Shown in pieces: positions 1 through 64,000 of a stretch of DNA of 64,000 nt. The notes beneath the pieces are model-generated. The model ran no database searches. It was not told where the DNA came from and saw only the letters and a program-made list of their open reading frames with translations. The DNA is from Escherichia phage vB_EcoM_WFbE185. The stretch is taken from the sequence record MK373778.1. One strand, given 5' to 3'. Positions within the stretch are counted from its first letter, which is position 1, and the number at the start of each line of letters is the position of its first letter. The position numbers and the translations under genes were made by a program.

Positions 1-2214
1 TTATTTGGCCGCTTCCACGGCCTTCATGAATTTAACGATTTGAGCGACCTGTTCTTTTGAAAGAGTACCACGTCGTCCCATGTATTCTGACACAATATGA
101 TAATTGGTTTCGAATTCAATAACCATTTTATCATCATTATCATAAGCATTATCTTTAAGCTTATCGAAAATTTTAGCACACAATTCTAACTTCTTATTCA
201 GGTCTGTATTAGTAGCACCTGCGAATCGATTCCATCCCCAACGATTATTTACTGTTGAGAGTTTTGCAAAGTCTTTACTGATTTCTTTGTTCTTAGAGCT
301 AAAATACTTACTAAGGAAGTTAAGCTCTTCATTACGAGTAATATGATTCAAATAAGGCTGTGCTCTACGACTTGGTGATACATACTCATCATAATCTACT
401 TTATCGATTAGCATAATATAGTCATTAATTGATTTTTCAAACAAACATTCTACTTCACCAAGTTTACGAACTTTCTTAGCAATCTGTGGACGGACTACAG
501 TGAACTCTTTAATACCTGACAAATCGGCAATACGGGTCAAGAAATTAGAGTCGTAGTTCAACCAACCTTTATCTGCGTCAAGACATTCAGCATTAGAACG
601 ATTACGAACTATAGCATAACCTTGGATTTCATCAGCTTCACTCGCTGGAATAAAGAGATCTTCCGATACCCAAACATCGTTTTCATTCTTAAAGAACCGA
701 TGAGCACTTGGGGATTTAGGACGAGGCCCATTAGAACGAGTCTTGACTTCAATCCATGGCTTAACGATTTGTAAAAGCTCTGAAGTCTTGTACATGTTAA
801 TGTTGTCGCCATCAAAGATAACTTTAAGGCGTTCCAGAAGTTTCATTGCATCTTCGTCTGTAGGGTCAACGAATAGTACGCTTTTACCAAAACCGCGTGG
901 AACTTTACCGGTTAATTTAACCTCGTCTTTAGACATTTCAATTGAATTAAGAGCTCGCATTAATGGAACGCGTCCCTTAACGTCGTCAATAACAATTTCA
1001 ACGTTTTTAATGTTAATGCCAATCAGACTGTTAATTGAAATAGTTGTCGATGAGCTACCACTTTCACGAATACGACGAAGACGAGGGGATTCAACGATAT
1101 CGTATACGACACCAAGATTACACCACTCAGGCCCCATTTTAAAACGTTTGTACAACTCAGAATAAGTTAGTTGTTCTTTAGAGTATTTCAGTGATTCAAT
1201 ATTAGACCCAGCCTTTTCCATGTATTTACGAGCGGTATAACCAAGAGAATCAATTTCACGGAACACATGACGCGGGTATTTACAATCAATCCATTTCTTA
1301 GAATCTTCAGCGAACAATTTAGCATCGATTTCTGCAACGCGTTTATGGATATTTGCTACTGTACGTTTATCAAATGACAATGCTTCACGAGACGGGGCTA
1401 CATCTAGTTCACCCATAGGGAATTTAATATAAGCTGTAGTGCATCGCGTCATCATCCATGTTTGTTCTTTAATAACACTTCCGATTGGATATACAATACC
1501 ACCATAAACAGCCATGATATTACCACGTTCACCCCATGGAGCTTCCTTGGCCAAATATACATCGTCAAATTCAGGAAAGTATTTAATATCTTTAACACCA
1601 CGAACTTCTGCAATATCACCTAGAGGACGCATAACATATGCAATTTCAGATGCGAACTTTTCAAAATCTTCTGGGTTAACAGGCACAACTACTTCAACGC
1701 CGGTCTGGTCATCAGGACCCATCTTATCTACAAAGGTCGGCTTAATTTGTGGACCCGTGTCATCTTGGTAGATTACGTAACCACGAACTTCACCGTTGTG
1801 ATAAGACGTAAGGTTAAACGTATCGGTATATGCTAGTGGAGCTTTAGAGCCGAGTCCGAATCCACCAATGAAATCGTTACTCGATGTTTTAGTTGAAGCA
1901 AAATATGAGTTATAGATTCCTGGCTCTTCGTCATTACCTCTAATGGTGAAATCGCTCATACCAGGACCAAAGTCTCGAACTACAAAACGTGGGTCCAAAC
2001 GACCTGGAGCCTGAACAATAAACTTATCGGTGCAACCATTAAGAATTTGTCCATCGATACAGTTTGTGATTAATTCACGTACACAAGCCAATTCTTTGTT
2101 TGTATAAAGGTCATTAGACAAAATCTTATAAACTTTGCTATTGCCTTGAATAGTGAATGCTGTGCTCTTACCGCCTGAACCAATAATCGTTTCTTTAGCC
2201 GTTTCAATAATCAT
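1..2214 (-). CDS. rIIA: rIIA protein (737 aa), GHKL/Bergerat-type ATPase-like N-terminal region
   Basis: Size and position match T4 rIIA (about 725 aa, next to gene 39 region); N-terminal motifs ELITNCIDG and DFGPGMS resemble ATPase N and G1 boxes. Confidence 0.8.
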   Translation of the reverse strand: MIIETAKETIIGSGGKSTAFTIQGNSKVYKILSNDLYTNKELACVRELITNCIDGQILNGCTDKFIVQAPGRLDPRFVVRDFGPGMSDFTIRGNDEEPGIYNSYFASTKTSSNDFIGGFGLGSKAPLAYTDTFNLTSYHNGEVRGYVIYQDDTGPQIKPTFVDKMGPDDQTGVEVVVPVNPEDFEKFASEIAYVMRPLGDIAEVRGVKDIKYFPEFDDVYLAKEAPWGERGNIMAVYGGIVYPIGSVIKEQTWMMTRCTTAYIKFPMGELDVAPSREALSFDKRTVANIHKRVAEIDAKLFAEDSKKWIDCKYPRHVFREIDSLGYTARKYMEKAGSNIESLKYSKEQLTYSELYKRFKMGPEWCNLGVVYDIVESPRLRRIRESGSSSTTISINSLIGINIKNVEIVIDDVKGRVPLMRALNSIEMSKDEVKLTGKVPRGFGKSVLFVDPTDEDAMKLLERLKVIFDGDNINMYKTSELLQIVKPWIEVKTRSNGPRPKSPSAHRFFKNENDVWVSEDLFIPASEADEIQGYAIVRNRSNAECLDADKGWLNYDSNFLTRIADLSGIKEFTVVRPQIAKKVRKLGEVECLFEKSINDYIMLIDKVDYDEYVSPSRRAQPYLNHITRNEELNFLSKYFSSKNKEISKDFAKLSTVNNRWGWNRFAGATNTDLNKKLELCAKIFDKLKDNAYDNDDKMVIEFETNYHIVSEYMGRRGTLSKEQVAQIVKFMKAVEAAK

Positions 2215-2226
2215 ATTTTTCTCTCA

Positions 2227-2427
2227 TCACAAGTTACGTTTAAAAATTTCTGCTACTTCAAGAAGTTCTTCTTTAGTAGCTGTATCGGTTTGTATTTTAT
2301 ATCGAATTTCTTTAAAGCGTTCTTTAAAGGACTCTGCTGATTCGATATCAAAAAATCTTTGGATAAGCCGGAATTCCCGGAGCACTGCTTTATCAAAAAG
2401 TTCCAAGTCCACGTTATATGTTCTCAT
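2227..2427 (-). CDS. small protein, positional counterpart of T4 rIIA.1
   Basis: 66-aa ORF immediately upstream of rIIA on same strand. Confidence 0.5.
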   Translation of the reverse strand: MRTYNVDLELFDKAVLREFRLIQRFFDIESAESFKERFKEIRYKIQTDTATKEELLEVAEIFKRNL

Positions 2428-2519
2428 AATATTCTCTTCAGTAGATTCCTAGGGCACTATTACTAAAGACCATATAATCTATCATCTTATGTGTAATAGT
2501 TCCTCAGGCGATTCAGGAT

Positions 2520-3620
2520 TTACGCTGTGAAGATTTTATCCCACATCGCAACAACTGCATCTCGGTTATACTTCTTCCATACGGCTTCAGCACGTTTAAC
2601 TCGAGCTTCGTATGTGTCAGTGAATTCTAATACAGCTTTTGTGTAAAGCGCAACTACTTCTTTCTTAGGAGTAGAGGAATCAATTTCTACACGCACAGTA
2701 TCTGGGTCGTATTCGAATGTCGCGTGCGGATAATCCTTAAAAACTAACTGAATCACAGGGACACCTTTAGAGATGGCTTCAATAGAACTATTCTCTACCG
2801 TACCCGTGTCAGGACACGTATTGATAAGTGCTTTAGCTGTTTTAAGACGTTCCATGATTTCACTGTGTGGAGCATCAATAATAACAGGATACTTAGCCGG
2901 TGGTGCCCATTTACTAGGACAGTATCCTGCACCATTTTCGCCTAGTGCTTTAATCGCTTCAAGAGCAACATCAGTACGACGCATTTTAGTGTCATAACGT
3001 TGTGCACTAATAATCAGATCAGTCGCCGGAAGAACTTCAGGTTTCTCATTCAAACAAATAACCGGATAATCTTCGGCTTCAAACAATGGATTTGCTCGCC
3101 AATAATCATAATCAATTTTGTCAGTAAGACCTGAAGTCATATAACAATATTTGCGTTCAAATTCACGGAAGGCTTTAGTAGGAGCATAACTCTTACCACC
3201 ATTCTTATGAATTTGAATAGTCTGGTCCCAAATTTGAACAATGCCACGAGATACCGGTTCAAATGGTGTTGCCATAAAATTCTTATGAACTTTAGAGAGA
3301 CCTGCGTCTTTAATTGCCTGAACGGTTAGTTTGGTCGGTTCCATTGTAACAACGAAATCGTACTCATTAATGCCGGCTAGTTCAACAATCTTACGAGCCA
3401 TAGTATAACTCATACCTAGACTGAATTTAGTCAGATGACCAACAGGATGATGATTAACCTTCCAGTCACCAAACGTGTCATTATCAAAGCCGATATAATC
3501 AATATCAGCACCGATGGACACAAGATATTTCAACACATTTAAATGTACTGCTTCAAGACCACCTTGTACACGTTCTGGGTTAAATGGGACTGCGCGAGAT
3601 GGGATAAACATAACTTTCAT
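2520..3620 (-). CDS. GT-B fold (GT4-like) glycosyltransferase, candidate DNA hmC sugar transferase
   Basis: 366 aa; N-terminal MKVMFIPS...GGLE and C-terminal GTVENSSIEAISKGVPVI resemble the GT4 E-x7-E donor-binding motif; occupies the slot where T4 has gene 60/mobA. Confidence 0.6.
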   Translation of the reverse strand: MKVMFIPSRAVPFNPERVQGGLEAVHLNVLKYLVSIGADIDYIGFDNDTFGDWKVNHHPVGHLTKFSLGMSYTMARKIVELAGINEYDFVVTMEPTKLTVQAIKDAGLSKVHKNFMATPFEPVSRGIVQIWDQTIQIHKNGGKSYAPTKAFREFERKYCYMTSGLTDKIDYDYWRANPLFEAEDYPVICLNEKPEVLPATDLIISAQRYDTKMRRTDVALEAIKALGENGAGYCPSKWAPPAKYPVIIDAPHSEIMERLKTAKALINTCPDTGTVENSSIEAISKGVPVIQLVFKDYPHATFEYDPDTVRVEIDSSTPKKEVVALYTKAVLEFTDTYEARVKRAEAVWKKYNRDAVVAMWDKIFTA

Positions 3621-3629
3621 AATTAAGCC

Positions 3630-3664
3630 TTATTAAAATTAAAATGAAGCTCCCGAAGGAGCTT
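3630..3664 (-). terminator. intrinsic terminator hairpin (AAGCUCC-UUCG-GGAGCUU) followed by U-rich tract, overlapping gene 39 stop
   Basis: Perfect 7-bp GC-rich stem with UUCG tetraloop on minus-strand RNA, then CAUUUUAAUUUU. Confidence 0.6.
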
Positions 3665-5480
3665 AGGACATCCATTCTTTACGAAGTTCTGAATCATCAC
3701 CCAACAACATTTCAAAGAGTTCTTTCCAATTTTCAGGAAGTTTAACTACGTCGTACACAGGGTTCTGAATCATTTCACGATACTCTGACTTTTCAAGGGA
3801 GCCTAATCCCTTGATGTATCGAATACTATGCTTAGGCAGTGTATCTTTAACTTCTTCATACTCAGCTACAGTATAAAACCATTTTTGAGTTTTGCCAATT
3901 TGTGCAATAATTACAGGTGTTTTAACAAAGCGAATACGTCCTTGTTCAAACAATTCGGGCCAATTACTAAAGAAAGCAAGCAAAGCAGGATAAATACTTC
4001 CAAGACCGTCGTGATCGGCATCGGTCATAATTGCAATATTACGATAGTTCGTATTCTCTGCCTTTTCACCAAGAATAAGACCTGTGATAGCACAGATATC
4101 AAAGAGTTCTTTGTTCTTCATCATATCAGCATATGACATACCCCAGCTATTCATCACCTTACCACGTAATGGGAATCCGCCGTGTAGTTCACGGTCACGA
4201 ACATCAATGAGATAACCAATTGCCGAATCACCTTCTGTTAAAAACAATGTCGTATCTGCATCTTTACCACATTGGTTAGCTTTAATATGCTTATGAACCT
4301 TAGCTTTAGTTGCCTTTTTAGCTGCTTTAGTTTCTGCAGCCTTTTCTGCTGCCAATTTACGAGCTAATGCTGCTTCAACAATAGGCATAATCAAGGCTTC
4401 GTTTTTAAGAAGTGCCTGAGCAATTTTCTTAGCATCTAATTGGATATGATTACGAATATCACCATACGTTGACGTTAAACGTTCTTTAGTCTGAGAATCA
4501 AAACGCATGTTGCTCATGTCTCTAATAAACATCAACATTGTGAGACATTCTTTAACACGAGCTTTAGTGACTTCAATACCCTTATATTTCTTTTTAATAC
4601 CGGGCAAAAGATGTTCGCAGATATCATCCATTACACATTCAACATGATGACCACCATTTTTAGTATGGATGTTATTCACATAAGTTAAATGACGGAAGCC
4701 ATCTGGTGATGTTGTGAATGCTATAGAGACTTTATCATTTTCTTGAATGATGTTATCTTCACCAAATTGTTTAGCAAATCGTTTAAAATTACCATCAACC
4801 TTTTTACCATTAAATGTGAACTTGATATCAGGATAAACGACTGCCAATGTTTGAAGTCTGTCTAAAGTAATATCTAAATAAATTTGAGATAAATTATGCT
4901 CTTCAAATGAAGAGAAATCAGGAGTGAAGATTACTTTAGTGCCTTTACCTTTAGATTTCTTAGAAGACCATGATTTGTTTTCCATTCCGTTTGAACAGTT
5001 AACAGTGATTTCGTTTTCGCCATCTGACGTGATGCCTGTAAACAACGTAGAGAAGATATTAGTTAAACTACTCCCGACGCCGTTCATACCACCAGTCTTG
5101 CGTTCAGAGTCATCACCAAAGTTACCACCGGCCTTTGGAATAGTCCAGGCTGCTACAGGTCCAGGAATTTGTTCACCTGTTTGGTCGGTAACTAAACCTT
5201 GAGGAATACCACGTCCGTTATCTTCCACAGAAACTTGATTATTTTTAATTTGCACATCAATTTTATTTGCAAACTTAAATGATGTACGAATAGCTTCATC
5301 AACCGAGTTGTCAATAATCTCATCGATTAATTTAACCAGACCAGGAACATATTCAACTTGTTGATATTTACCAAACAAAAAACGCTCGTGGGCTTCTTTA
5401 GCAGAAGAACCAATATACATACCACTACGTTTCTTAATATGTTCTACATCTGACAATACCTTAATTTCATTTTTAATCAT
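3663..5480 (-). CDS. 39: DNA topoisomerase II large subunit, unsplit (T4 gp39+gp60 equivalent), 605 aa
   Basis: GyrB-like signature KKRSGMYIGS and EDNGRGIP; continuous 605-aa ORF with no gene-60-type interruption. Confidence 0.9.
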   Translation of the reverse strand: MIKNEIKVLSDVEHIKKRSGMYIGSSAKEAHERFLFGKYQQVEYVPGLVKLIDEIIDNSVDEAIRTSFKFANKIDVQIKNNQVSVEDNGRGIPQGLVTDQTGEQIPGPVAAWTIPKAGGNFGDDSERKTGGMNGVGSSLTNIFSTLFTGITSDGENEITVNCSNGMENKSWSSKKSKGKGTKVIFTPDFSSFEEHNLSQIYLDITLDRLQTLAVVYPDIKFTFNGKKVDGNFKRFAKQFGEDNIIQENDKVSIAFTTSPDGFRHLTYVNNIHTKNGGHHVECVMDDICEHLLPGIKKKYKGIEVTKARVKECLTMLMFIRDMSNMRFDSQTKERLTSTYGDIRNHIQLDAKKIAQALLKNEALIMPIVEAALARKLAAEKAAETKAAKKATKAKVHKHIKANQCGKDADTTLFLTEGDSAIGYLIDVRDRELHGGFPLRGKVMNSWGMSYADMMKNKELFDICAITGLILGEKAENTNYRNIAIMTDADHDGLGSIYPALLAFFSNWPELFEQGRIRFVKTPVIIAQIGKTQKWFYTVAEYEEVKDTLPKHSIRYIKGLGSLEKSEYREMIQNPVYDVVKLPENWKELFEMLLGDDSELRKEWMS

Positions 5481-5502
5481 GTTGTCTCCTCGTTATGAAG
5501 GT

Positions 5503-5527
5503 ATTCTATCATCCGAAATCTAAAGCA
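5503..5527 (-). promoter_or_regulatory. MotA-dependent middle-promoter-like element for gene 39 (MotA box TGCTTTA, 12-bp spacer, -10 TAGAAT)
   Basis: Minus strand reads TTGCTTTA-N12-TAGAAT about 20 nt upstream of the gene 39 SD GAGGAG; same composite repeated upstream of gene 47. Confidence 0.5.
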
Positions 5528-5546
5528 AAAAGGGCCGAAGCCCTTA
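5524..5546 (-). terminator. intrinsic terminator (AAGGGC-UUCG-GCCCUU + UUUUUGCUUU)
   Basis: GC stem with UUCG loop and U5 tract directly after the stop of the 140-aa gene; the U tract overlaps the MotA box. Confidence 0.6.
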
Positions 5547-5966
5547 TTTAAATTTAATTTTCTGAAGTGCATCAATTGCAGCTAAACGCCCTTGTTCACT
5601 TTTAACTGTAATGACCACATCGCCTGATACGATCACCGAACCATCAACAAATTCTATAGAGCCTTTTTTGAAATCGACAGCTGTATCTGATTCAGGAACT
5701 TCTTCAAAGAATTTAAATTCTGCACCGTAAATTAGAATATCACCTTGCATACTAATGATTGTACGTCCAGGTCCATCGGTTTCAGCGGCAATCATTGAAA
5801 CACCATAACCAATCATCTCTTCTACAATAAAATCTCTTGATAATAAAACTGTATGCAGAGTAGTGTTAAGACGTTTACCAGTCGTATTAAGAATTCTCAA
5901 GAAATTATCTTCCTGTCCTTTGATAATACGATATTTCTTACCAACTTCAAAACCTTTAAAAGCCAT
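5544..5966 (-). CDS. hypothetical protein (140 aa)
   Basis: ORF with ATG start adjacent to upstream stop; function unknown. Confidence 0.5.
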   Translation of the reverse strand: MAFKGFEVGKKYRIIKGQEDNFLRILNTTGKRLNTTLHTVLLSRDFIVEEMIGYGVSMIAAETDGPGRTIISMQGDILIYGAEFKFFEEVPESDTAVDFKKGSIEFVDGSVIVSGDVVITVKSEQGRLAAIDALQKIKFK

Positions 5967-5968
5967 AA

Positions 5969-6148
5969 TTAACCCTTCTTAAGTAAGTCGTAAAAACCAC
6001 CGTTCACATGTTTAGGAGCAGAAACCCGACGAGTAGACAGACGATGACATTCAGGGCAAACATCGTTTTCTCGTTCAGAAATTCTTTTAATTTTTTCATA
6101 TTCATGACCACAATCTTCAGATTGACATTTATAGTCGTATAACGGCAT
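5969..6148 (-). CDS. FmdB-family zinc-ribbon small protein (59 aa), not in ORF track
   Basis: Translation [18 protein letters not shown]...CPECH has the two CxxC pairs typical of FmdB-type zinc ribbons; fills the gap exactly, TAATG overlap with upstream gene. Confidence 0.55.
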   Translation of the reverse strand: MPLYDYKCQSEDCGHEYEKIKRISERENDVCPECHRLSTRRVSAPKHVNGGFYDLLKKG

Positions 6149-6579
6149 TATTGTTCCTTAAAGTGAGCTTTCAACATTTGATACAAAGACCATGCCTGGT
6201 CATTATTTTCGATAGTAATCGTCATCACAGGAAATTCAGACAATTCGTCAAGTTCACCAGAATCTTGCTCTTCGGACGCTTGATATGGATTTCCAACTTC
6301 GTCAAAGAACTCTGCTTCATTCGTGGAGAGCCAGATAAAGTTTTCATCAAGGATATCACCGCCTGTTGCGTATCCAACCGTGCCAGTAGATGTCACAATT
6401 TTAGTAGGACGACCAAGATGGTCAACATCTAATACTTTAAATGGTTCCATGCCAAGACGTCGTGCATAAATCCCATTATCAGTGTGGTCTTTAATAAACT
6501 CTTCTTGGGCACGTTTATCTTTAAATTGGTACCATGAGTTAACGCTAAATTTATTAGCCATTAGTAAGTTTCCTTCCAA
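6148..6579 (-). CDS. hypothetical acidic protein (143 aa)
   Basis: ORF in operon context; no recognised motif. Confidence 0.5.
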
Positions 6580-6788
6580 TAAGTTGTACCATTTTCAGTG
6601 ATTTCACGGAAGATACCATAGATAGGCATTTCATCACCGAGTTTTTCGTAAACGTAAACCACTTCGGTGTAGCATAAAAATCCGGTCCAGTTTTTCTGTA
6701 CAACAACTAAATCAGGATTAAACAGAACATCTTCAAACTCATCGATGTTTGAATCAGTAGTTACGTTTTTAATGATTTGACGTTTCAT
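6561..6788 (-). CDS. hypothetical protein (start moved to Met16)
   Basis: ATG at 6788 preceded by GAGGAG SD; the longer track ORF would include the promoter. Confidence 0.45.
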
Positions 6789-6814
6789 AATATTCTCCTC
6801 TTGTTTTGATAGGT

Positions 6815-7369
6815 CTATAGTATCATAGACCATAGTTGTTGTACATCATTTAGCAAAATAAAATCAACTTGTTCTGCCAATGAACGTCTGAACATTAATT
6901 GACAACTTCCGAGGATGAAATCAGGTGCTTCATAGACCGCGATGTAGTATCCTTTAGCTTTCAAAAGTTCAACATCCACCTGGTCATCAAACCATGCATA
7001 AACCGCGTCAACACTTTCAAATCCAAAATAGAACCCTTTAGCCCAATCTTCACTCAATTCAAATGTGTGCTCAATTCTATAGTATCTTAAGATATTTTGT
7101 TCAAGGAGTTTGTCTTCATTTACTGTAGGACGATTAGGGACATTATAGTTGTCGCCGTGATGGTAGAAGTTACCTGAGAGTATTCCATGCTTATCAAGGA
7201 ACTCCCATGTTTCTTCAGAGTTGTCGGTGCCCGACCAACCGTATGGCGAACGAGGTTCTTTATTCCAAGAGGTTTCCCAAATTCTGACGGCTTTACCGTC
7301 TTCGATAGCAATTCCTGGTAATGATTCACGTTGAGTACAAAAACTACGTTCTACGCGGTAAACTAACAT
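6815..7369 (-). CDS. hypothetical protein (184 aa)
   Basis: ORF with upstream promoter at 7396-7424. Confidence 0.5.
   Translation of the reverse strand: MLVYRVERSFCTQRESLPGIAIEDGKAVRIWETSWNKEPRSPYGWSGTDNSEETWEFLDKHGILSGNFYHHGDNYNVPNRPTVNEDKLLEQNILRYYRIEHTFELSEDWAKGFYFGFESVDAVYAWFDDQVDVELLKAKGYYIAVYEAPDFILGSCQLMFRRSLAEQVDFILLNDVQQLWSMIL
6817..6845 (-). promoter_or_regulatory. early-type sigma70 promoter (-35 TGTACA, -10 TACTAT with TGn)
   Basis: Member of a repeated intergenic consensus TGTTAtTATAGACCTATCAAC with GTTTAC/TGTACA 17-18 bp upstream. Confidence 0.5.
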
Positions 7370-7395
7370 ATTATTCTCCTCTGGTTGATATGGTT

Positions 7396-7424
7396 ATAAT
7401 ATCAAAACCAGAGGAGAAGTAAAC
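7396..7424 (-). promoter_or_regulatory. early-type promoter (-35 GTTTAC, 17 bp, -10 TATTAT)
   Basis: GTTTAC-N17-TATTAT on minus strand; flanking inverted repeat CTGGTT...AACCAG. Confidence 0.55.
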
Positions 7425-7428
7425 TACT

Positions 7429-7848
7429 TTATGCAAAAGATGCTTGGCTATATCCTTTGATTTGGAATTCAGGAACTACCATGAACTGTCCAGCGAAAAC
7501 GATGTTATAAAGCTTAACACCATCTTCTACCCAATGGTCGCTAATAAATCCGGCGATTTGCTTAGTTTTCCATGGTGTTCCATCAGTTGCCGCAGCAATA
7601 GTGAATTCATGGTCTTTTTCAACAGAAACTGATCTGCATAGTCCCCATTTGAACGCTTTTTCTTCTGGTTCAATGAATTGGCTTTTAACGTAGCCAATGT
7701 TACCATCGGCGTCACGAACTTTAACTTCGTTACGTCCAAAAACCGGATCACTCACAGAAAGAACTTCAACCAACTTCCCAGCAACTTTAGAGCGAGAAGC
7801 AACAGATACATATACGTAATCACCTGTAGAGAGATTTACAATATTCAT
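7429..7848 (-). CDS. paralog family protein A (139 aa)
   Basis: Shares RSK(V/A)AGKLVEV and D(H/Q)WVEDG.KLYNIVF.G.F.VV motifs with the next two genes. Confidence 0.5.
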   Translation of the reverse strand: MNIVNLSTGDYVYVSVASRSKVAGKLVEVLSVSDPVFGRNEVKVRDADGNIGYVKSQFIEPEEKAFKWGLCRSVSVEKDHEFTIAAATDGTPWKTKQIAGFISDHWVEDGVKLYNIVFAGQFMVVPEFQIKGYSQASFA

Positions 7849-7857
7849 AATAATTCC

Positions 7858-8322
7858 TTAAGCTTTACGAGGAGACACATAGCGAGTGATTTCAGATTCT
7901 TTAACAACTCGGAAGTCACCTAAGAATACGATATTGTATAACTTTTCACCATCTTCAACCCATTGGTCACTAATGAAGCCACACATAGTATCAGTTTTGC
8001 TTGGATAACCGTATTCATCGATGAAGTCAAATTCTTTATCAGTCTGGAATTCAACGCCTTTGCAAAGGGCCCATTTGAACTGTGTAGTAGGCTCAACTAT
8101 ATCGCTTGAAGCAAAGTGGGCACTTACACGAGTTTCCAAGAATTTAGGACTTACATAGGCGAACTGAGTTTCAGTTTTTCCAGAACTAGGAATGATTCGA
8201 ACTTTAACTTCTTTAATACGGCCCATGCCATTAGTACGAAGTCCTACTACTTCAACCAGCTTTCCTGCAGCTTTAGAACGAGACGCTGTCGATACACGTT
8301 TAATTTCACCAATATTAATCAT
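7858..8322 (-). CDS. paralog family protein B (start moved to Met22; alternative start 8385)
   Basis: Paralog of 7429-7848; the promoter-like element at 8354-8382 lies inside the longer ORF. Confidence 0.45.
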   Translation of the reverse strand: MINIGEIKRVSTASRSKAAGKLVEVVGLRTNGMGRIKEVKVRIIPSSGKTETQFAYVSPKFLETRVSAHFASSDIVEPTTQFKWALCKGVEFQTDKEFDFIDEYGYPSKTDTMCGFISDQWVEDGEKLYNIVFLGDFRVVKESEITRYVSPRKA

Positions 8323-8353
8323 ATTTTTTCTCTCTTTGTTTAAATTGAATTCA

Positions 8354-8382
8354 TTATACTCCATCCATCCTTGGATGTACAA
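8354..8382 (-). promoter_or_regulatory. promoter with palindromic spacer (TGTACA, CATCC-TT-GGATG, TATAAT)
   Basis: Variant of the repeated hairpin-promoter element seen at 8911, 51151 and 52171. Confidence 0.4.
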
Positions 8383-8384
8383 CA

Positions 8385-8879
8385 TTAATTTAGAATATTA
8401 ACTACTGCACTACGTGGAACAACGCTAAAATCACCGGCATGAACAACGTTCAGAAGTTCAACCCCATCTTCAATCCACTGATCAGTTACCCATCCACTCA
8501 CTGGACCTGCGAACGGACGACGAATTGAAACAGCTTTACACAACAAATCAGTAGGCTCAATAGGCTTAATCAGAGTACCGTACATACAAGCGATATCCAT
8601 ATCAGTACAGATGTCTTTAACGGGTTCTACTTCTTCAACCAACAGTTCAAAGTCGGTGCTTGGAAGGGCGGTAGTAGAAATTGTACCGTATGAATTTTTA
8701 ATTTCTAAGAATAACCAAGGGCCTTCAGCTTGTTTGATGAAGTTAATAATAGTGAAACTATTACCTTGAGTGGCACCTAAAATTTCACAAAACTTTTCAT
8801 AAGCTCGCACTGAAGCACCGTACCAGTTGATTTGTTTTTCGTCTTTCAGGATGTAAGTAGCCGTAGTATTGATATTCAT
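8385..8879 (-). CDS. paralog family protein C (164 aa)
   Basis: C-terminal WVTDQWIEDGVELLNVVHAGDFSVV matches the paralog motif. Confidence 0.5.
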   Translation of the reverse strand: MNINTTATYILKDEKQINWYGASVRAYEKFCEILGATQGNSFTIINFIKQAEGPWLFLEIKNSYGTISTTALPSTDFELLVEEVEPVKDICTDMDIACMYGTLIKPIEPTDLLCKAVSIRRPFAGPVSGWVTDQWIEDGVELLNVVHAGDFSVVPRSAVVNILN

Positions 8880-8910
8880 AATGTTTTTCCTGTTTGGTTA
8901 AGATAGAAAG

Positions 8911-8940
8911 ATTATACTCCAACCATCCTTGGTTGTAAAC
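8911..8940 (-). promoter_or_regulatory. early promoter (-35 GTTTAC, -10 TATAAT) with 6-bp stem hairpin CAACCA-AGGA-TGGTTG in the spacer
   Basis: A 46-bp element identical to the one at 51135-51180. Confidence 0.55.
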
Positions 8941-8945
8941 TGGTT

Positions 8946-9623
8946 TTATCGCTGTTTTACACTTAACGGGTCAGGATTCTCAGGGACATCTTCAAGGCCA
9001 AGCGCATAACGCTGAGCATATTTTAACATCAAAATATCTTTAGCACAATCGTGAATACTATCATGGGCAACGAATCCTTTCAGCGTACCCATCGGTAATG
9101 GACACATACTTAATCCTCGTGTCAACGAGTAAGCTTCGATTGCCGTACGAATATCGCGTTGAGCCCAGAATTTAACCGGTTCTAATTTATCAGTATCAAT
9201 ATCTGGTTCAAGAACACCTTCATCACGATAGAGGTCACGAATCAAATCGACCAAGATCGGGAAGTCAAAGCTCATACCACGGCACCACATCTGTGATTTC
9301 CATTGGTCAACTTTATTAGCTCGACAATAATCTAAAAAGATTTTAATGCCTTCAAGCGTAGTGACATCGTCTTCAGACGGAGCCAAGTTTTTACGCGCTT
9401 CAGCCGATTGTTCTTTCCACCATTTCATAGTGGATTTAGCGAAAACTCGCTTCCCTTTCTGAGAAGCTAAATTAAATTTAATTCGCTTACCTCGTTGAAC
9501 AAGTTCTTCAAATGATTCAACAACTTCAGGGTCGGAATTATATGCAATAACCGCAAGGTCAATAACAGCCGCTTTTGATGTATTGCCGAATGTTTCAAAA
9601 TCTATAATAACATCAGTGCTCAT
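8946..9623 (-). CDS. dexA: exonuclease A (DEDDh 3'-5' exonuclease)
   Basis: 225 aa; VIIDFETFG motif; size and position match T4 DexA next to dda. Confidence 0.8.
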   Translation of the reverse strand: MSTDVIIDFETFGNTSKAAVIDLAVIAYNSDPEVVESFEELVQRGKRIKFNLASQKGKRVFAKSTMKWWKEQSAEARKNLAPSEDDVTTLEGIKIFLDYCRANKVDQWKSQMWCRGMSFDFPILVDLIRDLYRDEGVLEPDIDTDKLEPVKFWAQRDIRTAIEAYSLTRGLSMCPLPMGTLKGFVAHDSIHDCAKDILMLKYAQRYALGLEDVPENPDPLSVKQR

Positions 9624-9632
9624 AATTTTCTC

Positions 9633-10946
9633 TCAAATAAAATGGACGTCAAACCGGCCACGAGTTGTGCCGACATACAATAACTGTTTAGCTAATTCTG
9701 AATCGGCATAATGGATACACGGTGTATAAACAAAGGCCGTGTCAACAGACATACCCTGGGCCTTATGGAAGGTTGATACTGGTAGTGCCTTCACCTTAGT
9801 GAACATACGTTTAGCATCCCAGAATTCGCTCCATGGAGCTTTACCACCTTTATTCCAGAATTTGTATGTTTCTGCGGTCTTAGCCAAAAACAAATTGAAT
9901 TTATAAAGCTCTTCTTCAGAAGAAATAACCTTTATATCTTCTCGGATATATTCTTCATCATCCCCATATGTTTCTACTGTAAGATTCCAGTATCGTATCA
10001 TATATTCGCCTGAAACGCCACGTGCTTTAACGAATGTAGACGTTTCTACAGCATCTCGAATACGAACGAATTGCCCGTTATTGAAAAGCATTTCAGTCAT
10101 ATTTTTGCCATCTAGCTTGTACGTCTTAGTAAACGGCTCTTGTAGAACAATGACTTCGTCTTTAATAAATGGTTTTTCTGTTTCAAGAAGTTTTCGGCGA
10201 ATAATTGAATTTAACTTGTCCACCGACTTATTTGTGAATGCCATCATTCGATTTTCGAAAAGGTCTTCAGGAGTTTTAACGACGTTAAAATAGTTCATCA
10301 TATACGATTTAAGGTCTGTATATCCATGAACACCGTGCCCATCAACTACTTTATCGTAAATCCATTTGCCATTACGAATATCAGTCGCAACATCAATAAT
10401 TGGTGCATTGCTACGTTTAACTTCTGTAAGGTTGCATTGCACGAAGTCTTTGTGAGTGAAGAAAGGACTTAGATACGCAGCTGATTCGCCTGGGTCTACC
10501 GGACGAATCTGGCATCGGTCACCAATTCCAATTACTGTGCACCATTTAGGGATACTAGCTAACATTATTTTAAACAGAGAACGGTCACACATTGACGCTT
10601 CATCAAATAACAGTACACGACACAAGGCTAAGTCGGGAACCTTTTTCTGTTCAAACAATACGTTTTCTTCGTATGTAGTTGGGTTGATTTTAAGAATGCT
10701 ATGAATAGTCGATGCTTCTTGACCGGCAAGTTTGCTTAGAACCTTTTTAGCAGCATGTGTAGGGGCTGCTAAAATAATACCTGATTCTCCGGCAGAAATA
10801 AGAGCTTCAACGATGAATCTAGTAAGGGTTGTTTTACCTGTACCAGCGGGCCCATTAATAGTTACGTGATGTTTCTTTTCTTTAATAGCGTTCATAACAA
10901 CGTTGAAGGCGTTTTTCTGACCTTCAGTCAAATCATCAAATGTCAT
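9633..10946 (-). CDS. dda: Dda DNA helicase (SF1)
   Basis: 437 aa; Walker A INGPAGTGKTT; size and context match T4 Dda. Confidence 0.85.
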   Translation of the reverse strand: MTFDDLTEGQKNAFNVVMNAIKEKKHHVTINGPAGTGKTTLTRFIVEALISAGESGIILAAPTHAAKKVLSKLAGQEASTIHSILKINPTTYEENVLFEQKKVPDLALCRVLLFDEASMCDRSLFKIMLASIPKWCTVIGIGDRCQIRPVDPGESAAYLSPFFTHKDFVQCNLTEVKRSNAPIIDVATDIRNGKWIYDKVVDGHGVHGYTDLKSYMMNYFNVVKTPEDLFENRMMAFTNKSVDKLNSIIRRKLLETEKPFIKDEVIVLQEPFTKTYKLDGKNMTEMLFNNGQFVRIRDAVETSTFVKARGVSGEYMIRYWNLTVETYGDDEEYIREDIKVISSEEELYKFNLFLAKTAETYKFWNKGGKAPWSEFWDAKRMFTKVKALPVSTFHKAQGMSVDTAFVYTPCIHYADSELAKQLLYVGTTRGRFDVHFI

Positions 10947-11254
10947 CGTAAAGTCCCTGCAATTGGAATACTAACAATACGGCCTGTGTCCAGAATTCGT
11001 TGATACAATCTTTGCGTCTCCGCATCTAGTTTAACGTGTTTCATTTCAAGCTTATTAAACCAAAACTTACGCGGAGTTTCGACCATTCTTAGAACTCCCA
11101 TTTTTAAATCTGTTTTATACTGTGTTTTCAAAGTATCGAAAACTTTATCTGCAATATCCTTTCTAAAAAATACTGCAGGACGATGCTCATCAAGTGGAAC
11201 CGGGACAGTAAATCCTTCCATATCTCGATAAACTATTGCATATACATAAACCAT
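10943..11254 (-). CDS. hypothetical protein (dda.1 position)
   Basis: 103-aa ORF overlapping dda start by 4 nt. Confidence 0.45.
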   Translation of the reverse strand: MVYVYAIVYRDMEGFTVPVPLDEHRPAVFFRKDIADKVFDTLKTQYKTDLKMGVLRMVETPRKFWFNKLEMKHVKLDAETQRLYQRILDTGRIVSIPIAGTLR

Positions 11255-11256
11255 AA

Positions 11257-12003
11257 TTAACCTTTAATCAGTTGGAATAATGATGCGCTAAGTGGTAAGC
11301 CACGTTTCAATTTTAATTTACCAATGAAACCAATCTTTTCAAAACGTTGCAGACCTTGGATAACTTTATCATATGTATCGAAAAGCGATTCAGCGTCAGT
11401 TAATTTAGTTTTAGTTTTCCAGTCAGAGCCTTTAAGAAGAACGTTGAGTTTAGTAAGTTCATGGCCTTCTGCTTGATGTGAGCCATTAATGCGTGCTTTC
11501 AAAGCAACAATTCTAAGTTTAGATTCGTTAGATAAAGGTTGATTTTTCATCATGTTCGCCATATGCTTAACACGATTTTCACGTTTTGCTCGTATTTTTA
11601 AAATAGTATCATAAACCTTTTTAATTTGGGCCCATTTCTTCTCGTCGAGATTAAGTTTCTCTACTTTACGGGCAGAAGGATTAGCAATACGTCTTGCAAC
11701 AGCGTCACGTTTCTCAATAAGTTCTTCTAATGTTAAATCAGAACGAGCCGTGTTATATTTTTTCTTAACTGGGATAACATTACCTTTAATGTAGCCGATA
11801 TCGTTATTAAAACGTTCTAAGGATAATTTCTCACCTTCAACAGAGTTATTGAAAGATTCGCCTGAGTAAGCGCAGACCTTTTGATCAAGAATGTTTTTAA
11901 GGTAATTAAAGTCTAAGTTAAAATCCTTAGAGCGTCTCTTCGCAGAAGCTCTGGTGTGGTCAAGACGACGATTGATTTTGTTAATTTTATTATTTGATAA
12001 CAT
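11257..12003 (-). CDS. basic hypothetical protein (248 aa), positional counterpart of T4 srd
   Basis: Size and position only; contains SLERFNNDIGYIKGNVIPV, which loosely resembles an HNH-like motif. Confidence 0.4.
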   Translation of the reverse strand: MLSNNKINKINRRLDHTRASAKRRSKDFNLDFNYLKNILDQKVCAYSGESFNNSVEGEKLSLERFNNDIGYIKGNVIPVKKKYNTARSDLTLEELIEKRDAVARRIANPSARKVEKLNLDEKKWAQIKKVYDTILKIRAKRENRVKHMANMMKNQPLSNESKLRIVALKARINGSHQAEGHELTKLNVLLKGSDWKTKTKLTDAESLFDTYDKVIQGLQRFEKIGFIGKLKLKRGLPLSASLFQLIKG

Positions 12004-12053
12004 AATATTTTCCTCTGTCTTACGGACGTTAAGGTCATTTAGCTGATAAGTCT

Positions 12054-12082
12054 ATAATATCATGCCCTCAGGTAGTGTACAC
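12054..12082 (-). promoter_or_regulatory. early-type promoter (-35 GTGTAC, -10 TATTAT)
   Basis: Same consensus family; upstream of the 248-aa gene with SD GAGGAAA. Confidence 0.5.
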
Positions 12083-12097
12083 TCTTTTTTCGTAAAA

Positions 12098-12123
12098 TGC
12101 TTTAATTTTTTATGTGTTATAAT
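12098..12123 (+). promoter_or_regulatory. plus-strand middle-promoter-like element (MotA box TGCTTTA, 13 bp, TGt-TATAAT)
   Basis: aaaTGCTTTAattttttatgTGtTATAAT read on the plus strand, pointing antisense into the ADP-ribosyltransferase gene. Confidence 0.4.
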
Positions 12124-12156
12124 GGTTCTGAGTTCCATCCGGTTATTCCAATTCAG

Positions 12157-12765
12157 TCAGTAACTGACAATAGACAGATTCCAGATTGTATAACGTCCAT
12201 CTTGAATAATAGAATCTACACGCAGTGTAGTCCCTATAGGGAGCATAAATTCACATTCGTCGGATATAAGTCTAGCATTAGACCGTCTTGTCGCTTCAGG
12301 GAAAGCTCCATTGAACTCACAAGATGGCGCAGCCAGAATCATGTTAAGCATATGTTCACGGAAGTTGAAAGCAAATGGTGCATCTTTGATGCAGAACATA
12401 TTAAATGTTCCGTAAAAATTATACGAAGCAAAGTTACGTGCTACACCGAACACTGGGCTGAAGCTCATTACTCTGTCAAATTTAATAATACTACCAATGC
12501 CTTTATCATCGAGTGCGGCCATAGTTTTCTTAGAGATTCCACGATACATTGTCTCAGGAACAGAAGACGTCCAATTTCTACGAACGATTGAACTTAACTC
12601 CTGTTGAATACAGTCTGGCTTGTTTTCCATACACTGCCACAGTACACTTTGTTCAATGTCACTGAATTGACTATCAATTTCATACTGCAATTCATCTTGA
12701 TATTCAGGGTTTTGAGCACGACGAACCATTTCTTCAATTTCACACTCGTTATACGGCATAAACAT
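12157..12765 (-). CDS. ADP-ribosyltransferase, ModA/ModB family
   Basis: R-S-ExE triad: YRGIS, SFSPV, ECEFMLP; 202 aa, comparable to T4 ModA/ModB. Confidence 0.7.
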   Translation of the reverse strand: MFMPYNECEIEEMVRRAQNPEYQDELQYEIDSQFSDIEQSVLWQCMENKPDCIQQELSSIVRRNWTSSVPETMYRGISKKTMAALDDKGIGSIIKFDRVMSFSPVFGVARNFASYNFYGTFNMFCIKDAPFAFNFREHMLNMILAAPSCEFNGAFPEATRRSNARLISDECEFMLPIGTTLRVDSIIQDGRYTIWNLSIVSY

Positions 12766-12793
12766 TTAGGTTTCTCCTGTGGTTGATAGGTCT

Positions 12794-12822
12794 ATAGTAT
12801 CATCATCGGAAGAGTTTGTACA
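12794..12822 (-). promoter_or_regulatory. early-type promoter (-35 TGTACA, -10 TACTAT)
   Basis: GATAGGTCTATAGTATCAT consensus block between the two mod-like genes. Confidence 0.5.
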
Positions 12823-13404
12823 CTAAAAATTCAACATTTTCAAATGAATGATTTTGTATAATCGAGATAAAGGGTCATATTCTAAGTCTTCAATTTCCAC
12901 AATCTCAAATCTAGAGATACTTGAGACCATGTACTCTTGTTCAGATTCAATCATATCTAAGACGTCAACACGCGTTTCTTCCATAACATGTTTAGGGTTC
13001 TTTCCGGCGAGTACAATGTTAACCATGTTTTGGTAGTAATCAAAAATGAATGGAGCATTCCTGAGACTAAGAATAGTGTACGTCTGATATTCCCATCTCC
13101 CGGAGAATTGACGAGCCGTACCGAAATCAGTTGTGAACGATGTTACTCGTCCAGGAGACCAATGGCATCCAACAGAAAGAAGGGAAAGACGTTCTACTTC
13201 TTCTGGAGTTACACCACGGTAGAGTTCTACTGGTACTGTAGAAGTCATATGCTTACGAACAAGATGGTCTAATTCATAGTGGAAATCTGGGTCTTCCTTA
13301 GAATCGGTGCAAGCCCAGAGAATGTTTTGTTCTTGGCGGGTGAATTTGCTATCAATCAGATTTGTTAGGTATTCACGTTCTTGAAGTTCAGATTGACATG
13401 TCAT
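12823..13404 (-). CDS. ADP-ribosyltransferase, ModA/ModB family (second copy)
   Basis: YRGVT, TSFTT, EQEYMVS motifs; 193 aa. Confidence 0.7.
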   Translation of the reverse strand: MTCQSELQEREYLTNLIDSKFTRQEQNILWACTDSKEDPDFHYELDHLVRKHMTSTVPVELYRGVTPEEVERLSLLSVGCHWSPGRVTSFTTDFGTARQFSGRWEYQTYTILSLRNAPFIFDYYQNMVNIVLAGKNPKHVMEETRVDVLDMIESEQEYMVSSISRFEIVEIEDLEYDPLSRLYKIIHLKMLNF

Positions 13405-13431
13405 GATAGACCTCCATTTAAAGATAAGCCT

Positions 13432-13460
13432 ATCATAACACGAGAGGAGGGAATGTAAAC
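13432..13460 (-). promoter_or_regulatory. early-type promoter (-35 GTTTAC, 17 bp, TGt-TATGAT)
   Basis: GTTTAC-N17-TATGAT directly upstream of the second mod-like gene. Confidence 0.5.
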
Positions 13461-13620
13461 TACTTTTTAAGCTTTCCTACTAAAGGTCCATCAGGTCCAG
13501 GTTGTTCTAACATGAATAAGGATGCTTTAAAAAGCAATGTCATCCCTTTCACCATTCGATACCATGTCTCAAAGTCTTTTTCCTTGATTTCTAGTAAGAA
13601 TTTCTCTTTAAATTTCTCTT

Positions 13621-13809
13621 TCATTTCCAAGGACTCCATGGTGGAGGGTCGTCATAATAGGACGCAAGGTCTTTCAGGGCTTCAACAGGTAAACTAAAGC
13701 CGTGTCGTTGTATAATACTATCTAGTTCATCAACAAGTTCACTACGATGCACTTTAGGAGCCTCAACTTCAGGCTCGTCAAACATACTCATAAGGTCCAT
13801 ATTACTCAC
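13621..13809 (-). CDS. hypothetical acidic protein (62 aa)
   Basis: ORF in operon context. Confidence 0.4.
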   Translation of the reverse strand: MSNMDLMSMFDEPEVEAPKVHRSELVDELDSIIQRHGFSLPVEALKDLASYYDDPPPWSPWK

Positions 13810-14266
13810 CTAAATAAAAACTAGGCTGCTCGGAGAATGTTTCTAGCGCTACACCTTTTGTCTTAAAAAATTTCCAAATGGCTCGTTGCAAATGGATTAA
13901 ATCCGCTAATGATGTAATAAAGTATTTTTTGGCAAAATACTTATGGTCTCGCTTTTCAAACAAGTCTAAACGCTTTTCAGGATTCACATAAACGGCATTT
14001 TCCGTAGATTCATAACCTAAGTCCTTTATGCCTTCTTCAAGACTAAACGGAGAATTTTTAGAACGAGTAATAGCTCCAACTCGCTCTACACGAATTTTGT
14101 AACCTTTAGGAATCTGCAATTTGCAGAATTCTTCTACGATATATTGCGGATTATTTAGACTTTTGTTAATGAGAATAGCTATTTCTAGTGGAGTCTTATC
14201 TTCCACTGGTATATGTTTAAACGACTTGGCTTCAAGCAAGTACATTTTAAATAACATAGCATCCAT
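13802..14266 (-). CDS. hypothetical protein (154 aa)
   Basis: ORF; no recognised motif. Confidence 0.5.
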   Translation of the reverse strand: MDAMLFKMYLLEAKSFKHIPVEDKTPLEIAILINKSLNNPQYIVEEFCKLQIPKGYKIRVERVGAITRSKNSPFSLEEGIKDLGYESTENAVYVNPEKRLDLFEKRDHKYFAKKYFITSLADLIHLQRAIWKFFKTKGVALETFSEQPSFYLGE

Positions 14267-14445
14267 TATAATTTCCTCGATGGTTCACCCATATAAAGTT
14301 TTACAATACGTTCGCCTTCATCTTCGACGAGCTTCTCTTCATGTTTCTGGAATTCTTTAGCCATATTCTCTTCAAGAACATCTAACCAATCTTCTGGTCC
14401 GACTCCATCATTCCAGCTTTTAAACCATTTAACTATCTTGTTCAT
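14266..14445 (-). CDS. hypothetical small protein (start moved to Met10)
   Basis: Moved start removes overlap with the upstream ORF. Confidence 0.35.
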   Translation of the reverse strand: MNKIVKWFKSWNDGVGPEDWLDVLEENMAKEFQKHEEKLVEDEGERIVKLYMGEPSRKL

Positions 14446-14633
14446 TCGCAGCTCCCTGAGCTTGAACCACAATCGGAATAACTTGACCCAGAATCACCAG
14501 GCCAAGACGATACGTATGAATGATTATAACTTGAAGAGTTTGAAGCAGACTTAGGACGAACAACTTCTTCCATCATTCCGTCACCGATATATTCCCAACT
14601 TTTTTCGTGTGTATCAGGAATAGGCATCATACC
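14442..14633 (-). CDS. hypothetical Ser-rich small protein (start moved to internal Met)
   Basis: Internal ATG preceded by GAAGG; the longer track ORF overlaps the upstream gene. Confidence 0.35.
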   Translation of the reverse strand, partial: GMMPIPDTHEKSWEYIGDGMMEEVVRPKSASNSSSYNHSYVSSWPGDSGSSYSDCGSSSGSCE

Positions 14634-14643
14634 TTCGCCTGGC

Positions 14644-14871
14644 TTAACAGCAAACAACTTCTTCAGTATCGTAAGCATTAATTGTTCCTCGAACAAAACG
14701 AACACCACCATCGTCCCAACGGATTTCGGCATTAAATTTGACGTCTTCACCATCCATCATGAATGAGTGTACGACTACATCATCGTAATATCCAAGACCG
14801 TATTTCAACGAAACTTCTTGAGCAATCAAAGCACCTAATGTGTTATTAGGTTTAATCCAACGATTTAACAT
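14644..14871 (-). CDS. hypothetical protein (75 aa, start moved)
   Basis: ATG at 14871 with GAGGAG SD, downstream of promoter 14900-14929; the track start lies inside the soc terminator. Confidence 0.45.
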   Translation of the reverse strand: MLNRWIKPNNTLGALIAQEVSLKYGLGYYDDVVVHSFMMDGEDVKFNAEIRWDDGGVRFVRGTINAYDTEEVVCC

Positions 14872-14899
14872 ATTGTTCTCCTCTTGAGTAAGTAGGAAT

Positions 14900-14929
14900 A
14901 TCTTAACACAGTTTTTAGTGGTTGTAAAC
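14900..14929 (-). promoter_or_regulatory. early-type promoter (-35 GTTTAC, 18 bp, TGt-TAAGAT)
   Basis: GTTTAC...TGTGTTAAGAT, immediately after the soc terminator. Confidence 0.5.
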
Positions 14930-14935
14930 TGTAGA

Positions 14936-14964
14936 AACAAAAAAAGGAATCCCGAAGGATTCCT
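14936..14964 (-). terminator. intrinsic terminator after soc (AGGAAUCC-UUCG-GGAUUCCU + U7)
   Basis: Perfect 8-bp stem with UUCG loop followed by UUUUUUUGUUU on minus-strand RNA. Confidence 0.7.
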
Positions 14965-14972
14965 TAAATTAT

Positions 14973-15209
14973 TTAACCACTTACCGGTGTAGGGGTAAAC
15001 ATTGCAGCGTTCTTAGTTTTCCAAGTTGCTGCATCAGAAACGACATCAGAATAAGCTGCCTTTTCTGATGGAAAGATTTGGTAATGAGAATCTGCAATCC
15101 GATGTTCGTTTGAATAAATCTCAAACGGTACAGAAACTTCCATACCTTTAACTTCTTTGCCTTCACCAGCCGGATGTGTAAAGGTTTTGATATTAACGTA
15201 ACCACCCAT
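14973..15209 (-). CDS. soc: small outer capsid protein Soc
   Basis: 78 aa; YVNIKTF...HYQ.FPSEKAAYS matches T4 Soc; late promoter upstream and terminator downstream. Confidence 0.8.
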   Translation of the reverse strand: MGGYVNIKTFTHPAGEGKEVKGMEVSVPFEIYSNEHRIADSHYQIFPSEKAAYSDVVSDAATWKTKNAAMFTPTPVSG

Positions 15210-15240
15210 AATTAACTCCTTTGTTGTTTAATTACAGGTG

Positions 15241-15248
15241 TATTTATA
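15241..15248 (-). promoter_or_regulatory. late promoter box TATAAATA for soc
   Basis: Exact TATAAATA on minus strand about 30 nt upstream of soc ATG, followed by AAGGAG SD. Confidence 0.65.
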
Positions 15249-15254
15249 ACTTAA

Positions 15255-15791
15255 TCAGTAACCATTATCCTGGCGTTCAAAGTTGTGTTGGTTTTTCAAG
15301 TAGTAAAGTTTAAAGATTTCTTCAGCGGAAAGACCCAGACCTTGGAACATGTTCAGAACGAAATGGAGAATATCAATCATTTCAAACTTAATTTCCAGTT
15401 GGTCTTCAGGAGACAGTTCATCGATACGACGATTTCGATATTCAGCATGTTGTGCTTTCCATGGCTTCCATACAGAGCTAGCGGCTTTCTCGCCATTGCT
15501 CATACCGCCAAGTGAAGTCAGCAGTTCACGGAATTCATCATCAATATAATCTTTCTGATTACGCAGCCAATCAACAACATCACCAGCAGTAGCCAATTCA
15601 TCAGGATGTTTGTTATGTTCAGGCTTGTCATTTGCCAGACGAACCTGTAAAGATTTCTGCATATCAAGCATTACCTGCAGTGGGTCTTTATCTTCGTGAA
15701 TCAGAGCATTAAAATAAGCTTCTTCTGCTTTATCAACACCAGAAATAAGTTGTGAACATTCGTTAAAGTGCGCCATTATTTTTCCTTTCAA
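15255..15791 (-). CDS. 56: dCTPase-dUTPase (gp56-like nucleotide pyrophosphohydrolase)
   Basis: 178 aa; position between soc and primase as in T4; assignment by position and size. Confidence 0.6.
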   Translation of the reverse strand: MKGKIMAHFNECSQLISGVDKAEEAYFNALIHEDKDPLQVMLDMQKSLQVRLANDKPEHNKHPDELATAGDVVDWLRNQKDYIDDEFRELLTSLGGMSNGEKAASSVWKPWKAQHAEYRNRRIDELSPEDQLEIKFEMIDILHFVLNMFQGLGLSAEEIFKLYYLKNQHNFERQDNGY

Positions 15792-15864
15792 TTCAGTATA
15801 AGAGAGTTAATTCTAACATTAATTTTATAAAGCGTAATAAATAATAGGTAACTAAGGAGATATT

Positions 15865-16062
15865 ATGTTTAAACTTCCATCGTTAATCAACGCTATTAAA
15901 GGCAATAAAAAGAAAACTGCTATCGCTGCAATAGTTGTAGGTGGCATTATTTCATGGAACTTCGGGATTGCGCCATTGTTAGTTGCCCATGGTATTATAG
16001 TTCCTTCTGTTCCATTGGATACTGTAGTTGATTTGGCCTTTGCTATTATAGGGCTTGTTTAA
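15865..16062 (+). CDS. small hydrophobic membrane protein (65 aa) on plus strand
   Basis: Strong SD AAGGAG 7 nt before ATG; lies in the gap between 56 and 61, convergent with primase. Confidence 0.5.
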   Translation: MFKLPSLINAIKGNKKKTAIAAIVVGGIISWNFGIAPLLVAHGIIVPSVPLDTVVDLAFAIIGLV

Positions 16063-17081
16063 ATCTTCGAATAACGAGATAATCTCATTTTAGCATGCAA
16101 CCCACTTGAAATATTCTGTTTCATATATTCTAAAATTTCTTGTGGTGTTGCATTTTCTTTCATTACCATATCATTCACATCCTTTGATCTCCATGGAGCT
16201 CGGTCCCAGAACATGACACGTTCGCCTGCATCAACTAATCGCTTCATGCGAGCTATAGTATCCGGATGCCTAGGTTCATTATCCATTACCCATACCCGAC
16301 GTTCTTTAAATGGTACCACATCTAAATCTATTGAGCCGCCTGTAATAGCGATTGCATTGGGTATGAATAAACTATCAATAGGACCTTCCATTACCCAGAC
16401 GTCTCCTTCCTTAACACGTTCAACACCATAAATTTTTGTTGCAGACTCAAACGCTTTAATAGTGATATATTTCTGAGGAGCATCTTTACGAAGTGCACGT
16501 CCTTGGAATGACTCGGCCTTCCCATCTTTATTAAAAATAGGAATCACTAAACGTGGTTCGGGAATCTCTTTCTTATACGTACCAGGTTGAATCTTGTTGA
16601 CCAATTTAGGCCATTCTAATGTGAACCATAATCTGTTCCATGATTCTTTAGGAATACACCGAGACTTAACATATTTCACAATAGGATGCTCTTCAGGCAA
16701 CTTGTCCAGACGAGAACAAGACGGCAAAGAATTTATAGTCTTTTTCTCTGGCTCCGGCTTAGCTTCAGGAACCTTTTCAATCTTTGGTTCCATTCTAGCT
16801 TTTTCTTTACGAACTTCCATTAGATATTCGCGATAAAGCTCTTCATCATACTCTTTTAAGTATCCGGAAATTGTATTGTGGTATTGACAATTATAGCAAT
16901 GTACATTACCAGGAGTACCACCGTAATACCATCCGCGGGCTTTCATTGCATCTGTCTGGGAGTCGCCACAAACTGGACATCGAAATGTTAATTTAAATGT
17001 GCTTGAATTATTGATTTGTCTAAAACGAGGGAGGTGAGAAAACGCACGATAAGCAAATTCATTATCTATCCATTCAGCCAT
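16059..17081 (-). CDS. 61: DNA primase gp61
   Basis: 340 aa; N-terminal zinc ribbon CPVCGDS...CYNC; context next to helicase gene cluster. Confidence 0.85.
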   Translation of the reverse strand: MAEWIDNEFAYRAFSHLPRFRQINNSSTFKLTFRCPVCGDSQTDAMKARGWYYGGTPGNVHCYNCQYHNTISGYLKEYDEELYREYLMEVRKEKARMEPKIEKVPEAKPEPEKKTINSLPSCSRLDKLPEEHPIVKYVKSRCIPKESWNRLWFTLEWPKLVNKIQPGTYKKEIPEPRLVIPIFNKDGKAESFQGRALRKDAPQKYITIKAFESATKIYGVERVKEGDVWVMEGPIDSLFIPNAIAITGGSIDLDVVPFKERRVWVMDNEPRHPDTIARMKRLVDAGERVMFWDRAPWRSKDVNDMVMKENATPQEILEYMKQNISSGLHAKMRLSRYSKI

Positions 17082-17120
17082 AGTATTCTCCAGAGGCCTT
17101 AAATTAATAAGGCCATCATA

Positions 17121-17615
17121 TCACAACTTATTAATATTTACTTTAATTCGCTTTCTTTTCTTGGAAGGAATTTGTTCTGGACCTTTATTTACGACTGCAC
17201 CTGTAGTTGTTCCTGATGCAATAGCTTGAGGACTGCCGCCTGAATCACCAGCAACCATATCCTCAAATAAAGGGAGTTCTTTAAATATTTCTTTCTGTTG
17301 TTCTTCCGTAATGTTATAGCGTGAAGCTACAGCACTCCAAGCAGACATCATTGAGGCCATTCCATTAAGACCTGGAACAGTGCTCATCATTCGCTTCATT
17401 GAACGAACTGAAGCATGAAAAGGTGTATACGCCGCTTTTTCTTCGGGAGTAGAAGGACGTTTAAGAACACTTCCACGTTCATCGATGATTTTGGCTTCGT
17501 ATGCTTTCCATTCGGTAAAAGGTTTTTGCATTAGTCGAATAAACTTATATGCGTAAACAGAATCTATTGCAGTGTTAATAATACCCATAGGTACCTCCTG
17601 AGTATATTTAATCAA
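17121..17615 (-). CDS. hypothetical protein (164 aa, 61.1 position)
   Basis: ORF; C-terminal basic tail. Confidence 0.5.
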   Translation of the reverse strand: MIKYTQEVPMGIINTAIDSVYAYKFIRLMQKPFTEWKAYEAKIIDERGSVLKRPSTPEEKAAYTPFHASVRSMKRMMSTVPGLNGMASMMSAWSAVASRYNITEEQQKEIFKELPLFEDMVAGDSGGSPQAIASGTTTGAVVNKGPEQIPSKKRKRIKVNINKL

Positions 17616-17805
17616 TTACAAAGATTGCTTTGTCACCATTTATATCTGTGACTTCATATGTAGTGCCTTCATACTGTGGAATATTCCAAATTACACCGTC
17701 ATTAGCTTTTACGCTAATATGGCATTGGTGTTTTGAAACAACTTCATAATCTTCAAAACTTGTAAAAACACTAATTTTAGAACCAGTGCAAATTGCAGTA
17801 GTCAT
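17608..17805 (-). CDS. hypothetical small protein (65 aa)
   Basis: ORF in operon context. Confidence 0.4.
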   Translation of the reverse strand: MTTAICTGSKISVFTSFEDYEVVSKHQCHISVKANDGVIWNIPQYEGTTYEVTDINGDKAIFVID

Positions 17806-17806
17806 T

Positions 17807-18466
17807 TTAACCTCGATTCATAAATGCATTAAATATTTGGTCATCAACAGAAATTTCTAATTCGACTTCAATTGCTTCAGCCTTTTCTTCAGGTGGTAAT
17901 TCGTATCCACACACTACAATTTTTTCATCGATATCAAAATATACAGAAGCAATACGATTAATGTTATTTTCAGTTAAGTCTAAATCAACATCAACATCTT
18001 TTTGGCCTACACTTAGAGGATAACTAATACGGGTTATTTTATTATCTTTAACAAAGAGTCCACCAACATACTCTGTACTACGTTTGAAGTTTACACGTTT
18101 CCGAATTGAAAGATATGATGCATCTTTACCGTGAGCTCGGCTCATAGGACATAATGAATAGCTAGAATAAGAGATGTCAAATCCTACACCTTCAATATGA
18201 GCCAACGTGTCATGATTAAACCAATTATAATCATATGCCAAATCCATTATATTGTAATATGTGAAAGGCACAGGATTAACATCATATGTTGTACCTTTAA
18301 AATCTGCCCAGGCAACGATTTCGTTATCTTTAACAATTACAAAAATTACACCAATATGGTATCCGTTATTATTTTCATTCGGCGTTATATTATAACATTG
18401 TGCATTAGGAAATTTACCATATTTAAATGGCGCATTTTTGTGCATATAATAAATCATATTATTCAC
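17807..18466 (-). CDS. hypothetical protein (219 aa)
   Basis: ORF; no recognised motif. Confidence 0.5.
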   Translation of the reverse strand: MNNMIYYMHKNAPFKYGKFPNAQCYNITPNENNNGYHIGVIFVIVKDNEIVAWADFKGTTYDVNPVPFTYYNIMDLAYDYNWFNHDTLAHIEGVGFDISYSSYSLCPMSRAHGKDASYLSIRKRVNFKRSTEYVGGLFVKDNKITRISYPLSVGQKDVDVDLDLTENNINRIASVYFDIDEKIVVCGYELPPEEKAEAIEVELEISVDDQIFNAFMNRG

Positions 18467-18752
18467 CTGTGATTTCGGTTACGATATCTTTGTTATCGAA
18501 ATTAGGGTCACAATACAAAACGTAGTTGTACTGCATGATACCACCAGACTTAAGTTGTTCAACAACTTTATTAACCATATTAGGACGGTCTCGTTTAGTG
18601 ATGTTCATGATATCAGAGAAGATTTGTTGTTCAACATCTTCTTGATTTGCAGTCATTGACCACTCACAGAGGTCTTTATCATAACCTGCCGTAACTGGAG
18701 CCGGTGCACATGATACTGCAAGTAAGATTGCTGCCAATGATAACTTTTTCAT
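18459..18752 (-). CDS. sp: periplasmic Spackle-like protein with signal peptide
   Basis: 97 aa; signal peptide MKKLSLAAILLAVSCAPAP; GYDKDLCEWSMTA and YNYVLYCD match my recollection of T4 Sp; same size. Confidence 0.55.
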   Translation of the reverse strand: MKKLSLAAILLAVSCAPAPVTAGYDKDLCEWSMTANQEDVEQQIFSDIMNITKRDRPNMVNKVVEQLKSGGIMQYNYVLYCDPNFDNKDIVTEITGE

Positions 18753-18781
18753 TTTAACTCCTTAGTTGATTTGATAGGACT

Positions 18782-18811
18782 ACTATACTATAGTCCATCT
18801 ATAATGTAAAC
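18782..18811 (-). promoter_or_regulatory. early-type promoter (-35 GTTTAC, -10 TATAGT)
   Basis: Consensus family with GGACTA/TAGTCC inverted repeat; upstream of sp with AAGGAG SD. Confidence 0.5.
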
Positions 18812-18815
18812 AAGT

Positions 18816-19064
18816 TTATTCTTTTTCGCGAATAATAATTACTTGTTGAGGCTGCTGAGCAGATTTCTTTTCGGCAACGATAGACCAAATTAAAGTTCCA
18901 ATCCAACCAATCATCGTCCAGTTAAAGAGTAAAGATACAAAGAAGATTGCTGTTGTGCTTTTTGTGCCACGAATAAGTGCGATTACCCAAGGCAACATGT
19001 AAATGATGATTGAACCAATACCTGCGATTAAAACTGCTACTGAACTAGCTACGAATAATTCCAT
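18816..19064 (-). CDS. small inner-membrane protein (82 aa, two hydrophobic segments)
   Basis: Hydrophobic composition; possibly superinfection-exclusion type, unproven. Confidence 0.5.
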   Translation of the reverse strand: MELFVASSVAVLIAGIGSIIIYMLPWVIALIRGTKSTTAIFFVSLLFNWTMIGWIGTLIWSIVAEKKSAQQPQQVIIIREKE

Positions 19065-19092
19065 GTTAATTTCCTCTTGATTTGTTATGTTT

Positions 19093-19122
19093 ATAATATC
19101 TTGTTTTAACTTTGGTGTAAAC
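19093..19122 (-). promoter_or_regulatory. early-type promoter (-35 GTTTAC, -10 TATTAT)
   Basis: GTTTAC-N18-TATTAT upstream of the membrane protein gene. Confidence 0.45.
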
Positions 19123-19125
19123 CAA

Positions 19126-19494
19126 TTAATTAAATTTGTTTAAACGTTCAATACACTGGACGTAGTTATTCGCGATTTGTTTCTGGGTAGGCTCTTTACC
19201 GGTTGTTTCAACATAGCGAATGAATGCGATTTCAGTAGCCTGTAAGCAATGTTCTTTAACGCGTTGTTCTTTTGACAATGCTACAGTATCAGAGTCACGA
19301 TAACGTTGAGCATGGGCATCAGCTTGAATCATTCGATTACCTACAGTAACCGGGTCTTCCACTTCAACTTTAGGTTGGTCGTACTGTTTAACGTTCGGAT
19401 TGTAAATCAATTGGCCAACGTTATTAGGGATAAAGCCGTGGGCACCACATCCGGTTAATCCAAATACCATTGCTAAAGCGATTAATTTTTTCAT
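19126..19494 (-). CDS. lipoprotein (122 aa)
   Basis: Signal peptide with lipobox LTGC. Confidence 0.5.
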   Translation of the reverse strand: MKKLIALAMVFGLTGCGAHGFIPNNVGQLIYNPNVKQYDQPKVEVEDPVTVGNRMIQADAHAQRYRDSDTVALSKEQRVKEHCLQATEIAFIRYVETTGKEPTQKQIANNYVQCIERLNKFN

Positions 19495-19522
19495 TTCAAT
19501 TTCCTCTGTAGTTGATAGAAAG

Positions 19523-19552
19523 ATAGTAACACAGTATGTGGTGCTTGTAAAC
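19523..19552 (-). promoter_or_regulatory. early-type promoter (-35 GTTTAC, -10 TACTAT)
   Basis: Consensus family element in the intergenic region. Confidence 0.5.
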
Positions 19553-19554
19553 AG

Positions 19555-19791
19555 CTATTTTAAACTTTTGCGAAATTTGCGTTTTTCTTGACGAATCTGT
19601 CGTTTAGTCGGACGTACGGCAAATTTAACGAAGTCCACTTTGCCGTGTGGAAACTTTTCAGATGCTTCACAGTCCATCATTAGTTCCCATCCTTCCAGAA
19701 TAAGAGCTTTCCATTGTGTAGTTGATGCAAATTCGTATGTTGATGGTTTAAACACAGTTGAATACATATTATCCTCTGAAATCAGCTTCAA
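19555..19791 (-). CDS. small basic protein with C-terminal RPTKRQIR motif (78 aa)
   Basis: C-terminus VRPTKRQIRQEKRKFRK shared with ORFs at 47627-47806 and 48231-48401. Confidence 0.45.
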   Translation of the reverse strand: MKLISEDNMYSTVFKPSTYEFASTTQWKALILEGWELMMDCEASEKFPHGKVDFVKFAVRPTKRQIRQEKRKFRKSLK

Positions 19792-19963
19792 AAACTTTCA
19801 CATCGTTGACAAAGGCTTTTACCAACGCTTTATTTACTTCGGCAAATTGAGAAGTGGCCCACTGGATTTGGTCTTTATCGGACACATCTAGTGTCATTTC
19901 TTTGGTAAACATATTACCATTTTCAAACCAACCAATAAAAACTACTTTAGCAAAATCACCCAT
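19769..19963 (-). CDS. dmd: Dmd (antitoxin-like inhibitor of host RnlA/LsoA)
   Basis: 64 aa; VVF.GWF.N..MFTKE...QWAT.Q.AEVNKALVKAF closely matches T4 Dmd. Confidence 0.7.
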   Translation of the reverse strand: MGDFAKVVFIGWFENGNMFTKEMTLDVSDKDQIQWATSQFAEVNKALVKAFVNDVKVFEADFRG

Positions 19964-20281
19964 TTATATTTCCTCACAGAACGCCCATTCAGCGTGATAA
20001 ACTGTAGCACCTTTAGTATCATTCATTTGAACTACGTCTACCGGAGAAATTACTCGATAGAGACGTGGTTCACCTCCATAAGAGCGTGCAGCTCGTCCTG
20101 CATAAATCTTTGCTAAACCGATATCTTCAGTAAAGAATACACGATCCAAGTTTTTCTTACGTCCAGTTTCAGACAGAACTCCTGTTTCCTCAGGAGGACA
20201 AAGCATGTTTTCGATGTTAGCTGAACTACTTGAACCGTGATAAAAAATCTTAAATTCTGCTTTACAATCGATGGTTTTCAT
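19964..20281 (-). CDS. hypothetical protein (105 aa)
   Basis: ORF directly downstream of a hairpin promoter. Confidence 0.5.
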   Translation of the reverse strand: MKTIDCKAEFKIFYHGSSSSANIENMLCPPEETGVLSETGRKKNLDRVFFTEDIGLAKIYAGRAARSYGGEPRLYRVISPVDVVQMNDTKGATVYHAEWAFCEEI

Positions 20282-20307
20282 TTTGTTCTCCAGTAGTTGA
20301 TAGGTCT

Positions 20308-20336
20308 ATAATAACACAACTACTGGAGAAGTAAAC
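20308..20336 (-). promoter_or_regulatory. early promoter (-35 GTTTAC, 17 bp, TGT-TATTAT) inside a 14-bp perfect inverted repeat
   Basis: Arms 20286-20299 and 20317-20330 (TTCTCCAGTAGTTG / CAACTACTGGAGAA); the 3' arm contains the SD GGAG of the downstream gene. Confidence 0.6.
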
Positions 20337-20711
20337 TTAAAAACGTAATTTAGATATATCTGCGTTGATTTCGTTTTGGTTCGCGTCATATGCAATTAAA
20401 CGAACCGCTTTAGATGGGTCATTCAATGCATAGAAATGATGGAACATTGCTCGAACGATATCGCCATTTACGAGTTCTACCTGGATAGGAGAACCTTTTT
20501 CGAGTTGGAAATGTTCATAAGCTTTGATGGTTCGCAGATAATCAAGTTTTTGATTTCCAGCTCCAACTATTTGTACGATACGTTTGTCCATGTTTTCCAT
20601 ACGAGATACAATAGTTTTAGGAGCAAGAATAACGTAGGTTGCCAGCGGAGAAACTACTTCAACAGTTGTGTTTTCGGTGATTGCAGTAAAAATTGCTTGA
20701 GACATATTCAT
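20337..20711 (-). CDS. hypothetical protein (124 aa)
   Basis: ORF; no recognised motif. Confidence 0.5.
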   Translation of the reverse strand: MNMSQAIFTAITENTTVEVVSPLATYVILAPKTIVSRMENMDKRIVQIVGAGNQKLDYLRTIKAYEHFQLEKGSPIQVELVNGDIVRAMFHHFYALNDPSKAVRLIAYDANQNEINADISKLRF

Positions 20712-20740
20712 AATGTTTTCCTCTTGGTTGGTGTAAGTAC

Positions 20741-20770
20741 ATCATATCATGCCTAGAGGAAGATGTAAAC
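20741..20770 (-). promoter_or_regulatory. early-type promoter (-35 GTTTAC, 18 bp, TGa-TATGAT)
   Basis: Downstream of the gene 41 hairpin, upstream of the 124-aa gene. Confidence 0.5.
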
Positions 20771-20777
20771 CCCGAAA

Positions 20778-20798
20778 GGAGACCGAAGTCTCCTTTTT
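20778..20798. terminator. GC-rich hairpin (GGAGAC-N4-GUCUCC) at the 3' end of gene 41; T-tract on the plus-strand side
   Basis: Minus-strand RNA has a UUCG loop but is followed only by UUUCGGGG; plus-strand reading is followed by TTTTTATT; orientation ambiguous. Confidence 0.4.
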
Positions 20799-20799
20799 A

Positions 20800-22242
20800 T
20801 TAAAATTTTAACTCATTGGCTAAGCTATCTAGGTCAGCACGTGTTGCTTTGGCTTTACCTACGCGTTCCGTACGATTCACCTCTGCCTGACGCATCTGAG
20901 CACCTGCGTTTTCATTTACTGTGTTAGGTGTGTTCATGCCTTCTTGCTCAATCTCAACCCATTTCTGATTGCCTTTACGTACACCCATCAGGAATTTATT
21001 CCACTTATTCTTATCGCCGTATCGTGATTTGATTTGTTTGATAAGTTGTTGTTCAGCTTGTGCAAGTTCTTCGGTTTCAATTACAGCCAACATGAAATCT
21101 GCCGTTGCTGGTAAACCTGCTGATTCTGCGATATCACTCATGTTCATGTCTGAAGCATCCCATGCTGCACGTCCTACTTGAGCTGCAGTCCATAGAACTG
21201 TTTCAGATTCTACTGCTAATGCACGAAGTTCTTCTGCGATAGCTTTAACTAATGTGTAGCTATTTTCAGTGTAAACTCTGATACGACAAGACCCACAAAT
21301 ACCTAAGTAATCAACCATGATTACAGATGGCACAAAGTTCTTCTTAAGTTTTAACTCATTAAGCAATGCACGGAATGTATTAGCATTAGCTTCGCCAGTA
21401 GGATACTGTTTAACTACTAAACGTCCTAATGTTGTTTTTGAACGCCATTTTTCCATCTTGGCTTTATATTCAGCATAAGATACGTTACCATCATCGATAT
21501 CATCGAGTGATACGTCAAGCATGTTTGCATCTATACGCTTAGCACAAACTTCTTCAGCCATTTCCATGGAAATATAAAGAACATTATGACCTGTTTGAAG
21601 ATAATCTGCAGCAAGTGAACAAAGGCCTAAAGATTTACCGACGTTAACACCAGCCATTAAAACGTTTAGTGTACCTGTTTCTGCGCCGCCTTTGGTGATT
21701 TTATTCAAAATGTTTAATTTGAACGGGACCTTACGTGCTTTATTTAGATAAGAAAGCCAGCGTGCTTCGTAGTCTTCCATCCAGTCATGTCCAACATAAC
21801 TATCGAACGAAATTGAAAGTGCTTGACGCATAATATCAGGAATAGCTCCTACGTCAGGCATTTTCTTGTTACGTTGTTCTGGAGGTAGTTCAGCATTAGA
21901 CTGAATCTCAATGATTTTGGATGTAGCATTATACATCGCTTTTTGCTGGACATATTTCTCAGTTTCTTTAACCAACCATTCGTGGTCTTCAGGAGTATCA
22001 GCCAATTTTTCAATTAGGTCTGAAGTTCCTTTATATTCGGCTTCAGTTAAAGAACTGTTATCTAAAGCCACCTTTAATGCATTGATAGATGGCATTGCAT
22101 TATATTCGTTAACGTGGCTCTTTATAATTTTAAAGACATTTTTTGCCGGTCCACGCTCAAAATACTCAGAATCCATATAAGGCCAGACCTTAGAAAAATA
22201 AGCCTGGTCATATACGAGATGAGACAAAATAATTTCTACCAC
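20800..22242 (-). CDS. 41: replicative DNA helicase gp41 (DnaB-like)
   Basis: 480 aa; N-terminus MVEIILSHLVYDQAYFSKVWPYMDSEYF matches T4 gp41; Walker A GVNVGKS. Confidence 0.9.
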   Translation of the reverse strand: MVEIILSHLVYDQAYFSKVWPYMDSEYFERGPAKNVFKIIKSHVNEYNAMPSINALKVALDNSSLTEAEYKGTSDLIEKLADTPEDHEWLVKETEKYVQQKAMYNATSKIIEIQSNAELPPEQRNKKMPDVGAIPDIMRQALSISFDSYVGHDWMEDYEARWLSYLNKARKVPFKLNILNKITKGGAETGTLNVLMAGVNVGKSLGLCSLAADYLQTGHNVLYISMEMAEEVCAKRIDANMLDVSLDDIDDGNVSYAEYKAKMEKWRSKTTLGRLVVKQYPTGEANANTFRALLNELKLKKNFVPSVIMVDYLGICGSCRIRVYTENSYTLVKAIAEELRALAVESETVLWTAAQVGRAAWDASDMNMSDIAESAGLPATADFMLAVIETEELAQAEQQLIKQIKSRYGDKNKWNKFLMGVRKGNQKWVEIEQEGMNTPNTVNENAGAQMRQAEVNRTERVGKAKATRADLDSLANELKF

Positions 22243-22251
22243 GATAACTCC

Positions 22252-22614
22252 TTAAAAGAATTTAAATTTTTTCTTGGTTCGTTCATTAAAAGCTTGTTGT
22301 ACTTGCATTGTAACACATTTTTCAACATGTGGTGCAAGTTCTGCTTTTCTGTCCTGGTCAAGAACTGCAAAGTCCATTACGATTTTACCATCAACCCAGT
22401 CTAGTTTTGTAATATAGACTATATGATGGGAACCGTCTTCAAGTGTAATCAGAATCTCTTGAATGACATTTTCCATTGCTGAACGGATAATTTTAAGAGA
22501 TTCATTAAACACTCGTTCTTTGCGAATGTCTTCCCCTTCCGAAGAAGGGGATTCATCAACGATTTCTAGATTTAAATCATCGAGATTATTCATCGAAATC
22601 TTCCATTTTGTCAA
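22252..22614 (-). CDS. hypothetical protein (120 aa) at T4 gene 40 position
   Basis: Position between 41 and uvsX; no motif recognised. Confidence 0.4.
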   Translation of the reverse strand: MTKWKISMNNLDDLNLEIVDESPSSEGEDIRKERVFNESLKIIRSAMENVIQEILITLEDGSHHIVYITKLDWVDGKIVMDFAVLDQDRKAELAPHVEKCVTMQVQQAFNERTKKKFKFF

Positions 22615-23758
22615 GGTCGTTTTCTATATCTGCTGCAGACGGAGCATCAGAAGTTTTAACCGGAACTTTAGTTGTTGCTTTGCAATTAATAAGGTCATTA
22701 ACAGCGTCATCAACTTCTTTAATAGAAGAGATAGCACCTAGTTTATATTTAGTTTCAATTGCATCTCGGAAAGGTTTGTGTTTAAACAACGGTCCCCAGA
22801 ATTCTACACAATCAGTAGCTTTAGCACGCCATGATTTCTCTTCACGAATCATTTCGCCTGTTTCTTCGTCAAGGAATTCGCGAGCATACCAACCGGCTTT
22901 AGGCTTAACTACAAAACCAATTTCAGTTGCCATTTCTAACAAGCCACTGAATGGGTCAATACCGCCATCAAAATTAACCGTGATCGGGAAAGTAGATTTC
23001 TCTTTAACTGTGCGAGATTTTTCTGCTTTCAACGTGAAGTCATAACCGGTCAATTCTGTACCTTCTTTAACCTGACGTTTAGATATAAAAAATACCGTGT
23101 TGGCAGAATAAAGAATACCTGTACCACCGCCCATAATCTCTTTAGGATACAATCCGCCGATTTCCATTGCTGTATGGTTAATTGCAACACATGGAATATC
23201 TTTAATAGTCAGATAAGGAGTCACAATGCGGAACAGAGATTTAAGTGCCTTAGCACGAGACATATCACCTACAACTTTCTCGTTCAATGCATCTTCGGTT
23301 TCTTTCTTAGATGCAGTATTACCAATTGAATCGATAAAGATAATAACTTTATCACCGCGTTCAATCGCGTCAAGCTGATTAGTCATATCAACTTTAAGTT
23401 GTTCAACAGATTGAATCGGAGTATGAACTACTCGGTCTAAATCAACACCCATTGATCGAAAATAAGATTCTGAAGCACCAAATTCAGAATCATAGAACAA
23501 ACAAATTGCATCTTTATATTTCTTCATATATGCTGCAACCATAGTCAGCCCAAACAACGTTTTAAAGTGTTTAGAAGGAGCAGCAAAAATAGTCAAGCCT
23601 GATTGCAATCCTGCATTCAGAGCACCACCTAGTGCAATATTCAACATCGGAATACGAGTAGGGACTTCATCACGATTATTAAACAGCTTAGACTTAGTCA
23701 AGTCTGCAGTCATTTTAGAAGTAGAAGCTTTAATCAGACGAGATTTTAAATCAGACAT
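22586..23758 (-). CDS. uvsX: UvsX recombinase (RecA/Rad51 family)
   Basis: 390 aa; N-terminus MSDLKSRLIKASTSK matches T4 UvsX. Confidence 0.9.
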   Translation of the reverse strand: MSDLKSRLIKASTSKMTADLTKSKLFNNRDEVPTRIPMLNIALGGALNAGLQSGLTIFAAPSKHFKTLFGLTMVAAYMKKYKDAICLFYDSEFGASESYFRSMGVDLDRVVHTPIQSVEQLKVDMTNQLDAIERGDKVIIFIDSIGNTASKKETEDALNEKVVGDMSRAKALKSLFRIVTPYLTIKDIPCVAINHTAMEIGGLYPKEIMGGGTGILYSANTVFFISKRQVKEGTELTGYDFTLKAEKSRTVKEKSTFPITVNFDGGIDPFSGLLEMATEIGFVVKPKAGWYAREFLDEETGEMIREEKSWRAKATDCVEFWGPLFKHKPFRDAIETKYKLGAISSIKEVDDAVNDLINCKATTKVPVKTSDAPSAADIENDLDKMEDFDE

Positions 23759-23811
23759 TGTATTTTTCCATAGGCATCATTATATTTTACTCATGTTTAA
23801 AAGATAAGACG

Positions 23812-23836
23812 ATTATATACTAAGGGTTATACAGCA
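23812..23836 (-). promoter_or_regulatory. middle-promoter-like element for uvsX (TGCTGTA, 12 bp, TATAAT)
   Basis: MotA-box-like ATGCTGTA (6/7) 12 bp upstream of TATAAT on minus strand. Confidence 0.35.
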
Positions 23837-23857
23837 TTTAAAACTTTAAAACGGCTC

Positions 23858-24406
23858 TTAACGAGCCCATTTGATGATTTCTGTAATCAAACCATTACGT
23901 TCGCTTGCATTAAATCCTATAACTTTGTTAGCACCATCATGATTAAGTAATTGATATGTTTGGATTTTGTTATGAATTGCAAACTCTTCAAAATGTGAAA
24001 TGACTGTATTAAAACCGAATGAAGACAAAGTAATAAGGTCGTCTTCAAAACTTTCAGTCATTTCGTTACGTGTTAAAATAATTGTGAACACATCATGGTT
24101 TTGGCAAAGACGAACATAGTCCTGTTCATAAACGTCAAGAATCGAGTCCGCATCTTGTCGAATACGTCCATAAACCCAGTTACTAATATATCCACGGTCT
24201 AACAGATAAATCTTAGTAGGGTCTAAATAATTCAACATCGTTTCGAAACAGCCAACTTCATTTCGAGACTTAACATCGAAACGCCCATCAACTGTTCGTT
24301 TAGGGAAATCAATCTTTACATATCTTTCACTAATTTCCATTATGTCATTAATGAAAGTTGTTTTACCAGCATTATCTGGGCCATCTACTAAAATAATTTT
24401 AGCCAT
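23858..24406 (-). CDS. P-loop nucleoside/nucleotide kinase-like protein (182 aa)
   Basis: Walker A VDGPDNAGKTT resembling thymidylate-kinase-type P-loops; occupies the T4 segA/beta-gt slot. Confidence 0.5.
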   Translation of the reverse strand: MAKIILVDGPDNAGKTTFINDIMEISERYVKIDFPKRTVDGRFDVKSRNEVGCFETMLNYLDPTKIYLLDRGYISNWVYGRIRQDADSILDVYEQDYVRLCQNHDVFTIILTRNEMTESFEDDLITLSSFGFNTVISHFEEFAIHNKIQTYQLLNHDGANKVIGFNASERNGLITEIIKWAR

Positions 24407-24407
24407 T

Positions 24408-25307
24408 TTATTCCTCGATTACGACATCTTCGTATTTAGGTATATTATACGGCGAAGAAATTAAAGCATTAAAGTAGATGAACTCACCAAGACCTGGATG
24501 GAATACTTCTTCAGGATTTTCGAAATATTGAATTTTCGGACGCCCTTTAAGAATTTGATAGTACTCTGTTTTAGTTGGTTTAAAAATTCGAATCAGCGCT
24601 TCTTCAGGATACTTATTTCTGTCGAAGCTATTATTTGGATCGGTTATATAAAGCGGTTGGCCTAATTGAATTGCACATTCAACCACTTGTTCAAAACGAT
24701 AGCACGGGTCACTAATTCGAAATGGATGAAAAATACCATCTAGATGAATAGTAGCCAAATCACCTACAAGACGCTGCATGATGGAAGGACGTATAACTTT
24801 CTGCGTTACGATAATCTTATTACCATCTGCACCGGCGTTAACCAGCACTTCTTTTTGACGTTCATTCAACACAGTAGTTTGAAGTGAACGATTAACCGAC
24901 AACATGTCGGTTTTTAAGAATTCGTCAATATAAAAACGTGGTTTATTAGGGTCTGCAGTGATATTGAAATTGAATTCTACGTCAAAAGCGCCATCATATC
25001 CAGTGATATCTGTGATTAGAAAATCACAATCATAATAAGCAATTAATGAATCAACCACAAATTCATTTTCAGACCAGAAATATTTACGAGTGTTATACGC
25101 GTTATCTTTATACCATAATGGAACAAACTTAAATTCTGGGAAAAGACGTTCACATTCTCTAATATCAGATGCATTACGTGGATATGTAATCACATCACCT
25201 GGATTAGCACGGTGCAAATGAAGTTGGAAGTTGCCATCCTTAAGGATAGCATACTGTCCAGTTTCATAAGACCGCATACTCAAGATAGGTACGCGGAAAA
25301 TAGCCAT
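24408..25307 (-). CDS. hypothetical protein (299 aa) at the T4 beta-gt position
   Basis: No motif recognised; location between uvsX and gene 42 is where T4 has beta-glucosyltransferase. Confidence 0.5.
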   Translation of the reverse strand: MAIFRVPILSMRSYETGQYAILKDGNFQLHLHRANPGDVITYPRNASDIRECERLFPEFKFVPLWYKDNAYNTRKYFWSENEFVVDSLIAYYDCDFLITDITGYDGAFDVEFNFNITADPNKPRFYIDEFLKTDMLSVNRSLQTTVLNERQKEVLVNAGADGNKIIVTQKVIRPSIMQRLVGDLATIHLDGIFHPFRISDPCYRFEQVVECAIQLGQPLYITDPNNSFDRNKYPEEALIRIFKPTKTEYYQILKGRPKIQYFENPEEVFHPGLGEFIYFNALISSPYNIPKYEDVVIEE

Positions 25308-26023
25308 TAGTCAAGAAATCCTTTAACATAATCAAAATCACGTTCAAACACATGGGCACTTACCATGGTATGAGTATAATCACCAACTTCTACACCACAT
25401 TCGTTAGCGATATAATGAAGTAATTTTCCTTGGAGATAAAAATCCAACTGCATAACAACAGCGCAGTTCTGAGAACGCATATGACAGTGGGTATAAAGCT
25501 TACCATCACGAATATAATAAGTCACTGAGTCAGTACATGGATATTCAAGCGTTTCGTCCGAATCAAGCAAAGCCTGATCAGAACTTTCTAGAATTTGGAA
25601 CACAACTCTTCGAGAGTTAGGCTTCTCTTTAAGTTCTTTTAGAAGAGCTGGTAATTGGGCCGCAATGCGAGGACCGTAGAAAGTGTTGAAGTTCGCAGGC
25701 AAAGCATCTGATTTTGGTTTAGAAATAAATTTAGCGACATTAGGATATGCCTTAAACGCTTCTTCTGCATCAGTACCACCAGAAATCATAAACTTCCAGA
25801 AGTCTTCGGCATATTCATAAGAGATGCGGTTAATACGTGGGTCGGTCATTTTGAATGATGATGGAGTGTCAACAACTACTGTCATAGACCCAATTTCATT
25901 ACAACGTCCAATACGAGAATCAGTTACGAATTCCGGGTTTTCTAAAATTTCACGATTGACTGCTTTAAATGCGGTTTGAAAATCTGCGGCTTTGATATAT
26001 TTCATTGTGTTATGTTTTCCCAT
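25307..26023 (-). CDS. 42: deoxycytidylate 5-hydroxymethyltransferase (thymidylate synthase family)
   Basis: 238 aa; NSRRVVFQ, YPCTDSV (catalytic Cys) and HMRSQN align with T4 gp42/TS motifs. Confidence 0.7.
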   Translation of the reverse strand: MGKHNTMKYIKAADFQTAFKAVNREILENPEFVTDSRIGRCNEIGSMTVVVDTPSSFKMTDPRINRISYEYAEDFWKFMISGGTDAEEAFKAYPNVAKFISKPKSDALPANFNTFYGPRIAAQLPALLKELKEKPNSRRVVFQILESSDQALLDSDETLEYPCTDSVTYYIRDGKLYTHCHMRSQNCAVVMQLDFYLQGKLLHYIANECGVEVGDYTHTMVSAHVFERDFDYVKGFLD

Positions 26024-26042
26024 GTTTACCTCAATACAATTT

Positions 26043-26066
26043 ATTATATACTCAATTCGTAAAGCT
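26043..26066 (-). promoter_or_regulatory. middle-promoter-like element for gene 42 (AGCTTTA, 11 bp, TATAAT)
   Basis: MotA-box-like motif and TATAAT upstream of gene 42 SD GAGG. Confidence 0.35.
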
Positions 26067-26305
26067 TATTTGAATTTCTTGACAATGTTGATATAACGTA
26101 AAGCTTCAGCATCGATACTTCCAAGAACACTATGAAGAAATGCATCAGCGTAGTATTCCAATTGAACAGGTTCTTTAATCACTTTAGCCGCTTTAGTTTC
26201 AAACAGGCCCATCAGGGCCTTTTTAAGAATTTGTTCATTAGTGTTCAGTTTAATAGTCAAAATCTCTTCATTAAGTTGGTGGTTAAAAGTTTTTCTAGAA
26301 ATCAT
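26066..26305 (-). CDS. hypothetical protein (79 aa)
   Basis: ORF in operon context. Confidence 0.4.
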   Translation of the reverse strand: MISRKTFNHQLNEEILTIKLNTNEQILKKALMGLFETKAAKVIKEPVQLEYYADAFLHSVLGSIDAEALRYINIVKKFK

Positions 26306-27477
26306 TCCGGGTACCTCAAAGCGTCATCAGAGTTAGTTATATCAATAATAGATATAGAGTTTTCTGCTAACCCGTTTTTAGATAATTGACGTTTATAATA
26401 TCTTTCACAATATGTACACGTCGTCCCGCAGATTTCATTAGCACAATCGAAATCTGGATGTCTGAACCACCTTTTTTCTAAAAAGCCATCTAACAAAGAG
26501 GTTTCAATATTTACTGTATGTGAAAACTCGGTCTCATTTTCAAGAGTGAAAATAGTCTCTAAAGGCTTCCACAGTTCTAACAAATTACCTTCAAACTTTT
26601 CAGAAGCGTATGCTTCAAGAACTTTCAAAATGTAGTCTGTGCTACCTGTACGTCCTGAAACTTTGAATTGAGTGATACCAATATCATTATAAAGTTTCAA
26701 ATCTTGAGGACGAACAAAACGAGTTCTCAGCCAGTTAAATGGGTCTGTATCACGAGCTTTAATGCAGTGTTGCATTGGATATCCATTTAAGGATTTAGCA
26801 TCATCAGCGGTAACATCAGTACTATGGAAAATATAGCAAGAGTCACGATAGCTACAATGTGTTGTATACCCTTTACCAGCATTAGAACAGAACTCATTTA
26901 CAAGAACTTCAAATATTATATTGTTCTTATTGCAAAACTCTGCTGCACGCTTCAGGAAAGAAACTGAACGGTTCTTATGAATTCCGCAGCAGACCTTTTT
27001 GATATTATACTGGTCATGCAAGTATTTGATTTGAGTTACAGCATCGACATGTAGAATTGTTGAAACTTCAATCTCAATGTCTTTATTGACTTCACGAACA
27101 ATTTCCATAACAACAGGGTTAGCGATAGTAATACGCCATACGCCTATTGACCAAAGATACTGAACATAATCCTGAATAGCTTTCTTCTTCCACTCAACTA
27201 GTTCTCTTTTTGAACCAGGATTTATCGTGTTGAGTGTATAGTTAAAGCAAATACCTAATTCGTTACAACGTTTAACGTAATCTTCTAACATCTTTTTGTC
27301 AACGTCAGGAAGCCTAAAATCAGGTCTGGCTGCTACAAAAGCCATTTCTCTTGTAGAGCCGTATACTTCGTTTATCAAGCTATTAGGATAAGTTTTATTG
27401 AGCTCTACGATTTTATCAAGAAGAGCTAAATCAAAATTCGTTCCAATTTTAAAAGTATTCATTTTTTTGCATCTCAC
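26302..27477 (-). CDS. hypothetical protein (391 aa, Cys-rich), part of the sugar-modification cassette
   Basis: No confident family; Cys cluster FCSNAGKGYTTHCSYRDSC and C-terminal CGTTCTYCERYY; weak resemblance to peptidase-U32-type fold only. Confidence 0.5.
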   Translation of the reverse strand: MRCKKMNTFKIGTNFDLALLDKIVELNKTYPNSLINEVYGSTREMAFVAARPDFRLPDVDKKMLEDYVKRCNELGICFNYTLNTINPGSKRELVEWKKKAIQDYVQYLWSIGVWRITIANPVVMEIVREVNKDIEIEVSTILHVDAVTQIKYLHDQYNIKKVCCGIHKNRSVSFLKRAAEFCNKNNIIFEVLVNEFCSNAGKGYTTHCSYRDSCYIFHSTDVTADDAKSLNGYPMQHCIKARDTDPFNWLRTRFVRPQDLKLYNDIGITQFKVSGRTGSTDYILKVLEAYASEKFEGNLLELWKPLETIFTLENETEFSHTVNIETSLLDGFLEKRWFRHPDFDCANEICGTTCTYCERYYKRQLSKNGLAENSISIIDITNSDDALRYPE

Positions 27478-27518
27478 GTTAATTGATGCGATGGTTTTTG
27501 CAGGTCTTACTTAAATTA

Positions 27519-27920
27519 TTATAGATTCGGTTTATATGATTTAAATGTTTCGAATTCGCCTTTATTCATAAGAGCTTTGAATTCGTCAGGACGCATAGCT
27601 TTGTCGTCGATAATCCAATCATATACTGGTTTATGTGTTAGCAAATTATGGTACTTCAAACCAATGTTTTCCAAGTTCTGAATCAGACTTGGGAGAATGT
27701 CAATTGCTATACGACCAGGACCTACTGACTTCATACCGCGAGCAGTGTAAAGCGTTATGGTATGCCCTGCATCATACAGGGCATTAATGGCAGACACCAT
27801 TTCGACGTCCGGTTTGAAGTTCACGTAATCACGATTGTTATTCCACTCTGTTATACAATCGTCGACATCAAAACAAAGATTAAGCATGTTTTCTACACGG
27901 TGCATTAGATTCGTTCCCAT
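27519..27920 (-). CDS. HAD-superfamily phosphatase (sugar-phosphate phosphatase-like)
   Basis: 133 aa; HAD motif I FDVDDCIT (DxD); small KdsC/GmhB-like size. Confidence 0.55.
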   Translation of the reverse strand: MGTNLMHRVENMLNLCFDVDDCITEWNNNRDYVNFKPDVEMVSAINALYDAGHTITLYTARGMKSVGPGRIAIDILPSLIQNLENIGLKYHNLLTHKPVYDWIIDDKAMRPDEFKALMNKGEFETFKSYKPNL

Positions 27921-29645
27921 TGATGAGTGATATCGCCACCGATTGGACGATAGGAAACACCAGTTTCTTTATCAGTTAGTACCCATTTACCAGGATTTTT
28001 TGTAATCAGAGTAGCCGTTACAGGTTCTGCTACGTCATAACTAATAGAGCCGTCCTGAAGTACACGGCCCATGTTACGTAATTGCTTAGTCAGAAGTTCC
28101 ATGCCTTTATAATATGCGGCTACAGCTTTAAGTGGATTATTCTTGAAATAACCACCTAATGCAATCCAGATAATTGCTACAGCCAAATGATGATATTCAT
28201 TAAACGAACTCAGCTTTCCATATTTGTAAACTAATGGATTGATGTTAATAGTCACATTACAAGTTGTTTCATCAATAGTAAACTGTCCCCAGGTCGGATT
28301 AGCGTTGAATTCATCATAACCTGAAACAGCATAAAGCACTTTAGCTTCATCATACAATTTTGGCCCGTAAATCTTGGTTTCGCCAAAATATCCACGAGGG
28401 TCGATAAACTTGACTTCGCCATTATCAGTAATCATAGTATTACTGAAGTTCGGGTCACCATGAATAACAGAGTACTGTCCCTGAGAACGGTTATGATAAC
28501 GAATAAGGTGTTCTAAAGCTTGTTTCAGCATTGGCTTCAGACGTCCAATCTTAGTGTAGTTCACGTGTGTGATTTTACCAAATGAATCAATCAATGGTTG
28601 AATGCTTTCACAACGATCAATAACTTTCGTATAGAATTCTTTAGTGAAATCACGACGAACAGTTTCAGGACTTACAAAATAAGTGTCTGTGCTGAATTTC
28701 AGTGCATCTAAAATCGCATCAACAATTTGTGGACGAGCAAGACTTGATTTGGATTTAATATATTCAAATGCTGGCTTACCTTTAATGCGTTCCATTTCAA
28801 AGTTATTTTCATTAACAGAAACTAACTGAGGAACTGAATCTGATTTCACTTTCAAATACCACGAAATCTCATCTTTCTGAAGAGCTCGACCCTGTTCGGT
28901 TAATGCGAATTTAGTTACAGTTTCTTCACCAATTTCAACTGCATTAAAACTACGATTAAGTTCACGAACTTCATGGGCTTTTTCAAGTTTAGGCATATCA
29001 CCTAAATCAATTAGATTCATAAGCTCTGATTTATTGAATGCGCTGCCGTAAAGGAATTCTACGAAATCACGTCCTTTGCAGTATTCATGAATTTCCTCAT
29101 CGGTAGAACCCATATAGAATTCCCAGTCTTTGAACTGATAAATTCCTACAACATTACCGCCTGTTTCACCTACATTAGTGATATTTTCACCATCGAAATT
29201 ATACCGACATTCATCACCCTTAACATAGATTGCGTTAACATTCCAAGACCATGAACCAAAATCGGGAATAATATCACACCAGTTAACAATTACGTTATGG
29301 CCGTCTAAATCTTTGTGTAATTTAGCAAGAGCATAAGCAGAACCGTATGCTTCATCAACTGTACGAATAGTCACATTGAACCCTTCTTGCTCACAATAAG
29401 CTCGCTTCATCAACTGTACGAATAGTCACATTGAACCCTTCTTGCTCACAATAAGCTCGAACAGTTTCAGCAAATTTTGAATGAACTACTACAATAATTT
29501 CATCTGCGCCAAGGTCAGAATAAATTGTATACAAATTGCTCAGAATAGTGTCTTGTTTATAGTTAACAAGCACCTTAGGAATATGATGCGTTATTGGATA
29601 TAAACGAGTTGCCAATCCAGCACCAAGAATAACAGCTTTTTTCAT
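27905..29645 (-). pseudogene. bifunctional sugar-1-phosphate nucleotidyltransferase / APH-fold sugar kinase, reading frame broken by a 55-bp tandem duplication
   Basis: N-terminal fragment (29391-29645) has the NTase signature ILGAGLATRL; C-terminal ORF (27905-29413) has kinase motifs HGDPNFSNTMI and FIDPRGYFG; both fragments contain RAYCEQEGFNVTIRTVDEA; deleting one repeat copy restores a 561-aa ORF. Confidence 0.65.
29350..29459. repeat. perfect direct tandem duplication, 2 x 55 bp (cttcatcaactgtacgaatagtcacattgaacccttcttgctcacaataagctcg)
   Basis: Two identical adjacent 55-nt copies at 29350-29404 and 29405-29459; 55 is not a multiple of 3, so the nucleotidyltransferase gene is frameshifted. 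Confidence 0.9.
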
Positions 29646-29686
29646 GTTGAAGTCCTCATTGGTAAGTAGGAGTATTGTACACTATT

Positions 29687-29830
29687 CTAGTTAAAGCATT
29701 CATACTTTGCTTGTAGTCCAATCATAATCCATCCAATTACAAGTGGTGGAATCATTACTGGAGCCGTTAAGCTCCAGTAGATAGTCATGACAAGCATCAA
29801 TAGTAAAAGTCCTATTGTTATTGCTTTCAT
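29687..29830 (-). CDS. small hydrophobic membrane protein (47 aa), not in ORF track
   Basis: MKAITIGLLLLMLVMTIYWSLTAPVMIPPLVIGW...; ATGA start/stop overlap with the SIS gene. Confidence 0.4.
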   Translation of the reverse strand: MKAITIGLLLLMLVMTIYWSLTAPVMIPPLVIGWIMIGLQAKYECFN

Positions 29831-30462
29831 TGTTCGCCTCGTAACATGGCACCTAGTGCACCGCCTGGATGGAACTTAAGGAAATCATTAGAGGTAAATC
29901 CACGTTCAGACGAAAGGTTGATAGCAAACGTATCGATAAGTGCTAACAACAATGTAGTAGACATTGTCGGAGCTAAAGAGTTCTCGTCAACTTCTACCGC
30001 GATACCGGTACAGAACGTATAATCAAAAAGAGCTTCGTATTCTTGTGGAATGTCAGGGTTACAATGTAACAGAATCTGTTTAACCTGAGGACGAATCATA
30101 CGAAGATGTTTAGCAACACCTATCATTTCTTCAGTCTTACCAGAACGGCTGATGTGAACTAATACATCATTAGGTGCAATAAATCCTGCGTCACCATGAG
30201 AATAATGCCCAGTGTTCAAGTACATACTTGGGATACCGAGTGAAGCAAAAGTCTCGGAAGCTTTAGTTGCGATATTAGCGTTCTTACCAACACCTGTAAT
30301 AATTACACGACTTTCATAATTACTCAGTCCAGGGCGACGAAGAGTTTCAAGAATAGCATTATACCGAGCAGGGTTTTGACTAATTACTTTAGCCATAGTG
30401 GCAAGAGATGAAGCTTGTTTTACGATTGCGTCAATAGCGATAGTGATTGGTGTAGTTTTCAT
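29827..30462 (-). CDS. SIS-domain sugar-phosphate isomerase (arabinose-5-phosphate/phosphoheptose isomerase-like)
   Basis: 211 aa; SIS signature VIITGVGKNANIA and SRSGKTEE. Confidence 0.65.
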   Translation of the reverse strand: MKTTPITIAIDAIVKQASSLATMAKVISQNPARYNAILETLRRPGLSNYESRVIITGVGKNANIATKASETFASLGIPSMYLNTGHYSHGDAGFIAPNDVLVHISRSGKTEEMIGVAKHLRMIRPQVKQILLHCNPDIPQEYEALFDYTFCTGIAVEVDENSLAPTMSTTLLLALIDTFAINLSSERGFTSNDFLKFHPGGALGAMLRGEQ

Positions 30463-30496
30463 ATTTCTCTCATTTAATTAGTTGGCCGTCCTTGGC

Positions 30497-30505
30497 ATTA
30501 TATCA
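30497..30505 (-). promoter_or_regulatory. extended -10 element TGA-TATAAT (the TG comes from the gene 43 stop codon)
   Basis: TATAAT abutting the polymerase TGA stop, about 35 nt upstream of the SIS gene ATG; no good -35. Confidence 0.35.
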
Positions 30506-33214
30506 AAAATCAAACATATCGAACAGAGATGCTTTCTTCTCGTAATCGAGTTTAGCTGCTGATGTGAATCCTTCAAGTGGTTTAATAAATGTCTTCTCAA
30601 GGAGAACAGTGTAGTCCATCCAATGAAGTACATCGTCTTTAATTAAATCTGTGATTTCAGTACCAGAAGGCCATGCGATACATTTATCACCGAACGGGTT
30701 TCCATCACGTAAAGGCAGAACGTATACCTTTTCGCCTTCTACAACTTGTGGAGCATCAATATTACCTTTGATAGCTCGGTTATATGTCAGAATTCCACGA
30801 ATATGGAACGGGCATTTAGGTCCTGGATATCCACCTACATCATATTTAGCAATGTTATTCGCAGAAGATACCGACGCGATGCTAATATAATTCAATTGAC
30901 GGAATTCTTTTTCAAACTCTTTAAAATATTCTTGTAATGATTCTTCACCTTCTTGAAGCATACGACGAATACATTCTTTAAGAGCTTTCTGTACTGCTTT
31001 AGGGGTCGAAGATTTCTGAGTTTCTAGACCCATGATTTTGAGTTTAGGCTCAGCGTAACGAGTACCTTCCATATCCCACACGTTTAATGCATAACGTTTC
31101 TTACCAGTCCAAAATCCGCCAATACCTTTAGAACCGAGCGGAGGACCAGCGATAGCTTCTCGGTCCATGAACATTAAGTGTTGTTTATTGTTCATGTATT
31201 CACACATTTCACGGAAACCTTTATCAATAGCTGGTTCCATACGTTCACGTGCAAACTTATCTAAGAAGTCTACCCAATGGTTGGTATCACGGAATTTAGA
31301 TTCACCAACCTTATCAATAATTTTATCCGCAGATACGTAAATGGAGTCTGTATCACCATAAAGAACGAAAGCTTCACCTTCTGTACCACAAACTTCATTC
31401 AGATATTCATTAACTTTACGTTCAATCCACTGTAAAGCCATTTGCCCGAATGTTGTGATTGCAGTAGCATTACGCAAATCATAATAACGGAACCAAACGT
31501 TGCCAAGTGCACCATAAAGTGAGTTGATGAGCAATTTACGGTTAATTTGTGCAGTCATACCTGCAACTTCAGTACGTTGAGCTCTAAACAACATTTCATT
31601 AAGAGATTTAGCAGACAACTTTTTAATCTTTTCTTTAATCTCATCGCTGAAGTCGAAACGATAATCAACATCTAATGGTTCGTCAACAGAAAGATTAGGA
31701 TTATGCAATGCCTCTTTAATTATTTCACCATTACGTTGAGCTGCAAGCATGTAACCTTTATGTTCTTTACGTTGATTAAAGACCTTAGTGATTTCAGTTG
31801 GAACTACACCATCACGGTCTTTATAATACATCATGCCGTTAGGAGAACAACTGTACACATCTGAAGGACGTTCAGCGATTGCGTTAATATAATCATGTAA
31901 TGGAGCTACTTTAAACGTTCCTGCTATTGTTTCTGGGCTAATATTCACTTGGCGAATGATGCTTGGATACAGAGATGTAAGGTCGAAACTCATTACATAT
32001 TTGTATCGATTTGGAATAGGTTCCTTAACAAAAGCGCCAGGATAAGGTTGAACCGGGTGAGAACGACCTTGTGGAATCACCTTGTTCTGCTCTTTAAGGC
32101 TATTAAAAATAATAGCATCCCATGTTTTAATTGGGCTAAACACAGATTGAATCTGTATCTTAGCATAATAACCCATGTCCAAACTCAAGTTGATGAACTG
32201 ACGCTTAGCATCAATTTGCAATACACGATACACGTCGATAATGTTATAAGAAATATATCGTTGGTGATTGCTTTCACGAAGCTTAGAAATAGGGCCGTCG
32301 TATTTCAGTTTACCAACGTTCAATTCAAATTCTGAAATGTAATCCAGAGAATACGACGGTTGATTGGTAAAAGAGAATTTTTTGTAAAGGTCAATGTAAT
32401 CAAGAACAGAGATACCGAACAATGTAATGATTTCACGAGAACCATACATGTTTTCGATAACTTTAACACGAGTTTTACGATGCGGTGATAAACGTTTCGC
32501 AGTAGATTCGCCAAAAATATTCTTGATTCGGTTATACACATATGGAATATCAAATGACTCAACGTTCCATCCAGTCAAAATGACAGGAGTTTTCTGTTGC
32601 CAGAAGTTGAGATATTCCATCAACAATTCTTTTTCGTTATTGAATGGCATATAAATGATTTTATCGATAATTTCGGATGGAACTTCATCACCGCCTTGTT
32701 CTTGAAGCTTAGCAGCGATTTCAATAGACCATTCTTCTACATTACCATACGGAGAATTCAAAAGGTCAAATACATAAAACCTGTCATCAATTGAGTCATA
32801 ATGGGTGATAGCATCAATCGGATGTTTTGCTTGTGACGGCTCAGGGAACCCATCCGGAGATGTTACTTCGATGTCGAAGTTAGCCACACGAATTTTTGTA
32901 TGGTCGTATTTGATTTCATAGTTATAAGTGTCAGACAAATACGCCAATTTGAAATCGTCCATGCCGAGTGCTTCAAGTCCGATATCTTCCATGCGTTTAA
33001 TCCATTGGGAGGCATCACGCATATTAGCGAACAACTTACGAGTACACGGCTTACCGTAGATATCGAAATATTTCGTAGCCTGACTTTCCGGACAATGAGC
33101 AAACAGTGATGGTTTATATTCTACTTCACGAGTACGTTCACGGCCATTAGAATCGATGTAACGTTCAAAAATTGAATCACCAATCTGTTCAACCGTTAAG
33201 TAAAATTCTTTCAT
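30503..33214 (-). CDS. 43: DNA polymerase gp43 (family B), 903 aa
   Basis: Exo motifs FDIEV and YNIIDV; pol motifs SLYPSII, KILINSLYG and YGDTDS; length and N-terminus MKEFYLTVEQIGDSIFERYIDSNGRERT match my recollection of RB69 gp43. Confidence 0.95.
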   Translation of the reverse strand: MKEFYLTVEQIGDSIFERYIDSNGRERTREVEYKPSLFAHCPESQATKYFDIYGKPCTRKLFANMRDASQWIKRMEDIGLEALGMDDFKLAYLSDTYNYEIKYDHTKIRVANFDIEVTSPDGFPEPSQAKHPIDAITHYDSIDDRFYVFDLLNSPYGNVEEWSIEIAAKLQEQGGDEVPSEIIDKIIYMPFNNEKELLMEYLNFWQQKTPVILTGWNVESFDIPYVYNRIKNIFGESTAKRLSPHRKTRVKVIENMYGSREIITLFGISVLDYIDLYKKFSFTNQPSYSLDYISEFELNVGKLKYDGPISKLRESNHQRYISYNIIDVYRVLQIDAKRQFINLSLDMGYYAKIQIQSVFSPIKTWDAIIFNSLKEQNKVIPQGRSHPVQPYPGAFVKEPIPNRYKYVMSFDLTSLYPSIIRQVNISPETIAGTFKVAPLHDYINAIAERPSDVYSCSPNGMMYYKDRDGVVPTEITKVFNQRKEHKGYMLAAQRNGEIIKEALHNPNLSVDEPLDVDYRFDFSDEIKEKIKKLSAKSLNEMLFRAQRTEVAGMTAQINRKLLINSLYGALGNVWFRYYDLRNATAITTFGQMALQWIERKVNEYLNEVCGTEGEAFVLYGDTDSIYVSADKIIDKVGESKFRDTNHWVDFLDKFARERMEPAIDKGFREMCEYMNNKQHLMFMDREAIAGPPLGSKGIGGFWTGKKRYALNVWDMEGTRYAEPKLKIMGLETQKSSTPKAVQKALKECIRRMLQEGEESLQEYFKEFEKEFRQLNYISIASVSSANNIAKYDVGGYPGPKCPFHIRGILTYNRAIKGNIDAPQVVEGEKVYVLPLRDGNPFGDKCIAWPSGTEITDLIKDDVLHWMDYTVLLEKTFIKPLEGFTSAAKLDYEKKASLFDMFDF

Positions 33215-33220
33215 TTAATT

Positions 33221-33242
33221 TCCTTTAGACGAGTTATTGTCT
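33221..33242 (-). promoter_or_regulatory. gene 43 translational operator: hairpin AGAC-AAUAACUC-GUCU plus SD AAAGGA
   Basis: 4-bp stem, 8-nt loop AAUAACUC immediately 5' of the SD; gp43 autoregulation through such an operator is established T4/RB69 biology. Confidence 0.55.
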
Positions 33243-33261
33243 TTTGTTTGTTGATGAACTT

Positions 33262-33292
33262 ATTATACTCCAAATGGGACCGAAGTCCCATT
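33262..33292 (-). promoter_or_regulatory. -10 TATAAT preceded by hairpin AUGGGAC-UUCG-GUCCCAU after regA
   Basis: Hairpin with UUCG loop directly followed by TGGAGTATAAT; variant of the repeated hairpin-promoter module. Confidence 0.45.
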
Positions 33293-33295
33293 GCT

Positions 33296-33664
33296 TTAAT
33301 TACCAATTGTATATTTTGCTTTCAAAGTCCAGTCATCTTTCTGTTTAAAAGAGATAACACGGAAGTTATTAGTCAGGCCAAACAGATCTTCACGAGCAGA
33401 GTCTTCAATAACAATCAAGCCCCAGTCTTCAAGCAACTGAGCAATCGAATCACGTCGCTGATAGTCTTCACCATCGATATCAACCTGACGTCCGTCCATA
33501 CGCAGCATTTCTTTAAAGTGGACGATGTAGTATTTACCTTGCTTTTGGAGGATATGACAGGACTGATAAAGGATTTTATCCTTGTTATTAGCGATGCCCA
33601 TACGGGTCAAAGTCTCTTTGACTTTCAGAAAATCTTCAGGGTTCTTCAATTTAATTTCAATCAT
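33296..33664 (-). CDS. regA: translational repressor RegA
   Basis: MIEIKLKNPEDFLKVKETLTRMGIANNKDKILYQSCHILQK matches T4 RegA; start set at Met4 by analogy. Confidence 0.85.
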   Translation of the reverse strand: MIEIKLKNPEDFLKVKETLTRMGIANNKDKILYQSCHILQKQGKYYIVHFKEMLRMDGRQVDIDGEDYQRRDSIAQLLEDWGLIVIEDSAREDLFGLTNNFRVISFKQKDDWTLKAKYTIGN

Positions 33665-33666
33665 TT

Positions 33667-34230
33667 TTACCATTCCAATGCTAATTTTTTAAATTGTTTT
33701 TGTTCTTTCACATTTTTTGTAACTTCTTTGAGAAACTCATCAGTGACCATGGCCTTCAGTTCTTTAAGGACTATTGGCAACTTGTTATTTTTTTCAAGGA
33801 GCCGCTTATACTCGGTAGCATCATTCATGTTGATTGTGTAATGTTTCATCAACAGTTTGATAACTAGTAACTCTGAAGTGTCTTCGACTAGTTTAGCCCA
33901 TTTAGAGAATCGACGACCACGCGGAATTGCAGCCATCATATAGTTGAAGTGCGCTTCATCACTTAATTCAGAACCGACTAAGTTCATCATGTAAACGGCT
34001 GGCATACATTCTGGGAACTGGGATAATGAGTTCTCAACCATAAATTTTGAGTAGTCGACCTGAGCAATTGACATAGATTTCTTTTCATTAATAGCATTAA
34101 TGATTTTAAAGAATTCATTCTCAGGTTTTTCTTTAAACATGTCAGCACATTTTTGAATCGCATCAGCGTCGTTAGACTTCCATGCAATTTGGTGCTCGTT
34201 AAGTTGGACGTCATCATCAAATAAGTTCAT
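33667..34230 (-). CDS. 62: clamp loader small subunit gp62
   Basis: 187 aa, same as T4 gp62; N-terminal and C-terminal sequence closely similar. Confidence 0.85.
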
Positions 34231-34231
34231 A

Positions 34232-35194
34232 TTATTTCCAAGTCAGTTCGCAGGTCAGTTGAAGAAGCATATACATAACATGTAATTCAATATTACTTGC
34301 TAATCCATGAAACTTATTATTTTCGCCTGCAATTTCATAAAGCGAAATAATACTTTTACCTGGTGCAACTTTGTCATAACACTCAGAAACTAATTTATCG
34401 ATGAACCATGAATAATCAGCGGCATATTTTGGAGCTAACGCACGAAGCTGTTTGATATCTTTATTTTTCATTGCTTCTATGACATCATCTACCGTGCCAC
34501 GATCATTGGTTACAATCGACAAAATACCTGCATCAAGAACACCTTTAGACGAGTACTGGTCTAATTGACCAATTGTACGTCGAAAGTCCGGGAAGTTCTT
34601 TTTAACCAGAGCTGCAACAACTTTCATATCAGCGATTTCGATATTTTCGTTCTTACAGATTTCAACCATGCGATGAATCATTTTCTTCATCATTGAGATT
34701 TTATCTTCTTCGGTTGGACGTCCGAATTCGATAACTCGACAACGACTACGTAACGGTTCGATAATTCCATCGATGTTGTTGGCAGTAATAATAATAGAAC
34801 AGTTACTAGAGAATTCTTCCATGAATGTACGAAGGTGACGTTGTGATTCAGCGAGGCCACTACGGTCAAATTCATCAATAACAATAACTTTAGGCTTGCC
34901 TTCCATTGAGACTGAACGAGCGAATGCAGTTAATGGGCCACGCACAAAATCAATCTTACAATCAGAACCGTTGACGAACATCATTTCAGCGTTGATATCG
35001 TTACATAATGCTTTTGCCACGGTTGTTTTACCGGTACCAGGAGAAGGAGAGTGTAAAATAATATGAGGAAGTTTTCCTTTAGATACTAAAGACTTGAATG
35101 TTTCATGGTCATACGCGGGCAGAATACATTCGTCAATGGAAGAAGGACGATATTTCTGTTCTAGAATGTGTTCTTTGGAATTGATAGTAATCAT
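34232..35194 (-). CDS. 44: clamp loader large subunit gp44 (AAA+)
   Basis: 320 aa; Walker [11 protein letters not shown]; N-terminus [17 protein letters not shown] matches T4 gp44. Confidence 0.9.
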
Positions 35195-35220
35195 GTAATT
35201 TTCCTCATTATCATTAAACT

Positions 35221-35236
35221 GGAGGATTTCTCCTCC
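35221..35236 (-). promoter_or_regulatory. intercistronic RNA hairpin GGAGGA-GAAA-UCCUCC between genes 45 and 44
   Basis: Perfect 6-bp stem with GNRA tetraloop about 25 nt upstream of the gene 44 ATG; no U-tract. Confidence 0.4.
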
Positions 35237-35269
35237 ATAATCGTACTACATTAAACGTAAAGCTTTGAC

Positions 35270-35956
35270 TTAGAAGTCGTGGGTAGAATCGGCTTCCATC
35301 GCAATAACATAACTTACTTGAGAGCTTTCAAACTTAGCTGCAACTTTATCACCAGCTCCCCACAACATTACTTTATAGTTACCTGGCTGGATTTTCATAT
35401 TAGCCATATTGATTACGAAGTTAAAGTTGTTAGAACCATCATAATCAGTAAGAGTCAAAGAATACTTAGGACGAGTCAAGCCAGAATCTTCAACTTTATT
35501 ATAGCCATTGATAACAATTTTACCATCTTTATTTGTAATAGCAATTGTATCAATCTGAAGACCACGTGAAACTCGAAGCAATTGTTGAAGGTCTTCAGCT
35601 TTAATTTCAGTAATCACAGAAGCCACTGGGAATTGAATTGGCTTATTAGGAAAAACAATGGTGCTCTTGTCAGCGGCAGGCCAATAAACTGTGGAACGTG
35701 TATCTGCAATTTTAATATTGCCATCAGTGTGCATTGAAATTTCAGCATCATCAGATACTAGACTCAAAATGCTTAAGAAGCTATTCAAATCATAAAGTGC
35801 TACGTCAAAATCAATTTCATCAGAGATATTTGCTTCCGCATAAGTGGTGCCATTAACTGCACGAGTCATAATAAATTTACCTTGACTCAGCAGAATGCCA
35901 GAGTTAATAGAGGCAAAGTTTTTCAGAATAGCGATAGTATCTTTAGACAGTTTCAT
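35270..35956 (-). CDS. 45: sliding clamp gp45
   Basis: MKLSKDTIAILKNFASINSGILL matches T4 gp45; start set at Met6 (AAGGAAA SD), the track start is TTG. Confidence 0.85.
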   Translation of the reverse strand: MKLSKDTIAILKNFASINSGILLSQGKFIMTRAVNGTTYAEANISDEIDFDVALYDLNSFLSILSLVSDDAEISMHTDGNIKIADTRSTVYWPAADKSTIVFPNKPIQFPVASVITEIKAEDLQQLLRVSRGLQIDTIAITNKDGKIVINGYNKVEDSGLTRPKYSLTLTDYDGSNNFNFVINMANMKIQPGNYKVMLWGAGDKVAAKFESSQVSYVIAMEADSTHDF

Positions 35957-35998
35957 TTTATTTCCTTTCAAGACAATTCAAAGTTTATAACAAATTTA

Positions 35999-36415
35999 TT
36001 ATGCAGCAACCATCTGCTTTTTAATAGCTTCAGGCAGTGATTCAATATATTCTGGAATTTTAGAAGCAACAATTTCGCCAGCTGCAATTAGTTGTTCGTC
36101 GGCATCAACACAGTAAAAATCTTCAAGGCGTTCAGAACCGTCTTTATCAAGAACGATTTTAGCACCTGCTTCGATAGAATCTTTATAGTGCTTACGCATC
36201 AAATGAATCCACATATCAGACACATCGTTATCAATAAAACCATAAATCATAAAACGAGTTTCTTGTGGCAAAGATTGGAGTTTTTTAGCACTTGCGTCAT
36301 CACAATGCAGGACCCATGCTTTACGAACACGATTATGGTTATGCGGGTTAGCGTCAGTACGGATAGAAGTAACTTTCAGATCAGCAGCGGTAAAACCTTT
36401 AGCAGTAGTAAACAT
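35999..36415 (-). CDS. hypothetical protein (138 aa) at T4 rpbA position
   Basis: Position between 45 and 46; assignment positional only. Confidence 0.45.
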   Translation of the reverse strand: MFTTAKGFTAADLKVTSIRTDANPHNHNRVRKAWVLHCDDASAKKLQSLPQETRFMIYGFIDNDVSDMWIHLMRKHYKDSIEAGAKIVLDKDGSERLEDFYCVDADEQLIAAGEIVASKIPEYIESLPEAIKKQMVAA

Positions 36416-36427
36416 ATTATTTCTCTC

Positions 36428-36628
36428 TTATTCGTAGAAGTCGGTAACTGTCCATGCGGAATTGCGATTAGACATTATTTTATTATACTCATCTTTAAAA
36501 GCAGATTTGAGCATTTGTTCAGTGACAATATGTTCTTCACCTGAAAACGTATTGGTCAAAACATATTTTTTAATTTCAGGGACAACGAGAAGATGTTGTC
36601 CAGTTGAATACTCCATGTTGTTCTCCAT
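36428..36628 (-). CDS. hypothetical small protein (66 aa)
   Basis: ORF in operon context. Confidence 0.4.
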   Translation of the reverse strand: MENNMEYSTGQHLLVVPEIKKYVLTNTFSGEEHIVTEQMLKSAFKDEYNKIMSNRNSAWTVTDFYE

Positions 36629-36670
36629 TTAATTTGATGTGGTCATTATAACCACATCGTGTTAAAGCGT

Positions 36671-38359
36671 TTATGAAACAGTCATTACAGTAAATCGTCC
36701 AACTTTGCTCATTTGCAAATGTTGTCCATAACGTTGAGGGTCATGGTCCCTATGAGAAATAATGAACACGTTAGTATTTTGTAAACTTCCAAGAATGGTA
36801 TCTATAGCCTTAACAGCTTCAGAATCAACTGCCCCATCAAAAACCTCGTCAAGAATCAGAGTGTTGATTTTAACACCAGAGACCTTTTCAGCAATATCTC
36901 GCCATGTAAACAACAACGCGATATCAATGCGTGCTTTTTCACCTTGACTAAATGAAGCATAACTAAAATCTTCACGACCACGTGATTTTATAGATTCATT
37001 GAATTCTTCATCAATAGAAAACACGTAATCAGCTTCCATAATTTTAAGATAATGGTTAATCTGCTTGTTGAACAGAGGCACATATTTTTTAATGATAGCA
37101 CCTTTAATACCAGAATCTTTTAACATATCTGTGATAATACCACGATGGTATTTTTCAAGAACGATATCCGATTTTGTTTTAATGATTTTATCAAGTTCTT
37201 TTTGAAGCAAAGCTATCTCATCGGCATGGTCGATAAATTCTGCTGAGGCTTGCTCTATTGCAGCTTTAACTTTCTTAGCTTTATCAATAGTGGCAATCAT
37301 TGCTTGTTTCTTGGTACGAATATCAGATGCAAGGTCCTGCTTAGTCTTAACATTAGCTCTATATTCATCAACTAGGACACTCAGATTATCTCTGTGACAG
37401 GTAAGTTGCTCGAATGAGTGATTACATTCATGAAGCTTATCGGTAATCTTAGAGACAATAGGATCACCCTGGTGCAACTGTGATGCACAAGTAGGACATG
37501 TACCACCATCATGATACATCTTAATAACTTTGTTATATGAGTCAATTTTAGATTTAATCAAGAATGCTTCTTGTCCGATCTTGTTGAATGCCTCAGTAGG
37601 GTCTTCGTCCAGAACGATATTAAGTAGACGCTCGTTAGCTTCTTCAATTTCTGCTTTTAATGAACGAGCTTCTTTGGCTAGGTCGTCATACATATTCTGT
37701 AGACGAGCTACATTATCACCAGATAATTTCTTTTGACGTTCGATATTCTCGTTATAAATCTTAATTTGTTGGATAACACCATCTTTCTTGGCATCGAGAA
37801 CTTGTCCCTGAGAATTAAGTTCGCGAACTTGAGACTTATTGATTTTATCCATTTCAGCGAGTGTGCCAACTTCTAAAAGGTCTTCGACAAGTTTTCTACG
37901 AGCAGGGGTGCTAAGAGCCATGAAAGGGGTATACCCTGCCGTCCCAAGCACAACGATTTGTTTAAAAGACGCGTATGACATTCCGATGCTACGTTCAAAT
38001 TCTTCTTGGAAGTCACGACTGCTGGCAGATTCATCAAGACGAACACCGTCAACGGAGATTTCGAAAATATTGGGCTTTTGGCCACGTCTAATGAAGTATT
38101 TTTTATCATCGAATTCCATCCAAAGCTCAACTAAGAGCTCTTTCTTGTTCGTGCTATTAATGATTTGTCCTTTCTTAACATCACGAAATGGTTTGCCGAA
38201 AAGTCCAAAAGTGATGGCTTCTAACATCGTAGATTTACCGCCGCCATTTTTACCAGTGATTAATGTCTTTTGGACTTTATCTAATTGGATATCAATAGGA
38301 TTCCCACCTACCGACATGATGTTTTGATAACGAACACGATTTAATTTAAATGATTTCAT
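36671..38359 (-). CDS. 46: recombination endonuclease subunit gp46 (Rad50/SbcC-like ATPase)
   Basis: 562 aa; Walker A TGKNGGGKST; N-terminus matches T4 gp46. Confidence 0.9.
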   Translation of the reverse strand: MKSFKLNRVRYQNIMSVGGNPIDIQLDKVQKTLITGKNGGGKSTMLEAITFGLFGKPFRDVKKGQIINSTNKKELLVELWMEFDDKKYFIRRGQKPNIFEISVDGVRLDESASSRDFQEEFERSIGMSYASFKQIVVLGTAGYTPFMALSTPARRKLVEDLLEVGTLAEMDKINKSQVRELNSQGQVLDAKKDGVIQQIKIYNENIERQKKLSGDNVARLQNMYDDLAKEARSLKAEIEEANERLLNIVLDEDPTEAFNKIGQEAFLIKSKIDSYNKVIKMYHDGGTCPTCASQLHQGDPIVSKITDKLHECNHSFEQLTCHRDNLSVLVDEYRANVKTKQDLASDIRTKKQAMIATIDKAKKVKAAIEQASAEFIDHADEIALLQKELDKIIKTKSDIVLEKYHRGIITDMLKDSGIKGAIIKKYVPLFNKQINHYLKIMEADYVFSIDEEFNESIKSRGREDFSYASFSQGEKARIDIALLFTWRDIAEKVSGVKINTLILDEVFDGAVDSEAVKAIDTILGSLQNTNVFIISHRDHDPQRYGQHLQMSKVGRFTVMTVS

Positions 38360-38610
38360 ATGTATTCTCTTCGAATGAAGTCCTCTACATATTTTAACAT
38401 GTCATCTCTATCAGCAAAATATTCATCTAGTTCTGCATACATAACAACACCTGGTGCATACTCACAGGTAACATACATTGTTCCAAAGAAACGAGGAGTT
38501 GATTCCTCGTAATTCTCAGTCCATTCAACGATGCCAATATAACCGTCACCAATACTAAATTCATGGCGATGGATTTCATAATCAGTCTTCGTCATTATAC
38601 GCATCCTCAA
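38356..38610 (-). CDS. hypothetical protein (84 aa)
   Basis: ORF with 4-nt overlap to gene 46. Confidence 0.45.
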   Translation of the reverse strand: MRMRIMTKTDYEIHRHEFSIGDGYIGIVEWTENYEESTPRFFGTMYVTCEYAPGVVMYAELDEYFADRDDMLKYVEDFIRREYI

Positions 38611-38839
38611 TACACGCTTCAGCCATTTTAAGAATAGAGCCAGGAGTATCGTTGTCCATTATATTAAAGCTAAATTCAATAGCCCAGTCGGTGCAGACAT
38701 GAACTGCTTTAACTTCATTGCCTTCAACGTGTAATGGCTCAATCCAATACTTGATAGTGTTCTCGAATCCATCATCATCTTTAATGTCTATTTCAACTTC
38801 AAGCCCGAGCCCAGCATTGTTAAATTCATCTAAAGTCAT
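38582..38839 (-). CDS. hypothetical acidic protein (85 aa)
   Basis: ORF in operon context. Confidence 0.45.
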   Translation of the reverse strand: MTLDEFNNAGLGLEVEIDIKDDDGFENTIKYWIEPLHVEGNEVKAVHVCTDWAIEFSFNIMDNDTPGSILKMAEACIEDAYNDED

Positions 38840-39855
38840 TGTGTTGCCTCAATATAAAGTTCGTTGGAATATTTGACCAGTGCTTCTCTGTCTTCGTCTG
38901 AGATATCTGGAATCGCGTCAATATATTCTTTAATGATATCTTGAAGTGATTTAATCTCGATTTCCTGGTCGTCATCAGATTCAACATTGTTATCAACTTT
39001 AGAAACCATACGAAGAGAGTGAACTACTTTTTCAAGTTCAGATTCAAACTTAGTCAACTCTGAATCAATTTCTGATACTATAACACGTACGGCTAGATTA
39101 GTATAATCAGAATAATTGATTTTGCCTTTAAACGGATAAGTGATTCGTCGATGCCATGTTGTTTCATTAGGAATAAATTCCATACGTTCAACATCAGTAT
39201 CAAATACCCAGAATCCGCGCGGGTCGTTCTCATCGCCTGCAGTAAGGGTCCATGGTGTCCCAATATATTTGACGTTAGCAGCTTCAGAGATTGTGTGGAA
39301 GTGGCCAGACCAGACTTGTTTATAGGTCTTTAAGAAATCAGGTTCAAGCCCATGAGACTTCATTCCTTTATAGAAATAAAAGCCATTCAGTTCCCAGTGC
39401 CCAACACAATACGCTGCGGAAGAAGTCTTGATGTGCTCTAAGATTTCACCTGTATTTTCTTCACACATCCATGGAACGATATCAATCAGACATCCGTCAA
39501 AATCTACAGTAGTCGGATGCTCGTAAATAGTAAAGTTTTCAAATTGAGTTAACAATTCAGAAACAGTGTTAGGTGTTATTGTATTCTTAAACGCCATGTC
39601 ATGGTTTCCTATCGTGACATGAACGTGAATGCCTGCTTTAGAAATCATATCAACGATTTCACGATTGAATTCCATTGTACGATGTGTTATTGCTTTACGG
39701 ACGTCAAACCAATCACCGTACTGAATCCAAGTTTTAATCCCGTGTTTCTTAGAGTATTCAATTGCTTGTTGAATACCATCACGTTGAATATCTTGAACCC
39801 ATGGGTCGTCTTGTTTGACTCCGATATGGAAGTCGCCTAAGTGCAAAATTTTCAT
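38836..39855 (-). CDS. 47: recombination endonuclease subunit gp47 (Mre11/SbcD-like)
   Basis: 339 aa; phosphoesterase motifs MKILHLGDFHIG, GDWFD, GNHD, GHWE; same length as T4 gp47. Confidence 0.9.
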   Translation of the reverse strand: MKILHLGDFHIGVKQDDPWVQDIQRDGIQQAIEYSKKHGIKTWIQYGDWFDVRKAITHRTMEFNREIVDMISKAGIHVHVTIGNHDMAFKNTITPNTVSELLTQFENFTIYEHPTTVDFDGCLIDIVPWMCEENTGEILEHIKTSSAAYCVGHWELNGFYFYKGMKSHGLEPDFLKTYKQVWSGHFHTISEAANVKYIGTPWTLTAGDENDPRGFWVFDTDVERMEFIPNETTWHRRITYPFKGKINYSDYTNLAVRVIVSEIDSELTKFESELEKVVHSLRMVSKVDNNVESDDDQEIEIKSLQDIIKEYIDAIPDISDEDREALVKYSNELYIEATQ

Positions 39856-39878
39856 ATTATTTCCTCATTAGTTAATTC

Positions 39879-39902
39879 ATTCTATCATCCGTTTATAAAG
39901 CA
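39879..39902 (-). promoter_or_regulatory. MotA-dependent middle-promoter-like element for gene 47 (TGCTTTA, 11 bp, TAGAAT)
   Basis: TTTTTGCTTTA...CGGATGATAGAAT; the CGGATGATAGAAT block is identical to the gene 39 upstream element. Confidence 0.5.
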
Positions 39903-39926
39903 AAAAAGGAACTCCGAAGAGTTCCT
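39902..39926 (-). terminator. intrinsic terminator (AGGAACUC-UUCG-GAGUUCCU + U6)
   Basis: Perfect 8-bp stem with UUCG loop and U-tract; the U-tract merges into the MotA box. Confidence 0.65.
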
Positions 39927-40098
39927 ATCCACATAGTACACCGTACAGAGGCTCATTTGAACTTTTAAATCGAATGGGCTTGTACGTAATAGTTCCTTCG
40001 GCTTTAGCTTTATCATAAGACTCTTTAAAACGTCTCATTCTTTCTGCTTTGCCTTTACGGATTTTATCGAAATTTTCAGAAGTCGGGATGTTCGTCAT
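39925..40098 (-). CDS. small basic protein (57 aa), not in ORF track
   Basis: MTNIPTSENFDKIRKGKAERMRRFKESYDKAK...; stop overlaps the terminator stem. Confidence 0.35.
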   Translation of the reverse strand: MTNIPTSENFDKIRKGKAERMRRFKESYDKAKAEGTITYKPIRFKSSNEPLYGVLCG

Positions 40099-40137
40099 GC
40101 ATAAGCACCTCTCAGAAAATACCTAAATCGATTTCTC

Positions 40138-40359
40138 TTATCGTTTCCACCATTTCTTAACTTGAAATGAATCGACCCACACGAGTTGTTTTGGGTCTGC
40201 CTTTACAATAGGCGGACAAATTTCTGTAATAGAACCGTCGTGATATTCCTTTTCAGAAATTTTAACACAAAGAGGACCTCCCAATTTAAGGGTGAACCCT
40301 GCGTTCAGCTTTAGACGTTTAAACTTTGTTTGAACTAGCGCCATTAATGATGTCCTCAA
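40138..40359 (-). CDS. hypothetical protein (73 aa)
   Basis: ORF. Confidence 0.4.
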   Translation of the reverse strand: MRTSLMALVQTKFKRLKLNAGFTLKLGGPLCVKISEKEYHDGSITEICPPIVKADPKQLVWVDSFQVKKWWKR

Positions 40360-40642
40360 TAGCCTGACGAGTAGTAACCCACTGGATTTTAATTAACTTG
40401 TCATTGTATGGTTGTCGTAGAATATCCCGAGATTTCTTAATAGCATATTCGTAAGCTTCGAAGTTGTTTTGAATTGCTGCTTCTTGAGCATGAGCATAAA
40501 GACGGTTTAGTTCAAAACGATTCTTTTTAAGAATCTTTTCGGATTTTTTACGTGCTTCAGCTTCATTTTTCTTTTGGATTTCTTGTAGCATTTTAGCTAC
40601 TGCATCTTCTGCTTCTTTATTTTCAATAATCTCGGTAGTCAT
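40319..40642 (-). CDS. hypothetical protein (107 aa, coiled-coil-like)
   Basis: ORF. Confidence 0.45.
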   Translation of the reverse strand: MTTEIIENKEAEDAVAKMLQEIQKKNEAEARKKSEKILKKNRFELNRLYAHAQEAAIQNNFEAYEYAIKKSRDILRQPYNDKLIKIQWVTTRQAIEDIINGASSNKV

Positions 40643-40643
40643 A

Positions 40644-40859
40644 TTATCTCATTAAATTAAAATAAAAACGTCCATCCTCTTCAATACAGAACTCATATTC
40701 AACTGGAGTCCCGTTTATCGAAAATGACACGTCATGTGGGTTCAAAGGGTCGATGTCAAAATTAATTTTAAATTCACGACCCAACAGTTTTACCAAATAA
40801 GGGATTGCTTCGTCAAAAGGTTCTTCTAAGTAGTTAGAGATGTCAATTGTCATCCTCAT
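40644..40859 (-). CDS. hypothetical protein (start uncertain)
   Basis: Track ORF overlaps the gene 55 3' end; an internal Met was chosen; no good SD. Confidence 0.3.
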
Positions 40860-41400
40860 ATAAAAAATCCAAACTAGGCGAATCGCTAACAACTTCCTTC
40901 TTTTCAGCCCCAGGAGCTTTATAAGCGGATTCTTCATAATGCGTCATTTTATCGTAGATGTCTTGAATAAATGTTTCATCTACCAACGCTACCATATCAT
41001 CGTCATGACTGTCGTAGACATTATGAACGAAGTAACTATATTTCTTTGCAACTTCCTTACGTTCTTTTTTGATACGTTGGACAAAAGCATTAAAACAAGC
41101 TCGAGTTATGTATGCATGTGGGTTATTGTACTTAGTTTCGTCGAAATTATGAAGTCCCTTAATAGAGGCTTCAATCCCATCTGCAATCATCTCCTGCTTC
41201 CAAGACTGGGTATATCCTGAAAAGTTGAAACGTTTGGACAGGCCTTCGGCGATAAGCATAATTGCTAAACCGATGGTATCATTCTGACGAATAATTTTGT
41301 TTGGGTCTTTATTATTTAAGAGCTCCTTTTTCCACTCGATTATAGCGGCGAGAAGCTCTTTATTATTCACATAGTTATTTTTAGGTTTTTGTTCAGTCAT
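40843..41400 (-). CDS. 55: late-transcription sigma factor gp55
   Basis: [16 protein letters not shown]...[41 protein letters not shown] nearly identical to T4 gp55; start set at ATG Met7 with AAGAGGT SD. Confidence 0.9.
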
Positions 41401-41419
41401 AAGTACCTCTTGGCTCAAT

Positions 41420-41458
41420 TCATAGGTCTATTATATCATAATATTTAGAGACCTATCT
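41420..41458. promoter_or_regulatory. about 35-bp imperfect palindrome (ATAGGTCT...AGACCTAT) containing extended -10 TGa-TATAAT upstream of gene 55
   Basis: 8-bp inverted arms around an AT-rich core; the minus-strand TATAAT lies inside. Confidence 0.4.
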
Positions 41459-41472
41459 TAAAGCACGAGATA

Positions 41473-41742
41473 CTATCGGAGCAAACAATAAGCCTGAAAC
41501 ACTTTTTCCATTAAACGTTTGAACTCATGGATATCGATATAAAGCTCAGTAAGACCGGCATTATAAAGAAAATCTAAAAAGTTCTCATGTGTTTCGTTAT
41601 AGTCGCCTTCGTTTAATTGAGATACATGAGTTTCCCAAAAACCAACACCTTTAACGAATGGAAAATACGTGACTTTCATGTATTCGTCAACATAAAATTC
41701 GCCCAGCTTTTCTTCAGTTATACTGATTCGAGTTAATTTCAT
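41473..41742 (-). CDS. hypothetical protein (89 aa)
   Basis: ORF. Confidence 0.45.
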   Translation of the reverse strand: MKLTRISITEEKLGEFYVDEYMKVTYFPFVKGVGFWETHVSQLNEGDYNETHENFLDFLYNAGLTELYIDIHEFKRLMEKVFQAYCLLR

Positions 41743-41966
41743 TCTAGTTCCTTTGCTGCTTCAAGAGCAGCATCCAGCGAATCAAATTGGTCAACGAAAT
41801 CAATATTCAACGCATCGTCAACCGTAGCATATAACCACCATTGTTTGAATTCGTATTCTAGAATAAATCCAGGACCTTCAATCTGAGGAAGACCTAGACT
41901 ATTTGTACCAACTTCGTAACCAGCTAGACGCAGGTCATTAATCAAAGTTTCTGTTAATACGCTCAT
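41739..41966 (-). CDS. hypothetical acidic protein (75 aa)
   Basis: ORF with 4-nt overlap. Confidence 0.45.
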   Translation of the reverse strand: MSVLTETLINDLRLAGYEVGTNSLGLPQIEGPGFILEYEFKQWWLYATVDDALNIDFVDQFDSLDAALEAAKELE

Positions 41967-42343
41967 TTTACCGCCTTAACAATTTTAAGGTCAACGAATT
42001 TTTTCTTACGTTGATTTTTCATACGACGGATAGTCTTTTCAGAGATTTCATGTTTCTGATAAGCTTTAGATTCAACACCAAATGCAGCAACGTCAAATTC
42101 AGAAAGAATATATTGTACTAGAATTTCGCGAATAGAATTACGTCCAATTTTCTGGTCGTGTTTTTGCATGATTTCATAAAGACGGAATTCCCACGCGTCA
42201 AGAACTTGAGGAGTAACAATATTGCCGGATTCCAGAAGAGCAACAACTTTATCGAAAGCGAAAGAATTAACTACGTTTTTGATTTTAGTAGACATATTAT
42301 TTTCCTCGGTTATTTTATTATCCAACGAGAGAATTATACTCAT
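41963..42343 (-). CDS. hypothetical protein (126 aa)
   Basis: ORF. Confidence 0.45.
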   Translation of the reverse strand: MSIILSLDNKITEENNMSTKIKNVVNSFAFDKVVALLESGNIVTPQVLDAWEFRLYEIMQKHDQKIGRNSIREILVQYILSEFDVAAFGVESKAYQKHEISEKTIRRMKNQRKKKFVDLKIVKAVK

Positions 42344-42361
42344 CTCTCAAGAGTTTGTATA

Positions 42362-42601
42362 CTATTTTTTAAGCATGAAAAGTAAGTAATTTGTATCACG
42401 TGGAGTAATATCAACACCCATATCAAAGATGCCTTTATAGATTGGGTATTTGTTTTCGGTTGTATCGAAGCTGAAACTATTTCCATCACAACTAACAGTA
42501 ATAGCATCTGTTAAAATGTCATACTCAATCCTAACAATTGAATCCCCAATTTTAACGTCGAGGTGTTTTTTGAATTTGATAAAATCTAATTCTTGGGCCA
42601 T
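42362..42601 (-). CDS. hypothetical protein (79 aa)
   Basis: ORF downstream of the 12-bp inverted-repeat promoter at 42612-42655. Confidence 0.45.
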   Translation of the reverse strand: MAQELDFIKFKKHLDVKIGDSIVRIEYDILTDAITVSCDGNSFSFDTTENKYPIYKGIFDMGVDITPRDTNYLLFMLKK

Positions 42602-42611
42602 GATATTTTCC

Positions 42612-42655
42612 TCATTTTAAGACGATAGGAAGATAATAACATGTCTTCCTATCGT
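42612..42655 (-). promoter_or_regulatory. early-type promoter (-35 TGTACA, -10 TATTAT) flanked by 12-bp perfect inverted repeat ACGATAGGAAGA / TCTTCCTATCGT
   Basis: Inverted repeat arms sit in the spacer and just downstream of -10; coordinates approximate. Confidence 0.45.
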
Positions 42656-42664
42656 TGTACATTA

Positions 42665-42865
42665 TTAACCGAACTTTTTAGCGCCTTTCCAGCCTTCGTA
42701 CATAACTGCACAAGTCAGTAGTACAGCGTGCTGGCATTCTTTGTATTTGTAAATCCAGAACCAGCGTAAGAAGTCTTCATCCTCAACGCCGTTGAGTTTC
42801 ATATTGGCAAAGAATTCGGCACGTTCTTCACGAAGCTTTTGCGATAACATAGATTCAGGATTCAT
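42665..42865 (-). CDS. hypothetical protein (66 aa)
   Basis: ORF. Confidence 0.4.
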   Translation of the reverse strand: MNPESMLSQKLREERAEFFANMKLNGVEDEDFLRWFWIYKYKECQHAVLLTCAVMYEGWKGAKKFG

Positions 42866-42996
42866 TTTGTGTTCCAGGCCCCATTTTCATCGATGAACTT
42901 AATCCAGTCATTTACAGACCATTTAGTTGTATCACCCTTTGGATTAACATTTAAAGTATATAATCCCTGCTTAAAAAGCATTCGTTTGATATTCAT
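42862..42996 (-). CDS. hypothetical small protein (start moved to internal Met)
   Basis: Moved start removes overlap with the upstream gene. Confidence 0.3.
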   Translation of the reverse strand: MNIKRMLFKQGLYTLNVNPKGDTTKWSVNDWIKFIDENGAWNTK

Positions 42997-43003
42997 AATT
43001 TCC

Positions 43004-43297
43004 TCAACTGTAACGATAACATTCGTTAGCTTTACGTTTGGCTTCAGTATGAGAAGTATTATAATCATACTCTTCTTTACTGTAAACATCTTTTTTCAAC
43101 TTACGAACTTCTTTGCGGAGTTGTCGATTCATTTCGTTCTTGACTTCAGAATCAACGCCTTTCATACGTTTCCATTTATCTGAGCGGAAGATGTTTTCAA
43201 CCATGTCTTTGTGGCTAACACCGTCAGGAGCTTTACGCTTACCAAAATAGTCGTAATCGCGAACTTTCAAATCTTTACGACGATATGTTTTACCCAT
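43004..43297 (-). CDS. hypothetical basic protein (start moved)
   Basis: Lys/Arg-rich ORF. Confidence 0.35.
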   Translation of the reverse strand: MGKTYRRKDLKVRDYDYFGKRKAPDGVSHKDMVENIFRSDKWKRMKGVDSEVKNEMNRQLRKEVRKLKKDVYSKEEYDYNTSHTEAKRKANECYRYS

Positions 43298-43304
43298 AAG
43301 TACC

Positions 43305-43553
43305 TCAGAGGTTGATTGATACAATGCGTTTGATAAAATTCACTTCACTTACTGAAAGGTCTTTAAGACCGATTGATTCTAAACGCTGAGTAAGCGTCAA
43401 CATCGGGATATAATCCCAATGAGTTTTATTTGCTTGATAAGTACGAACGCCATTAGCAATTTCAACATACAAATCGGAAATGGTAACGAATACCGGTCGC
43501 TCGTCATTAACTTTAAGGGTTAGAACAACTTTCTTTGAATCTAAACTAATCAT
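43305..43553 (-). CDS. hypothetical protein (82 aa)
   Basis: ORF. Confidence 0.45.
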   Translation of the reverse strand: MISLDSKKVVLTLKVNDERPVFVTISDLYVEIANGVRTYQANKTHWDYIPMLTLTQRLESIGLKDLSVSEVNFIKRIVSINL

Positions 43554-43732
43554 GGCTTAATTTCCTTCGCAATTGAACAGAAGATACCACGGTCACAAAG
43601 CATTTCACCAATTTCTGGATATTTGATTGAACGGTACCAAACATCCAGGCTTGAAACTCTGGTTATCTGTACGGCATTACCATTGACAGAATAGTACTGG
43701 TCAACCTTAATTTCTTTATCTTCAATTGTCAT
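43550..43732 (-). CDS. hypothetical protein (start moved to internal Met)
   Basis: The track start is TTG and the longer ORF contains promoter 43761-43790; internal ATG has GAGG SD. Confidence 0.4.
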   Translation of the reverse strand: MTIEDKEIKVDQYYSVNGNAVQITRVSSLDVWYRSIKYPEIGEMLCDRGIFCSIAKEIKP

Positions 43733-43760
43733 TTTATTTTCCTCTATAGTAGATGGTTTA

Positions 43761-43790
43761 ATCTTAACACATCTATTGAGGATGTAAACT
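43761..43790 (-). promoter_or_regulatory. early-type promoter (-35 GTTTAC, TGt-TAAGAT)
   Basis: Consensus family; imperfect inverted repeat around it; coordinates approximate. Confidence 0.4.
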
Positions 43791-43897
43791 GTTTTATGAA
43801 AATATTTTTGATTTGAGAGGGGCACAAGGAGATAGTGAAGTGAAGATTCCAATGGATTATATTAGAAATGAGATAAAGAAGACCAGGCGGCCCCTGG

Positions 43898-44221
43898 TCA
43901 ATCTTCTATGATATCAGAGTCGTATCCTAATGAAATCAAGGACTTTTTAAACTCTGCAATATTCTTTTGTTTCTTATCATTTAAAAATATGACAGGATAA
44001 CGAATATTAAGTGAAGTGAATCCTGCACGTTTAGCAAGAGATACGATTAAAGGACGGTCATATTCAATCTTACCATTATTAGTGAGGACTTTATAAAATG
44101 TATAAGGAGCATTGAGCTCCTTTAAAAGTTTTGTAACAGTATAACATCCTGGACAACGTCCAACTTCTTCAGGGATGCCATAAATTTCAATCTTGTTCTT
44201 TAAGTTCGAGTTTTGTTCCAC
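43898..44221 (-). CDS. glutaredoxin-like protein (NrdH-like), start uncertain
   Basis: CPGC redox motif in IEIYGIPEEVGRCPGCY; the N-terminal part of the track ORF overlaps the upstream gene, so a later start is likely. Confidence 0.5.
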   Translation of the reverse strand: MEQNSNLKNKIEIYGIPEEVGRCPGCYTVTKLLKELNAPYTFYKVLTNNGKIEYDRPLIVSLAKRAGFTSLNIRYPVIFLNDKKQKNIAEFKKSLISLGYDSDIIED

Positions 44222-44504
44222 GAGAAATAATTCCTTGGTAAGCCCAATAAGGAGGATTAACAGAATCCTCACCAGAGTTTTCTTCAGGAAAATAAACCTG
44301 GATAACGAAGCCGGATTCATCAAAGGTAAAATAAACCGTAGGCAGTTCACCTAACAAATCGGTACGAGCGTTGATTTCTTCGAGGTCTTGTTCACGTCCG
44401 GCCCAGAAGCTTGGGTTCAGACTACATTCATAGAAATAATAGTCATTACCGAACATATCAAAACCATTCCAACTCTCTACTACATACAGCTCAAAACTAA
44501 TCAT
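44187..44504 (-). CDS. hypothetical acidic protein (105 aa)
   Basis: ORF. Confidence 0.45.
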   Translation of the reverse strand: MISFELYVVESWNGFDMFGNDYYFYECSLNPSFWAGREQDLEEINARTDLLGELPTVYFTFDESGFVIQVYFPEENSGEDSVNPPYWAYQGIISRGTKLELKEQD

Positions 44505-44506
44505 AA

Positions 44507-44722
44507 TTAAGCCTTTTTATCAAGAACAGAATTCAGTTTATTAGTAATTTTGTCCAAACGTTCATTGAATTCGCTGGAGGATAAACCCTTTTCTGGAGAA
44601 ATTAAACTAATCACGAAAAATACACCAGTAAAAGGAATAAGAAAAATAGCTCCAACTGCCATAAACAAAAAGAACGTTACAGTTGTAAGAAAATCAGCTA
44701 AACCTTTACGAAATTTGTACAT
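44507..44722 (-). CDS. small membrane protein (71 aa)
   Basis: One hydrophobic segment FFLFMAVGAIFLIPFTGVFFVISLI. Confidence 0.45.
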   Translation of the reverse strand: MYKFRKGLADFLTTVTFFLFMAVGAIFLIPFTGVFFVISLISPEKGLSSSEFNERLDKITNKLNSVLDKKA

Positions 44723-44832
44723 ATTTACCCTTAATTAACTAAGCATTGATAATCATTAAACTATATTGCGAATAAAATTCTGGACCAAAACGAAAAATCA
44801 TATCATTTATAGTATCCATAATGTAATTCAAT

Positions 44833-45303
44833 TTAATCATGTTTCCACACCCCATCGGTATTTGACCAAAGTCGCTGATTATCTGATCCTCGCCACAGCT
44901 TTTTAGTCGGAAGATTTTTCTCATACTTCCCATCAATAATAACATCAACATATTTAAGCATTTCTAGTTGTTTAATATCTTCAAACTTATATCCTGTCCA
45001 CAACCAAATGCTTTTATTGGGATAAAGATTTTTTACTGTTTGAGCAATGCAATGAATAACATCTCGGTTATCAGGATAGAGAGGGTCACCTCCGGTTATA
45101 GTTAATCCTTCTATATAATCATTATTCAAACATTCAATTAATTGTTCTAGTGTTTCACCAGTGAATGGAACACCATTTCTAGCATTCCATGTTGATTTAT
45201 TATAACACCCTTCGCATTTATGCAAACAACCCGTAACGAAAAGAACGACCCTGCATCCGGGGCCATTCACAAAATCGCAAGGATAAAATCTATCATAATT
45301 CAT
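44833..45303 (-). CDS. nrdG: anaerobic ribonucleotide reductase activating protein NrdG (radical SAM)
   Basis: 156 aa; CLHKCEGCYN (CxxxCxxC); directly downstream of nrdD. Confidence 0.85.
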   Translation of the reverse strand: MNYDRFYPCDFVNGPGCRVVLFVTGCLHKCEGCYNKSTWNARNGVPFTGETLEQLIECLNNDYIEGLTITGGDPLYPDNRDVIHCIAQTVKNLYPNKSIWLWTGYKFEDIKQLEMLKYVDVIIDGKYEKNLPTKKLWRGSDNQRLWSNTDGVWKHD

Positions 45304-47117
45304 TGGTGTTTAACCCTATGCATGATTTCTTTATTTTTACCGAGATTAAATCCGCGTTCGTTCGGATTTCCCAAATAACCGCATGTTCTTCTTATGGTGT
45401 TCATCTTTTTAGGATCAGTTTCTCCACAAATAGAACAAACAAATCCGTTTTCAGTAGGAGTCATTTCATGGGTACTTCCACATGTAAAACATTTATCCAC
45501 TGGCATATTAACACCAAAATAATCTAAATGTTGTGCAGCATAATCCCAGACGGCCTCAAGCCCCTTTAAATTGTTTTTCATATCTGGAAGTTCAACATAA
45601 GAAATGTGACCGCCGGTCGCTATGAAATGATAAGGAGCTTCACGAGAAATTTTTTCAAACGGAGTAATATTTTCTTCTACTGAAACATGGAAACTGTTAG
45701 TGTACCAGCCTTTATCTGTAACATCCTTTACACTTCCATATTTTTCTGTATCAAGTTTACAGAAGCGATAACAAAGGTTTTCAGCAGGAGTAGAATATAA
45801 ACTAAAAGCAAATCCAGTTCTTTCAGACCACTGTTTAAGATGAGCATTCATTTTAGTTAAAATTTCTTGCCCAATATCACGACCAACAAGAATATTCAAT
45901 TCGTGAATACCAATGTATCCTAAAGACACTGAACTTCTACCGTTTTTAAATAACTCAATTATGTCGTCATCAGGTTTAAGACGAACCCCGAATGCACCTT
46001 CTTGGTAAAGAATAGGAGCAACAGTCGCTTTAACTCCTTTTAAGGAACTAATTCTACACATCAAAGCTTCAAAACACAGGTCCATTCGTTCGTTAAATAG
46101 CTCAACAAATTTCTGTTCATTGAACTGTGTTCCAATATAAGAATCTAACGCAATACGAGGAAGATTCAGTGTTACAACACCAAGATTATTACGTCCATCA
46201 AGAATTTCATTGCCAGTCGAATCTTTCCATACACTCAAGAAACTACGGCAGCCCATTGGAGAAACAGGAACTGAAGAACCGGTAATAGCTTTATTATTCT
46301 TAACCGAAATAATGTCAGGATACATTCTTTTGCTTGCACATTCTAACGCAAGTTGTTTAATATCATAGTTCGGATCATCTTTATAAAGATTAACACCTTC
46401 TTCAACAAACATAACAAGTTTAGGAAAAATAGGAGTTATTCCATCACGACCAAGACCTTTAATGCGGTTTTTAAGAATTGCCTTCTGAATCATTCGTTCA
46501 GTCCAGTCAGTTCCCGTACCAAATGTAATTGTTACAAAAGGCGTTTGTCCGTTTGAACTAAAGAGAGTATTTACTTCATATTCATAAGCTTGGAACGCGT
46601 CATAGACATCTTTTTCTGTTTTGGATTGAGCATAATTCAACGCATCAGCAATTTGCCATTTTTCTGCATCTTCAACATGTTTAGCGTATGTGCGTTTAAC
46701 ATAAGGAGAAAGAACTTTATCGACATTCGCAAATGTAGTTCCGCCATACTGGTGTGAAGCAACTTGTGCGGTAATTTGTGCCATAATTGCAGTAGCAACG
46801 CCAATAGATTTAGGCGTTTCAATTTGAGCATTGCCTAATTTAAATCCATTCTCAAGCATCCCCTTTAAATCGACTAAACAGCAATTGGTAAACGGAAGAG
46901 CAGGAGAATAATCAATATCATGCATGTGAATGATTCCGCTTTCATGCGCATTCATAATAAAAGACGGGACCATATTTTTGGCAATGTGCTTAGACACAAT
47001 ACCAGCCATAAGGTCCCGTTGAGTTGGAAAAACACGAGAATCTTTATTAGCATTCTCGTTCAAAAGATCTTTATTAGTTTTATAAATTAATCCTTCAATT
47101 TCTTTTTCAATTTTCAT
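45300..47117 (-). CDS. nrdD: anaerobic ribonucleoside-triphosphate reductase NrdD (uninterrupted)
   Basis: 605 aa; C-terminal glycyl-radical motif RRTCGYLG and zinc ribbon CFTCGS...CSICG; no intron. Confidence 0.9.
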   Translation of the reverse strand: MKIEKEIEGLIYKTNKDLLNENANKDSRVFPTQRDLMAGIVSKHIAKNMVPSFIMNAHESGIIHMHDIDYSPALPFTNCCLVDLKGMLENGFKLGNAQIETPKSIGVATAIMAQITAQVASHQYGGTTFANVDKVLSPYVKRTYAKHVEDAEKWQIADALNYAQSKTEKDVYDAFQAYEYEVNTLFSSNGQTPFVTITFGTGTDWTERMIQKAILKNRIKGLGRDGITPIFPKLVMFVEEGVNLYKDDPNYDIKQLALECASKRMYPDIISVKNNKAITGSSVPVSPMGCRSFLSVWKDSTGNEILDGRNNLGVVTLNLPRIALDSYIGTQFNEQKFVELFNERMDLCFEALMCRISSLKGVKATVAPILYQEGAFGVRLKPDDDIIELFKNGRSSVSLGYIGIHELNILVGRDIGQEILTKMNAHLKQWSERTGFAFSLYSTPAENLCYRFCKLDTEKYGSVKDVTDKGWYTNSFHVSVEENITPFEKISREAPYHFIATGGHISYVELPDMKNNLKGLEAVWDYAAQHLDYFGVNMPVDKCFTCGSTHEMTPTENGFVCSICGETDPKKMNTIRRTCGYLGNPNERGFNLGKNKEIMHRVKHQ

Positions 47118-47587
47118 TTTAAACTCTTTCTAAGCTGCTTTTTGAATGAAGCTATTAATTGTGTTTTAGTATCAGATTCATTATATTCAAATCCTCTTTG
47201 AAGCATCTCGGACATCATTTCCTCTTTACCTAGTCTTGAGAACTCTTTAGTTTTGTCTGGAACAAAATTAGGATGGATATTATTATCAGAATAATCTTGT
47301 TTCAAATAAGCAAGAAGAGATTCAAGCCATTCGAGGTAGTCGACATCACGACCTTTAAGACCAGAACGGTTGAACTTATGCTTCATTTGGCCTTCTGCTG
47401 CGTTGCACAGATTACAGAGTAACCCACGAACTCTACCTGCTTTTGGCCCGTTTAATTCGTGGTCGTGGTCAAGATGGTTACCTTGAACATCAGGGTCTAA
47501 TTCACGGTGGCAAATAGGACACTTACCGTTCTGTGCATCATAAAATTTTTGTTTTTCTTCTTTGTATAATTTGCCAGATAATAACAT
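47114..47587 (-). CDS. 49: endonuclease VII (Holliday junction resolvase) gp49
   Basis: 157 aa; MLLSGKLYKEEKQKFYDAQNGKCPIC and HLDHDHELNGPKAG closely match T4 gp49. Confidence 0.85.
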   Translation of the reverse strand: MLLSGKLYKEEKQKFYDAQNGKCPICHRELDPDVQGNHLDHDHELNGPKAGRVRGLLCNLCNAAEGQMKHKFNRSGLKGRDVDYLEWLESLLAYLKQDYSDNNIHPNFVPDKTKEFSRLGKEEMMSEMLQRGFEYNESDTKTQLIASFKKQLRKSLK

Positions 47588-47593
47588 AATAAA

Positions 47594-47624
47594 CCCTTAC
47601 CATATATAGATAAGGGTATTTATA
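47594..47624 (-). promoter_or_regulatory. late promoter TATAAATA plus RBS-sequestering hairpin (CCCUUA...UAAGGG) upstream of gene 49
   Basis: TATAAATA box at 47617-47624; 6-bp inverted repeat whose 3' arm is the SD-like AAGGG 7 nt before the ATG. Confidence 0.55.
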
Positions 47625-47626
47625 AT

Positions 47627-47806
47627 TTAGTAAACGTTATAAAAGTCTCGATGAAAACGTTTATACTGTCGAATCATTCTTTTAGTAGGACGTGTTACCG
47701 AAATGATTGAAGTCCTCATGTTCGGATTGTTTGGAGCCCCAATCATAATAAATTTCCAGGATTTTTGGCCGTTTGTTCTTTCGCCATAAAATAGTTCAGT
47801 TTTCAT
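47627..47806 (-). CDS. small basic protein (59 aa) with RPTKRMIRQYKR motif, not in ORF track
   Basis: C-terminus TRPTKRMIRQYKRFHRDFY is paralogous to the C-termini of 19555-19791 and 48231-48401. Confidence 0.4.
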   Translation of the reverse strand: MKTELFYGERTNGQKSWKFIMIGAPNNPNMRTSIISVTRPTKRMIRQYKRFHRDFYNVY

Positions 47807-47815
47807 AATAAACCT

Positions 47816-48229
47816 TTAACTTAAACGTCTTTCTAAATATTCAATGTATTCCGCTGCGGCTTGCATCAGATTACCTTCATAACCGTCATTATTTTCTTGG
47901 GCGGCTAATTTAGCTAAAGCATAAGAAATACGTTCACCTTCGAATTCGCCAAGTCCACCATCACAAACTACTTGGTCAATTTCTTCGAGTTCATCTATTG
48001 AATGGGATTCCCAGAAGCACCAAAGAGAAGTATCACGGTCATAGATGCAAAGTTTCTCACCTGTGTTCAACATCACTTCAATAATGCCATGGTCGCCATA
48101 ACCATCTTCGGTAGTAGTACCAATTACCTTGATGATCGTATCTTTCTTTAATTCAGGAAACTTGACTTGTAGTTCTTCATCTTCTTTAACAATCTTGAAC
48201 CATTTACCGCGAGTTTCAGAAATATTCAT
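47816..48229 (-). CDS. hypothetical acidic protein (start moved to Met47)
   Basis: The track ORF N-terminus overlaps the upstream gene; position corresponds to the T4 pin region. Confidence 0.4.
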   Translation of the reverse strand: MNISETRGKWFKIVKEDEELQVKFPELKKDTIIKVIGTTTEDGYGDHGIIEVMLNTGEKLCIYDRDTSLWCFWESHSIDELEEIDQVVCDGGLGEFEGERISYALAKLAAQENNDGYEGNLMQAAAEYIEYLERRLS

Positions 48230-48230
48230 A

Positions 48231-48401
48231 TCAATATTCTCTATAAAAGTTACGATGAGAACGTTTAGCTTTGCGAAGCTGACGTTTAGTAGGACGAACT
48301 GTAAATGGTTGTCCAGAGAAAAAATTCGGATCGGTTTTAATAAGCAAATACCAATCATGCTTGCCATTTTTTAATAAACGGTACAATAATTTAACTTGCA
48401 T
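48231..48401 (-). CDS. small basic protein with RPTKRQLRKAKR motif (start moved)
   Basis: C-terminus VRPTKRQLRKAKRSHRNFYREY; promoter 48451-48480 upstream. Confidence 0.4.
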   Translation of the reverse strand: MQVKLLYRLLKNGKHDWYLLIKTDPNFFSGQPFTVRPTKRQLRKAKRSHRNFYREY

Positions 48402-48450
48402 AATAATCTCTTCCCATCTCCATATCAATTAATTCATTTATTGAAGGTTC

Positions 48451-48480
48451 ATCATAACACGTTTCTTCGTCGTTGTAAAC
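48451..48480 (-). promoter_or_regulatory. early-type promoter (-35 GTTTAC, 18 bp, TGt-TATGAT)
   Basis: GTTTAC...TGTTATGAT in the intergenic region. Confidence 0.45.
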
Positions 48481-48529
48481 TGTTTCGACGTCTGGCTCGA
48501 CTGTCTCCCATCGAGCCGAATACCATGGC

Positions 48530-48886
48530 TTAACCCCGGAGTTTATTGAGCTCTTCATAATCAATCCAGGATTCTAGCCCTGACGGCAGGTCACATTCAA
48601 TGTTCCACAGAAGCTCTTCAATGGCTTGCAGGCGATTATATTCTTCAACGGTAATGGTAACCATTGGTGCAACCGGTTCTGCCTTTTTAACCATCATGTC
48701 GTTCATCAGGACGTAAAGGTCATCACGAACGACAGTGTCGTTCCATCCCCATGATTTGGCTTCGTAAGCTAATGATGAAGGGAGCACATTTAAAACTTCA
48801 ATAATAGTTGGAGCATCAGGACCAAGTTCATTGGCACAAACTTCGTATACATCTTGGAAATCTTTAAGATTTAATGAATATGTCAT
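48530..48886 (-). CDS. hypothetical acidic protein (118 aa)
   Basis: ORF. Confidence 0.45.
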   Translation of the reverse strand: MTYSLNLKDFQDVYEVCANELGPDAPTIIEVLNVLPSSLAYEAKSWGWNDTVVRDDLYVLMNDMMVKKAEPVAPMVTITVEEYNRLQAIEELLWNIECDLPSGLESWIDYEELNKLRG

Positions 48887-48904
48887 TTAAAATTTTCTCG
48901 CAGG

Positions 48905-49201
48905 TTATTGTTCTACCCATGAACAAGAGACTTCAAAATCAGGACCACCGTATTCCCAGTGATATTCACCAACAGGAATCCAGTCACCGTGCTCGTTTTC
49001 TTCATAGTCCTCAGGCTCAAGGCCAACGAATCGCCATTGGACACCGATGATTCGATTACCCATCATTACTCGAAATTCGCCCCATGGATTATCGATAGCA
49101 TACTGAATATCGTTCTTGGCACGAGAGCACATTTCTTGATATAATAAAGCTTCTAATTCACCCTGGTCATAAGGGCCAGGGAAAGTTAAATCAATACTCA
49201 T
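48905..49201 (-). CDS. hypothetical protein (98 aa, Trp-rich)
   Basis: ORF. Confidence 0.45.
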   Translation of the reverse strand: MSIDLTFPGPYDQGELEALLYQEMCSRAKNDIQYAIDNPWGEFRVMMGNRIIGVQWRFVGLEPEDYEENEHGDWIPVGEYHWEYGGPDFEVSCSWVEQ

Positions 49202-49461
49202 TTAAAATATTCTCGTAGTTGGTCAAATCCACCAATGTGACTTCCGTCAGGAGCAAACACCTGAGGCATAGTCAATCCAACTTGTGATTCACGTCCAAGC
49301 TTAACCAGAAGCTCAGTAATTTTCTCATCATCGAACACACCTTTTTCCGGCATAACATTAATGAATTCGAATGGTTGTTTCTTAACAGTCAGCAATCGTT
49401 TCGCATTATCACAATAAATGCATTTATGAATAGTAGAGTCATACCCGTACACTTTAAACAT
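49198..49461 (-). CDS. nrdC: thioredoxin/glutaredoxin NrdC
   Basis: MFKVYGYDSTIHKCIYCDNAKRLLTVKKQPFEFINVMPEKGVFDDEKI nearly identical to T4 NrdC; CxxC active site; start set at Met6. Confidence 0.85.
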   Translation of the reverse strand: MFKVYGYDSTIHKCIYCDNAKRLLTVKKQPFEFINVMPEKGVFDDEKITELLVKLGRESQVGLTMPQVFAPDGSHIGGFDQLREYFK

Positions 49462-49867
49462 TATTTTTCCTTTCATCGATTAAATATGCAATGCCAAATA
49501 CAATACATGTAATAAAACCTGTGATACAGATAGAAACCAACAATACTGTACCAAAGAACCAAATCAAGTTATCTTTGGTAGTTTGTTTGATATCCATCTC
49601 ACGAATTTCTATAGCTATCGTATCACCTTTATTCAGAAGCGTATAAAACGATGGCGATACACGCCTGTCAAAAACTCGTCCTTGCTCATCTTTATAGACT
49701 GCAATAAATTCTAATTTAGAATATTTTCCTGTAGATTGGCCTGAGATTAATTCCACTACCTCCACAGGAATTACTTTAGTTTCCATGTAAGTATTCTGGC
49801 TGTTCCAAATGAATGGAATAATAGCAAAAACTAAAGCTGTGATAAAACAACGAAGGCTATATCTCAT
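49454..49867 (-). CDS. membrane protein (137 aa)
   Basis: N-terminal and C-terminal hydrophobic segments. Confidence 0.45.
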   Translation of the reverse strand: MRYSLRCFITALVFAIIPFIWNSQNTYMETKVIPVEVVELISGQSTGKYSKLEFIAVYKDEQGRVFDRRVSPSFYTLLNKGDTIAIEIREMDIKQTTKDNLIWFFGTVLLVSICITGFITCIVFGIAYLIDERKNNV

Positions 49868-50172
49868 TATAATGTTCTCTCAAATTTGTGGAAGCATTTA
49901 CGGCATTTCAATTTCAAGTTATCAGTTGTCCAGTTAACCAGTTGGACTTGGATAGTTCCACATTCCGGGCATGGATGTTTTGCTGCCGATTTGGCAGCAT
50001 TTTCACGTCGTTCAACCATTTTCATTATTTCGTTCCATGCCGGAGGAACAAACTCTTCTTCACCGTGGATTTTATCTCGCTGAACAAATTCAATCTTTGA
50101 ACTATCGTCAATAAACTTAACCAAGCCATGATTAGTGCTCATATCAATATCCTCTAAAAGACGTAGTTTCAT
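49867..50172 (-). CDS. zinc-ribbon protein (101 aa)
   Basis: CPECG...CRKCFH four-Cys motif. Confidence 0.45.
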   Translation of the reverse strand: MKLRLLEDIDMSTNHGLVKFIDDSSKIEFVQRDKIHGEEEFVPPAWNEIMKMVERRENAAKSAAKHPCPECGTIQVQLVNWTTDNLKLKCRKCFHKFERTL

Positions 50173-51122
50173 TATAACACCTCAATGGCATTTCGTAAAC
50201 CATCCGCTTTCGCATTCAGAGCTTTTAACGATTTAGTTTGTTCTGCAATCTGGGCTTCGACTTCTTTCAGACGAGATTTGAGATATTCGCGTTCTTCTCT
50301 TAAGTTATCAACTTTTTCTGCTTTAGGCTCTTTAATAGGCTTAGGCTTATACTCGTTAGGGTTCTTCAACTTAATTTGAATGCGAGAACTGTATAACATT
50401 GAACCATTATCTTCGGTTTCATCATACATTTCTACCACGTCCATGATTCTTAACATCATGCGAAGTTTATAAGACAGCGAACGAATGGTTTTATTGTGCT
50501 TCTTAATTTCTTCAGCTTTCATGGTGCCGAGATTACGTGAGTAATAATAAGGAACCTGAATATCAATTGATAATGATGCGGTACCATTACCGGTTGGTTT
50601 GAACACTGCAGTAACCCAATCTTTAGCATGAACTGTATTTGTACGATCATCGCCGCCTGTGAATAATTTACGAGAATGTTTAAAAAGCATATTCACTTGG
50701 TTATTGAATTCACAAGCAAATTTATCAGCAAATTTAGTTTCAGGAATGGTAGATAACCAATCAGCCAAATGAGTCTTTTTAACATCATTAACAATAGTGA
50801 ATTCAACCAAATCGGTTTTAGATGTCACAGATTTAATAAAGCTCGGCTTCATAAAGTTTTTAATGTTATCGCGAGCTACAGTAGAAGATAATAAACGAGA
50901 ACGTTTGAACCATTGAAGCAGTGTCCCTAATGAATGAGAATATGCATTTTGAGTATCTTTACAGATATGATTTTCTTGGCCTATGTATGTACCAAAATCT
51001 CGAAGAATACCACTTACTACATCTCGGTGTGGAACATCAAATCCTAGTGCACCAGAAGCACGTTGGGCATGAACGTTAGCGATAAGACCTGCAAAGTATT
51101 CAATGTAATGTGAACGTGTCAT
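50172..51122 (-). CDS. hypothetical protein (316 aa) with C-terminal coiled coil
   Basis: C-terminal heptad-rich region LREEREYLKSRLKEVEAQIAEQTKSLKALNAK. Confidence 0.5.
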   Translation of the reverse strand: MTRSHYIEYFAGLIANVHAQRASGALGFDVPHRDVVSGILRDFGTYIGQENHICKDTQNAYSHSLGTLLQWFKRSRLLSSTVARDNIKNFMKPSFIKSVTSKTDLVEFTIVNDVKKTHLADWLSTIPETKFADKFACEFNNQVNMLFKHSRKLFTGGDDRTNTVHAKDWVTAVFKPTGNGTASLSIDIQVPYYYSRNLGTMKAEEIKKHNKTIRSLSYKLRMMLRIMDVVEMYDETEDNGSMLYSSRIQIKLKNPNEYKPKPIKEPKAEKVDNLREEREYLKSRLKEVEAQIAEQTKSLKALNAKADGLRNAIEVL

Positions 51123-51150
51123 AATATTTTCCTCTCGTTAAGATAGAAAG

Positions 51151-51180
51151 ATTATACTCCAACCATCCTTGGTTGTAAAC
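51151..51180 (-). promoter_or_regulatory. early promoter with spacer hairpin (copy of the 8911-8940 element)
   Basis: 46-bp identity with 8895-8940: gttaagatagaaagattatactccaaccatccttggttgtaaactg. Confidence 0.55.
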
Positions 51181-51184
51181 TGAT

Positions 51185-52144
51185 TTATGATTTTAACGCA
51201 TTCATTGCGTTAAAAAGTTTAGAATACTGCAACTGGAGATTCGTTACAACACTTTGAGCATCACGAAGCTTAGCTTGTGCTTTGTCAAGTTCAACAGACA
51301 GTTGGTCCATAGTGGCCTTGATTTGATTGTAATGGTAATCTTCGGCCGGAAGAAGGTCATTATAAACATTTAGTTTTACTGCAGACAGTTTGCACACATT
51401 TGGCAAACCTTTAAACATTGATTTAGCCGAAGTAGAATAAGCACTTAGGACTTCGGCTTGTTCAATTGGGGTCCCAGTAAGCGATGATTCAAACAATGCA
51501 TTTTCCTTTTTAAGATTTTGATAGTATTCAGAGTCTTTGTGCCACCATGGCGCAGGAACCTTTTTACCAATAGATACACGTGCCTGGATAGCGATATGGC
51601 CTTTATTCTTGATAGGGTTGATAATATTAAGCTCGCGAGAATAAATTGCTTTAATCTGGTGGATATTATCACCTAACACTTCCAACGCTTGGTGAAATAC
51701 ACGAGCAACGTTATCATTCTTAGGTTTATACGTAAGAGTGAACTCGTTCTCACTGATAACCATGATTTCTAACTTATCGTAAGTATATTTCAAATGTTTC
51801 ATGTTAATTGCTTGAGGACGAATACGAGAAGCAATGGCCATCAGATTGTTAAGGTTATTTCTGAACTGTTTAGCAAAATATTGTCCATAACCGCCAATGC
51901 AAAAATTACGAAGTTTCTGTTTGGCCAATAAACGGCTGAACTCGCCATTTTTAATGAACTCTTTAACGGGTGTGTTAGTAACGCATTCAAATTGAGTAAA
52001 CTTACGAGAATTAATCCCATAATACGAACAGATTTCCTCAATCTCTTCAGGAGTCTTTACAGGCATACGGATAGGATTAGGTCCTGGAGTATATGCGTTC
52101 GAGGTAAATTCTTTGATAAGTTCTCTACGTGTAATAAAAGCCAT
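51185..52144 (-). CDS. hypothetical protein (319 aa) with C-terminal coiled coil
   Basis: C-terminal MDQLSVELDKAQAKLRDAQSVVTNLQLQY. Confidence 0.5.
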   Translation of the reverse strand: MAFITRRELIKEFTSNAYTPGPNPIRMPVKTPEEIEEICSYYGINSRKFTQFECVTNTPVKEFIKNGEFSRLLAKQKLRNFCIGGYGQYFAKQFRNNLNNLMAIASRIRPQAINMKHLKYTYDKLEIMVISENEFTLTYKPKNDNVARVFHQALEVLGDNIHQIKAIYSRELNIINPIKNKGHIAIQARVSIGKKVPAPWWHKDSEYYQNLKKENALFESSLTGTPIEQAEVLSAYSTSAKSMFKGLPNVCKLSAVKLNVYNDLLPAEDYHYNQIKATMDQLSVELDKAQAKLRDAQSVVTNLQLQYSKLFNAMNALKS

Positions 52145-52170
52145 TTTATATTCCTCATGTTGAAAAATTT

Positions 52171-52199
52171 ATTATACTCCAACCATCCTTGGTTGTACA
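52171..52199 (-). promoter_or_regulatory. early promoter with spacer hairpin (third copy; -35 TGTACA)
   Basis: Shares ttatactccaaccatccttggttgta with the 8911 and 51151 elements. Confidence 0.5.
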
Positions 52200-53195
52200 T
52201 CATTCCTTAAGAAGTTTTACTACTTGAATAAGATTAGCTCGTTCTGTTTTATTTTTACCGTTTAAGCCTGCTAATCGTGAGATTTCATCGTCAGTCTGCT
52301 GAATAGTTACATTAAGTTCGTTAATCAAAGCTTCAAAGTATTTGATTTGCTCAGCATGTTTTGATTCAAATTTCTGAACTGGAATAACGTCTTGGTTTAG
52401 TTCATCAATAAGGTCTTTAAGAGCATCTTCTTGGTTGATATCATATTCAACTTCTTTTATTTCTTCAACAAGCTCGTCTTTATATCTAACGTCTTTTAGT
52501 CCTGGTGCTGGTCCTGAAATCTCTTCTTTAAGAGTACAAACATACCCAATACGGTATCCAATGCCGTCTCGCTTGATATCAACTTCGTCGATAAATCCAC
52601 AATGTTTAAGACCAGAGCCGATTAGGTCAAAATATCCTTGACGTCGTCCTTCAAACGTTACACGAACTACTAAGACAGTTTTGCCTGCAACCTTTTGAAG
52701 CTCACATTTATAAAAGTCAGTTGAACCTGAATAACTTGGATGAGTTTTAAAGTTCATCTGACGATCTAGGCCCATTTGTAAGCGTGCTGTTACGGCCATA
52801 AAACGTGTTTGGTTCTCGTTAAGATGAGCAACAATCCATTTCAAAGGCATTTTACACTGTTCACGGCCGAACAAATCAGTACGTCCTAGATTACGCAGGA
52901 TGTTGTTAGAGTTAATCATCGACAGAACGTTAAGTTTATTCAGCGCGCTGAAGATTCCATCAGCCATTGATTTTCCATAACCTTTACACGCTTTAATAAG
53001 TGCTCGCGGCAGATTAGTATAGATTTCAGACGGCATATGAAAATCAAATTTACTAGTCAGTAATTGATGAACTTGGATAGCAATTTGTTCATAATTAAGT
53101 GCCCTGCGATCATTATGGTCTTTAAACCATACTTTAATCTGTGAAGCACATAAACCGTTAATTTCATGTTTTACCGCATCAGATGTAATGCTCAT
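52200..53195 (-). CDS. hypothetical protein (331 aa) with C-terminal coiled coil
   Basis: C-terminal IKYFEALINELNVTIQQTDDEISRLAG. Confidence 0.5.
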   Translation of the reverse strand: MSITSDAVKHEINGLCASQIKVWFKDHNDRRALNYEQIAIQVHQLLTSKFDFHMPSEIYTNLPRALIKACKGYGKSMADGIFSALNKLNVLSMINSNNILRNLGRTDLFGREQCKMPLKWIVAHLNENQTRFMAVTARLQMGLDRQMNFKTHPSYSGSTDFYKCELQKVAGKTVLVVRVTFEGRRQGYFDLIGSGLKHCGFIDEVDIKRDGIGYRIGYVCTLKEEISGPAPGLKDVRYKDELVEEIKEVEYDINQEDALKDLIDELNQDVIPVQKFESKHAEQIKYFEALINELNVTIQQTDDEISRLAGLNGKNKTERANLIQVVKLLKE

Positions 53196-53257
53196 AACTA
53201 TTTCCTCAGATTGAATTGGAACTCAAAACCATTATAACCCGTCCTTGGGTAAAGCGT

Positions 53258-53785
53258 TTATGCGTGAACCGTCTTTAAACGTTCTTCAAATTTCCGAAGA
53301 GTACTAATACGTTCTGCTTTCTGTTTTGTATAGTTTGCAATACGTTCTGAAGTGAGAGCGTATCGTTCGTTTACTGTTTCTTTCATGAAGTCAGGGATTT
53401 CACGAGAAGCTTTAATTTCATCAAACTTATCGAGTACTGCCTGGTCTTCAGCAATTAAATTTTCGTACATCTCGATATCTTTCTTGATGAAGTCGATATC
53501 TTCCTGGGTTACTTTGGATAAACGAGATGCCTTATCCTTTTTGTACTGCTCGTTAGTTTCACGAGACCAGAATAATGTACGTTTTTTGTTAGTGTTTTTG
53601 TAGACTTCCACAATTCCAACTGAATCGATGATAACAATCCAATTCCAGCGAGATTTGAAAATCTGACCTCCGTCCACGGTAATCTCGTTACCATAAGCAA
53701 TGTCATTAAAGAACTTACTTTGTGCTTCAGATTTAAATTTACCGTCGTTATAATTTACCAGGTTGAAAATATCTTTAGCGTTCAT
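53258..53785 (-). CDS. hypothetical protein (175 aa), coiled-coil rich
   Basis: ORF downstream of promoter 53813-53841. Confidence 0.5.
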   Translation of the reverse strand: MNAKDIFNLVNYNDGKFKSEAQSKFFNDIAYGNEITVDGGQIFKSRWNWIVIIDSVGIVEVYKNTNKKRTLFWSRETNEQYKKDKASRLSKVTQEDIDFIKKDIEMYENLIAEDQAVLDKFDEIKASREIPDFMKETVNERYALTSERIANYTKQKAERISTLRKFEERLKTVHA

Positions 53786-53812
53786 GTTTTACCTCCAGTA
53801 GTTGATAGGTCT

Positions 53813-53841
53813 ATAATAACATAACCATAGACCTTGTAAAC
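53813..53841 (-). promoter_or_regulatory. early-type promoter (-35 GTTTAC, 17 bp, TGT-TATTAT)
   Basis: Same consensus block as 20308-20336; GGTCTAT/ATAGACC inverted repeat. Confidence 0.55.
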
Positions 53842-53843
53842 AA

Positions 53844-54131
53844 CTAAAAGAAACTTTTTTCGGTATTTTTTCCACTGAACCAAACAGACTTCGGGATTTT
53901 TTGTAATTTTTCAGATTTAAGTTTCTCTTCCTGTTCTTTCTTATATACACCCTTGTCGTACTGGAGCATCTCTATGGCATTCTTTTGCAAACGATCTAAG
54001 GTAATTAAGGCTTTAGTTTTTCCTTTCAAGGAAGAGTCCTGGCGAACCTCCTCGCTATATTGCATTGTAGAACTAACCATACGATGAGCATAGAGTTCGA
54101 CTGCGGCTTTAATTTTTTGCATAAAATCCAT
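53844..54131 (-). CDS. hypothetical protein (95 aa)
   Basis: ORF. Confidence 0.4.
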   Translation of the reverse strand: MDFMQKIKAAVELYAHRMVSSTMQYSEEVRQDSSLKGKTKALITLDRLQKNAIEMLQYDKGVYKKEQEEKLKSEKLQKIPKSVWFSGKNTEKSFF

Positions 54132-54269
54132 AACATATCCTCTTTGATTTGTACATCATTATTTTTAAATATTTCTATGCCCTCAGTAGGTTCCAGGTGT
54201 CCTTCTTTGAGGTAAGCCATATGATTATTCATCTTTATGGCTTTTGTTACCTCAGAACTTCCTATAAGC

Positions 54270-55250
54270 TTATTTCAGTAAAGTTACTTCAGAGATTTCC
54301 TCCCAGCCATCTTTATCAGTTGAAATAAAATCTGCTACATAAAGAGCGGTACGTAATGATACATTGCGAAGACGAGATACATTAGCCTTCATCCAGGACA
54401 ATGCTTTGTACGTTTCTGCATCCGTCAGGCCACGTTTCTGCATCATGTCAGTAGATAATATTACATCTTCAACTCGAACCATAATCTCTTCATTAGAGTG
54501 TACTCCAAGATCGAGATATACTGAACGAGATACTAAAGCTTGAAGGTGTGGAGCAAGTTTCGAACCCCGTTCTAACTCTTTATCGATATCAACGTTTGTA
54601 ATGAAAACGATAGTACCTTCAAACTCAAATTCTTTATCGATACCCTTATCATCAAGATAAGATGATGCAGTGCTCCAGCAAACTTTGCGTTTATCACCGG
54701 TATCTAATGCTGCTTTAAGAAGGTTCAAGATGTCCATATCCGAGAATACGTCAACGTCGTCGATTAAGAGAACGCTGTCTGCATCACGGTTGAGCCAAAG
54801 TTGTTCGTAAAGGCCAATACCTGAGATTTTACCATTAATGCTTTTGTATTTGATGAAACCATTATCATTAGCATTATTAAGTGCTTTATCCAGAGAATAC
54901 GTCTTACCAATACCGGCTGCACCTGAAATAATGAGTGAACGAATTTTGCCATCGATAATACCATTAGTCATCATGTTCATTACTTTAAAGCGTTTGTTGA
55001 TACGAGTTTTCATATCTTCAGTGCTTTCAACAACTGCAACTGGTGATGTCTCAGCTCCTTCCATTATGATGTCTGATTTGAAGACCCATACTCCACGTTC
55101 AGAACCATCGATCATAACGAAAATTTTACCATCACCTAAGTGGGAACATTCAGGATTAAGCTTTGCCGGGAACCATGTCTTTGTGGCAACATAAGAACCA
55201 GAGATTTCGTTATTACGATAGATACCTTTTTTGATTTGAACGTTGAACAT
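54270..55250 (-). CDS. P-loop NTPase (AAA-like), start set at ATG Met5
   Basis: Walker A GAAGIGKT and Walker B LLIDDVDV; the track start is TTG. Confidence 0.55.
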   Translation of the reverse strand: MFNVQIKKGIYRNNEISGSYVATKTWFPAKLNPECSHLGDGKIFVMIDGSERGVWVFKSDIIMEGAETSPVAVVESTEDMKTRINKRFKVMNMMTNGIIDGKIRSLIISGAAGIGKTYSLDKALNNANDNGFIKYKSINGKISGIGLYEQLWLNRDADSVLLIDDVDVFSDMDILNLLKAALDTGDKRKVCWSTASSYLDDKGIDKEFEFEGTIVFITNVDIDKELERGSKLAPHLQALVSRSVYLDLGVHSNEEIMVRVEDVILSTDMMQKRGLTDAETYKALSWMKANVSRLRNVSLRTALYVADFISTDKDGWEEISEVTLLK

Positions 55251-55289
55251 TTTATTCTCCAAATTTACTCATTTCGTTTCGATAGGTCT

Positions 55290-55318
55290 ATAATAACATG
55301 TTTAAAGCAAAAGTAAAC
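55290..55318 (-). promoter_or_regulatory. early-type promoter (-35 GTTTAC, 17 bp, TGT-TATTAT)
   Basis: Consensus GATAGGTCTATAATAACA block. Confidence 0.55.
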
Positions 55319-55320
55319 AA

Positions 55321-55539
55321 TTATTTGCGACGAGATTTTTTGGTAAGAGGTTGAAAGAACACTGCTTTACCGGCAGGAGTCAAAGTGACTCGTAATGCAT
55401 TACCGATTCCCAAGGATGCTTTAACCAGACCTTTAGATTTCAGTTCACCGAATGCTTGACGTTGGTCTGCATTACGAGTGTTAACCATAAGACCTTTATC
55501 ACCAGCTTCACGAATCATTTCTAGCATTTTGGTTTTCAT
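55321..55539 (-). CDS. small putative DNA-binding protein (72 aa, start moved)
   Basis: Internal ATG with AGGAGA SD downstream of promoter 55571-55599; basic C-terminal tail. Confidence 0.4.
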   Translation of the reverse strand: MKTKMLEMIREAGDKGLMVNTRNADQRQAFGELKSKGLVKASLGIGNALRVTLTPAGKAVFFQPLTKKSRRK

Positions 55540-55570
55540 TTTGTTTTCTCCTCTTGTTTTGATAGGTCCT

Positions 55571-55599
55571 ATAATAACATATCCTAAAAGCATGTACAC
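55571..55599 (-). promoter_or_regulatory. early-type promoter (-35 GTGTAC, 17 bp, TGT-TATTAT)
   Basis: Consensus block GATAGGTCCTATAATAACA. Confidence 0.5.
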
Positions 55600-55620
55600 T
55601 ACTTTTTAAAAATATTTTGA

Positions 55621-55646
55621 CCCCCTAAAAGGGCCCGAAGGCCCTT
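55621..55646 (-). terminator. intrinsic terminator (AAGGGCC-UUCG-GGCCCUU + UUUUAGGGGG)
   Basis: GC stem with UUCG loop immediately after the nucleotidyltransferase gene stop. Confidence 0.55.
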
Positions 55647-55647
55647 A

Positions 55648-56637
55648 TCATTTATAGTATGAATTATGATTTTCGAGATAGACTTGCTCAAGGAAATCAT
55701 CCCAGAAACTCATATCTACTTTTTGTTGCATACCGTTCTTAGCGGCTTGTTCTGACGCGTGTTCAACTTGGACAACGATATCTTCTAGGAATTCTTGTAC
55801 AGTTTTAAACGTATGTTTACCAAGCTTAACATCGAGAATAAATGGAGCATCTTGAAGTGGGTAAACCAGGTCGCCGGTTTTGTAAATTTCCAATAATTGA
55901 AGTCCACCACGACATGCATGACTCAATGCTTTCCAGTCAATACCTTCGTTAGCTTCTGCCTTACGAGCACGTTCACCATAGTTCTCTTCCAGTTTAACCA
56001 GGATGGCATTGAACTCTTTATTGGTTAACGTGTCTTGGAATTTACGGTCTAACAGATTATAGAATGTTTGCTTACCTGTTTTCTCATTTTCGGTTTCAAC
56101 CCACGAAGCAAATTCACCTATAGGCAGAACATTCTTCATATGTGATAAACGAATTACTGCACCGTTATCAAAGTATCGTCCCCATTCATTAGAACGTTTA
56201 AGGGCTTGACGAAGAACAGCCAGTCGAGAACCCTTGACGCCATATTTAGAAGCTTGCTTACGGACATACCCTAAATAAGATTTCATGTTAGTGGTATAGA
56301 AACGAGACCTGTTATCTTGAATATACTTCCATACATAAGGCAAATCAGATTTAACTACTAGACTTGGTGGAGTGTGAAGCATATCTAATGCGACGGTTTC
56401 ACCATCAGCAGCTAGTTTAAAGAAATATTTGAGACTATACAACTCATGGTCCACGTCGTCTTTTGTGTTCTTAGAAGATGTGTTATTCGTGTTCTTGCTC
56501 ATATGTTCTTTAACGTTACCGGTCAAGATATCACGAGCATGAGGGACATAAATTTCTTTAAAATCGACGTCAGATTCAGGAGTAGACGTTCCATAAAGGT
56601 GGCTACCAAAGTAGCCTTTCATAATTGTTTTCATCAT
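55648..56637 (-). CDS. polymerase-beta-superfamily nucleotidyltransferase (329 aa)
   Basis: N-terminal hG[GS]-x10-DhD motif (YFGSHLYGTSTPESDVDF). Confidence 0.55.
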   Translation of the reverse strand: MMKTIMKGYFGSHLYGTSTPESDVDFKEIYVPHARDILTGNVKEHMSKNTNNTSSKNTKDDVDHELYSLKYFFKLAADGETVALDMLHTPPSLVVKSDLPYVWKYIQDNRSRFYTTNMKSYLGYVRKQASKYGVKGSRLAVLRQALKRSNEWGRYFDNGAVIRLSHMKNVLPIGEFASWVETENEKTGKQTFYNLLDRKFQDTLTNKEFNAILVKLEENYGERARKAEANEGIDWKALSHACRGGLQLLEIYKTGDLVYPLQDAPFILDVKLGKHTFKTVQEFLEDIVVQVEHASEQAAKNGMQQKVDMSFWDDFLEQVYLENHNSYYK

Positions 56638-57107
56638 TTAGCCTTATATTCAAGAGTAGGACAGACTTTTTCTTTACGAGCTTTAAGGTATTCACCTATT
56701 AATGATTTCTTACGTTCAATAGGCTCAAGTCCATTTTTAATTCGTTCTTGGTTTTGCGCAATGAGCTCAATTTCTTTATAATACTTCCGCTCTCTATATA
56801 AGTCGATTAGCCACGGTATGCCTAATACTAAAACTATAGAAATACCAACACATAATGCAATGAATAAAACACCTACACCAATTGAGGCCGGAACCAATGA
56901 CCATAAACTACTAAAGACAAAGAATTTAGTTAAAATTTCATGGCCAACGATTGTGGCCGCTGCTAAAATCGCAAATCCAATAATCGAAACAAACAATACC
57001 GGGAGAAACGTTTTCCAAAAATAAGCACACAACGTTTTCGGACGATTCCATGTACTATTAAACGCGGCATAAATTTTAAAGTGCCAAGAGTTTTCATTGA
57101 TAATCAT
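56634..57107 (-). CDS. membrane protein (157 aa)
   Basis: Three or four hydrophobic segments. Confidence 0.5.
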   Translation of the reverse strand: MIINENSWHFKIYAAFNSTWNRPKTLCAYFWKTFLPVLFVSIIGFAILAAATIVGHEILTKFFVFSSLWSLVPASIGVGVLFIALCVGISIVLVLGIPWLIDLYRERKYYKEIELIAQNQERIKNGLEPIERKKSLIGEYLKARKEKVCPTLEYKAK

Positions 57108-57116
57108 AATAATTCC

Positions 57117-57647
57117 TTATTTCAAAGTTGGGATAATAGAATCGAGATAAGCTTTAAGAGCAACTGCTTCATCTTTGTCTAATGTAACGATATGTTGACG
57201 AAGGTCATCAATTTGGCGAATAACTACAACATCGCCATCTTCATAAGAAGGATTAACGCCTAGGACCGTTGTATAGTCAGGGCGGTCCTGATTTGTAATA
57301 AAAGCATTACGGCATTTAGCCCATTGAAGTTTAGCCTTTTTGGCTGTTTCAGATTCCATTAATTCTTTCACCTTAGTGACAAACGTTTTCCAATTATTAA
57401 TAGAAAGGCATTCATCTTCTGTTTCGATATTAACCCCACTATAAAGACCGTGATAAAACCGAACTTGAAGGTCTTCATCGATGTTAATTACAGATGCATG
57501 GCCGGGCGGATTGAGTTTCAAAATCTTGTCCAGTTCCATAGGAAGAATAGTAACAGAATCATCTTCTTGTGTCAGAACATACACATAACCACGTTTTTCG
57601 ATAGACAAATCACCAAACAACTCGGTTGTTTCAATTACGGTTTTCAT
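57117..57647 (-). CDS. hypothetical protein (start set at ATG Met5)
   Basis: The track start is TTG; TAATATG junction with the upstream small ORF. Confidence 0.5.
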   Translation of the reverse strand: MKTVIETTELFGDLSIEKRGYVYVLTQEDDSVTILPMELDKILKLNPPGHASVINIDEDLQVRFYHGLYSGVNIETEDECLSINNWKTFVTKVKELMESETAKKAKLQWAKCRNAFITNQDRPDYTTVLGVNPSYEDGDVVVIRQIDDLRQHIVTLDKDEAVALKAYLDSIIPTLK

Positions 57648-57648
57648 A

Positions 57649-57828
57649 TTATTCACCAATTAAAGTTTCAACAAAATTCACCAAATCATTCAGACAAGCA
57701 TCAACCTGATTTTCATAAAAGTCTTCGTTATCATTTACTGCATGATAAGCTACATCATTCAAATCTGAATCGGCTTCACGTAAGTTACGGATAAGTTCCA
57801 TCAATTTATTAGCTTGTTCACGGGTCAT
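57649..57828 (-). CDS. small acidic protein (59 aa), not in ORF track
   Basis: MTREQANKLMELIRNLREADSDLNDVAYHAV...; ATGA coupling with the upstream 36-aa ORF. Confidence 0.35.
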   Translation of the reverse strand: MTREQANKLMELIRNLREADSDLNDVAYHAVNDNEDFYENQVDACLNDLVNFVETLIGE

Positions 57829-57935
57829 TTTACCATACTCGTTTCAATAAGATTCACTATGCCGTTTACCATGTTATAAGTAAACATCGGATAATTGTAT
57901 TGTACTACAACATAAGCGATAAGCAAAAGTTTCAT
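57825..57935 (-). CDS. small hydrophobic peptide (36 aa), not in ORF track
   Basis: MKLLLIAYVVVQYNYPMF...; GGAG SD; downstream of promoter 57964-57993. Confidence 0.3.
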   Translation of the reverse strand: MKLLLIAYVVVQYNYPMFTYNMVNGIVNLIETSMVK

Positions 57936-57963
57936 TTTGTTCTCCGTTCGTTTTGGTAGGACT

Positions 57964-57993
57964 ACTATAACATAATCCTACCAAGATGTAAAC
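57964..57993 (-). promoter_or_regulatory. early-type promoter (-35 GTTTAC, -10 TATAGT) within 9-bp inverted repeat TTGGTAGGA/TCCTACCAA
   Basis: Consensus family; the 3' arm overlaps the SD region. Confidence 0.5.
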
Positions 57994-58226
57994 TACCGAT
58001 TGTGTTTTAAATGTTGATAAAGTTCTTCAACTTGTTTAGGGTCCAAAACAATTAGGTCATTTTCTTGGCGAAGATAAATCCATCCCTTATCACCAGGGCC
58101 ATTTTTACAAAACATCACCACCGTATCATCATCTTCAGCGCTTTCAGGTAAAAGTTCAAGTACACCGTCTTCAGATTTTCCAGTATAATCGTAAAGCATA
58201 ATATCCTCACATAATCTCGTTAACAT
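57993..58226 (-). CDS. hypothetical acidic protein (77 aa)
   Basis: ORF. Confidence 0.4.
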   Translation of the reverse strand: MLTRLCEDIMLYDYTGKSEDGVLELLPESAEDDDTVVMFCKNGPGDKGWIYLRQENDLIVLDPKQVEELYQHLKHNR

Positions 58227-58386
58227 ACATTTGCAATTCGGTGTGGGTGTCAGCCATCTTTTTCATTGCCTTATTGATATCAATATCGCCATCTTCGCAC
58301 CCATGGGCATTCTCCCAATCAGATACGGCATTAGCGTACTCTTCAATCAAAAACATTAACTTAGAAATTTTTTCTTTACGTGACAT
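58207..58386 (-). CDS. hypothetical small protein (start moved to Met14)
   Basis: ATG with GAGGAG SD downstream of promoter 58414-58442. Confidence 0.4.
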   Translation of the reverse strand: MSRKEKISKLMFLIEEYANAVSDWENAHGCEDGDIDINKAMKKMADTHTELQMYVNEIM

Positions 58387-58413
58387 AACGTTCTCCTCTA
58401 GTAAGTAAAGACT

Positions 58414-58442
58414 ACTATAACACAACCTGCGGAGAAGTAAAC
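58414..58442 (-). promoter_or_regulatory. early-type promoter (-35 GTTTAC, 17 bp, -10 TATAGT)
   Basis: Consensus family, sequence GTTTACTTCTCCGCAGG...TATAGT. Confidence 0.5.
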
Positions 58443-58457
58443 TGATAGATACAAAAA

Positions 58458-58481
58458 AGCCCCGACCTTTCGGAAGGGGCT
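58458..58481 (-). terminator. intrinsic terminator (GC-rich hairpin GCCCC...GGGGC + U6)
   Basis: 5-bp GC stem enclosing a small inner stem-loop, followed by UUUUUUGU on minus-strand RNA. Confidence 0.5.
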
Positions 58482-58487
58482 AGTAAA

Positions 58488-58688
58488 TTAGATAGATGTA
58501 GGCTCTAATTTTATTTTCATGAACTCGGCAAATTGTCTGGCAGTTTTTATGCCTTGTTCATGACATTCAAATGCATCATCACAGGGGCTATTTTTGTAAT
58601 GCTTTGCCATATACTTATAGAATTTTTCAGAATTCTCGACATTTTGAATTTCAAACAAAGTATATACGTTTTTAATACCTGATTCCAT
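58488..58688 (-). CDS. hypothetical small protein (66 aa)
   Basis: ORF. Confidence 0.4.
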   Translation of the reverse strand: MESGIKNVYTLFEIQNVENSEKFYKYMAKHYKNSPCDDAFECHEQGIKTARQFAEFMKIKLEPTSI

Positions 58689-58710
58689 AAAGTTATCAAA
58701 ATATGGGTCA

Positions 58711-58791
58711 ATATGTGCAGTACCAACGATAGGAGTTGTTGCTGCAAAAAAACCCCAGCATCGCTATGACAGCTATCGCTCTTAAGGCCAT
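58711..58791 (-). CDS. very small hydrophobic peptide (26 aa) with perfect SD AGGAGG
   Basis: MALRAIAVIAMLGFFCSNNSYRWYCTY; locally GC-richer sequence than surroundings. Confidence 0.25.
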
Positions 58792-58803
58792 ATAGGCCTC
58801 CTG

Positions 58804-59016
58804 TTAATTTTGGCCAGTATTTATTTTTCGCCTTTGGACGGCCTTAACATCTGCGAGGTATTTTTCCAGCTTGCGCTTGCGTGTATAATCAGCTTTAGAA
58901 CCAGTTTGACGAATATCCTCGTTTAAATGAGAAATAGAATGTCCTAATTCTCTTCGGATTTCGTCCAATTGGGTTACAGTAAGATTACGAAGTTGTCTTT
59001 CGTTTAATTGCTGCAT
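58804..59016 (-). CDS. hypothetical basic protein (70 aa) under a late promoter
   Basis: TATAAATA box 23 nt upstream of the ATG. Confidence 0.45.
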
Positions 59017-59038
59017 ATACCTCTTGGTTAGATATTAG

Positions 59039-59046
59039 TATTTATA
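59039..59046 (-). promoter_or_regulatory. late promoter box TATAAATA (overlaps tk stop codon)
   Basis: Exact TATAAATA on minus strand. Confidence 0.55.
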
Positions 59047-59623
59047 ACAACCCTGTCAAATCGTTCCAATGCTTCCGGCATAATGACACATATCTATCGG
59101 TATCACCAATTTCAATTTGACTGCCATCTGTAATTGGAAGTCCGTCTTCCGTGACTCTAGCTACCATTGTGGCCTTTTTACCACAATGACAGACACCTTT
59201 AAGTTCAACAAGCTTATCGGCAATAGCCATTAATGCTTGAGAACCTTCAAATAGATTACCTTTAAAATCTGTTCGTAGTCCATATGCCATTACCGGCACA
59301 TTGTACACGTCAACAATACGACTAAGTTGATACACCTTTTCAGTAGTTAAGAACTGAGCTTCGTCAACAAATACACAGTGAATATCCTTTTGTGCTGCAG
59401 CCCATTTATAGAATTCAAAGATATCCATGTCTTTTGTAATTATATTGGCGTCCTTACGAATACCAATACGAGAGACTATTTCACCTTTTGAATCGCGAGT
59501 ATCAATAGCCGGTTTAAGAACTAATACACCCATGCCACGTTCTTTATAGTTATGTGCGGCAGTAAGTAATGAAGCAGACTTACCAGCGTTCATAGCAGCA
59601 TATGTAAAAATTAAACTAGCCAT
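59042..59623 (-). CDS. tk: thymidine kinase
   Basis: 193 aa; MASLIFTYAAMNAGKSASLL and CHCGKKA...CRKHW closely match T4 Tk. Confidence 0.9.
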   Translation of the reverse strand: MASLIFTYAAMNAGKSASLLTAAHNYKERGMGVLVLKPAIDTRDSKGEIVSRIGIRKDANIITKDMDIFEFYKWAAAQKDIHCVFVDEAQFLTTEKVYQLSRIVDVYNVPVMAYGLRTDFKGNLFEGSQALMAIADKLVELKGVCHCGKKATMVARVTEDGLPITDGSQIEIGDTDRYVSLCRKHWNDLTGLL

Positions 59624-59632
59624 AAGAGTCCT

Positions 59633-59815
59633 TTATAGTGAATTCACATAGTCAATGAGTTCTTGTTCTTTCCTGTCAAATGATTCCATCAATGCTTGAT
59701 ATTCTTCGTCTGTTAAAGGAGCATATTCATCGTACGCATTGGTGGCTGCTTGCTCATCCAATAGGTCATGGATAAGTTCGAACAGTTTAGTTTTCTCTTC
59801 TTTAGTCAATTTCAT
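59633..59815 (-). CDS. hypothetical acidic protein (60 aa)
   Basis: ORF. Confidence 0.4.
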   Translation of the reverse strand: MKLTKEEKTKLFELIHDLLDEQAATNAYDEYAPLTDEEYQALMESFDRKEQELIDYVNSL

Positions 59816-60033
59816 TTAGGTTCACCTTCTTTAACGAAATCTGGGTAAGGGTAAAATCCTGAGTAAAACCCTTCACCTTTATGATTGCTACAACCTTTGT
59901 TCGAACAGTAACACCAATAATCAAAATCACAAGCCATTTCGTCATTGCATAAAGCAAAAACTACAGGCCATTCGCATTTTTCGCATTTAGCACCTGTAAG
60001 AATTTTTGTTTGGCTCATAACAATGGTTCCCAA
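59812..60033 (-). CDS. Cys-rich small protein (73 aa), possible zinc binding
   Basis: CEKCEW...C..CDFDYWCYCSNKGCSNH. Confidence 0.4.
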   Translation of the reverse strand: MGTIVMSQTKILTGAKCEKCEWPVVFALCNDEMACDFDYWCYCSNKGCSNHKGEGFYSGFYPYPDFVKEGEPK

Positions 60034-60512
60034 TCAACAATCACAATTTCTAGTTTAGTGGAATACGTATCTAAAATCTCTTCGATGACATCCCAGTTTC
60101 CACCACCAATACCTGCACCAATTCTTGGCATATAAATTACAGGCTTTGTTATCTTATTTTTTCCGAATTCATTTAATTCTATTATACAATTCATTAAAGC
60201 AGAGTACTCAAAATTAGGTCCCGGCTCAAACTGTGTATAAAGATTAAAGCAATAAGCTTTATGGGTCTTAAAATATTTTTCATAAACCGAATAAGTCCCG
60301 AGTTTAGACTTGTCTCCGAATTCGGTTTGAAGTTTATCGGCTTCTAAAATTTTTGGATAAGCCTTTGCCAATTGACCTGCTACACCGGCACCCATTGTAT
60401 GAAAACAATTGCACCCATGAGCAATATTATTACCTTTAGAAAACAGGGCGACAATATCGCCCTTGATATAGTTTTTAATCACTTGCTGCAAGTCCTCTAG
60501 TATAAGAGTCAA
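60015..60512 (-). CDS. macro-domain protein (ADP-ribose binding/processing), 165 aa
   Basis: Macro-domain-like N-x5-GxGV signature in IAHGCNCFHTMGAGVAGQL and second Gly-rich loop IGAGIGGG. Confidence 0.55.
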   Translation of the reverse strand: MTLILEDLQQVIKNYIKGDIVALFSKGNNIAHGCNCFHTMGAGVAGQLAKAYPKILEADKLQTEFGDKSKLGTYSVYEKYFKTHKAYCFNLYTQFEPGPNFEYSALMNCIIELNEFGKNKITKPVIYMPRIGAGIGGGNWDVIEEILDTYSTKLEIVIVDWEPLL

Positions 60513-60822
60513 CTAGGCGGTCTACCATAGAATTGCATGCTGCCTTATCTTTAGGCTCCGCCACCGAGCATTCTAATATTTGCCATTTTTTATGATATCG
60601 TTTAATTAAGGTAGACGCCTTGAACCTACTAGACGCCCCATCTTTTTCTCCGTCTTTATATGCGTATAACAATTTTTGTGAAAAATCTACTTTACACTCT
60701 TGACTTTTACCACAATAATCAGACGCCGTTCTGTTTGTATACTCCGTTACATCAGTATATGTAGTATTAGCAAGAGCGTTAAATGAAACCAAGCCAACTA
60801 TTAAAGCCAACATTTTGGTCAT
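60475..60822 (-). CDS. secreted protein with signal peptide (115 aa)
   Basis: N-terminal MTKMLALIVGLVSFNALA. Confidence 0.45.
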   Translation of the reverse strand: MTKMLALIVGLVSFNALANTTYTDVTEYTNRTASDYCGKSQECKVDFSQKLLYAYKDGEKDGASSRFKASTLIKRYHKKWQILECSVAEPKDKAACNSMVDRLVDSYTRGLAASD

Positions 60823-61361
60823 TCTTTTATTTCCAGTAGTTTATTTGATTTAAGGTAATTAGCCTTTTCTAGGACTTCAGAAGCATATTTACTTCCGGCA
60901 CTTGTCTTCCATCCCGCATTATATGAGGATATAGCTTTTCTTATATCCCCGTTATGTATATTTAACCAATAAGAAAATTCGATATAAGCCCATCTGGCTG
61001 AATTAGACCGCTTAGATAGCATTTTCTTAATTTGGGCATCAGTCATATTATAACCAAGTTGGTTAATTCTTGCCCTCATTGTTGGTAGATAATTTTGGAA
61101 CATTCCATACGCATGGTGACCTTTCTTATCTTTAAGATTAATACCGGCCGATGATTCCTGCCATAGTATTGCGGCCATTATGTATCCAAGTCCTTTCTTA
61201 TGCATATTTTCATGCGTTTTAAATTTTCCATCCTTAGAAAACTGTTCCCCAAACTGATAAGCATAATTCAAGTTATCGAGTTGGACATTACTAAAAGTAT
61301 GCTCGGAGCTATGTGCTGATAATGAAAGAGCAAATAGACCAGCGAGTAGTGCTTTTCTCAT
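60819..61361 (-). CDS. lytic transglycosylase-like protein with signal peptide
   Basis: Signal peptide MRKALLAGLFALSLSAHS; SLT-type motifs ESSAG, YGMFQ and SYNAG. Confidence 0.5.
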   Translation of the reverse strand: MRKALLAGLFALSLSAHSSEHTFSNVQLDNLNYAYQFGEQFSKDGKFKTHENMHKKGLGYIMAAILWQESSAGINLKDKKGHHAYGMFQNYLPTMRARINQLGYNMTDAQIKKMLSKRSNSARWAYIEFSYWLNIHNGDIRKAISSYNAGWKTSAGSKYASEVLEKANYLKSNKLLEIKE

Positions 61362-61369
61362 GTTTACCT

Positions 61370-61828
61370 CTAGATTTTAATCACTGCTTTAGAAGCTTTT
61401 CCTGGTAGTCGTTTACTGTTAATAATAGCCATTCTACATTGAAGAGTCTTCATTTTAAATGCTGGATTTTCGCGACAAACTGTAAGTCCTAACCAAAGAT
61501 TTCCGTCAGTTATTTCTAAACGGCCCGGGCGATATTCGACACCTTCGTCAAAATCTTCATCAACATCTGGACGTGCCGGCATTGATAAAAATTCTGCAAC
61601 TTCTTTAACATGATTTTTTACTTTATGAAATAATTCAAAAACGTAATTCTCATCTATTTCTCTCTGGATGGCACGATCTAAGAGATGTTGAGAATACTTG
61701 ATATGAAAGCCTGGTAGTCCAAGAGACTTTGCAGCATCTTTTATACTGGCATTTATTTTGCGGAACTCCGTTTCAAAGATTCGACGGAGTTTATTACGGC
61801 GGATAAAAACGTCTGAATTGATAGTCAT
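61370..61828 (-). CDS. regB: RegB endoribonuclease
   Basis: MTINSDVFIRRNKLRR...FHIKYSQHLLDRAIQREIDENYVFELFHKVK matches my recollection of T4 RegB; start at ATG Met9 with GAGGAG SD. Confidence 0.7.
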   Translation of the reverse strand: MTINSDVFIRRNKLRRIFETEFRKINASIKDAAKSLGLPGFHIKYSQHLLDRAIQREIDENYVFELFHKVKNHVKEVAEFLSMPARPDVDEDFDEGVEYRPGRLEITDGNLWLGLTVCRENPAFKMKTLQCRMAIINSKRLPGKASKAVIKI

Positions 61829-61856
61829 TTTGATTTCTCCTCTAGTTGACAAGTCT

Positions 61857-61885
61857 ATAGTAACACAACTAGAGGAGAAGTAAAC
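61857..61885 (-). promoter_or_regulatory. early promoter (-35 GTTTAC, 17 bp, TGT-TACTAT) inside a 14-bp perfect inverted repeat
   Basis: Arms 61835-61848 and 61866-61879 (TTCTCCTCTAGTTG / CAACTAGAGGAGAA); the 3' arm carries the regB SD. Confidence 0.6.
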
Positions 61886-61889
61886 TACT

Positions 61890-62105
61890 TTATTGATAAA
61901 ATGGAGTTAAAGCCCAAGATTCTTTAGATACCATATTGGCGAAATGCCTCATCTCTTCGATTTGGCGACGACGCTGGTCAGCATAGTCTTCTTCGCCTTC
62001 TTCCTTACAATCTTCAAGGTCTTCTTCAAGATACTTTAAGTATTCACTACAAATTTTGTTGACCTTTTCTTGAAAGTCCAATAACCCAGTAATAGTAGAA
62101 GCCAT
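61890..62105 (-). CDS. hypothetical acidic protein (71 aa)
   Basis: ORF. Confidence 0.4.
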   Translation of the reverse strand: MASTITGLLDFQEKVNKICSEYLKYLEEDLEDCKEEGEEDYADQRRRQIEEMRHFANMVSKESWALTPFYQ

Positions 62106-62539
62106 TAGTATTTTTCCTCAGGACGAAATACTGCACGACACGCCCACATGCTGGCTTCTTTTAGATGTTGCTTAGCATACTTAAGAGCCTGCACTGCATC
62201 CATATCTTCTTTGGTTTGTTCCTCTGTTTCATTTTCTTTCAAGATATATGCTTCTTCAATCAGAGCATCAAACAACAATCCAAGACGGACTTCGGCATCT
62301 TTAATAGCGTTCACTTTACTGATTTTATCATCGGTATGCGGCTTGTAGCCTTTGATGTCTTCAATCGACATAAGGAATTTCCTCATCGGTGGCAAGGTCG
62401 TATTCGACCAATTGGATAGGCTCATTAATACCATATCCACGTACAGTGATATCAGTTGCCGGATAGTTTCCAGTAATATCACCCATTCTAAATGATTCAA
62501 TGAATGATTGCTCGCCTGAGCAACTAAACCAGGCGGCAA
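62105..62539 (-). CDS. hypothetical protein (144 aa)
   Basis: ORF. Confidence 0.45.
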   Translation of the reverse strand: MPPGLVAQASNHSLNHLEWVILLETIRQLISLYVDMVLMSLSNWSNTTLPPMRKFLMSIEDIKGYKPHTDDKISKVNAIKDAEVRLGLLFDALIEEAYILKENETEEQTKEDMDAVQALKYAKQHLKEASMWACRAVFRPEEKY

Positions 62540-62584
62540 AACATTTTAAAACATCTTCGGACCCTTCTATAATCAATTTAGCCA

Positions 62585-62947
62585 TTATAGACTCTCAGTA
62601 AAGGTACGAGCAATAACGTCACGCTGCTGTTCCGGAGTCAGAGAGTTAAAGCGAACTGCATAACCGGATACACGGATGGTCAACTGCGGATATTTTTCTG
62701 GATGCTTAACTGCATCTTCCAGAGTTTCACGACGCAGAACGTTAACGTTCAGGTGTTGACCACCTTCAATTTTAACTTTAGGTTGATGTTCAATTTCAAT
62801 TTCACGGGCATTCAAACCGTAGAAAATTTCCGGGTCTACAATAGCGTCTTCTTTAAAAGTCTTAGAGACAATAATCCGGGCCTGAGTACCGTCTTCAAAA
62901 TAAATAGTGCCTTTGTGTGCACCTTCAAGAATTTGATATGCTTTCAT
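62585..62947 (-). CDS. autonomous glycyl radical cofactor (GrcA/YfiD-like)
   Basis: C-terminal glycyl-radical signature [27 protein letters not shown]; a T4 homologue (Y06I) is known. Confidence 0.7.
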
Positions 62948-62953
62948 ATAACC

Positions 62954-63262
62954 TCAATTAGAAAATAAATTTATCCAAGTTTTTTCTTTAATCAAAAATG
63001 GGTCGGAATTAAACGCCATTAAACTTTGAGTGATTAATCCCTTAAATGGCCCGTCAATAAATTCCATTTTGAAATGCGGAATACTAGTCATCAACCGTGC
63101 ATTAGGAGCAGTACAAAGAACCTGCTGCCCTGCAAACGGTCCTTTAGTTAAACGGTATCGTTTAGGTTTAAAATGGTAAATCTCGTAATTTTCTACAAGA
63201 GCCCTTTTATTGCATACTGGGCTGTTATAACAATACTCAAAAACTTCAATAGTTGTCATCAT
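62954..63262 (-). CDS. hypothetical protein (102 aa)
   Basis: ORF. Confidence 0.45.
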   Translation of the reverse strand: MMTTIEVFEYCYNSPVCNKRALVENYEIYHFKPKRYRLTKGPFAGQQVLCTAPNARLMTSIPHFKMEFIDGPFKGLITQSLMAFNSDPFLIKEKTWINLFSN

Positions 63263-63798
63263 TGCATTCCAATCACAAAAAATTGAGGACGAGCATTACC
63301 GCCGATGCAATATTTGCTTTTGCAGCAGTGCTGTACTGTTTTAATGTGGACATTGTAAATCTTATCCATATCAGGAGCTTTAATAGGCTCGTCAATTATA
63401 TACAGAATACGAGAAAGCGTTAATCCACGGAATTTAGAACCTTCATTGCCAATAAAACTACGAACAGAATCAGTAAATAAACGGAATCGAATATCGTCGC
63501 TAGAATAACGAAAAAATTCTTTTTCAATGTTGCCAGCAGAAATTTTAGCATAAGCTGAAGTATTAGAAAGAACAATAACTGTTCCGCCATCATACAGCCA
63601 ATTAGCAGCAAAGTTAGTCACAGCAATTGATTTACCTGATTGTCGGCCGCCGTCTAAACGAAGTGTACAGTACTGCTTGAGTACGTCTTCAAATGGTGTG
63701 ACATAACCGTTCTTACAAATTTCTTCTACTCTAGCATCAGAATGGTGTGTAAAAGCATTCATCAGGGATAGATAAGGTCCAGTTAAAAATGTTCTCAT
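63259..63798 (-). CDS. P-loop-containing hypothetical protein (start set at ATG Met13)
   Basis: Walker-A-like GGRQSGKS; the track start is GTG. Confidence 0.45.
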   Translation of the reverse strand: MRTFLTGPYLSLMNAFTHHSDARVEEICKNGYVTPFEDVLKQYCTLRLDGGRQSGKSIAVTNFAANWLYDGGTVIVLSNTSAYAKISAGNIEKEFFRYSSDDIRFRLFTDSVRSFIGNEGSKFRGLTLSRILYIIDEPIKAPDMDKIYNVHIKTVQHCCKSKYCIGGNARPQFFVIGMQ

Positions 63799-63879
63799 AT
63801 TATTTCTCTTAAGGTTTGGGCCATTCCGTGGCACATGAATTGTCCATTTCTGTATTTACCCCTCCAAGTAATTATGAAT

Positions 63880-63909
63880 ATACTATCACAATTCTAGGAG
63901 AAAGTAAAC
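63880..63909 (-). promoter_or_regulatory. early-type promoter (-35 GTTTAC, 18 bp, -10 TAGTAT)
   Basis: GTTTACTTTCTCC...TAGTAT. Confidence 0.4.
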
Positions 63910-63917
63910 TGTTATTT

Positions 63918-64000
63918 ACCTTTAATTACTTTAGCTGCTTCGATAGCCGCTTGCTGAAGGTCATCCATAGACATACCGAATTTAGAAGCAAAGTTATCAA
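63918..64000 (-). CDS. 3' end of a minus-strand gene that continues beyond the window
   Basis: Open reading frame ending ...FASKFGMSMDDLQQAAIEAAKVIKGK then stop at 63918; 5' part outside window. Confidence 0.3.

Follow-up and report, generated by a model that had tools for sequence, protein, structure and literature searches.

The T2/T6 beta-glucosyl-HMC-alpha-glucosyltransferase is a second-step enzyme that makes gentiobiosyl-hmC. An arabinose disaccharide is found in the DNA of RB69, where MS/MS and NMR identified both the monosaccharide and beta-D-Araf-(1->3)-alpha-D-Araf, the latter joined by an ether bond to C5 of 5-hydroxy-dC (PMC13326640), and in phage NP, where mono- and di-arabinosyl cytidine occur at 1:4 (PMC13390438). 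The methylene bridge was absent by LC-MS/NMR of RB69 (PMC13326640) and by HPLC/MS of NP (PMC13390438), and the earlier hmC assignment for RB69 has been called erroneous (PMC13390438). RB69 ORF003c was proposed as a GT-B arabinosyltransferase from HMM/HHpred evidence (Thomas et al. 2018, PMC6024577). As gp3, it is the proposed 'beta-arabinosyltransferase 2' of Lee et al. 2026 (PMC13326640), who proposed RB69 gp46:47 as the first arabinosyltransferase. The slot given for the Mosigvirus glycosyltransferase gene lies between rIIA.1 and gene 39 (PMC13390438). In vitro, gp76 and gp77 of phage DLP3 use UDP-Araf to attach a third Araf to RB69 DNA and are active only together; no single DLP3 transferase, the supposed first one included, acted on 5hoC DNA (PMC13326640).

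The window analysed here, a stretch of 64,000 nucleotides from Escherichia phage vB_EcoM_WFbE185 (MK373778.1), begins with rIIA (1..2214, minus strand), a 737-aa ORF in the same position as T4 rIIA, and rIIA.1 (2227..2427, minus strand; Pfam T4_RIIA1, E=2e-30). Next, at 2520..3620 and likewise on the minus strand, is an ORF of 366 codons with an ATG start. Read along this ORF, rIIA.1 and rIIA lie downstream and gene 39 (3663..5480, minus strand) lies upstream. Between the gene 39 stop and the ribosome-binding site of this ORF, a hairpin scan located a UUCG-loop hairpin (AAGCTCC-TTCG-GGAGCTT, 3647..3664, minus strand) followed by a T-rich tract, an arrangement that looks terminator-like.

Gene 39 encodes an unsplit topoisomerase II large subunit of 605 aa, equivalent to T4 gp39 plus gp60 by Pfam, PHROG and alignments. 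Its product contains DNA_gyraseB, HATPase_c and Toprim domains and matches the PHROG 'DNA topoisomerase II large subunit'; residues 1-474 are 79% identical to T4 gp39 and residues 493-605 are 89% identical to the segment of T4 gp60 encoded after the bypass. The corresponding interval of the T4 record contains rIIA.1, 60 (with a 50-nt bypass), 60.1 and a defective mobA. An earlier sequence-only reading of the window had described a 366-aa ORF in the rIIA-gene 39 slot, a continuous 605-aa gene 39 free of the T4-style gene 60 split and bypass, and gene 60 and mobA at this interval in T4. The ORF list contained the ORF exactly as described, the T4 gp39 and gp60 parts aligned within one frame, and the T4 record agreed. 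In the Dhakavirus JS10, rIIA.1 and an unsplit gene 39 are separated by ~590 bp of unannotated DNA; JS10 carries a homologue of the second transferase of the window (GT1, below) and no ORF003-type gene.

At the window's 37% G+C, the probability of 366 stop-free codons by chance is ~7e-12. The ORF was found by tblastn at 95-100% identity in ~155 RB69-group (Mosigvirus) Escherichia and Shigella phage records, including Shf125875 and JS09, both of which are named in PMC6024577, and this conservation at an identity of at least 95% establishes it as a real, conserved gene. Phage NP has a 99.7% identical copy, and the same gene has the coordinates 2523..3620 in each of the Shf125875, G53 and OLB35 records. 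The protein matched PHROG 8302 (function 'unknown') with E=1.6e-222 over residues 1-366 of 366. It is 98% identical, with six substitutions, to PDB entries 9iqz and 9ir0, released on 2025-07-16 under the titles 'phage HY126 glycosyltransferase' and 'phage HY126 glycosyltransferase with UDP'; apart from these substitutions nothing substantive distinguishes it from the crystallised protein. RB69 ORF003c/gp3 (NP_861693) and the HY126 enzyme share with it 98-100% identity, a length of 366 aa and the slot between rIIA.1 and gene 39. Sequence comparison thus identifies the product of 2520..3620 as RB69 ORF003c/gp3, that is, as a GT-B glycosyltransferase of the HY126 family. The gene is one already described (proposed in 2018, structure deposited in 2025, role refined in 2025-2026), and nothing new was uncovered in this respect. 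Two other origins considered for the ORF, a chance reading frame and a homing-endonuclease remnant like T4 mobA, were rejected.

An AF2 model of the protein built from a six-sequence alignment had an overall pLDDT of 62; the C-terminal domain was modelled well, the N-terminal domain poorly (below 50 at residues 115-188). As the model was mediocre, we relied instead on the 98%-identical crystal entries. Foldseek with the model returned 9ir0 and 9iqz at the top (E about 1e-52), and all remaining matches were GT-B enzymes, with BshA, PimA, WaaG, tetrahydrobiopterin (BH4) glucosyltransferase, LmbT and SenB as structural neighbours. Two Rossmann-like domains with a C-terminal nucleotide-sugar site are present, and a near-identical crystal is UDP-bound according to the title of 9ir0. 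Fold prediction, a check suggested along with the original description, therefore agreed with a GT-B enzyme, the HY126 structures ranking first. The companion check, a comparison with known DNA glycosyltransferases, detected no homology to T4 agt or bgt, with an hhalign probability of 0.2% against T4 beta-GT and no Pfam family. T4 alpha-GT (PDB 1xv5/1y6f) and beta-GT put glucose directly on hmC, and no similarity of the window's protein to them was found by hhalign, run against beta-GT only, or by Pfam.

The description of the protein as 'GT4-like GT-B' was upheld for the GT-B fold, and for GT4 likeness at the level of fold only. Pfam gave no family even at E<=1, NCBIfam gave no match, and a PDB-sequence profile search was significant for 9iqz/9ir0 only, with GT4 enzymes appearing only at E>1. 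We aligned the donor site of the ORF003 family with that of its most remote relatives, the GT4 outliers P0015, which has significant Pfam Glyco_transf_4/Glycos_transf_1 matches, and P0016, which has weak Pfam GT matches only. R208, R214 and E281 were conserved, and G20 nearly invariant (at least 90%), across the family and the outliers; judged from this alignment, G20, R208/R214 and E281 are the usual GT4-like Gly loop, diphosphate pair and ribose-binding Glu. The EX7E motif is incomplete: the second Glu is kept and invariant (E281), and the first is replaced by Thr272-Gly273 at the position where P0015 has E-TFGISNF-E. E94 and E276 are invariant acids specific to the ORF003 family, and Glu94, in the N-terminal domain, is absent in the GT4 outliers. 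The protein is outside GT4 by sequence models and GT4-like by fold.

The best structural neighbours, PimA, BshA and WaaG, are retaining GT4 enzymes that have the Gly loop, R/K pair and ribose-binding Glu in common with the window's protein. Unlike them, it falls below every Pfam threshold, lacks the first EX7E Glu and has as its proposed acceptor a sugar borne on DNA, and its beta product may need inversion. It is possible, if doubtful, that the ORF003 family represents an inverting beta-arabinofuranosyltransferase on a normally retaining GT4-like scaffold that has lost the first EX7E Glu and gained Glu94. Glu94 would then serve as the general base activating O3 of the DNA-borne arabinose. If true, this would be an unusual change of mechanism within a GT-B lineage, and it would explain how a single donor, UDP-Araf, could give an alpha first and a beta second linkage.

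The complete modification cluster of the window lies between uvsX and the DNA polymerase gene, with all of the following genes on the minus strand. A small nucleotide-kinase-like protein (23858..24406) is the RB69 gp45 equivalent (PMC13326640 Table 1) and has a weak dTMP-kinase match. It is followed by the second, unrelated GT-B glycosyltransferase, GT1, of 299 aa (24408..25307), the equivalent of RB69 gp46:47 and the proposed first (alpha) arabinosyltransferase on 5hoC. Next come a thymidylate-synthase homologue with a 5-hydroxy-dCMP synthase signature (25307..26023; RB69 gp48 equivalent; Pfam Thymidylat_synt and alignment) and a peptidase-U32-like protein (26302..27477; RB69 gp50 equivalent; Pfam). 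The sugar-activation genes that the sequence-only reading had placed at 26-30 kb were found there. They encode a HAD-type sugar phosphatase (27519..27920; RB69 gp51/HY126 AfhF equivalent, PMC13326640; NCBIfam capsule-biosynthesis phosphatase subfamily, E=2e-13), a bifunctional NTP-transferase/kinase for UDP-arabinose (27905..29645; RB69 gp52:53/AfhE equivalent; Pfam) and a KdsD/KpsF-like arabinose-5-phosphate isomerase with a SIS domain (29827..30462; RB69 gp55 equivalent; Pfam/NCBIfam).

The nature of the modified base follows from an alignment of the ThyA homologue with its counterparts in E. coli (ThyA), T4 (gp42) and Acinetobacter phage Maestro. At the position of E. coli D169, where ThyA and gp42 have Asp, the homologue has Asn, and at N177 it has Asp; its identity is 70% to the Maestro enzyme and 26% to T4 gp42. 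D169N is a predictive signature of 5-hydroxy-dCMP synthases (Lee et al., PMC13326640). The enzyme at the gene-42 position thus carries the signature of a 5hodCMP synthase rather than that of the dCMP hydroxymethylase that would produce hmC, which indicates that the base is 5-hydroxycytosine, not hmC. The 5hodCMP synthase and UDP-arabinose genes co-occur with the 2520..3620 ORF in the window, the UDP-arabinose synthase gene being frameshifted. Of the original proposal of a DNA sugar transferase acting on hmC, the assignment to a GT-B enzyme of a DNA-sugar pathway is retained, hmC is not, and a role in the first-sugar step is probably also lost.

The frameshift in the bifunctional UDP-arabinose synthase gene is due to a perfect 55-bp tandem duplication at 29349..29459, detected by TRF, which interrupts the gene. 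The duplication was found in none of 153 related records, and removal of one repeat copy restores an ORF of 561 aa. Either the assembly is in error here or the mutation is real and leaves the phage unable to make UDP-arabinose; if real, both transferases would be without donor.

GT1 had no Pfam match, and an AlphaFold model from a 40-sequence alignment reached a pLDDT of 94.6. No similarity between GT1 and the 2520..3620 protein was detected by BLASTP or hhalign, and the lack of homology by hhalign means that the two transferases of the window are not recent paralogues. The GT1 gene adjoins the ThyA-type synthase gene, at the position that beta-gt occupies in T4 directly beside gene 42. Its family was found in 348 phage records, among them Escherichia (Mosigvirus and Dhakavirus), Klebsiella, Serratia, Enterobacter, Proteus, Yersinia and Acinetobacter phages and others, and comprises at least 138 clusters at 90% identity, compared with 5 for the ORF003 family. 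Occurring in all arabinosylating T4-like lineages, GT1 is a better candidate for the first sugar than the 2520..3620 protein. Thanatos TH1_063, a 300-aa protein of GT fold that is probably a GT1 homologue, is reported to be a UDP-xylose pyrophosphorylase and not a transferase (PMC12838424).

The ORF003 family was far more restricted, occurring in 211 phage records from Mosigvirus and Acinetobacter phages only; the homologues in Acinetobacter phages (n=55, tblastn) are less than 60% identical to the window's protein. An exhaustive HMM search of 1.84 billion representatives recovered 12 proteins. Scans of IMG/VR and JGI metagenome contigs placed the family at Mosigvirus and Acinetobacter-phage loci only, and hence revealed no new lineage or context. 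Mosigvirus genomes carry one copy and Acinetobacter phages two, and there is none in the lineages that have GT1 only (Dhakavirus JS10, Klebsiella, Serratia, Yersinia and other phages). In Maestro the two ORF003 paralogues, 078 and 077, stand in tandem immediately after ThyA-GT1-kinase; they share 43% and 41% identity with the 2520..3620 protein over its full length and 56% with each other. The order of the genes (ThyA, GT1, kinase, GT, GT) equates the pair with DLP3 gp77/gp76.

Copy number can be set beside DNA chemistry in the small set of phages for which DNA analyses exist. Thanatos DNA is mono-arabinosylated, and the one transferase of this phage is syntenic with GT1; RB69 DNA contains mono- and di-Araf-5hoC, and DLP3 DNA contains tri-Araf (PMC13326640). 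The published chemistry gives up to two sugars in RB69, NP, Bas46 and Bas47; Maestro is cited as arabinosylated, in source passages that give no sugar count. In Thanatos, RB69, NP, Bas46, Bas47 and DLP3, there are therefore as many ORF003 genes as there are sugars after the first, copy numbers of 0, 1 and 2 tracking chain lengths of 1, 2 and 3. Copy number is thereby a candidate for predicting, from the genome, how heavily therapeutic T4-like phages decorate their DNA. Since DLP3 gp76/gp77 extend RB69 DNA, members of the ORF003 family act on DNA that is already arabinosylated. DLP3 gp76/gp77 (beta-arabinosyltransferases 2/3; Maestro 077/078) are full-length homologues of the window's protein at 41-43% identity. 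They differ from it in forming a tandem pair inside the cluster of a phage with tri-arabinose, whereas the window has one copy 21 kb away and its lineage stops at di-arabinose.

Taken together, it is likely that the 2520..3620 protein is the Mosigvirus accessory DNA arabinosyltransferase, using UDP-Araf to add the second (beta1->3) Araf to alpha-Araf-5hoC DNA at most sites. The gene, its fold, its near-identity to a UDP-bound crystal, its distribution and its genomic linkage were observed directly, and the DNA chemistry of RB69 and NP and the in-vitro activity of the Acinetobacter-phage paralogues come from published work. Homology to the experimentally active DLP3 gp76/gp77-type enzymes is provided by Maestro 078/077. 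From these we infer that the acceptor is mono-arabinosyl-5hoC in DNA, which linkage is formed and in what order the two transferases act. The ThyA homologue (25307..26023) would make a 5-hydroxy-dC mononucleotide that replaces dC in phage DNA, and the isomerase, kinase/uridylyltransferase and phosphatase at 27.5-30.5 kb would make UDP-D-arabinofuranose. GT1 would then put the first alpha-Araf on the 5-hydroxyl. The 2520..3620 protein would bind UDP-Araf in its C-terminal Rossmann domain, through the G20 loop, R208/R214 at the diphosphate and E281 at the ribose, and would transfer a second Araf onto O3 of the first, giving beta-D-Araf-(1->3)-alpha-D-Araf-O5-dC at most, not all, cytosines. The bulkier disaccharide may add protection against host nucleases and defence systems. 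In PMC13216743, citing Mahler 2025, a Bas46 mutant without the arabinosyltransferase Aat is described as sensitive to a defence system. That the mutant could be assayed implies that it is viable, as expected of an accessory step, provided that Aat is the product of this gene. In the logic of its action the proposed enzyme may be likened to the T2/T6 second-step enzyme, which likewise extends a monosaccharide on a modified cytosine at a fraction of sites only (see also PMC6024577, PMC13390438); the two differ in sugar (glucose versus arabinofuranose) and base (hmC versus 5hoC).

Several observations count against an accessory role. The enzymes closest in structure are GT4 members of the retaining type, and inversion would be needed to make a beta linkage from a UDP-alpha-D-sugar; the first EX7E Glu is missing, and the N-terminal domain is poorly modelled. 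The failure of any single DLP3 transferase to act on 5hoC DNA, which leaves the order of action resting on comparative data, and the pyrophosphorylase activity reported for TH1_063 also weigh on this side. Both bear on whether the protein might instead be the primary transferase, attaching the first arabinose straight to the 5-hydroxyl of 5hoC. This was in essence the 2018 proposal, here with the base corrected, in which ORF003c was 'the' arabinosyltransferase (PMC6024577), and the supposed first transferase had no demonstrated transferase activity in PMC13326640, its probable Thanatos homologue being reported as a pyrophosphorylase. The ORF003 family is absent, however, from ~140 records with a synthase-adjacent GT1, JS10 included; the sole transferase of mono-arabinosylated Thanatos is syntenic with GT1, and the Acinetobacter paralogues act on DNA that already bears arabinose (PMC13326640). 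We therefore regard a primary role as unlikely.

A non-DNA acceptor (for example a phage protein, a free nucleotide or a glycolipid of the host envelope) would fit the nearest structures, PimA, WaaG and BshA, which act on lipids or small molecules, and the distance of 21 kb between the gene and the modification cluster; an obligate partnership with another transferase would fit DLP3 gp76 and gp77, which are active only as a pair, Mosigvirus having a single copy. Either is very improbable given that the Acinetobacter paralogues are embedded in a DNA-modification cluster and modify DNA in vitro (PMC13326640), and that ORF003 copy number tracks the extra arabinoses on DNA. Least credible of all, and extremely improbable, is the original suggestion of an hmC glycosyltransferase functionally analogous to T4 alpha- or beta-GT. 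The GT-B fold is indeed like that of the T4 alpha- and beta-glucosyltransferases, and the phage is T4-like with a ThyA homologue at the gene-42 position. That homologue, however, shares no more than 26% identity with T4 gp42 and has the D169N change that marks 5hodCMP synthases, RB69 and NP DNA contain no methylene bridge (PMC13326640, PMC13390438), and the transferase itself showed no similarity to T4 beta-GT and no Pfam match, phage DNA glucosyltransferase models included if Pfam has them. The accessory arabinosyltransferase remains the reading we prefer.

In practical terms, the analysis corrects the substrate from hmC to 5-hydroxycytosine and identifies a second transferase that the sequence-only reading had missed. 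Most database records of the 2520..3620 protein still read 'hypothetical', and some of its Acinetobacter homologues are labelled 'DNA alpha-glucosyltransferase'; annotation of ORF003-family proteins lags behind the literature.

At the gene-42 position, the minus-strand gene at 25307..26023 encodes a thymidylate-synthase homologue in which the residues equivalent to D169 and N177 of E. coli ThyA are Asn and Asp, respectively (motif MRSQNCAVVMQLD). Asn at ThyA D169 is the published mark of flavin-dependent 5-hydroxy-dCMP synthases (PMC13326640). Judged by these residues, the signature is of the 5-hydroxy-dCMP synthase type and not that of a dCMP hydroxymethylase.

In Escherichia phage JS10 (Dhakavirus, NC_012741), gene 39, encoding the topoisomerase II large subunit, is unsplit, as it is in the window. 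The synthase-adjacent transferase, the proposed first arabinosyltransferase, is present in JS10, and the gene for the ORF003-type protein, the proposed accessory arabinosyltransferase, is absent from that genome; the rIIA.1-39 interval (2437..3024) spans approximately 590 bp and holds no annotated gene. JS10 DNA is predicted to carry mono-arabinosyl-5-hydroxycytosine only.

The bifunctional NTP-transferase/kinase gene for UDP-arabinose (27905..29645, minus strand) contains a 55-bp tandem duplication at 29349..29459 (2.0 copies, 100% match), which shifts the reading frame and breaks the gene into two ORFs, one of 84 aa for the N-terminal part and one of 502 aa with a TTG start. Removal of one repeat copy in silico restored a single 561-aa ORF. 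The duplication was missing from all 153 of the 153 related phage records, each of which aligned as two pieces. Two readings of the duplication are open: an artefact of assembly, or a naturally occurring loss of function that would deprive both arabinosyltransferases of their donor.

Upstream of the accessory transferase ORF (2520..3620, minus strand), approximately 25 nt from its start codon, lies a GC-rich minus-strand hairpin (3647..3664), which has a UUCG tetraloop, precedes a T-rich tract and shares two bases (3663..3664) with the gene 39 stop codon. Its sequence is terminator-like, suggesting that the transferase gene may be expressed partly independently.

The 2520..3620 protein and its homologues are "hypothetical protein" in nearly all database records. 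Several Acinetobacter-phage homologues are labelled "putative DNA alpha-glucosyltransferase", which is probably wrong as to sugar, anomer and acceptor. Tegunavirus is a genus of Yersinia phages, and one record whose organism name begins "Tegunavirus" appears to contain an Acinetobacter-type homologue; this may be a labelling oddity or an additional lineage with the accessory transferase.

Follow-up and report, generated by a model that had tools for sequence, protein, structure and literature searches.

Two intergenic regions of Escherichia phage vB_EcoM_WFbE185 (MK373778.1), ahead of genes 39 and 47, each carry a C(UUCG)G hairpin fused to a candidate MotA-type middle promoter, and these sites probably correspond, in the RB69 lineage, to the T4 middle promoters P39 and P47, with each promoter set tightly behind the terminator hairpin of the early gene that precedes it. 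Both lie in the 64,000-nt stretch that was analysed, referred to here as the window. The sequence anatomy, the orthology to mapped T4 promoters and the conservation with compensatory stem changes are direct observations. A sequence-only reading of the window had proposed such a fusion at the same two places, and it was found at both, on the minus strand, the strings quoted in that reading being the reverse complement of the window. The gene names it gave also hold, the downstream ORFs encoding the fused 60plus39 topoisomerase subunit (gene 39) and the gp47 nuclease (gene 47). Since both sites match T4-mapped and RB69-predicted promoters, the finding is an ordinary one; the feature is already known from mapped T4 promoters, from RB69 predictions and as the PeSL/PmSL class. 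The RB69 lineage retains the T4 textbook arrangement, in which transcription of genes 39 and 47, which act in replication and recombination, restarts in a MotA-dependent way behind an early terminator; this arrangement is recognisable from the raw sequence alone. What is new here is modest, namely the multi-lineage conservation with compensatory stems, a spacing of 4-6 nt, and the placement of the units at boundaries, by which the published PeSL/PmSL idea comes to include promoters of core genes in T-even and RB69-type phages.

Table. Positions in the window of the parts of the two hairpin-promoter sites and of the adjoining gene ends and starts.
Feature	Position	Strand	Remarks
Site 1, stop codon TAA of upstream ORF	5546-5544	minus	last two bases are the first two of the hairpin
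Site 1, hairpin AAGGGC-ttcg-GCCCTT	5545-5530	minus	from the sequence and a terminator scan
Site 1, T-run	5531-5527	minus	both terminator U-tract and part of MotA box
Site 1, MotA box TTTTGCTTTA	5530-5521	minus	perfect match to (a/t)(a/t)(a/t)TGCTTtA
Site 1, spacer GATTTCGGATGA, 12 nt	5520-5509	minus	ends TGA; extended -10 (TGn), TG at 5511-5510
Site 1, -10 hexamer TAGAAT	5508-5503	minus	
Shine-Dalgarno GAGGAG of gene 39	5491-5486	minus	
Gene 39 ATG	5480-5478	minus	ORF 3663..5480, fused 60plus39
Site 2, stop codon TAG of a-gt.2	39927-39925	minus	overlapped by hairpin 5' arm
Site 2, hairpin AGGAACTC-ttcg-GAGTTCCT (RNA: AGGAACUC-UUCG-GAGUUCCU)	39926-39907	minus	
Site 2, MotA box TTTTGCTTTA	39905-39896	minus	overlaps T-run 39907-39902
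Site 2, spacer TAAACGGATGA, 11 nt	39895-39885	minus	ends TGA (extended -10)
Site 2, -10 hexamer TAGAAT	39884-39879	minus	
Shine-Dalgarno GAGG of gene 47	39866-39863	minus	
Gene 47 ATG	39855-39853	minus	ORF 38836..39855

Read along the minus strand, sites 1 (5545-5503) and 2 (39926-39879) have the same order of parts: a C(UUCG)G hairpin, TTTTTGCTTTA, 12 or 11 nt, and TAGAAT. In full, site 1 reads TAA-GGGC-TTCG-GCCC-TTTTTGCTTTA-GATTTCGGATGA-TAGAAT-22 nt (with GAGGAG)-ATG, and site 2 reads TAG-GAACTC-TTCG-GAGTTCC-TTTTTTGCTTTA-TAAACGGATGA-TAGAAT-23 nt-ATG. The gaps from stop codon to ATG, 63 and 69 nt, are filled by hairpin, Mot box, -10 and Shine-Dalgarno sequence, with the 5' arm of the hairpin overlapping the upstream stop codon and the -10 placed 22-23 nt ahead of the ATG at both sites. 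The stem has 6 bp at site 1 (loop region GGGC-UUCG-GCCC) and 8 bp at site 2 (ACUC-UUCG-GAGU), four of them G-C pairs in each case, and both loops are closed by a C-G pair. Folding gave -11.4 kcal/mol for a 46-nt context of site 1 (z = -1.96, a modest gain over shuffles) and -13.9 kcal/mol for a 51-nt context of site 2. C(UUCG)G hairpins are reportedly unusually stable and common in T4 intercistronic regions, an observation ascribed to Tuerk et al. in 1988; the hairpins described here have the same UUCG loop, C-G closure and bias to the transcribed strand as those of T4, and no difference of substance was seen. Both sites combine the features of intrinsic terminators, that is, a GC-rich stem, a loop of 4 nt and, immediately behind the stem, an unbroken run of 5-6 U. 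The hairpin of site 1 is predicted to be an intrinsic terminator or 3' stabiliser of the upstream RB69ORF005c-type gene, and that of site 2 a putative intrinsic terminator behind a-gt.2. No Rfam family was found at either site down to E = 1.

On the promoter side, a TAnnnT -10 stands at the required 12 +/- 1 bp from the MotA box (12 nt at site 1, 11 nt at site 2), and both sites read TGaTAGAAT, an extended -10 of the TGn type. By eye, the hexamer 17 nt upstream at site 1 is TTTTTG, with a 2/6 match to the -35, so that neither this site nor site 2, judged by eye alone, has a usable sigma-70 -35 hexamer; site 1 was not among the matches listed by a sigma-70 consensus scan of positions 1-20000. 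By analogy with T4 P39 and P47, in which transcription begins at the 7th nt past the -10, the start sites are predicted near 5496 and 39872, respectively. An extra MotA site provided by a GCTT in the hairpin loop was considered and dropped, as GCTT is present at site 1 (GGGCTTCGG) and absent from site 2 (CTCTTCGG).

The joining of hairpin and box at two sites is far beyond chance. The pattern TGCTTNA-N11-13-TANNNT had 15 matches in the window against 3.5 +/- 1.8 in shuffles, a 4-fold excess, with 10 of the 15 on the minus strand; when the full WWWTGCTTNA box was asked for, four minus-strand matches were left, half of which are sites 1 and 2. The minus strand of the 64-kb window has eight UUCG hairpins with a stem of 6 bp or longer, against one on the plus strand. 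Two of the ~10 motif matches lie no more than 5 nt from one of ~10 strong hairpins in 64 kb, where simple arithmetic gives an expectation of ~0.01. On the plus strand, matches to the MotA-type pattern at 12098-12123, 33292-33317 and 59234-59257 are situated inside or antisense to minus-strand genes and are probably due to chance; a plus-strand promoter, Pm:12081, appears in the RB69 list of Nolan et al. 2006 (PMC1524935).

The sequence-only reading had also pointed to an identical -10 block at the two sites. An exact 13-mer, CGGATGATAGAAT, is indeed found at both and occurs exactly twice in the window (5515-5503 and 39891-39879), with 0.08 matches expected when up to one mismatch is allowed. 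An exact 13-nt repeat within 64 kb is in itself not rare, and what counts is its same register in two promoters. From the position frequencies of 29 mapped T4 middle promoters, the probability that all 13 positions ending at -7 are common to two promoters is ~1.1e-4 per pair, and none of the 406 T4 promoter pairs has more than 10 of the 13 positions in common. For the ancestral 12/13 match the probability is ~2e-3 per pair, which by arithmetic amounts to ~1 such pair among all promoter pairs of a genome. Conservation of the unit nevertheless does not extend to this block, since RB69, with TAAAAT at P47, matches at 12 of the 13 positions. TAAAAT is the P47 -10 of RB69 and of several distant lineages, and the sublineage formed by the window and phage JS09 has one A-to-G change; it is this change that made the two blocks identical, and the 13-nt identity is specific to that sublineage.

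The window belongs to an RB69-like T4-type phage of the genus Mosigvirus, and over 1 kb around site 2 its identity stands at 98-99% with several coliphages and at 97.7% with RB69. Neither motA nor asiA lies within the 64-kb window; RB69 carries both (motA, 162001..162633; asiA, 159866..160138), and on this basis both are presumably present in this phage. In RB69, the middle promoter Pm:5538 (5498..5538, minus strand) is overlapped by a TransTerm terminator at 5535..5546 with a score of 100, and Pm:40046 (40007..40046, minus strand, score 22) by another at 40044..40061, also with a score of 100 (Nolan et al. 2006, PMC1524935, additional files 4 and 6). The box of site 1 falls within RB69 Pm:5538 and that of site 2 within Pm:40046. 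These two promoters were published as coordinates alone, and their overlap with the terminators is not discussed in the available part of the paper's text. The RB69 sequence of site 1 is identical to the window, and that of site 2 is one base off in the -10, TAAAAT (RB69 locus 1979-1984) versus TAGAAT at 39879-39884. No transcript 5' or 3' end data for this phage or RB69 were found in the literature, nor was any usable T4 3'-end or global start-site mapping.

The closest counterparts with identified promoters are in T4. Upstream of gene 39, T4 has AAAGGCC-ttcg-GGCCTTT-A-GCTTTA-12 nt-TATAAT (GGCCttcgGGCC-TTTAGCTTTA-12 nt-TATAAT), and upstream of 47.1/47 it has AAAGGGC-ttcg-GCCCTTT-A-GCTTTA-12 nt-TATAAT (AGGGCttcgGCCCT-TTAGCTTTA-12 nt-TATAAT). 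Table 1 of Hinton 2010 (PMC2988021), with Guild et al. 1988 and Hsu & Karam 1990 as sources, includes both P39 (start 5349) and P47 (start 36576) as identified T4 middle promoters, and in NC_000866 both starts are the 7th base past the -10 that aligns with the TAGAAT of the window. The MotA box consensus is (a/t)(a/t)(a/t)TGCTTtA, centred near -30, with a spacing of 12 +/- 1 bp to the -10 (Hinton 2010, PMC2988021). T4 and the window therefore agree in genomic position, in the C(UUCG)G hairpin set against the MotA box, in the 11-12 nt to a TAnnnT and in a short leader, and this likeness of layout at both loci, together with the listed starts 7 nt past the aligned -10, supports, through orthology, the earlier reading of the sites as middle promoters. 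The two phages differ in detail. T4 has TTTAGCTTTA with TATAAT, whereas the window has TTTTGCTTTA with TAGAAT; T4 P39 lacks the TGn that both window promoters possess. The gene before P39 is 39.1 in T4 and an unrelated RB69ORF005c-type gene (phrog_622) in the window, the gene before P47 is a-gt in T4 but a-gt.2 in the window, and the 47.1 gene that T4 has between P47 and gene 47 is absent from the window. The U-tract of T4 is broken (UUUAGCUUUA), which could make termination inefficient or incomplete. In the first 50 kb of T4, with 29 mapped middle promoters, a hairpin ending at -31 to -33 was found in P39, P47 and PmobB alone; the UUCG hairpin of P43 lies within the promoter itself, and at P55.8 the hairpin ends at -52. 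In T4, the annotated ATG of 47.1 (36584) overlaps the -10 of P47 (TATAATG) and lies upstream of the P47 start at 36576, so that 47.1 as annotated is not translatable from the P47 transcript.

In IMG/VR loci from many T4-like lineages, a hairpin followed by a T-run, GCTTT, ~12 nt and TAnnnT stands upstream of gene 39, in at least 10 distinct hairpin variants. At gene 47, at least 12 lineages have the unit. Stem pairs were counted outward from the loop by a script, as MAFFT left stems of different length out of register. In ten hairpins every pair was kept, while positions 2-5 from the loop alternate among G-C, C-G, A-T and T-A. The distance from the G-C stem core to GCTT is constant at 4-6 nt across lineages at both loci while the stems change. 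The fusion of hairpin and MotA box is old and has been maintained by compensatory changes at this fixed spacing. The same compensatory changes, together with the RB69 TransTerm calls at the same positions, favour the earlier suggestion that the hairpins are terminators, as a prediction. In several more distant gene-39 relatives (L028-L038), both the GCT-type box and the hairpin-promoter unit are missing from the region before gene 39. At the gene 47 locus, the spacer motif CGG(G)A(T)GA ahead of TAnAAT is old. Concerted evolution of P39 and P47 was considered and rejected, as at least eight other lineages have clearly different P39 and P47, which group by locus. Within T4 and within the window the two promoters are alike, and in RB69 they match at 12/13; an old exchange between P47 and P39 in a Mosigvirus ancestor is possible but unproven. 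A conserved unit, as proposed by the sequence-only reading, is thus borne out in at least 10 lineages per locus, but it is special neither to the two loci nor to MotA promoters, as the PeSL/PmSL class shows.

If the two sites function as their T4 counterparts do, early transcripts arriving from upstream would form the C(UUCG)G hairpin followed by UUUUUGCUUU, and some fraction of them would terminate there or be trimmed back to the stable 3' end. Once MotA and AsiA have been made, the AsiA-remodelled sigma-70 holoenzyme would sit on the -10 (TGaTAGAAT) with MotA on TTTTGCTTTA at about -30, and transcription would restart from the fused promoter ~22 nt ahead of the ATG of gene 39 or gene 47. A single T-run would be both the U-tract of the terminator and the W-W-W-T portion of the MotA box. 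Since the MotA/AsiA complex does not require contact with DNA beyond the box on the upstream side, such a fusion would be tolerated. For this phage, both the efficiency of termination and the dependence on MotA are inferred; the TGn in both window promoters makes some MotA-independent activity possible.

The adjacency could be explained instead by the shortness of T4-type intergenic regions, in which hairpin and promoter would be independent, no unit would be selected and the likeness of the two sites would be coincidental. Hairpins do also precede early-type promoters in the window (14965, 20796, 58475) and lie in or near other middle promoters (33292, 45268), an abutting hairpin is seen in just 3 of the 29 mapped T4 middle promoters of the first 50 kb, the RB69 block matches at 12/13 when ~1 such match is expected among all promoter pairs, and P39 and P47 are clearly unlike within single genomes of other lineages. 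We nevertheless consider this explanation unlikely, given the constant 4-6 nt from stem to GCTT at both loci while the stems change, units that are 100% conserved beside diverged coding sequence, and a T-run that serves both signals. Another view of the hairpins, which we hold to be a little less improbable though still doubtful, is that they are mainly RNA 3'-end stabilisers or processing barriers, or DNA recombination linkers, rather than terminators. The stems are short, the U-tracts of T4 are interrupted, the units are found at gene-content and mosaic boundaries, and the stability and T4 intercistronic frequency reported for C(UUCG)G hairpins would suit such roles. PeSL stem-loops have also been proposed as recombination sites (Arbiol et al. 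2010, PMC2839356). Weighing on the side of termination are the TransTerm score of 100 for both RB69 hairpins, the unbroken 5-6 U that immediately follow the stem in the window, and a reporter assay in which termination at a PeSL stem-loop equalled that at rrnB T1 (PMC2839356); the stabiliser or linker roles and termination are in any case not mutually exclusive.

It is less probable still that the promoters are MotA-independent extended -10 (TGn) sigma-70 promoters from which genes 39 and 47 would be restarted at all pre-replicative times. TGaTAGAAT stands at both sites, AsiA reportedly does not inhibit TGn/-10 promoters, and some T4 middle promoters are active with polymerase alone on unmodified DNA (Hinton 2010, PMC2988021). 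However, the MotA box is perfect and correctly spaced at both sites, both T4 orthologues are identified middle promoters even though TGn is missing from T4 P39, and about half of the T4 middle promoters have TGn too (Hinton 2010, PMC2988021).

From their sequence, the units of the window belong to the described PeSL/PmSL class. PmSLs, which are to middle promoters what PeSLs are to early ones, consist of a stem-loop, a TGCTT Mot box and a -10 (Comeau et al. 2014, PMC4122927), and a link has been drawn between the class and indels that distinguish related phages (Arbiol et al. 2010, PMC2839356; Comeau et al. 2014, PMC4122927). The published PmSLs come from vibriophage nt-1 and most PeSLs from hyperplastic regions next to ORFans, whereas the units of the window precede conserved core genes. 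For the PeSL class, recombination between copies, with mini-circles as products, was addressed by inverse PCR on infected cells (Arbiol et al. 2010, PMC2839356).

Several observations place the units at points where genomes of this group differ. In T4, a cassette of mobB and a-gt lies between a-gt.2 and 47.1 and is flanked by the PmobB (start 38682) and P47 units, the bracketing units being found at 1584-1625 and 3690-3735 of locus L002 (T4 35000-39500). RB69-type phages including the window differ in having one unit between a-gt.2 and 47 and no mobB and a-gt cassette. The window aligns to T4 a-gt.2 through the hairpin and GCTTTATAAA, after which the -10 region resembles both T4 promoters; since spacer and -10 are like both PmobB and P47, the cassette junction can be placed just "at or after GCTTTATA". 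Lineages differ in whether 47.1 directly follows the P47 unit. In JS09 (L098) both intergenic units are 100% identical to the window, and the adjoining 5' part of gene 47 is 74% identical. The divergent patch in this part of the gene, ~39500-39844, has ~70% identity (62-78% per 50 nt), its upstream edge is at most ~11 nt from the ATG of gene 47, beside the P47 unit, and its flanks are 98-100% identical. The units coincide with gene-content and mosaic boundaries, and these observations, few in number, fit the published idea of linkers for modular exchange. We suggest tentatively, as a rather unlikely proposal, that P39, P47 and T4 PmobB are copies of one PmSL cassette with the role of a short-homology linker in the genomes of T-even and RB69-type phages. 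If so, recombination between the copies could have inserted or removed mobB and a-gt and set the mosaic breakpoints at gene 47, and copies within a genome could occasionally have been homogenised. Such homogenisation would explain the P47-type spacer CGGATGATA in the P39 of the RB69 lineage as well as the off-consensus TTTAGCTTTAT common to P39 and P47 of T4.

Other hairpins of the window stand close to promoters as well. Those at 14965-14944, 20796-20775 and 58475-58460 (minus strand) are followed 5-18 nt on by early-type promoters (TTTACA/TTTACT, 17 nt, TAAGAT/TATGAT/TATAGT) and resemble PeSL composites. Since early promoters, too, have hairpins set against them, the layout is not confined to promoters of the MotA type. 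A terminator followed by a promoter is therefore a general feature of these compact genomes, and the tight fusion to a MotA box is a recurrent subtype of it. At 33292-33273 (minus strand, on to ~33255) a UUCG hairpin, AATGGGAC-ttcg-GTCCCATT, lies inside the promoter and is followed by tggag-TATAAT. This is the counterpart of T4 P43 (AAGGGGC-ttcg-GCCCCTT-atttggag-TATAAT, start 29933), where the hairpin's own GCTTCG (ACTTCG in the window) occupies the expected place of the MotA box. The hairpin at 45268-45243 (minus strand), with GTTGTTTGCATAaatgcgaagggtgtTATAAT in the next 45 nt, is the counterpart of the mapped T4 P55.8; the box is a non-consensus TTTGCATA, and the hairpin lies ~10 nt upstream of it, unfused.

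Two minor observations concern the surroundings of site 1. The ORF before its hairpin (5547-5966, minus strand) encodes 140 aa of the RB69ORF005c type (phrog_622), and the C-terminal 39 residues give a weak match to the goF family profile (E = 7.5e-6). The GAGGAG Shine-Dalgarno sequence of gene 39 (5491-5486, minus strand) includes GGAG, the motif cleaved by the T4 RegB endoribonuclease in early messages.

Follow-up and report, generated by a model that had tools for sequence, protein, structure and literature searches.

Three adjacent genes lie on the minus strand of the window (the whole 64-kb stretch of phage DNA analysed here), where the original prediction had placed them and with the lengths that it gave (for ORF2, close to its 'about 155'): ORF3 (8385–8879, 164 aa), ORF2 (7858–8322, 154 aa) and ORF1 (7429–7848, 139 aa). 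A 2.9-kb query around the trio is 98.3% identical at the DNA level to Mosigvirus moskry (an Escherichia phage) and 95–97% identical to many RB69-like phages, and we assign the window by sequence to Mosigvirus, as an RB69-like T-even phage. Along the transcribed strand, dda (9633–10946) is followed by dexA (8946–9623), ORF3, ORF2, ORF1, a motB.2 homolog (184 aa, 6815–7369), cef and a goF-like gene, then by the 39.2 zinc-ribbon gene, another goF-like gene and gene 39. The trio therefore sits in the dexA–cef interval on the early-transcribed strand of a T-even genome, the location that defines MotB proper. These genes are very probably the motB.1, motB and motB-like genes of an RB69-type Mosigvirus, members of an early, non-essential host-takeover family encoded between dexA and cef. 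The 184-aa ORF at 6815–7369, which some records label 'MotB' or 'transcriptional regulator', was considered as a fourth paralog and rejected: it lacks a Pfam motB match, is not matched by the HMMs for the shared C-terminal domain, the KOW domain or the LSm domain, and is the homolog of T4 motB.2 (phrog_1106).

The central gene, ORF2, is identified as the T4 MotB ortholog by position and sequence. Its longest frame (7858–8385) would encode 175 aa, but its 21 extra N-terminal codons fall on promoter-like sequence. The ATG at 8322 (MINIGEIK...) aligns with the starts of T4 MotB (MIINIGE) and RB51 MotB (MITIGE) and is preceded by the same purine-rich leader, so the 154-aa product is the most likely one. 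Along its entire length ORF2 matches Pfam motB (E = 1e-40); it also matches phrog_1671 (E = 6e-66) and is 84% identical to RB51 MotB. With T4 MotB it shares the dexA–cef position, the start context, the full-length Pfam match, a basic KOW-like N-terminal domain (net charge of the barrel +7, as against +5 in T4) and the conserved C-terminal domain. It differs from T4 MotB in being the RB69/RB51-type allele, its C-terminal domain being only ~50% identical to that of T4 MotB and 82% identical to that of RB51 MotB.

ORF1 encodes a second, shorter MotB paralog (Pfam motB, E = 3e-21; phrog_1671, E = 1e-50). It is 15 residues shorter than ORF2, having lost a RIIPSSGK loop and part of the linker, which is ~13 residues shorter than its ORF2 counterpart. 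Its architecture is that of T4 MotB, but it is a separate, shorter and acidic protein (pI 5.7, N-terminal domain net charge −1) that T4 itself lacks. The gene begins 9 nt past the ORF2 stop (TAAGGAattattATG) and has a TAAGGA Shine-Dalgarno sequence, and is therefore probably co-transcribed and translationally coupled with ORF2. Orthologs of the same length (139 aa), at least 88% identical and in the same place downstream of motB, are RB69p010, RB51ncORF010c and RB32ORF010c. No difference of substance separates them from ORF1; they have been annotated since the original RB-phage genome submissions, and the GenBank entry for RB51ncORF010c reads 'similar to motB and RB32ORF010c'.

ORF3 matches phrog_2333 over its full length (E = 7e-82) and aligns along its whole length with the T4 and RB51 MotB.1 proteins, and is assigned as MotB.1 ('Category 2' of Patterson-West 2021) on sequence; Pfam motB matches residues 85–159 only. 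The protein is acidic throughout (pI 4.5). In its AF2 model (pLDDT 79) a disordered linker (residues ~86–106) connects an LSm/SH3-like N-terminal barrel, which contains an inserted helix, to a C-terminal MotB-type barrel (GWVTDQWIEDGVELLNVVHAGDFSVVPRS). This is the arrangement of MotB.1 and the phage LSm-like proteins, i.e. a bent five-stranded antiparallel N-terminal barrel joined by a flexible linker to the C-terminal domain. It resembles T4 MotB.1 in its N-terminal domain (LSm-domain HMM, E = 1e-40), in lying immediately upstream of motB and in its C-terminal domain, which is 84% identical to that of intact T4 MotB.1. In ORF3 and in RB51 MotB.1 the linker is extended by a DMDIACMYGTLIKP segment, and these proteins measure 164–169 aa, compared with 143 aa for T4 MotB.1. 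The 119-aa annotation of MotB.1 in the T4 reference is cut short by a frameshift absent from other T4 sequences. The MotB.1 N-terminal domain has been described as LSm-like, as have GoF and Frd.2 (Kim et al. 2025, PMC12152347). Comparison of the ORF3 N-terminal domain with the two goF-like proteins of the window detected no relationship by BLASTP (E = 0.4) or hhalign (probability 1%), apart from a weak PHROG cross-match (E = 0.004), so the link between ORF3 and goF depends on the published structure comparison.

The relationship among the three proteins is of two kinds. ORF1 and ORF2 are 43% identical across their full length (BLASTP, E = 2e-32), whereas ORF3 aligns with ORF1 (E = 2e-11) and with ORF2 (E = 2e-10) through its C-terminal part only, the portion in common being the last ~55–75 residues. 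All three pass the gathering score of 25 bits for Pfam PF17613 'motB' (ORF1, 76.4; ORF2, 139.6; ORF3, 35.2), and profile–profile comparison (hhalign) of the ORF1/ORF2 family with the ORF3 family returns a probability of 98.5% and an E value of 3.8e-15. A C-terminal-domain HMM run against the six-frame translation of the window finds exactly three copies and no fourth, the next best match having an E value of 1.6. The original prediction drew its three paralogs from two shared blocks. RSKxAGKLVEV is present in ORF1 (RSKVAGKLVEV) and ORF2 (RSKAAGKLVEV) and absent from ORF3, whose N-terminal domain shows no sequence relationship to theirs; DxWVEDGxKLYNIVFxGxFxVV is found in all three, exactly in ORF1 and ORF2 and in degenerate form in ORF3 (DQWIEDGVELLNVVHAGDFSVV). 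The similarity goes well beyond chance, with ORF1 and ORF2 as full-length paralogs and ORF3 as a domain-level one. That ORF3 lacks the first block is the only observation on the side of a chance or compositional similarity among unrelated small ORFs, a reading that is refuted by the BLASTP, Pfam and hhalign statistics and by the restriction of HMM matches to these three genes, and to which we assign next to no probability. Within MotB proper, both ORF1 and ORF2 display the two-domain layout (a KOW-like N-terminal domain with SRSKaAGklVEV and a C-terminal domain with FKW...DQWVEDGvKLYN), and an alignment of the MotB family that includes the ORF1 type has 33 invariant columns. A KOW HMM matches ORF1 and ORF2 at E values of 1e-28 to 1e-32 but finds no match in ORF3, which has a different N-terminal domain and hence not the MotB-proper architecture.

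Each protein is predicted to be a pair of small SH3-like beta-barrels with a linker between them, the C-terminal barrel being common to all three. The N-terminal barrel is predicted to be KOW-like in ORF1 and ORF2 and LSm/SH3-like with an inserted helix in ORF3. In the AF2 models each half has five strands with a 3-10 turn ahead of the last strand. Judged by the order of its strands, the C-terminal domain common to the three proteins may be SH3-like and not an OB-fold, the assignment made with HHpred that gave the published architecture of KOW plus OB-fold (PMC7827196). Structural matches to the models include many single Tudor, PsaE and SH3-like domains, and a Foldseek search of BFVD recovers MotB-like two-barrel proteins across Straboviridae (Potts1, phiR1-RT, EcS1, Merlin, PS2 and CC31). 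A phmmer search of PDB sequences with ORF2 and ORF3 gave nothing below an E value of 0.03, and the best matches, the SH3 domain of Fyn-binding protein (E = 0.03) and fusicoccadiene synthase (E = 0.52), are not meaningful. Resemblance to the KOW domain of NusG/Spt5 or to tandem Tudor/SH3-like pairs (53BP1, KIN17) would be structural analogy or very distant homology, not membership of those families.

Strong sigma-70-like elements lie upstream of two of the genes. A promoter-like site precedes ORF3 (8911–8939, minus strand; TTTACA, 17 nt, TATAAT; 11 of 12 consensus matches), in a gTTTACA context like that of T4 early promoters, and another precedes ORF2 (8353–8381, minus strand; TGTACA, 17 nt, TATAAT; 10 of 12). 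T4 and RB51 have a GTTTAC...TATAAT element before motB at the same position as the ORF2 site. A scan of the region with a sigma-70-like consensus yields no more sites than shuffled sequence does, so the promoter function of these elements is inferred from their position and the T4 early-promoter consensus. A repeat search shows that both sites lie within a 57-nt promoter-plus-leader repeat, with one copy before ORF2 (8323–8379, minus strand) and the other before ORF3 (8881–8937, minus strand). The copies are 75% identical, and 16 of 18 positions match in the spacer between the hexamers. No copy is found in front of ORF1. Adjacent, co-oriented, significantly similar and with shared flanking non-coding sequence, ORF3 and ORF2 have the features of tandem paralogs from local duplication.

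Part of the original prediction was that this region is otherwise single-copy in T4-type genomes, and this proved incorrect. Counting C-terminal domains in the dexA–cef interval of sampled phages gives three copies in the window, moskry, pEB20 and RB69 (all Mosigvirus) and in RB51 (Tequatrovirus), and two in T4 (Tequatrovirus; motB and motB.1), IME08 (Dhakavirus) and VR26 (Gaprivervirus). CrRp10 (Tequatrovirus) has two KOW-type copies and a 24-aa remnant of MotB.1. The only single-copy phages in the sample are Entb_45 (Kanagawavirus) and PWKp16 (Marfavirus), both of distant genera. Of 777 phage records with any match to ORF1, 207 contain an ORF1-type ortholog with at least 80% identity; ORF3 has matches in 756 phage records, ~450 of them only to the MotB.1-type C-terminal domain. 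A C-terminal-domain profile run against 1.84 billion representative proteins returned only 33 matches, of which ~25 are credible, all to small proteins. At the sensitivity of HMMER, then, the domain is not common beyond this phage group. The long multi-stretch profile matches (E = 1e-5 to 1e-3) resemble repeat noise.

The predicted local duplication and divergence is borne out by adjacency, common strand, shared domain and the 57-nt repeat, but the event is old and not recent. ORF1 and ORF2 are 43–49% identical and dS between them is saturated (about 1.7). The paralogs are not each other's closest relatives, as a recent lineage-specific duplication would require: in the C-terminal domain ORF2 is nearer to RB51 MotB than to ORF1 (82% compared with 52%), and in a neighbour-joining tree of that domain (about 60 columns) ORF1 falls outside all MotB orthologs while ORF3 groups with the single-copy Klebsiella-phage genes. 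Either the duplications are ancient or copies have been laterally exchanged. The MotB.1-type C-terminal domain is very conserved (68–97% identity) and is 73–75% identical to that of the single-copy gene of Klebsiella phages, in which a KOW domain forms the N-terminal part; MotB-type C-terminal domains are 44–57% identical across genera and allele types. From these sequence comparisons the MotB.1-type domain looks like the ancestral form. The ancestor would have been one gene combining a KOW-like domain at the N terminus with a MotB.1-type domain at the C terminus, an arrangement that some Klebsiella and Enterobacter phages still have, and it would then have duplicated in tandem. One copy would have retained the C-terminal domain and gained a new N-terminal domain, becoming MotB.1, and the other would have kept its KOW domain while its C-terminal domain diverged, becoming MotB. 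ORF1 may have arisen from a further duplication of the MotB copy, or as a divergent allele from another phage.

The second of these origins would make ORF1 a motB allele acquired by recombination with another T-even phage and lodged beside the resident motB, in which case ORF1 would be a pseudo-paralog and the trio a mosaic. The ORF1-type gene is unevenly distributed within Tequatrovirus, with one in RB51 and CrRp10 and none in T4, and the Tequatrovirus versions are 88% identical to the Mosigvirus copy, as compared with the ~50% that separates the C-terminal domains of T4 MotB and ORF2. RB51 carries a Mosigvirus-like motB.1–motB–010c cassette, CrRp10 pairs a T4-type motB with an ORF1-type gene, and the position of ORF1 outside all MotB orthologs in the tree would also fit. 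Mosaic or chimeric proteins exist as well (P0028, P0029, P0031 and P0038); the first three, from public assemblies, combine a motB-type N-terminal with an ORF1-type C-terminal domain and result either from recombination at the conserved DQWVEDG block or from chimeric assembly. However, no lineage with an ORF1-type gene as its sole motB was found among the 777 matching records and the sampled genomes, and ORF1 is always directly downstream of motB, a placement for which an old tandem duplication with later losses accounts equally well. Lateral spread of the whole cassette after duplication in situ likewise fits the data. We consider acquisition of ORF1 from another phage unlikely, though still a serious alternative to duplication of the motB copy in place.

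Highly improbable, and largely refuted, is the idea that ORF1 is a redundant motB duplicate decaying into a pseudogene. Its shortened loop and linker and its shift to an acidic charge could be taken in that sense, as could its greater variability relative to its neighbours (88% identity to pEB20, compared with 97% for ORF2 and 96% for ORF3). The gene nevertheless shows dN/dS values of 0.15–0.27 against three orthologs, its product is exactly 139 aa long in nearly all of 25 close clusters and in the 207 phage records, AF2 folds it well and with confidence (pLDDT 86.7), and it retains the invariant columns of the family. Compared with RB51, dN/dS is 0.15 for ORF1, 0.18 for ORF2 and 0.27 for ORF3; the estimates as a whole (about 0.15–0.28) indicate purifying selection on all three genes. 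Together with the maintenance of ORF1 length and sequence in the 207 records, this argues that all three are functional.

Ideas on function come from T4. There MotB is an abundant early protein that binds DNA tightly, whatever its sequence and whether or not it is modified. It co-purifies with H-NS and StpA, doubles the burst size and is toxic on over-expression (PMC6070864); it also alters the footprint of H-NS and raises the expression of part of its regulon (PMC7827196). By analogy, ORF2 would be made within minutes of infection from its sigma-70 early promoter, would coat double-stranded DNA without sequence specificity and shift H-NS on the DNA, and would modestly increase burst size. We have moderate confidence in this MotB-like role of DNA coating and H-NS remodelling, against which it counts that the function is transferred from a T4 protein only ~50% identical in the C-terminal domain. 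The charge of the N-terminal domain is compatible with DNA binding in ORF2 (+7) and makes MotB-like DNA coating doubtful for the acidic ORF1 (−1). ORF1 would be co-expressed with ORF2 and has kept the predicted fold without the basic charge; it would probably bind nucleic acid more weakly or differently, or act through the shared C-terminal barrel, and we regard it as a sub- or neo-functionalised copy. ORF3 would present the shared C-terminal barrel on an RNA-chaperone-like barrel, and its role is possibly RNA-related; in T4, deletion of motB.1 gives no phenotype and MotB.1 is without effect in a reporter assay (PMC12152347). PADLOC and NCBIfam gave no matches, and there is thus no link to known defence or anti-defence families.

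A more speculative view, which we think improbable, is that the acidic and very highly conserved C-terminal barrel common to the three proteins is not the DNA-binding part but a docking or oligomerisation module. It would bring three different N-terminal barrels, a basic KOW (DNA), an acidic KOW and an LSm-like one (RNA), to one target or into a hetero-oligomeric phage 'chromatin' complex. An arms race with defence systems or nucleoid proteins of the host would then lie behind the rise in copy number from one through two to three and behind the frequent swaps of N-terminal domains.

Much of this picture was already in the literature and in GenBank annotations, and the analysis adds little that is new on the paralogy itself. 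MotB and MotB.1 were reported to share a C-terminal domain, probably by duplication, and RB69 to carry two motB genes, one motB.1 and a 29-aa peptide (Patterson-West et al. 2021, PMC7827196), so the trio has in essence been described. What the comparison offers is a family series running from one copy in Kanagawavirus and Marfavirus, through two in T4, Dhakavirus and Gaprivervirus, to three in Mosigvirus and some Tequatrovirus, together with structure models suggesting that both barrels are SH3/KOW/Tudor-like, in place of the KOW and OB-fold that were published. The frameshift in MotB.1, which is confined to the T4 reference sequence, affects constructs designed from it. ORF1, which lacks the basic charge presumed to underlie DNA coating, would be a natural comparison partner for dissecting MotB function.

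The MotB.1 protein of the T4 reference genome owes its annotated length of 119 aa to one extra G. At approximately 7290–7320 of NC_000866.4 (about 2290–2320 of the comparison locus L003, outside the window), the record reads GGATTGGAAGATGG rather than GGATTGAAGATGG, and the other 29 codons of motB.1 (LEDGVELLNVVHAGEYSVVPRSAVVAILN) are undamaged in the following frame. The added base is confined to AF158101.6 and NC_000866.4; 13 further T4, T4T, RB55 and RB59 records do not contain it, and in T4 GT7 the gene is undisrupted and encodes a product of 143 aa. Kim et al. 2025 (PMC12152347) had their MotB.1 constructs synthesized and cloned, and they give T4 positions in the numbering of NC_000866.4, stating this outright for the motB.1 amber plasmid. 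If the expression constructs follow the annotation of this record, they would carry the conserved C-terminal domain of MotB.1 without its end.

The RB69 reference motB.1 (NC_004928; 3877–4373 of locus L006) is also split, into ORFs of 132 aa and 29 aa, by two insertions of one base each that the window and other Mosigviruses lack. What Patterson-West 2021 (PMC7827196) termed the 'Category 3 peptide' is the shorter of these ORFs, and it looks like the outcome of an error in sequencing or of a disruption specific to the strain rather than a gene of its own. A further annotation problem concerns motB itself, for which many GenBank records (e.g. moskry) use a long start giving a 175-aa version that overlaps the stop codon (TAATG) of ORF3, the MotB.1 homolog. 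This long start is probably mis-annotated, because the extension (8323–8385 in the window; 4525–4587 in locus L001) is made up of the promoter region, and RB51 and T4 show no conservation of it.

Chimeric MotB proteins occur in public assemblies (P0028, P0029, P0031 and P0038): some join an N-terminal domain and linker of the motB type to a C-terminal domain of the type found in ORF1, the second motB-like paralog, in some the switch falls at the conserved DQWVEDG block, and one mixes T4-type with RB69-type segments. Such proteins arose either by natural recombination, between the tandem copies or between alleles, or as chimeras of short-read assembly. In CrRp10, the unannotated dexA–motB spacer retains 24 aa of the MotB.1 C-terminal domain as a remnant (~2340–2416 of locus L005), and some metagenomic MotB.1 relatives of 241–244 aa (P0094 and P0101) look like a truncated MotB.1 fused to a full one. 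Together, the remnant and the fusion-like proteins indicate repeated deletion and fusion at the motB locus. The motB.2 homolog (6815–7369, minus strand; phrog_1106) shares 43% identity with RB51 motB.2. In the window and in RB69 it is located downstream of the motB genes, whereas motB.2 of T4, RB51 and IME08 is sited between dexA and motB.1, and the locus has therefore undergone local rearrangement. Despite being labelled 'MotB' or 'transcriptional regulator' in some records, the motB.2 homolog contains no MotB domain.

Upstream of this ORF, a strong RNA hairpin is predicted on the minus strand at 7374–7418 (−23.9 kcal/mol, z −5.8; UUCUCCUCUGGUU paired with AACCAGAGGAGAA), which sequesters the motB.2 homolog's Shine-Dalgarno sequence. 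The −10 element of a candidate early-type promoter (7423–7396, minus strand; TTTACT, 16 nt, TATTAT) falls within the hairpin. Read-through transcripts from the motB genes would be translationally masked for the motB.2 homolog, and those initiated at the candidate promoter would not. The predicted layout resembles known T4 cases.

Further along the minus strand, the products of two goF-like genes (5544–5966 and 6148–6579) both match phrog_622, a goF-like family (E 4.5e-19 and 3e-39), and BLASTP of the two proteins against each other gave no significant match (E 0.4). The 3.4-kb stretch from these genes to ORF3 may encode, alongside its three proteins with a MotB C-terminal domain, three members of the LSm-like N-terminal-domain family described in the literature, namely ORF3 and the two goF-like products.
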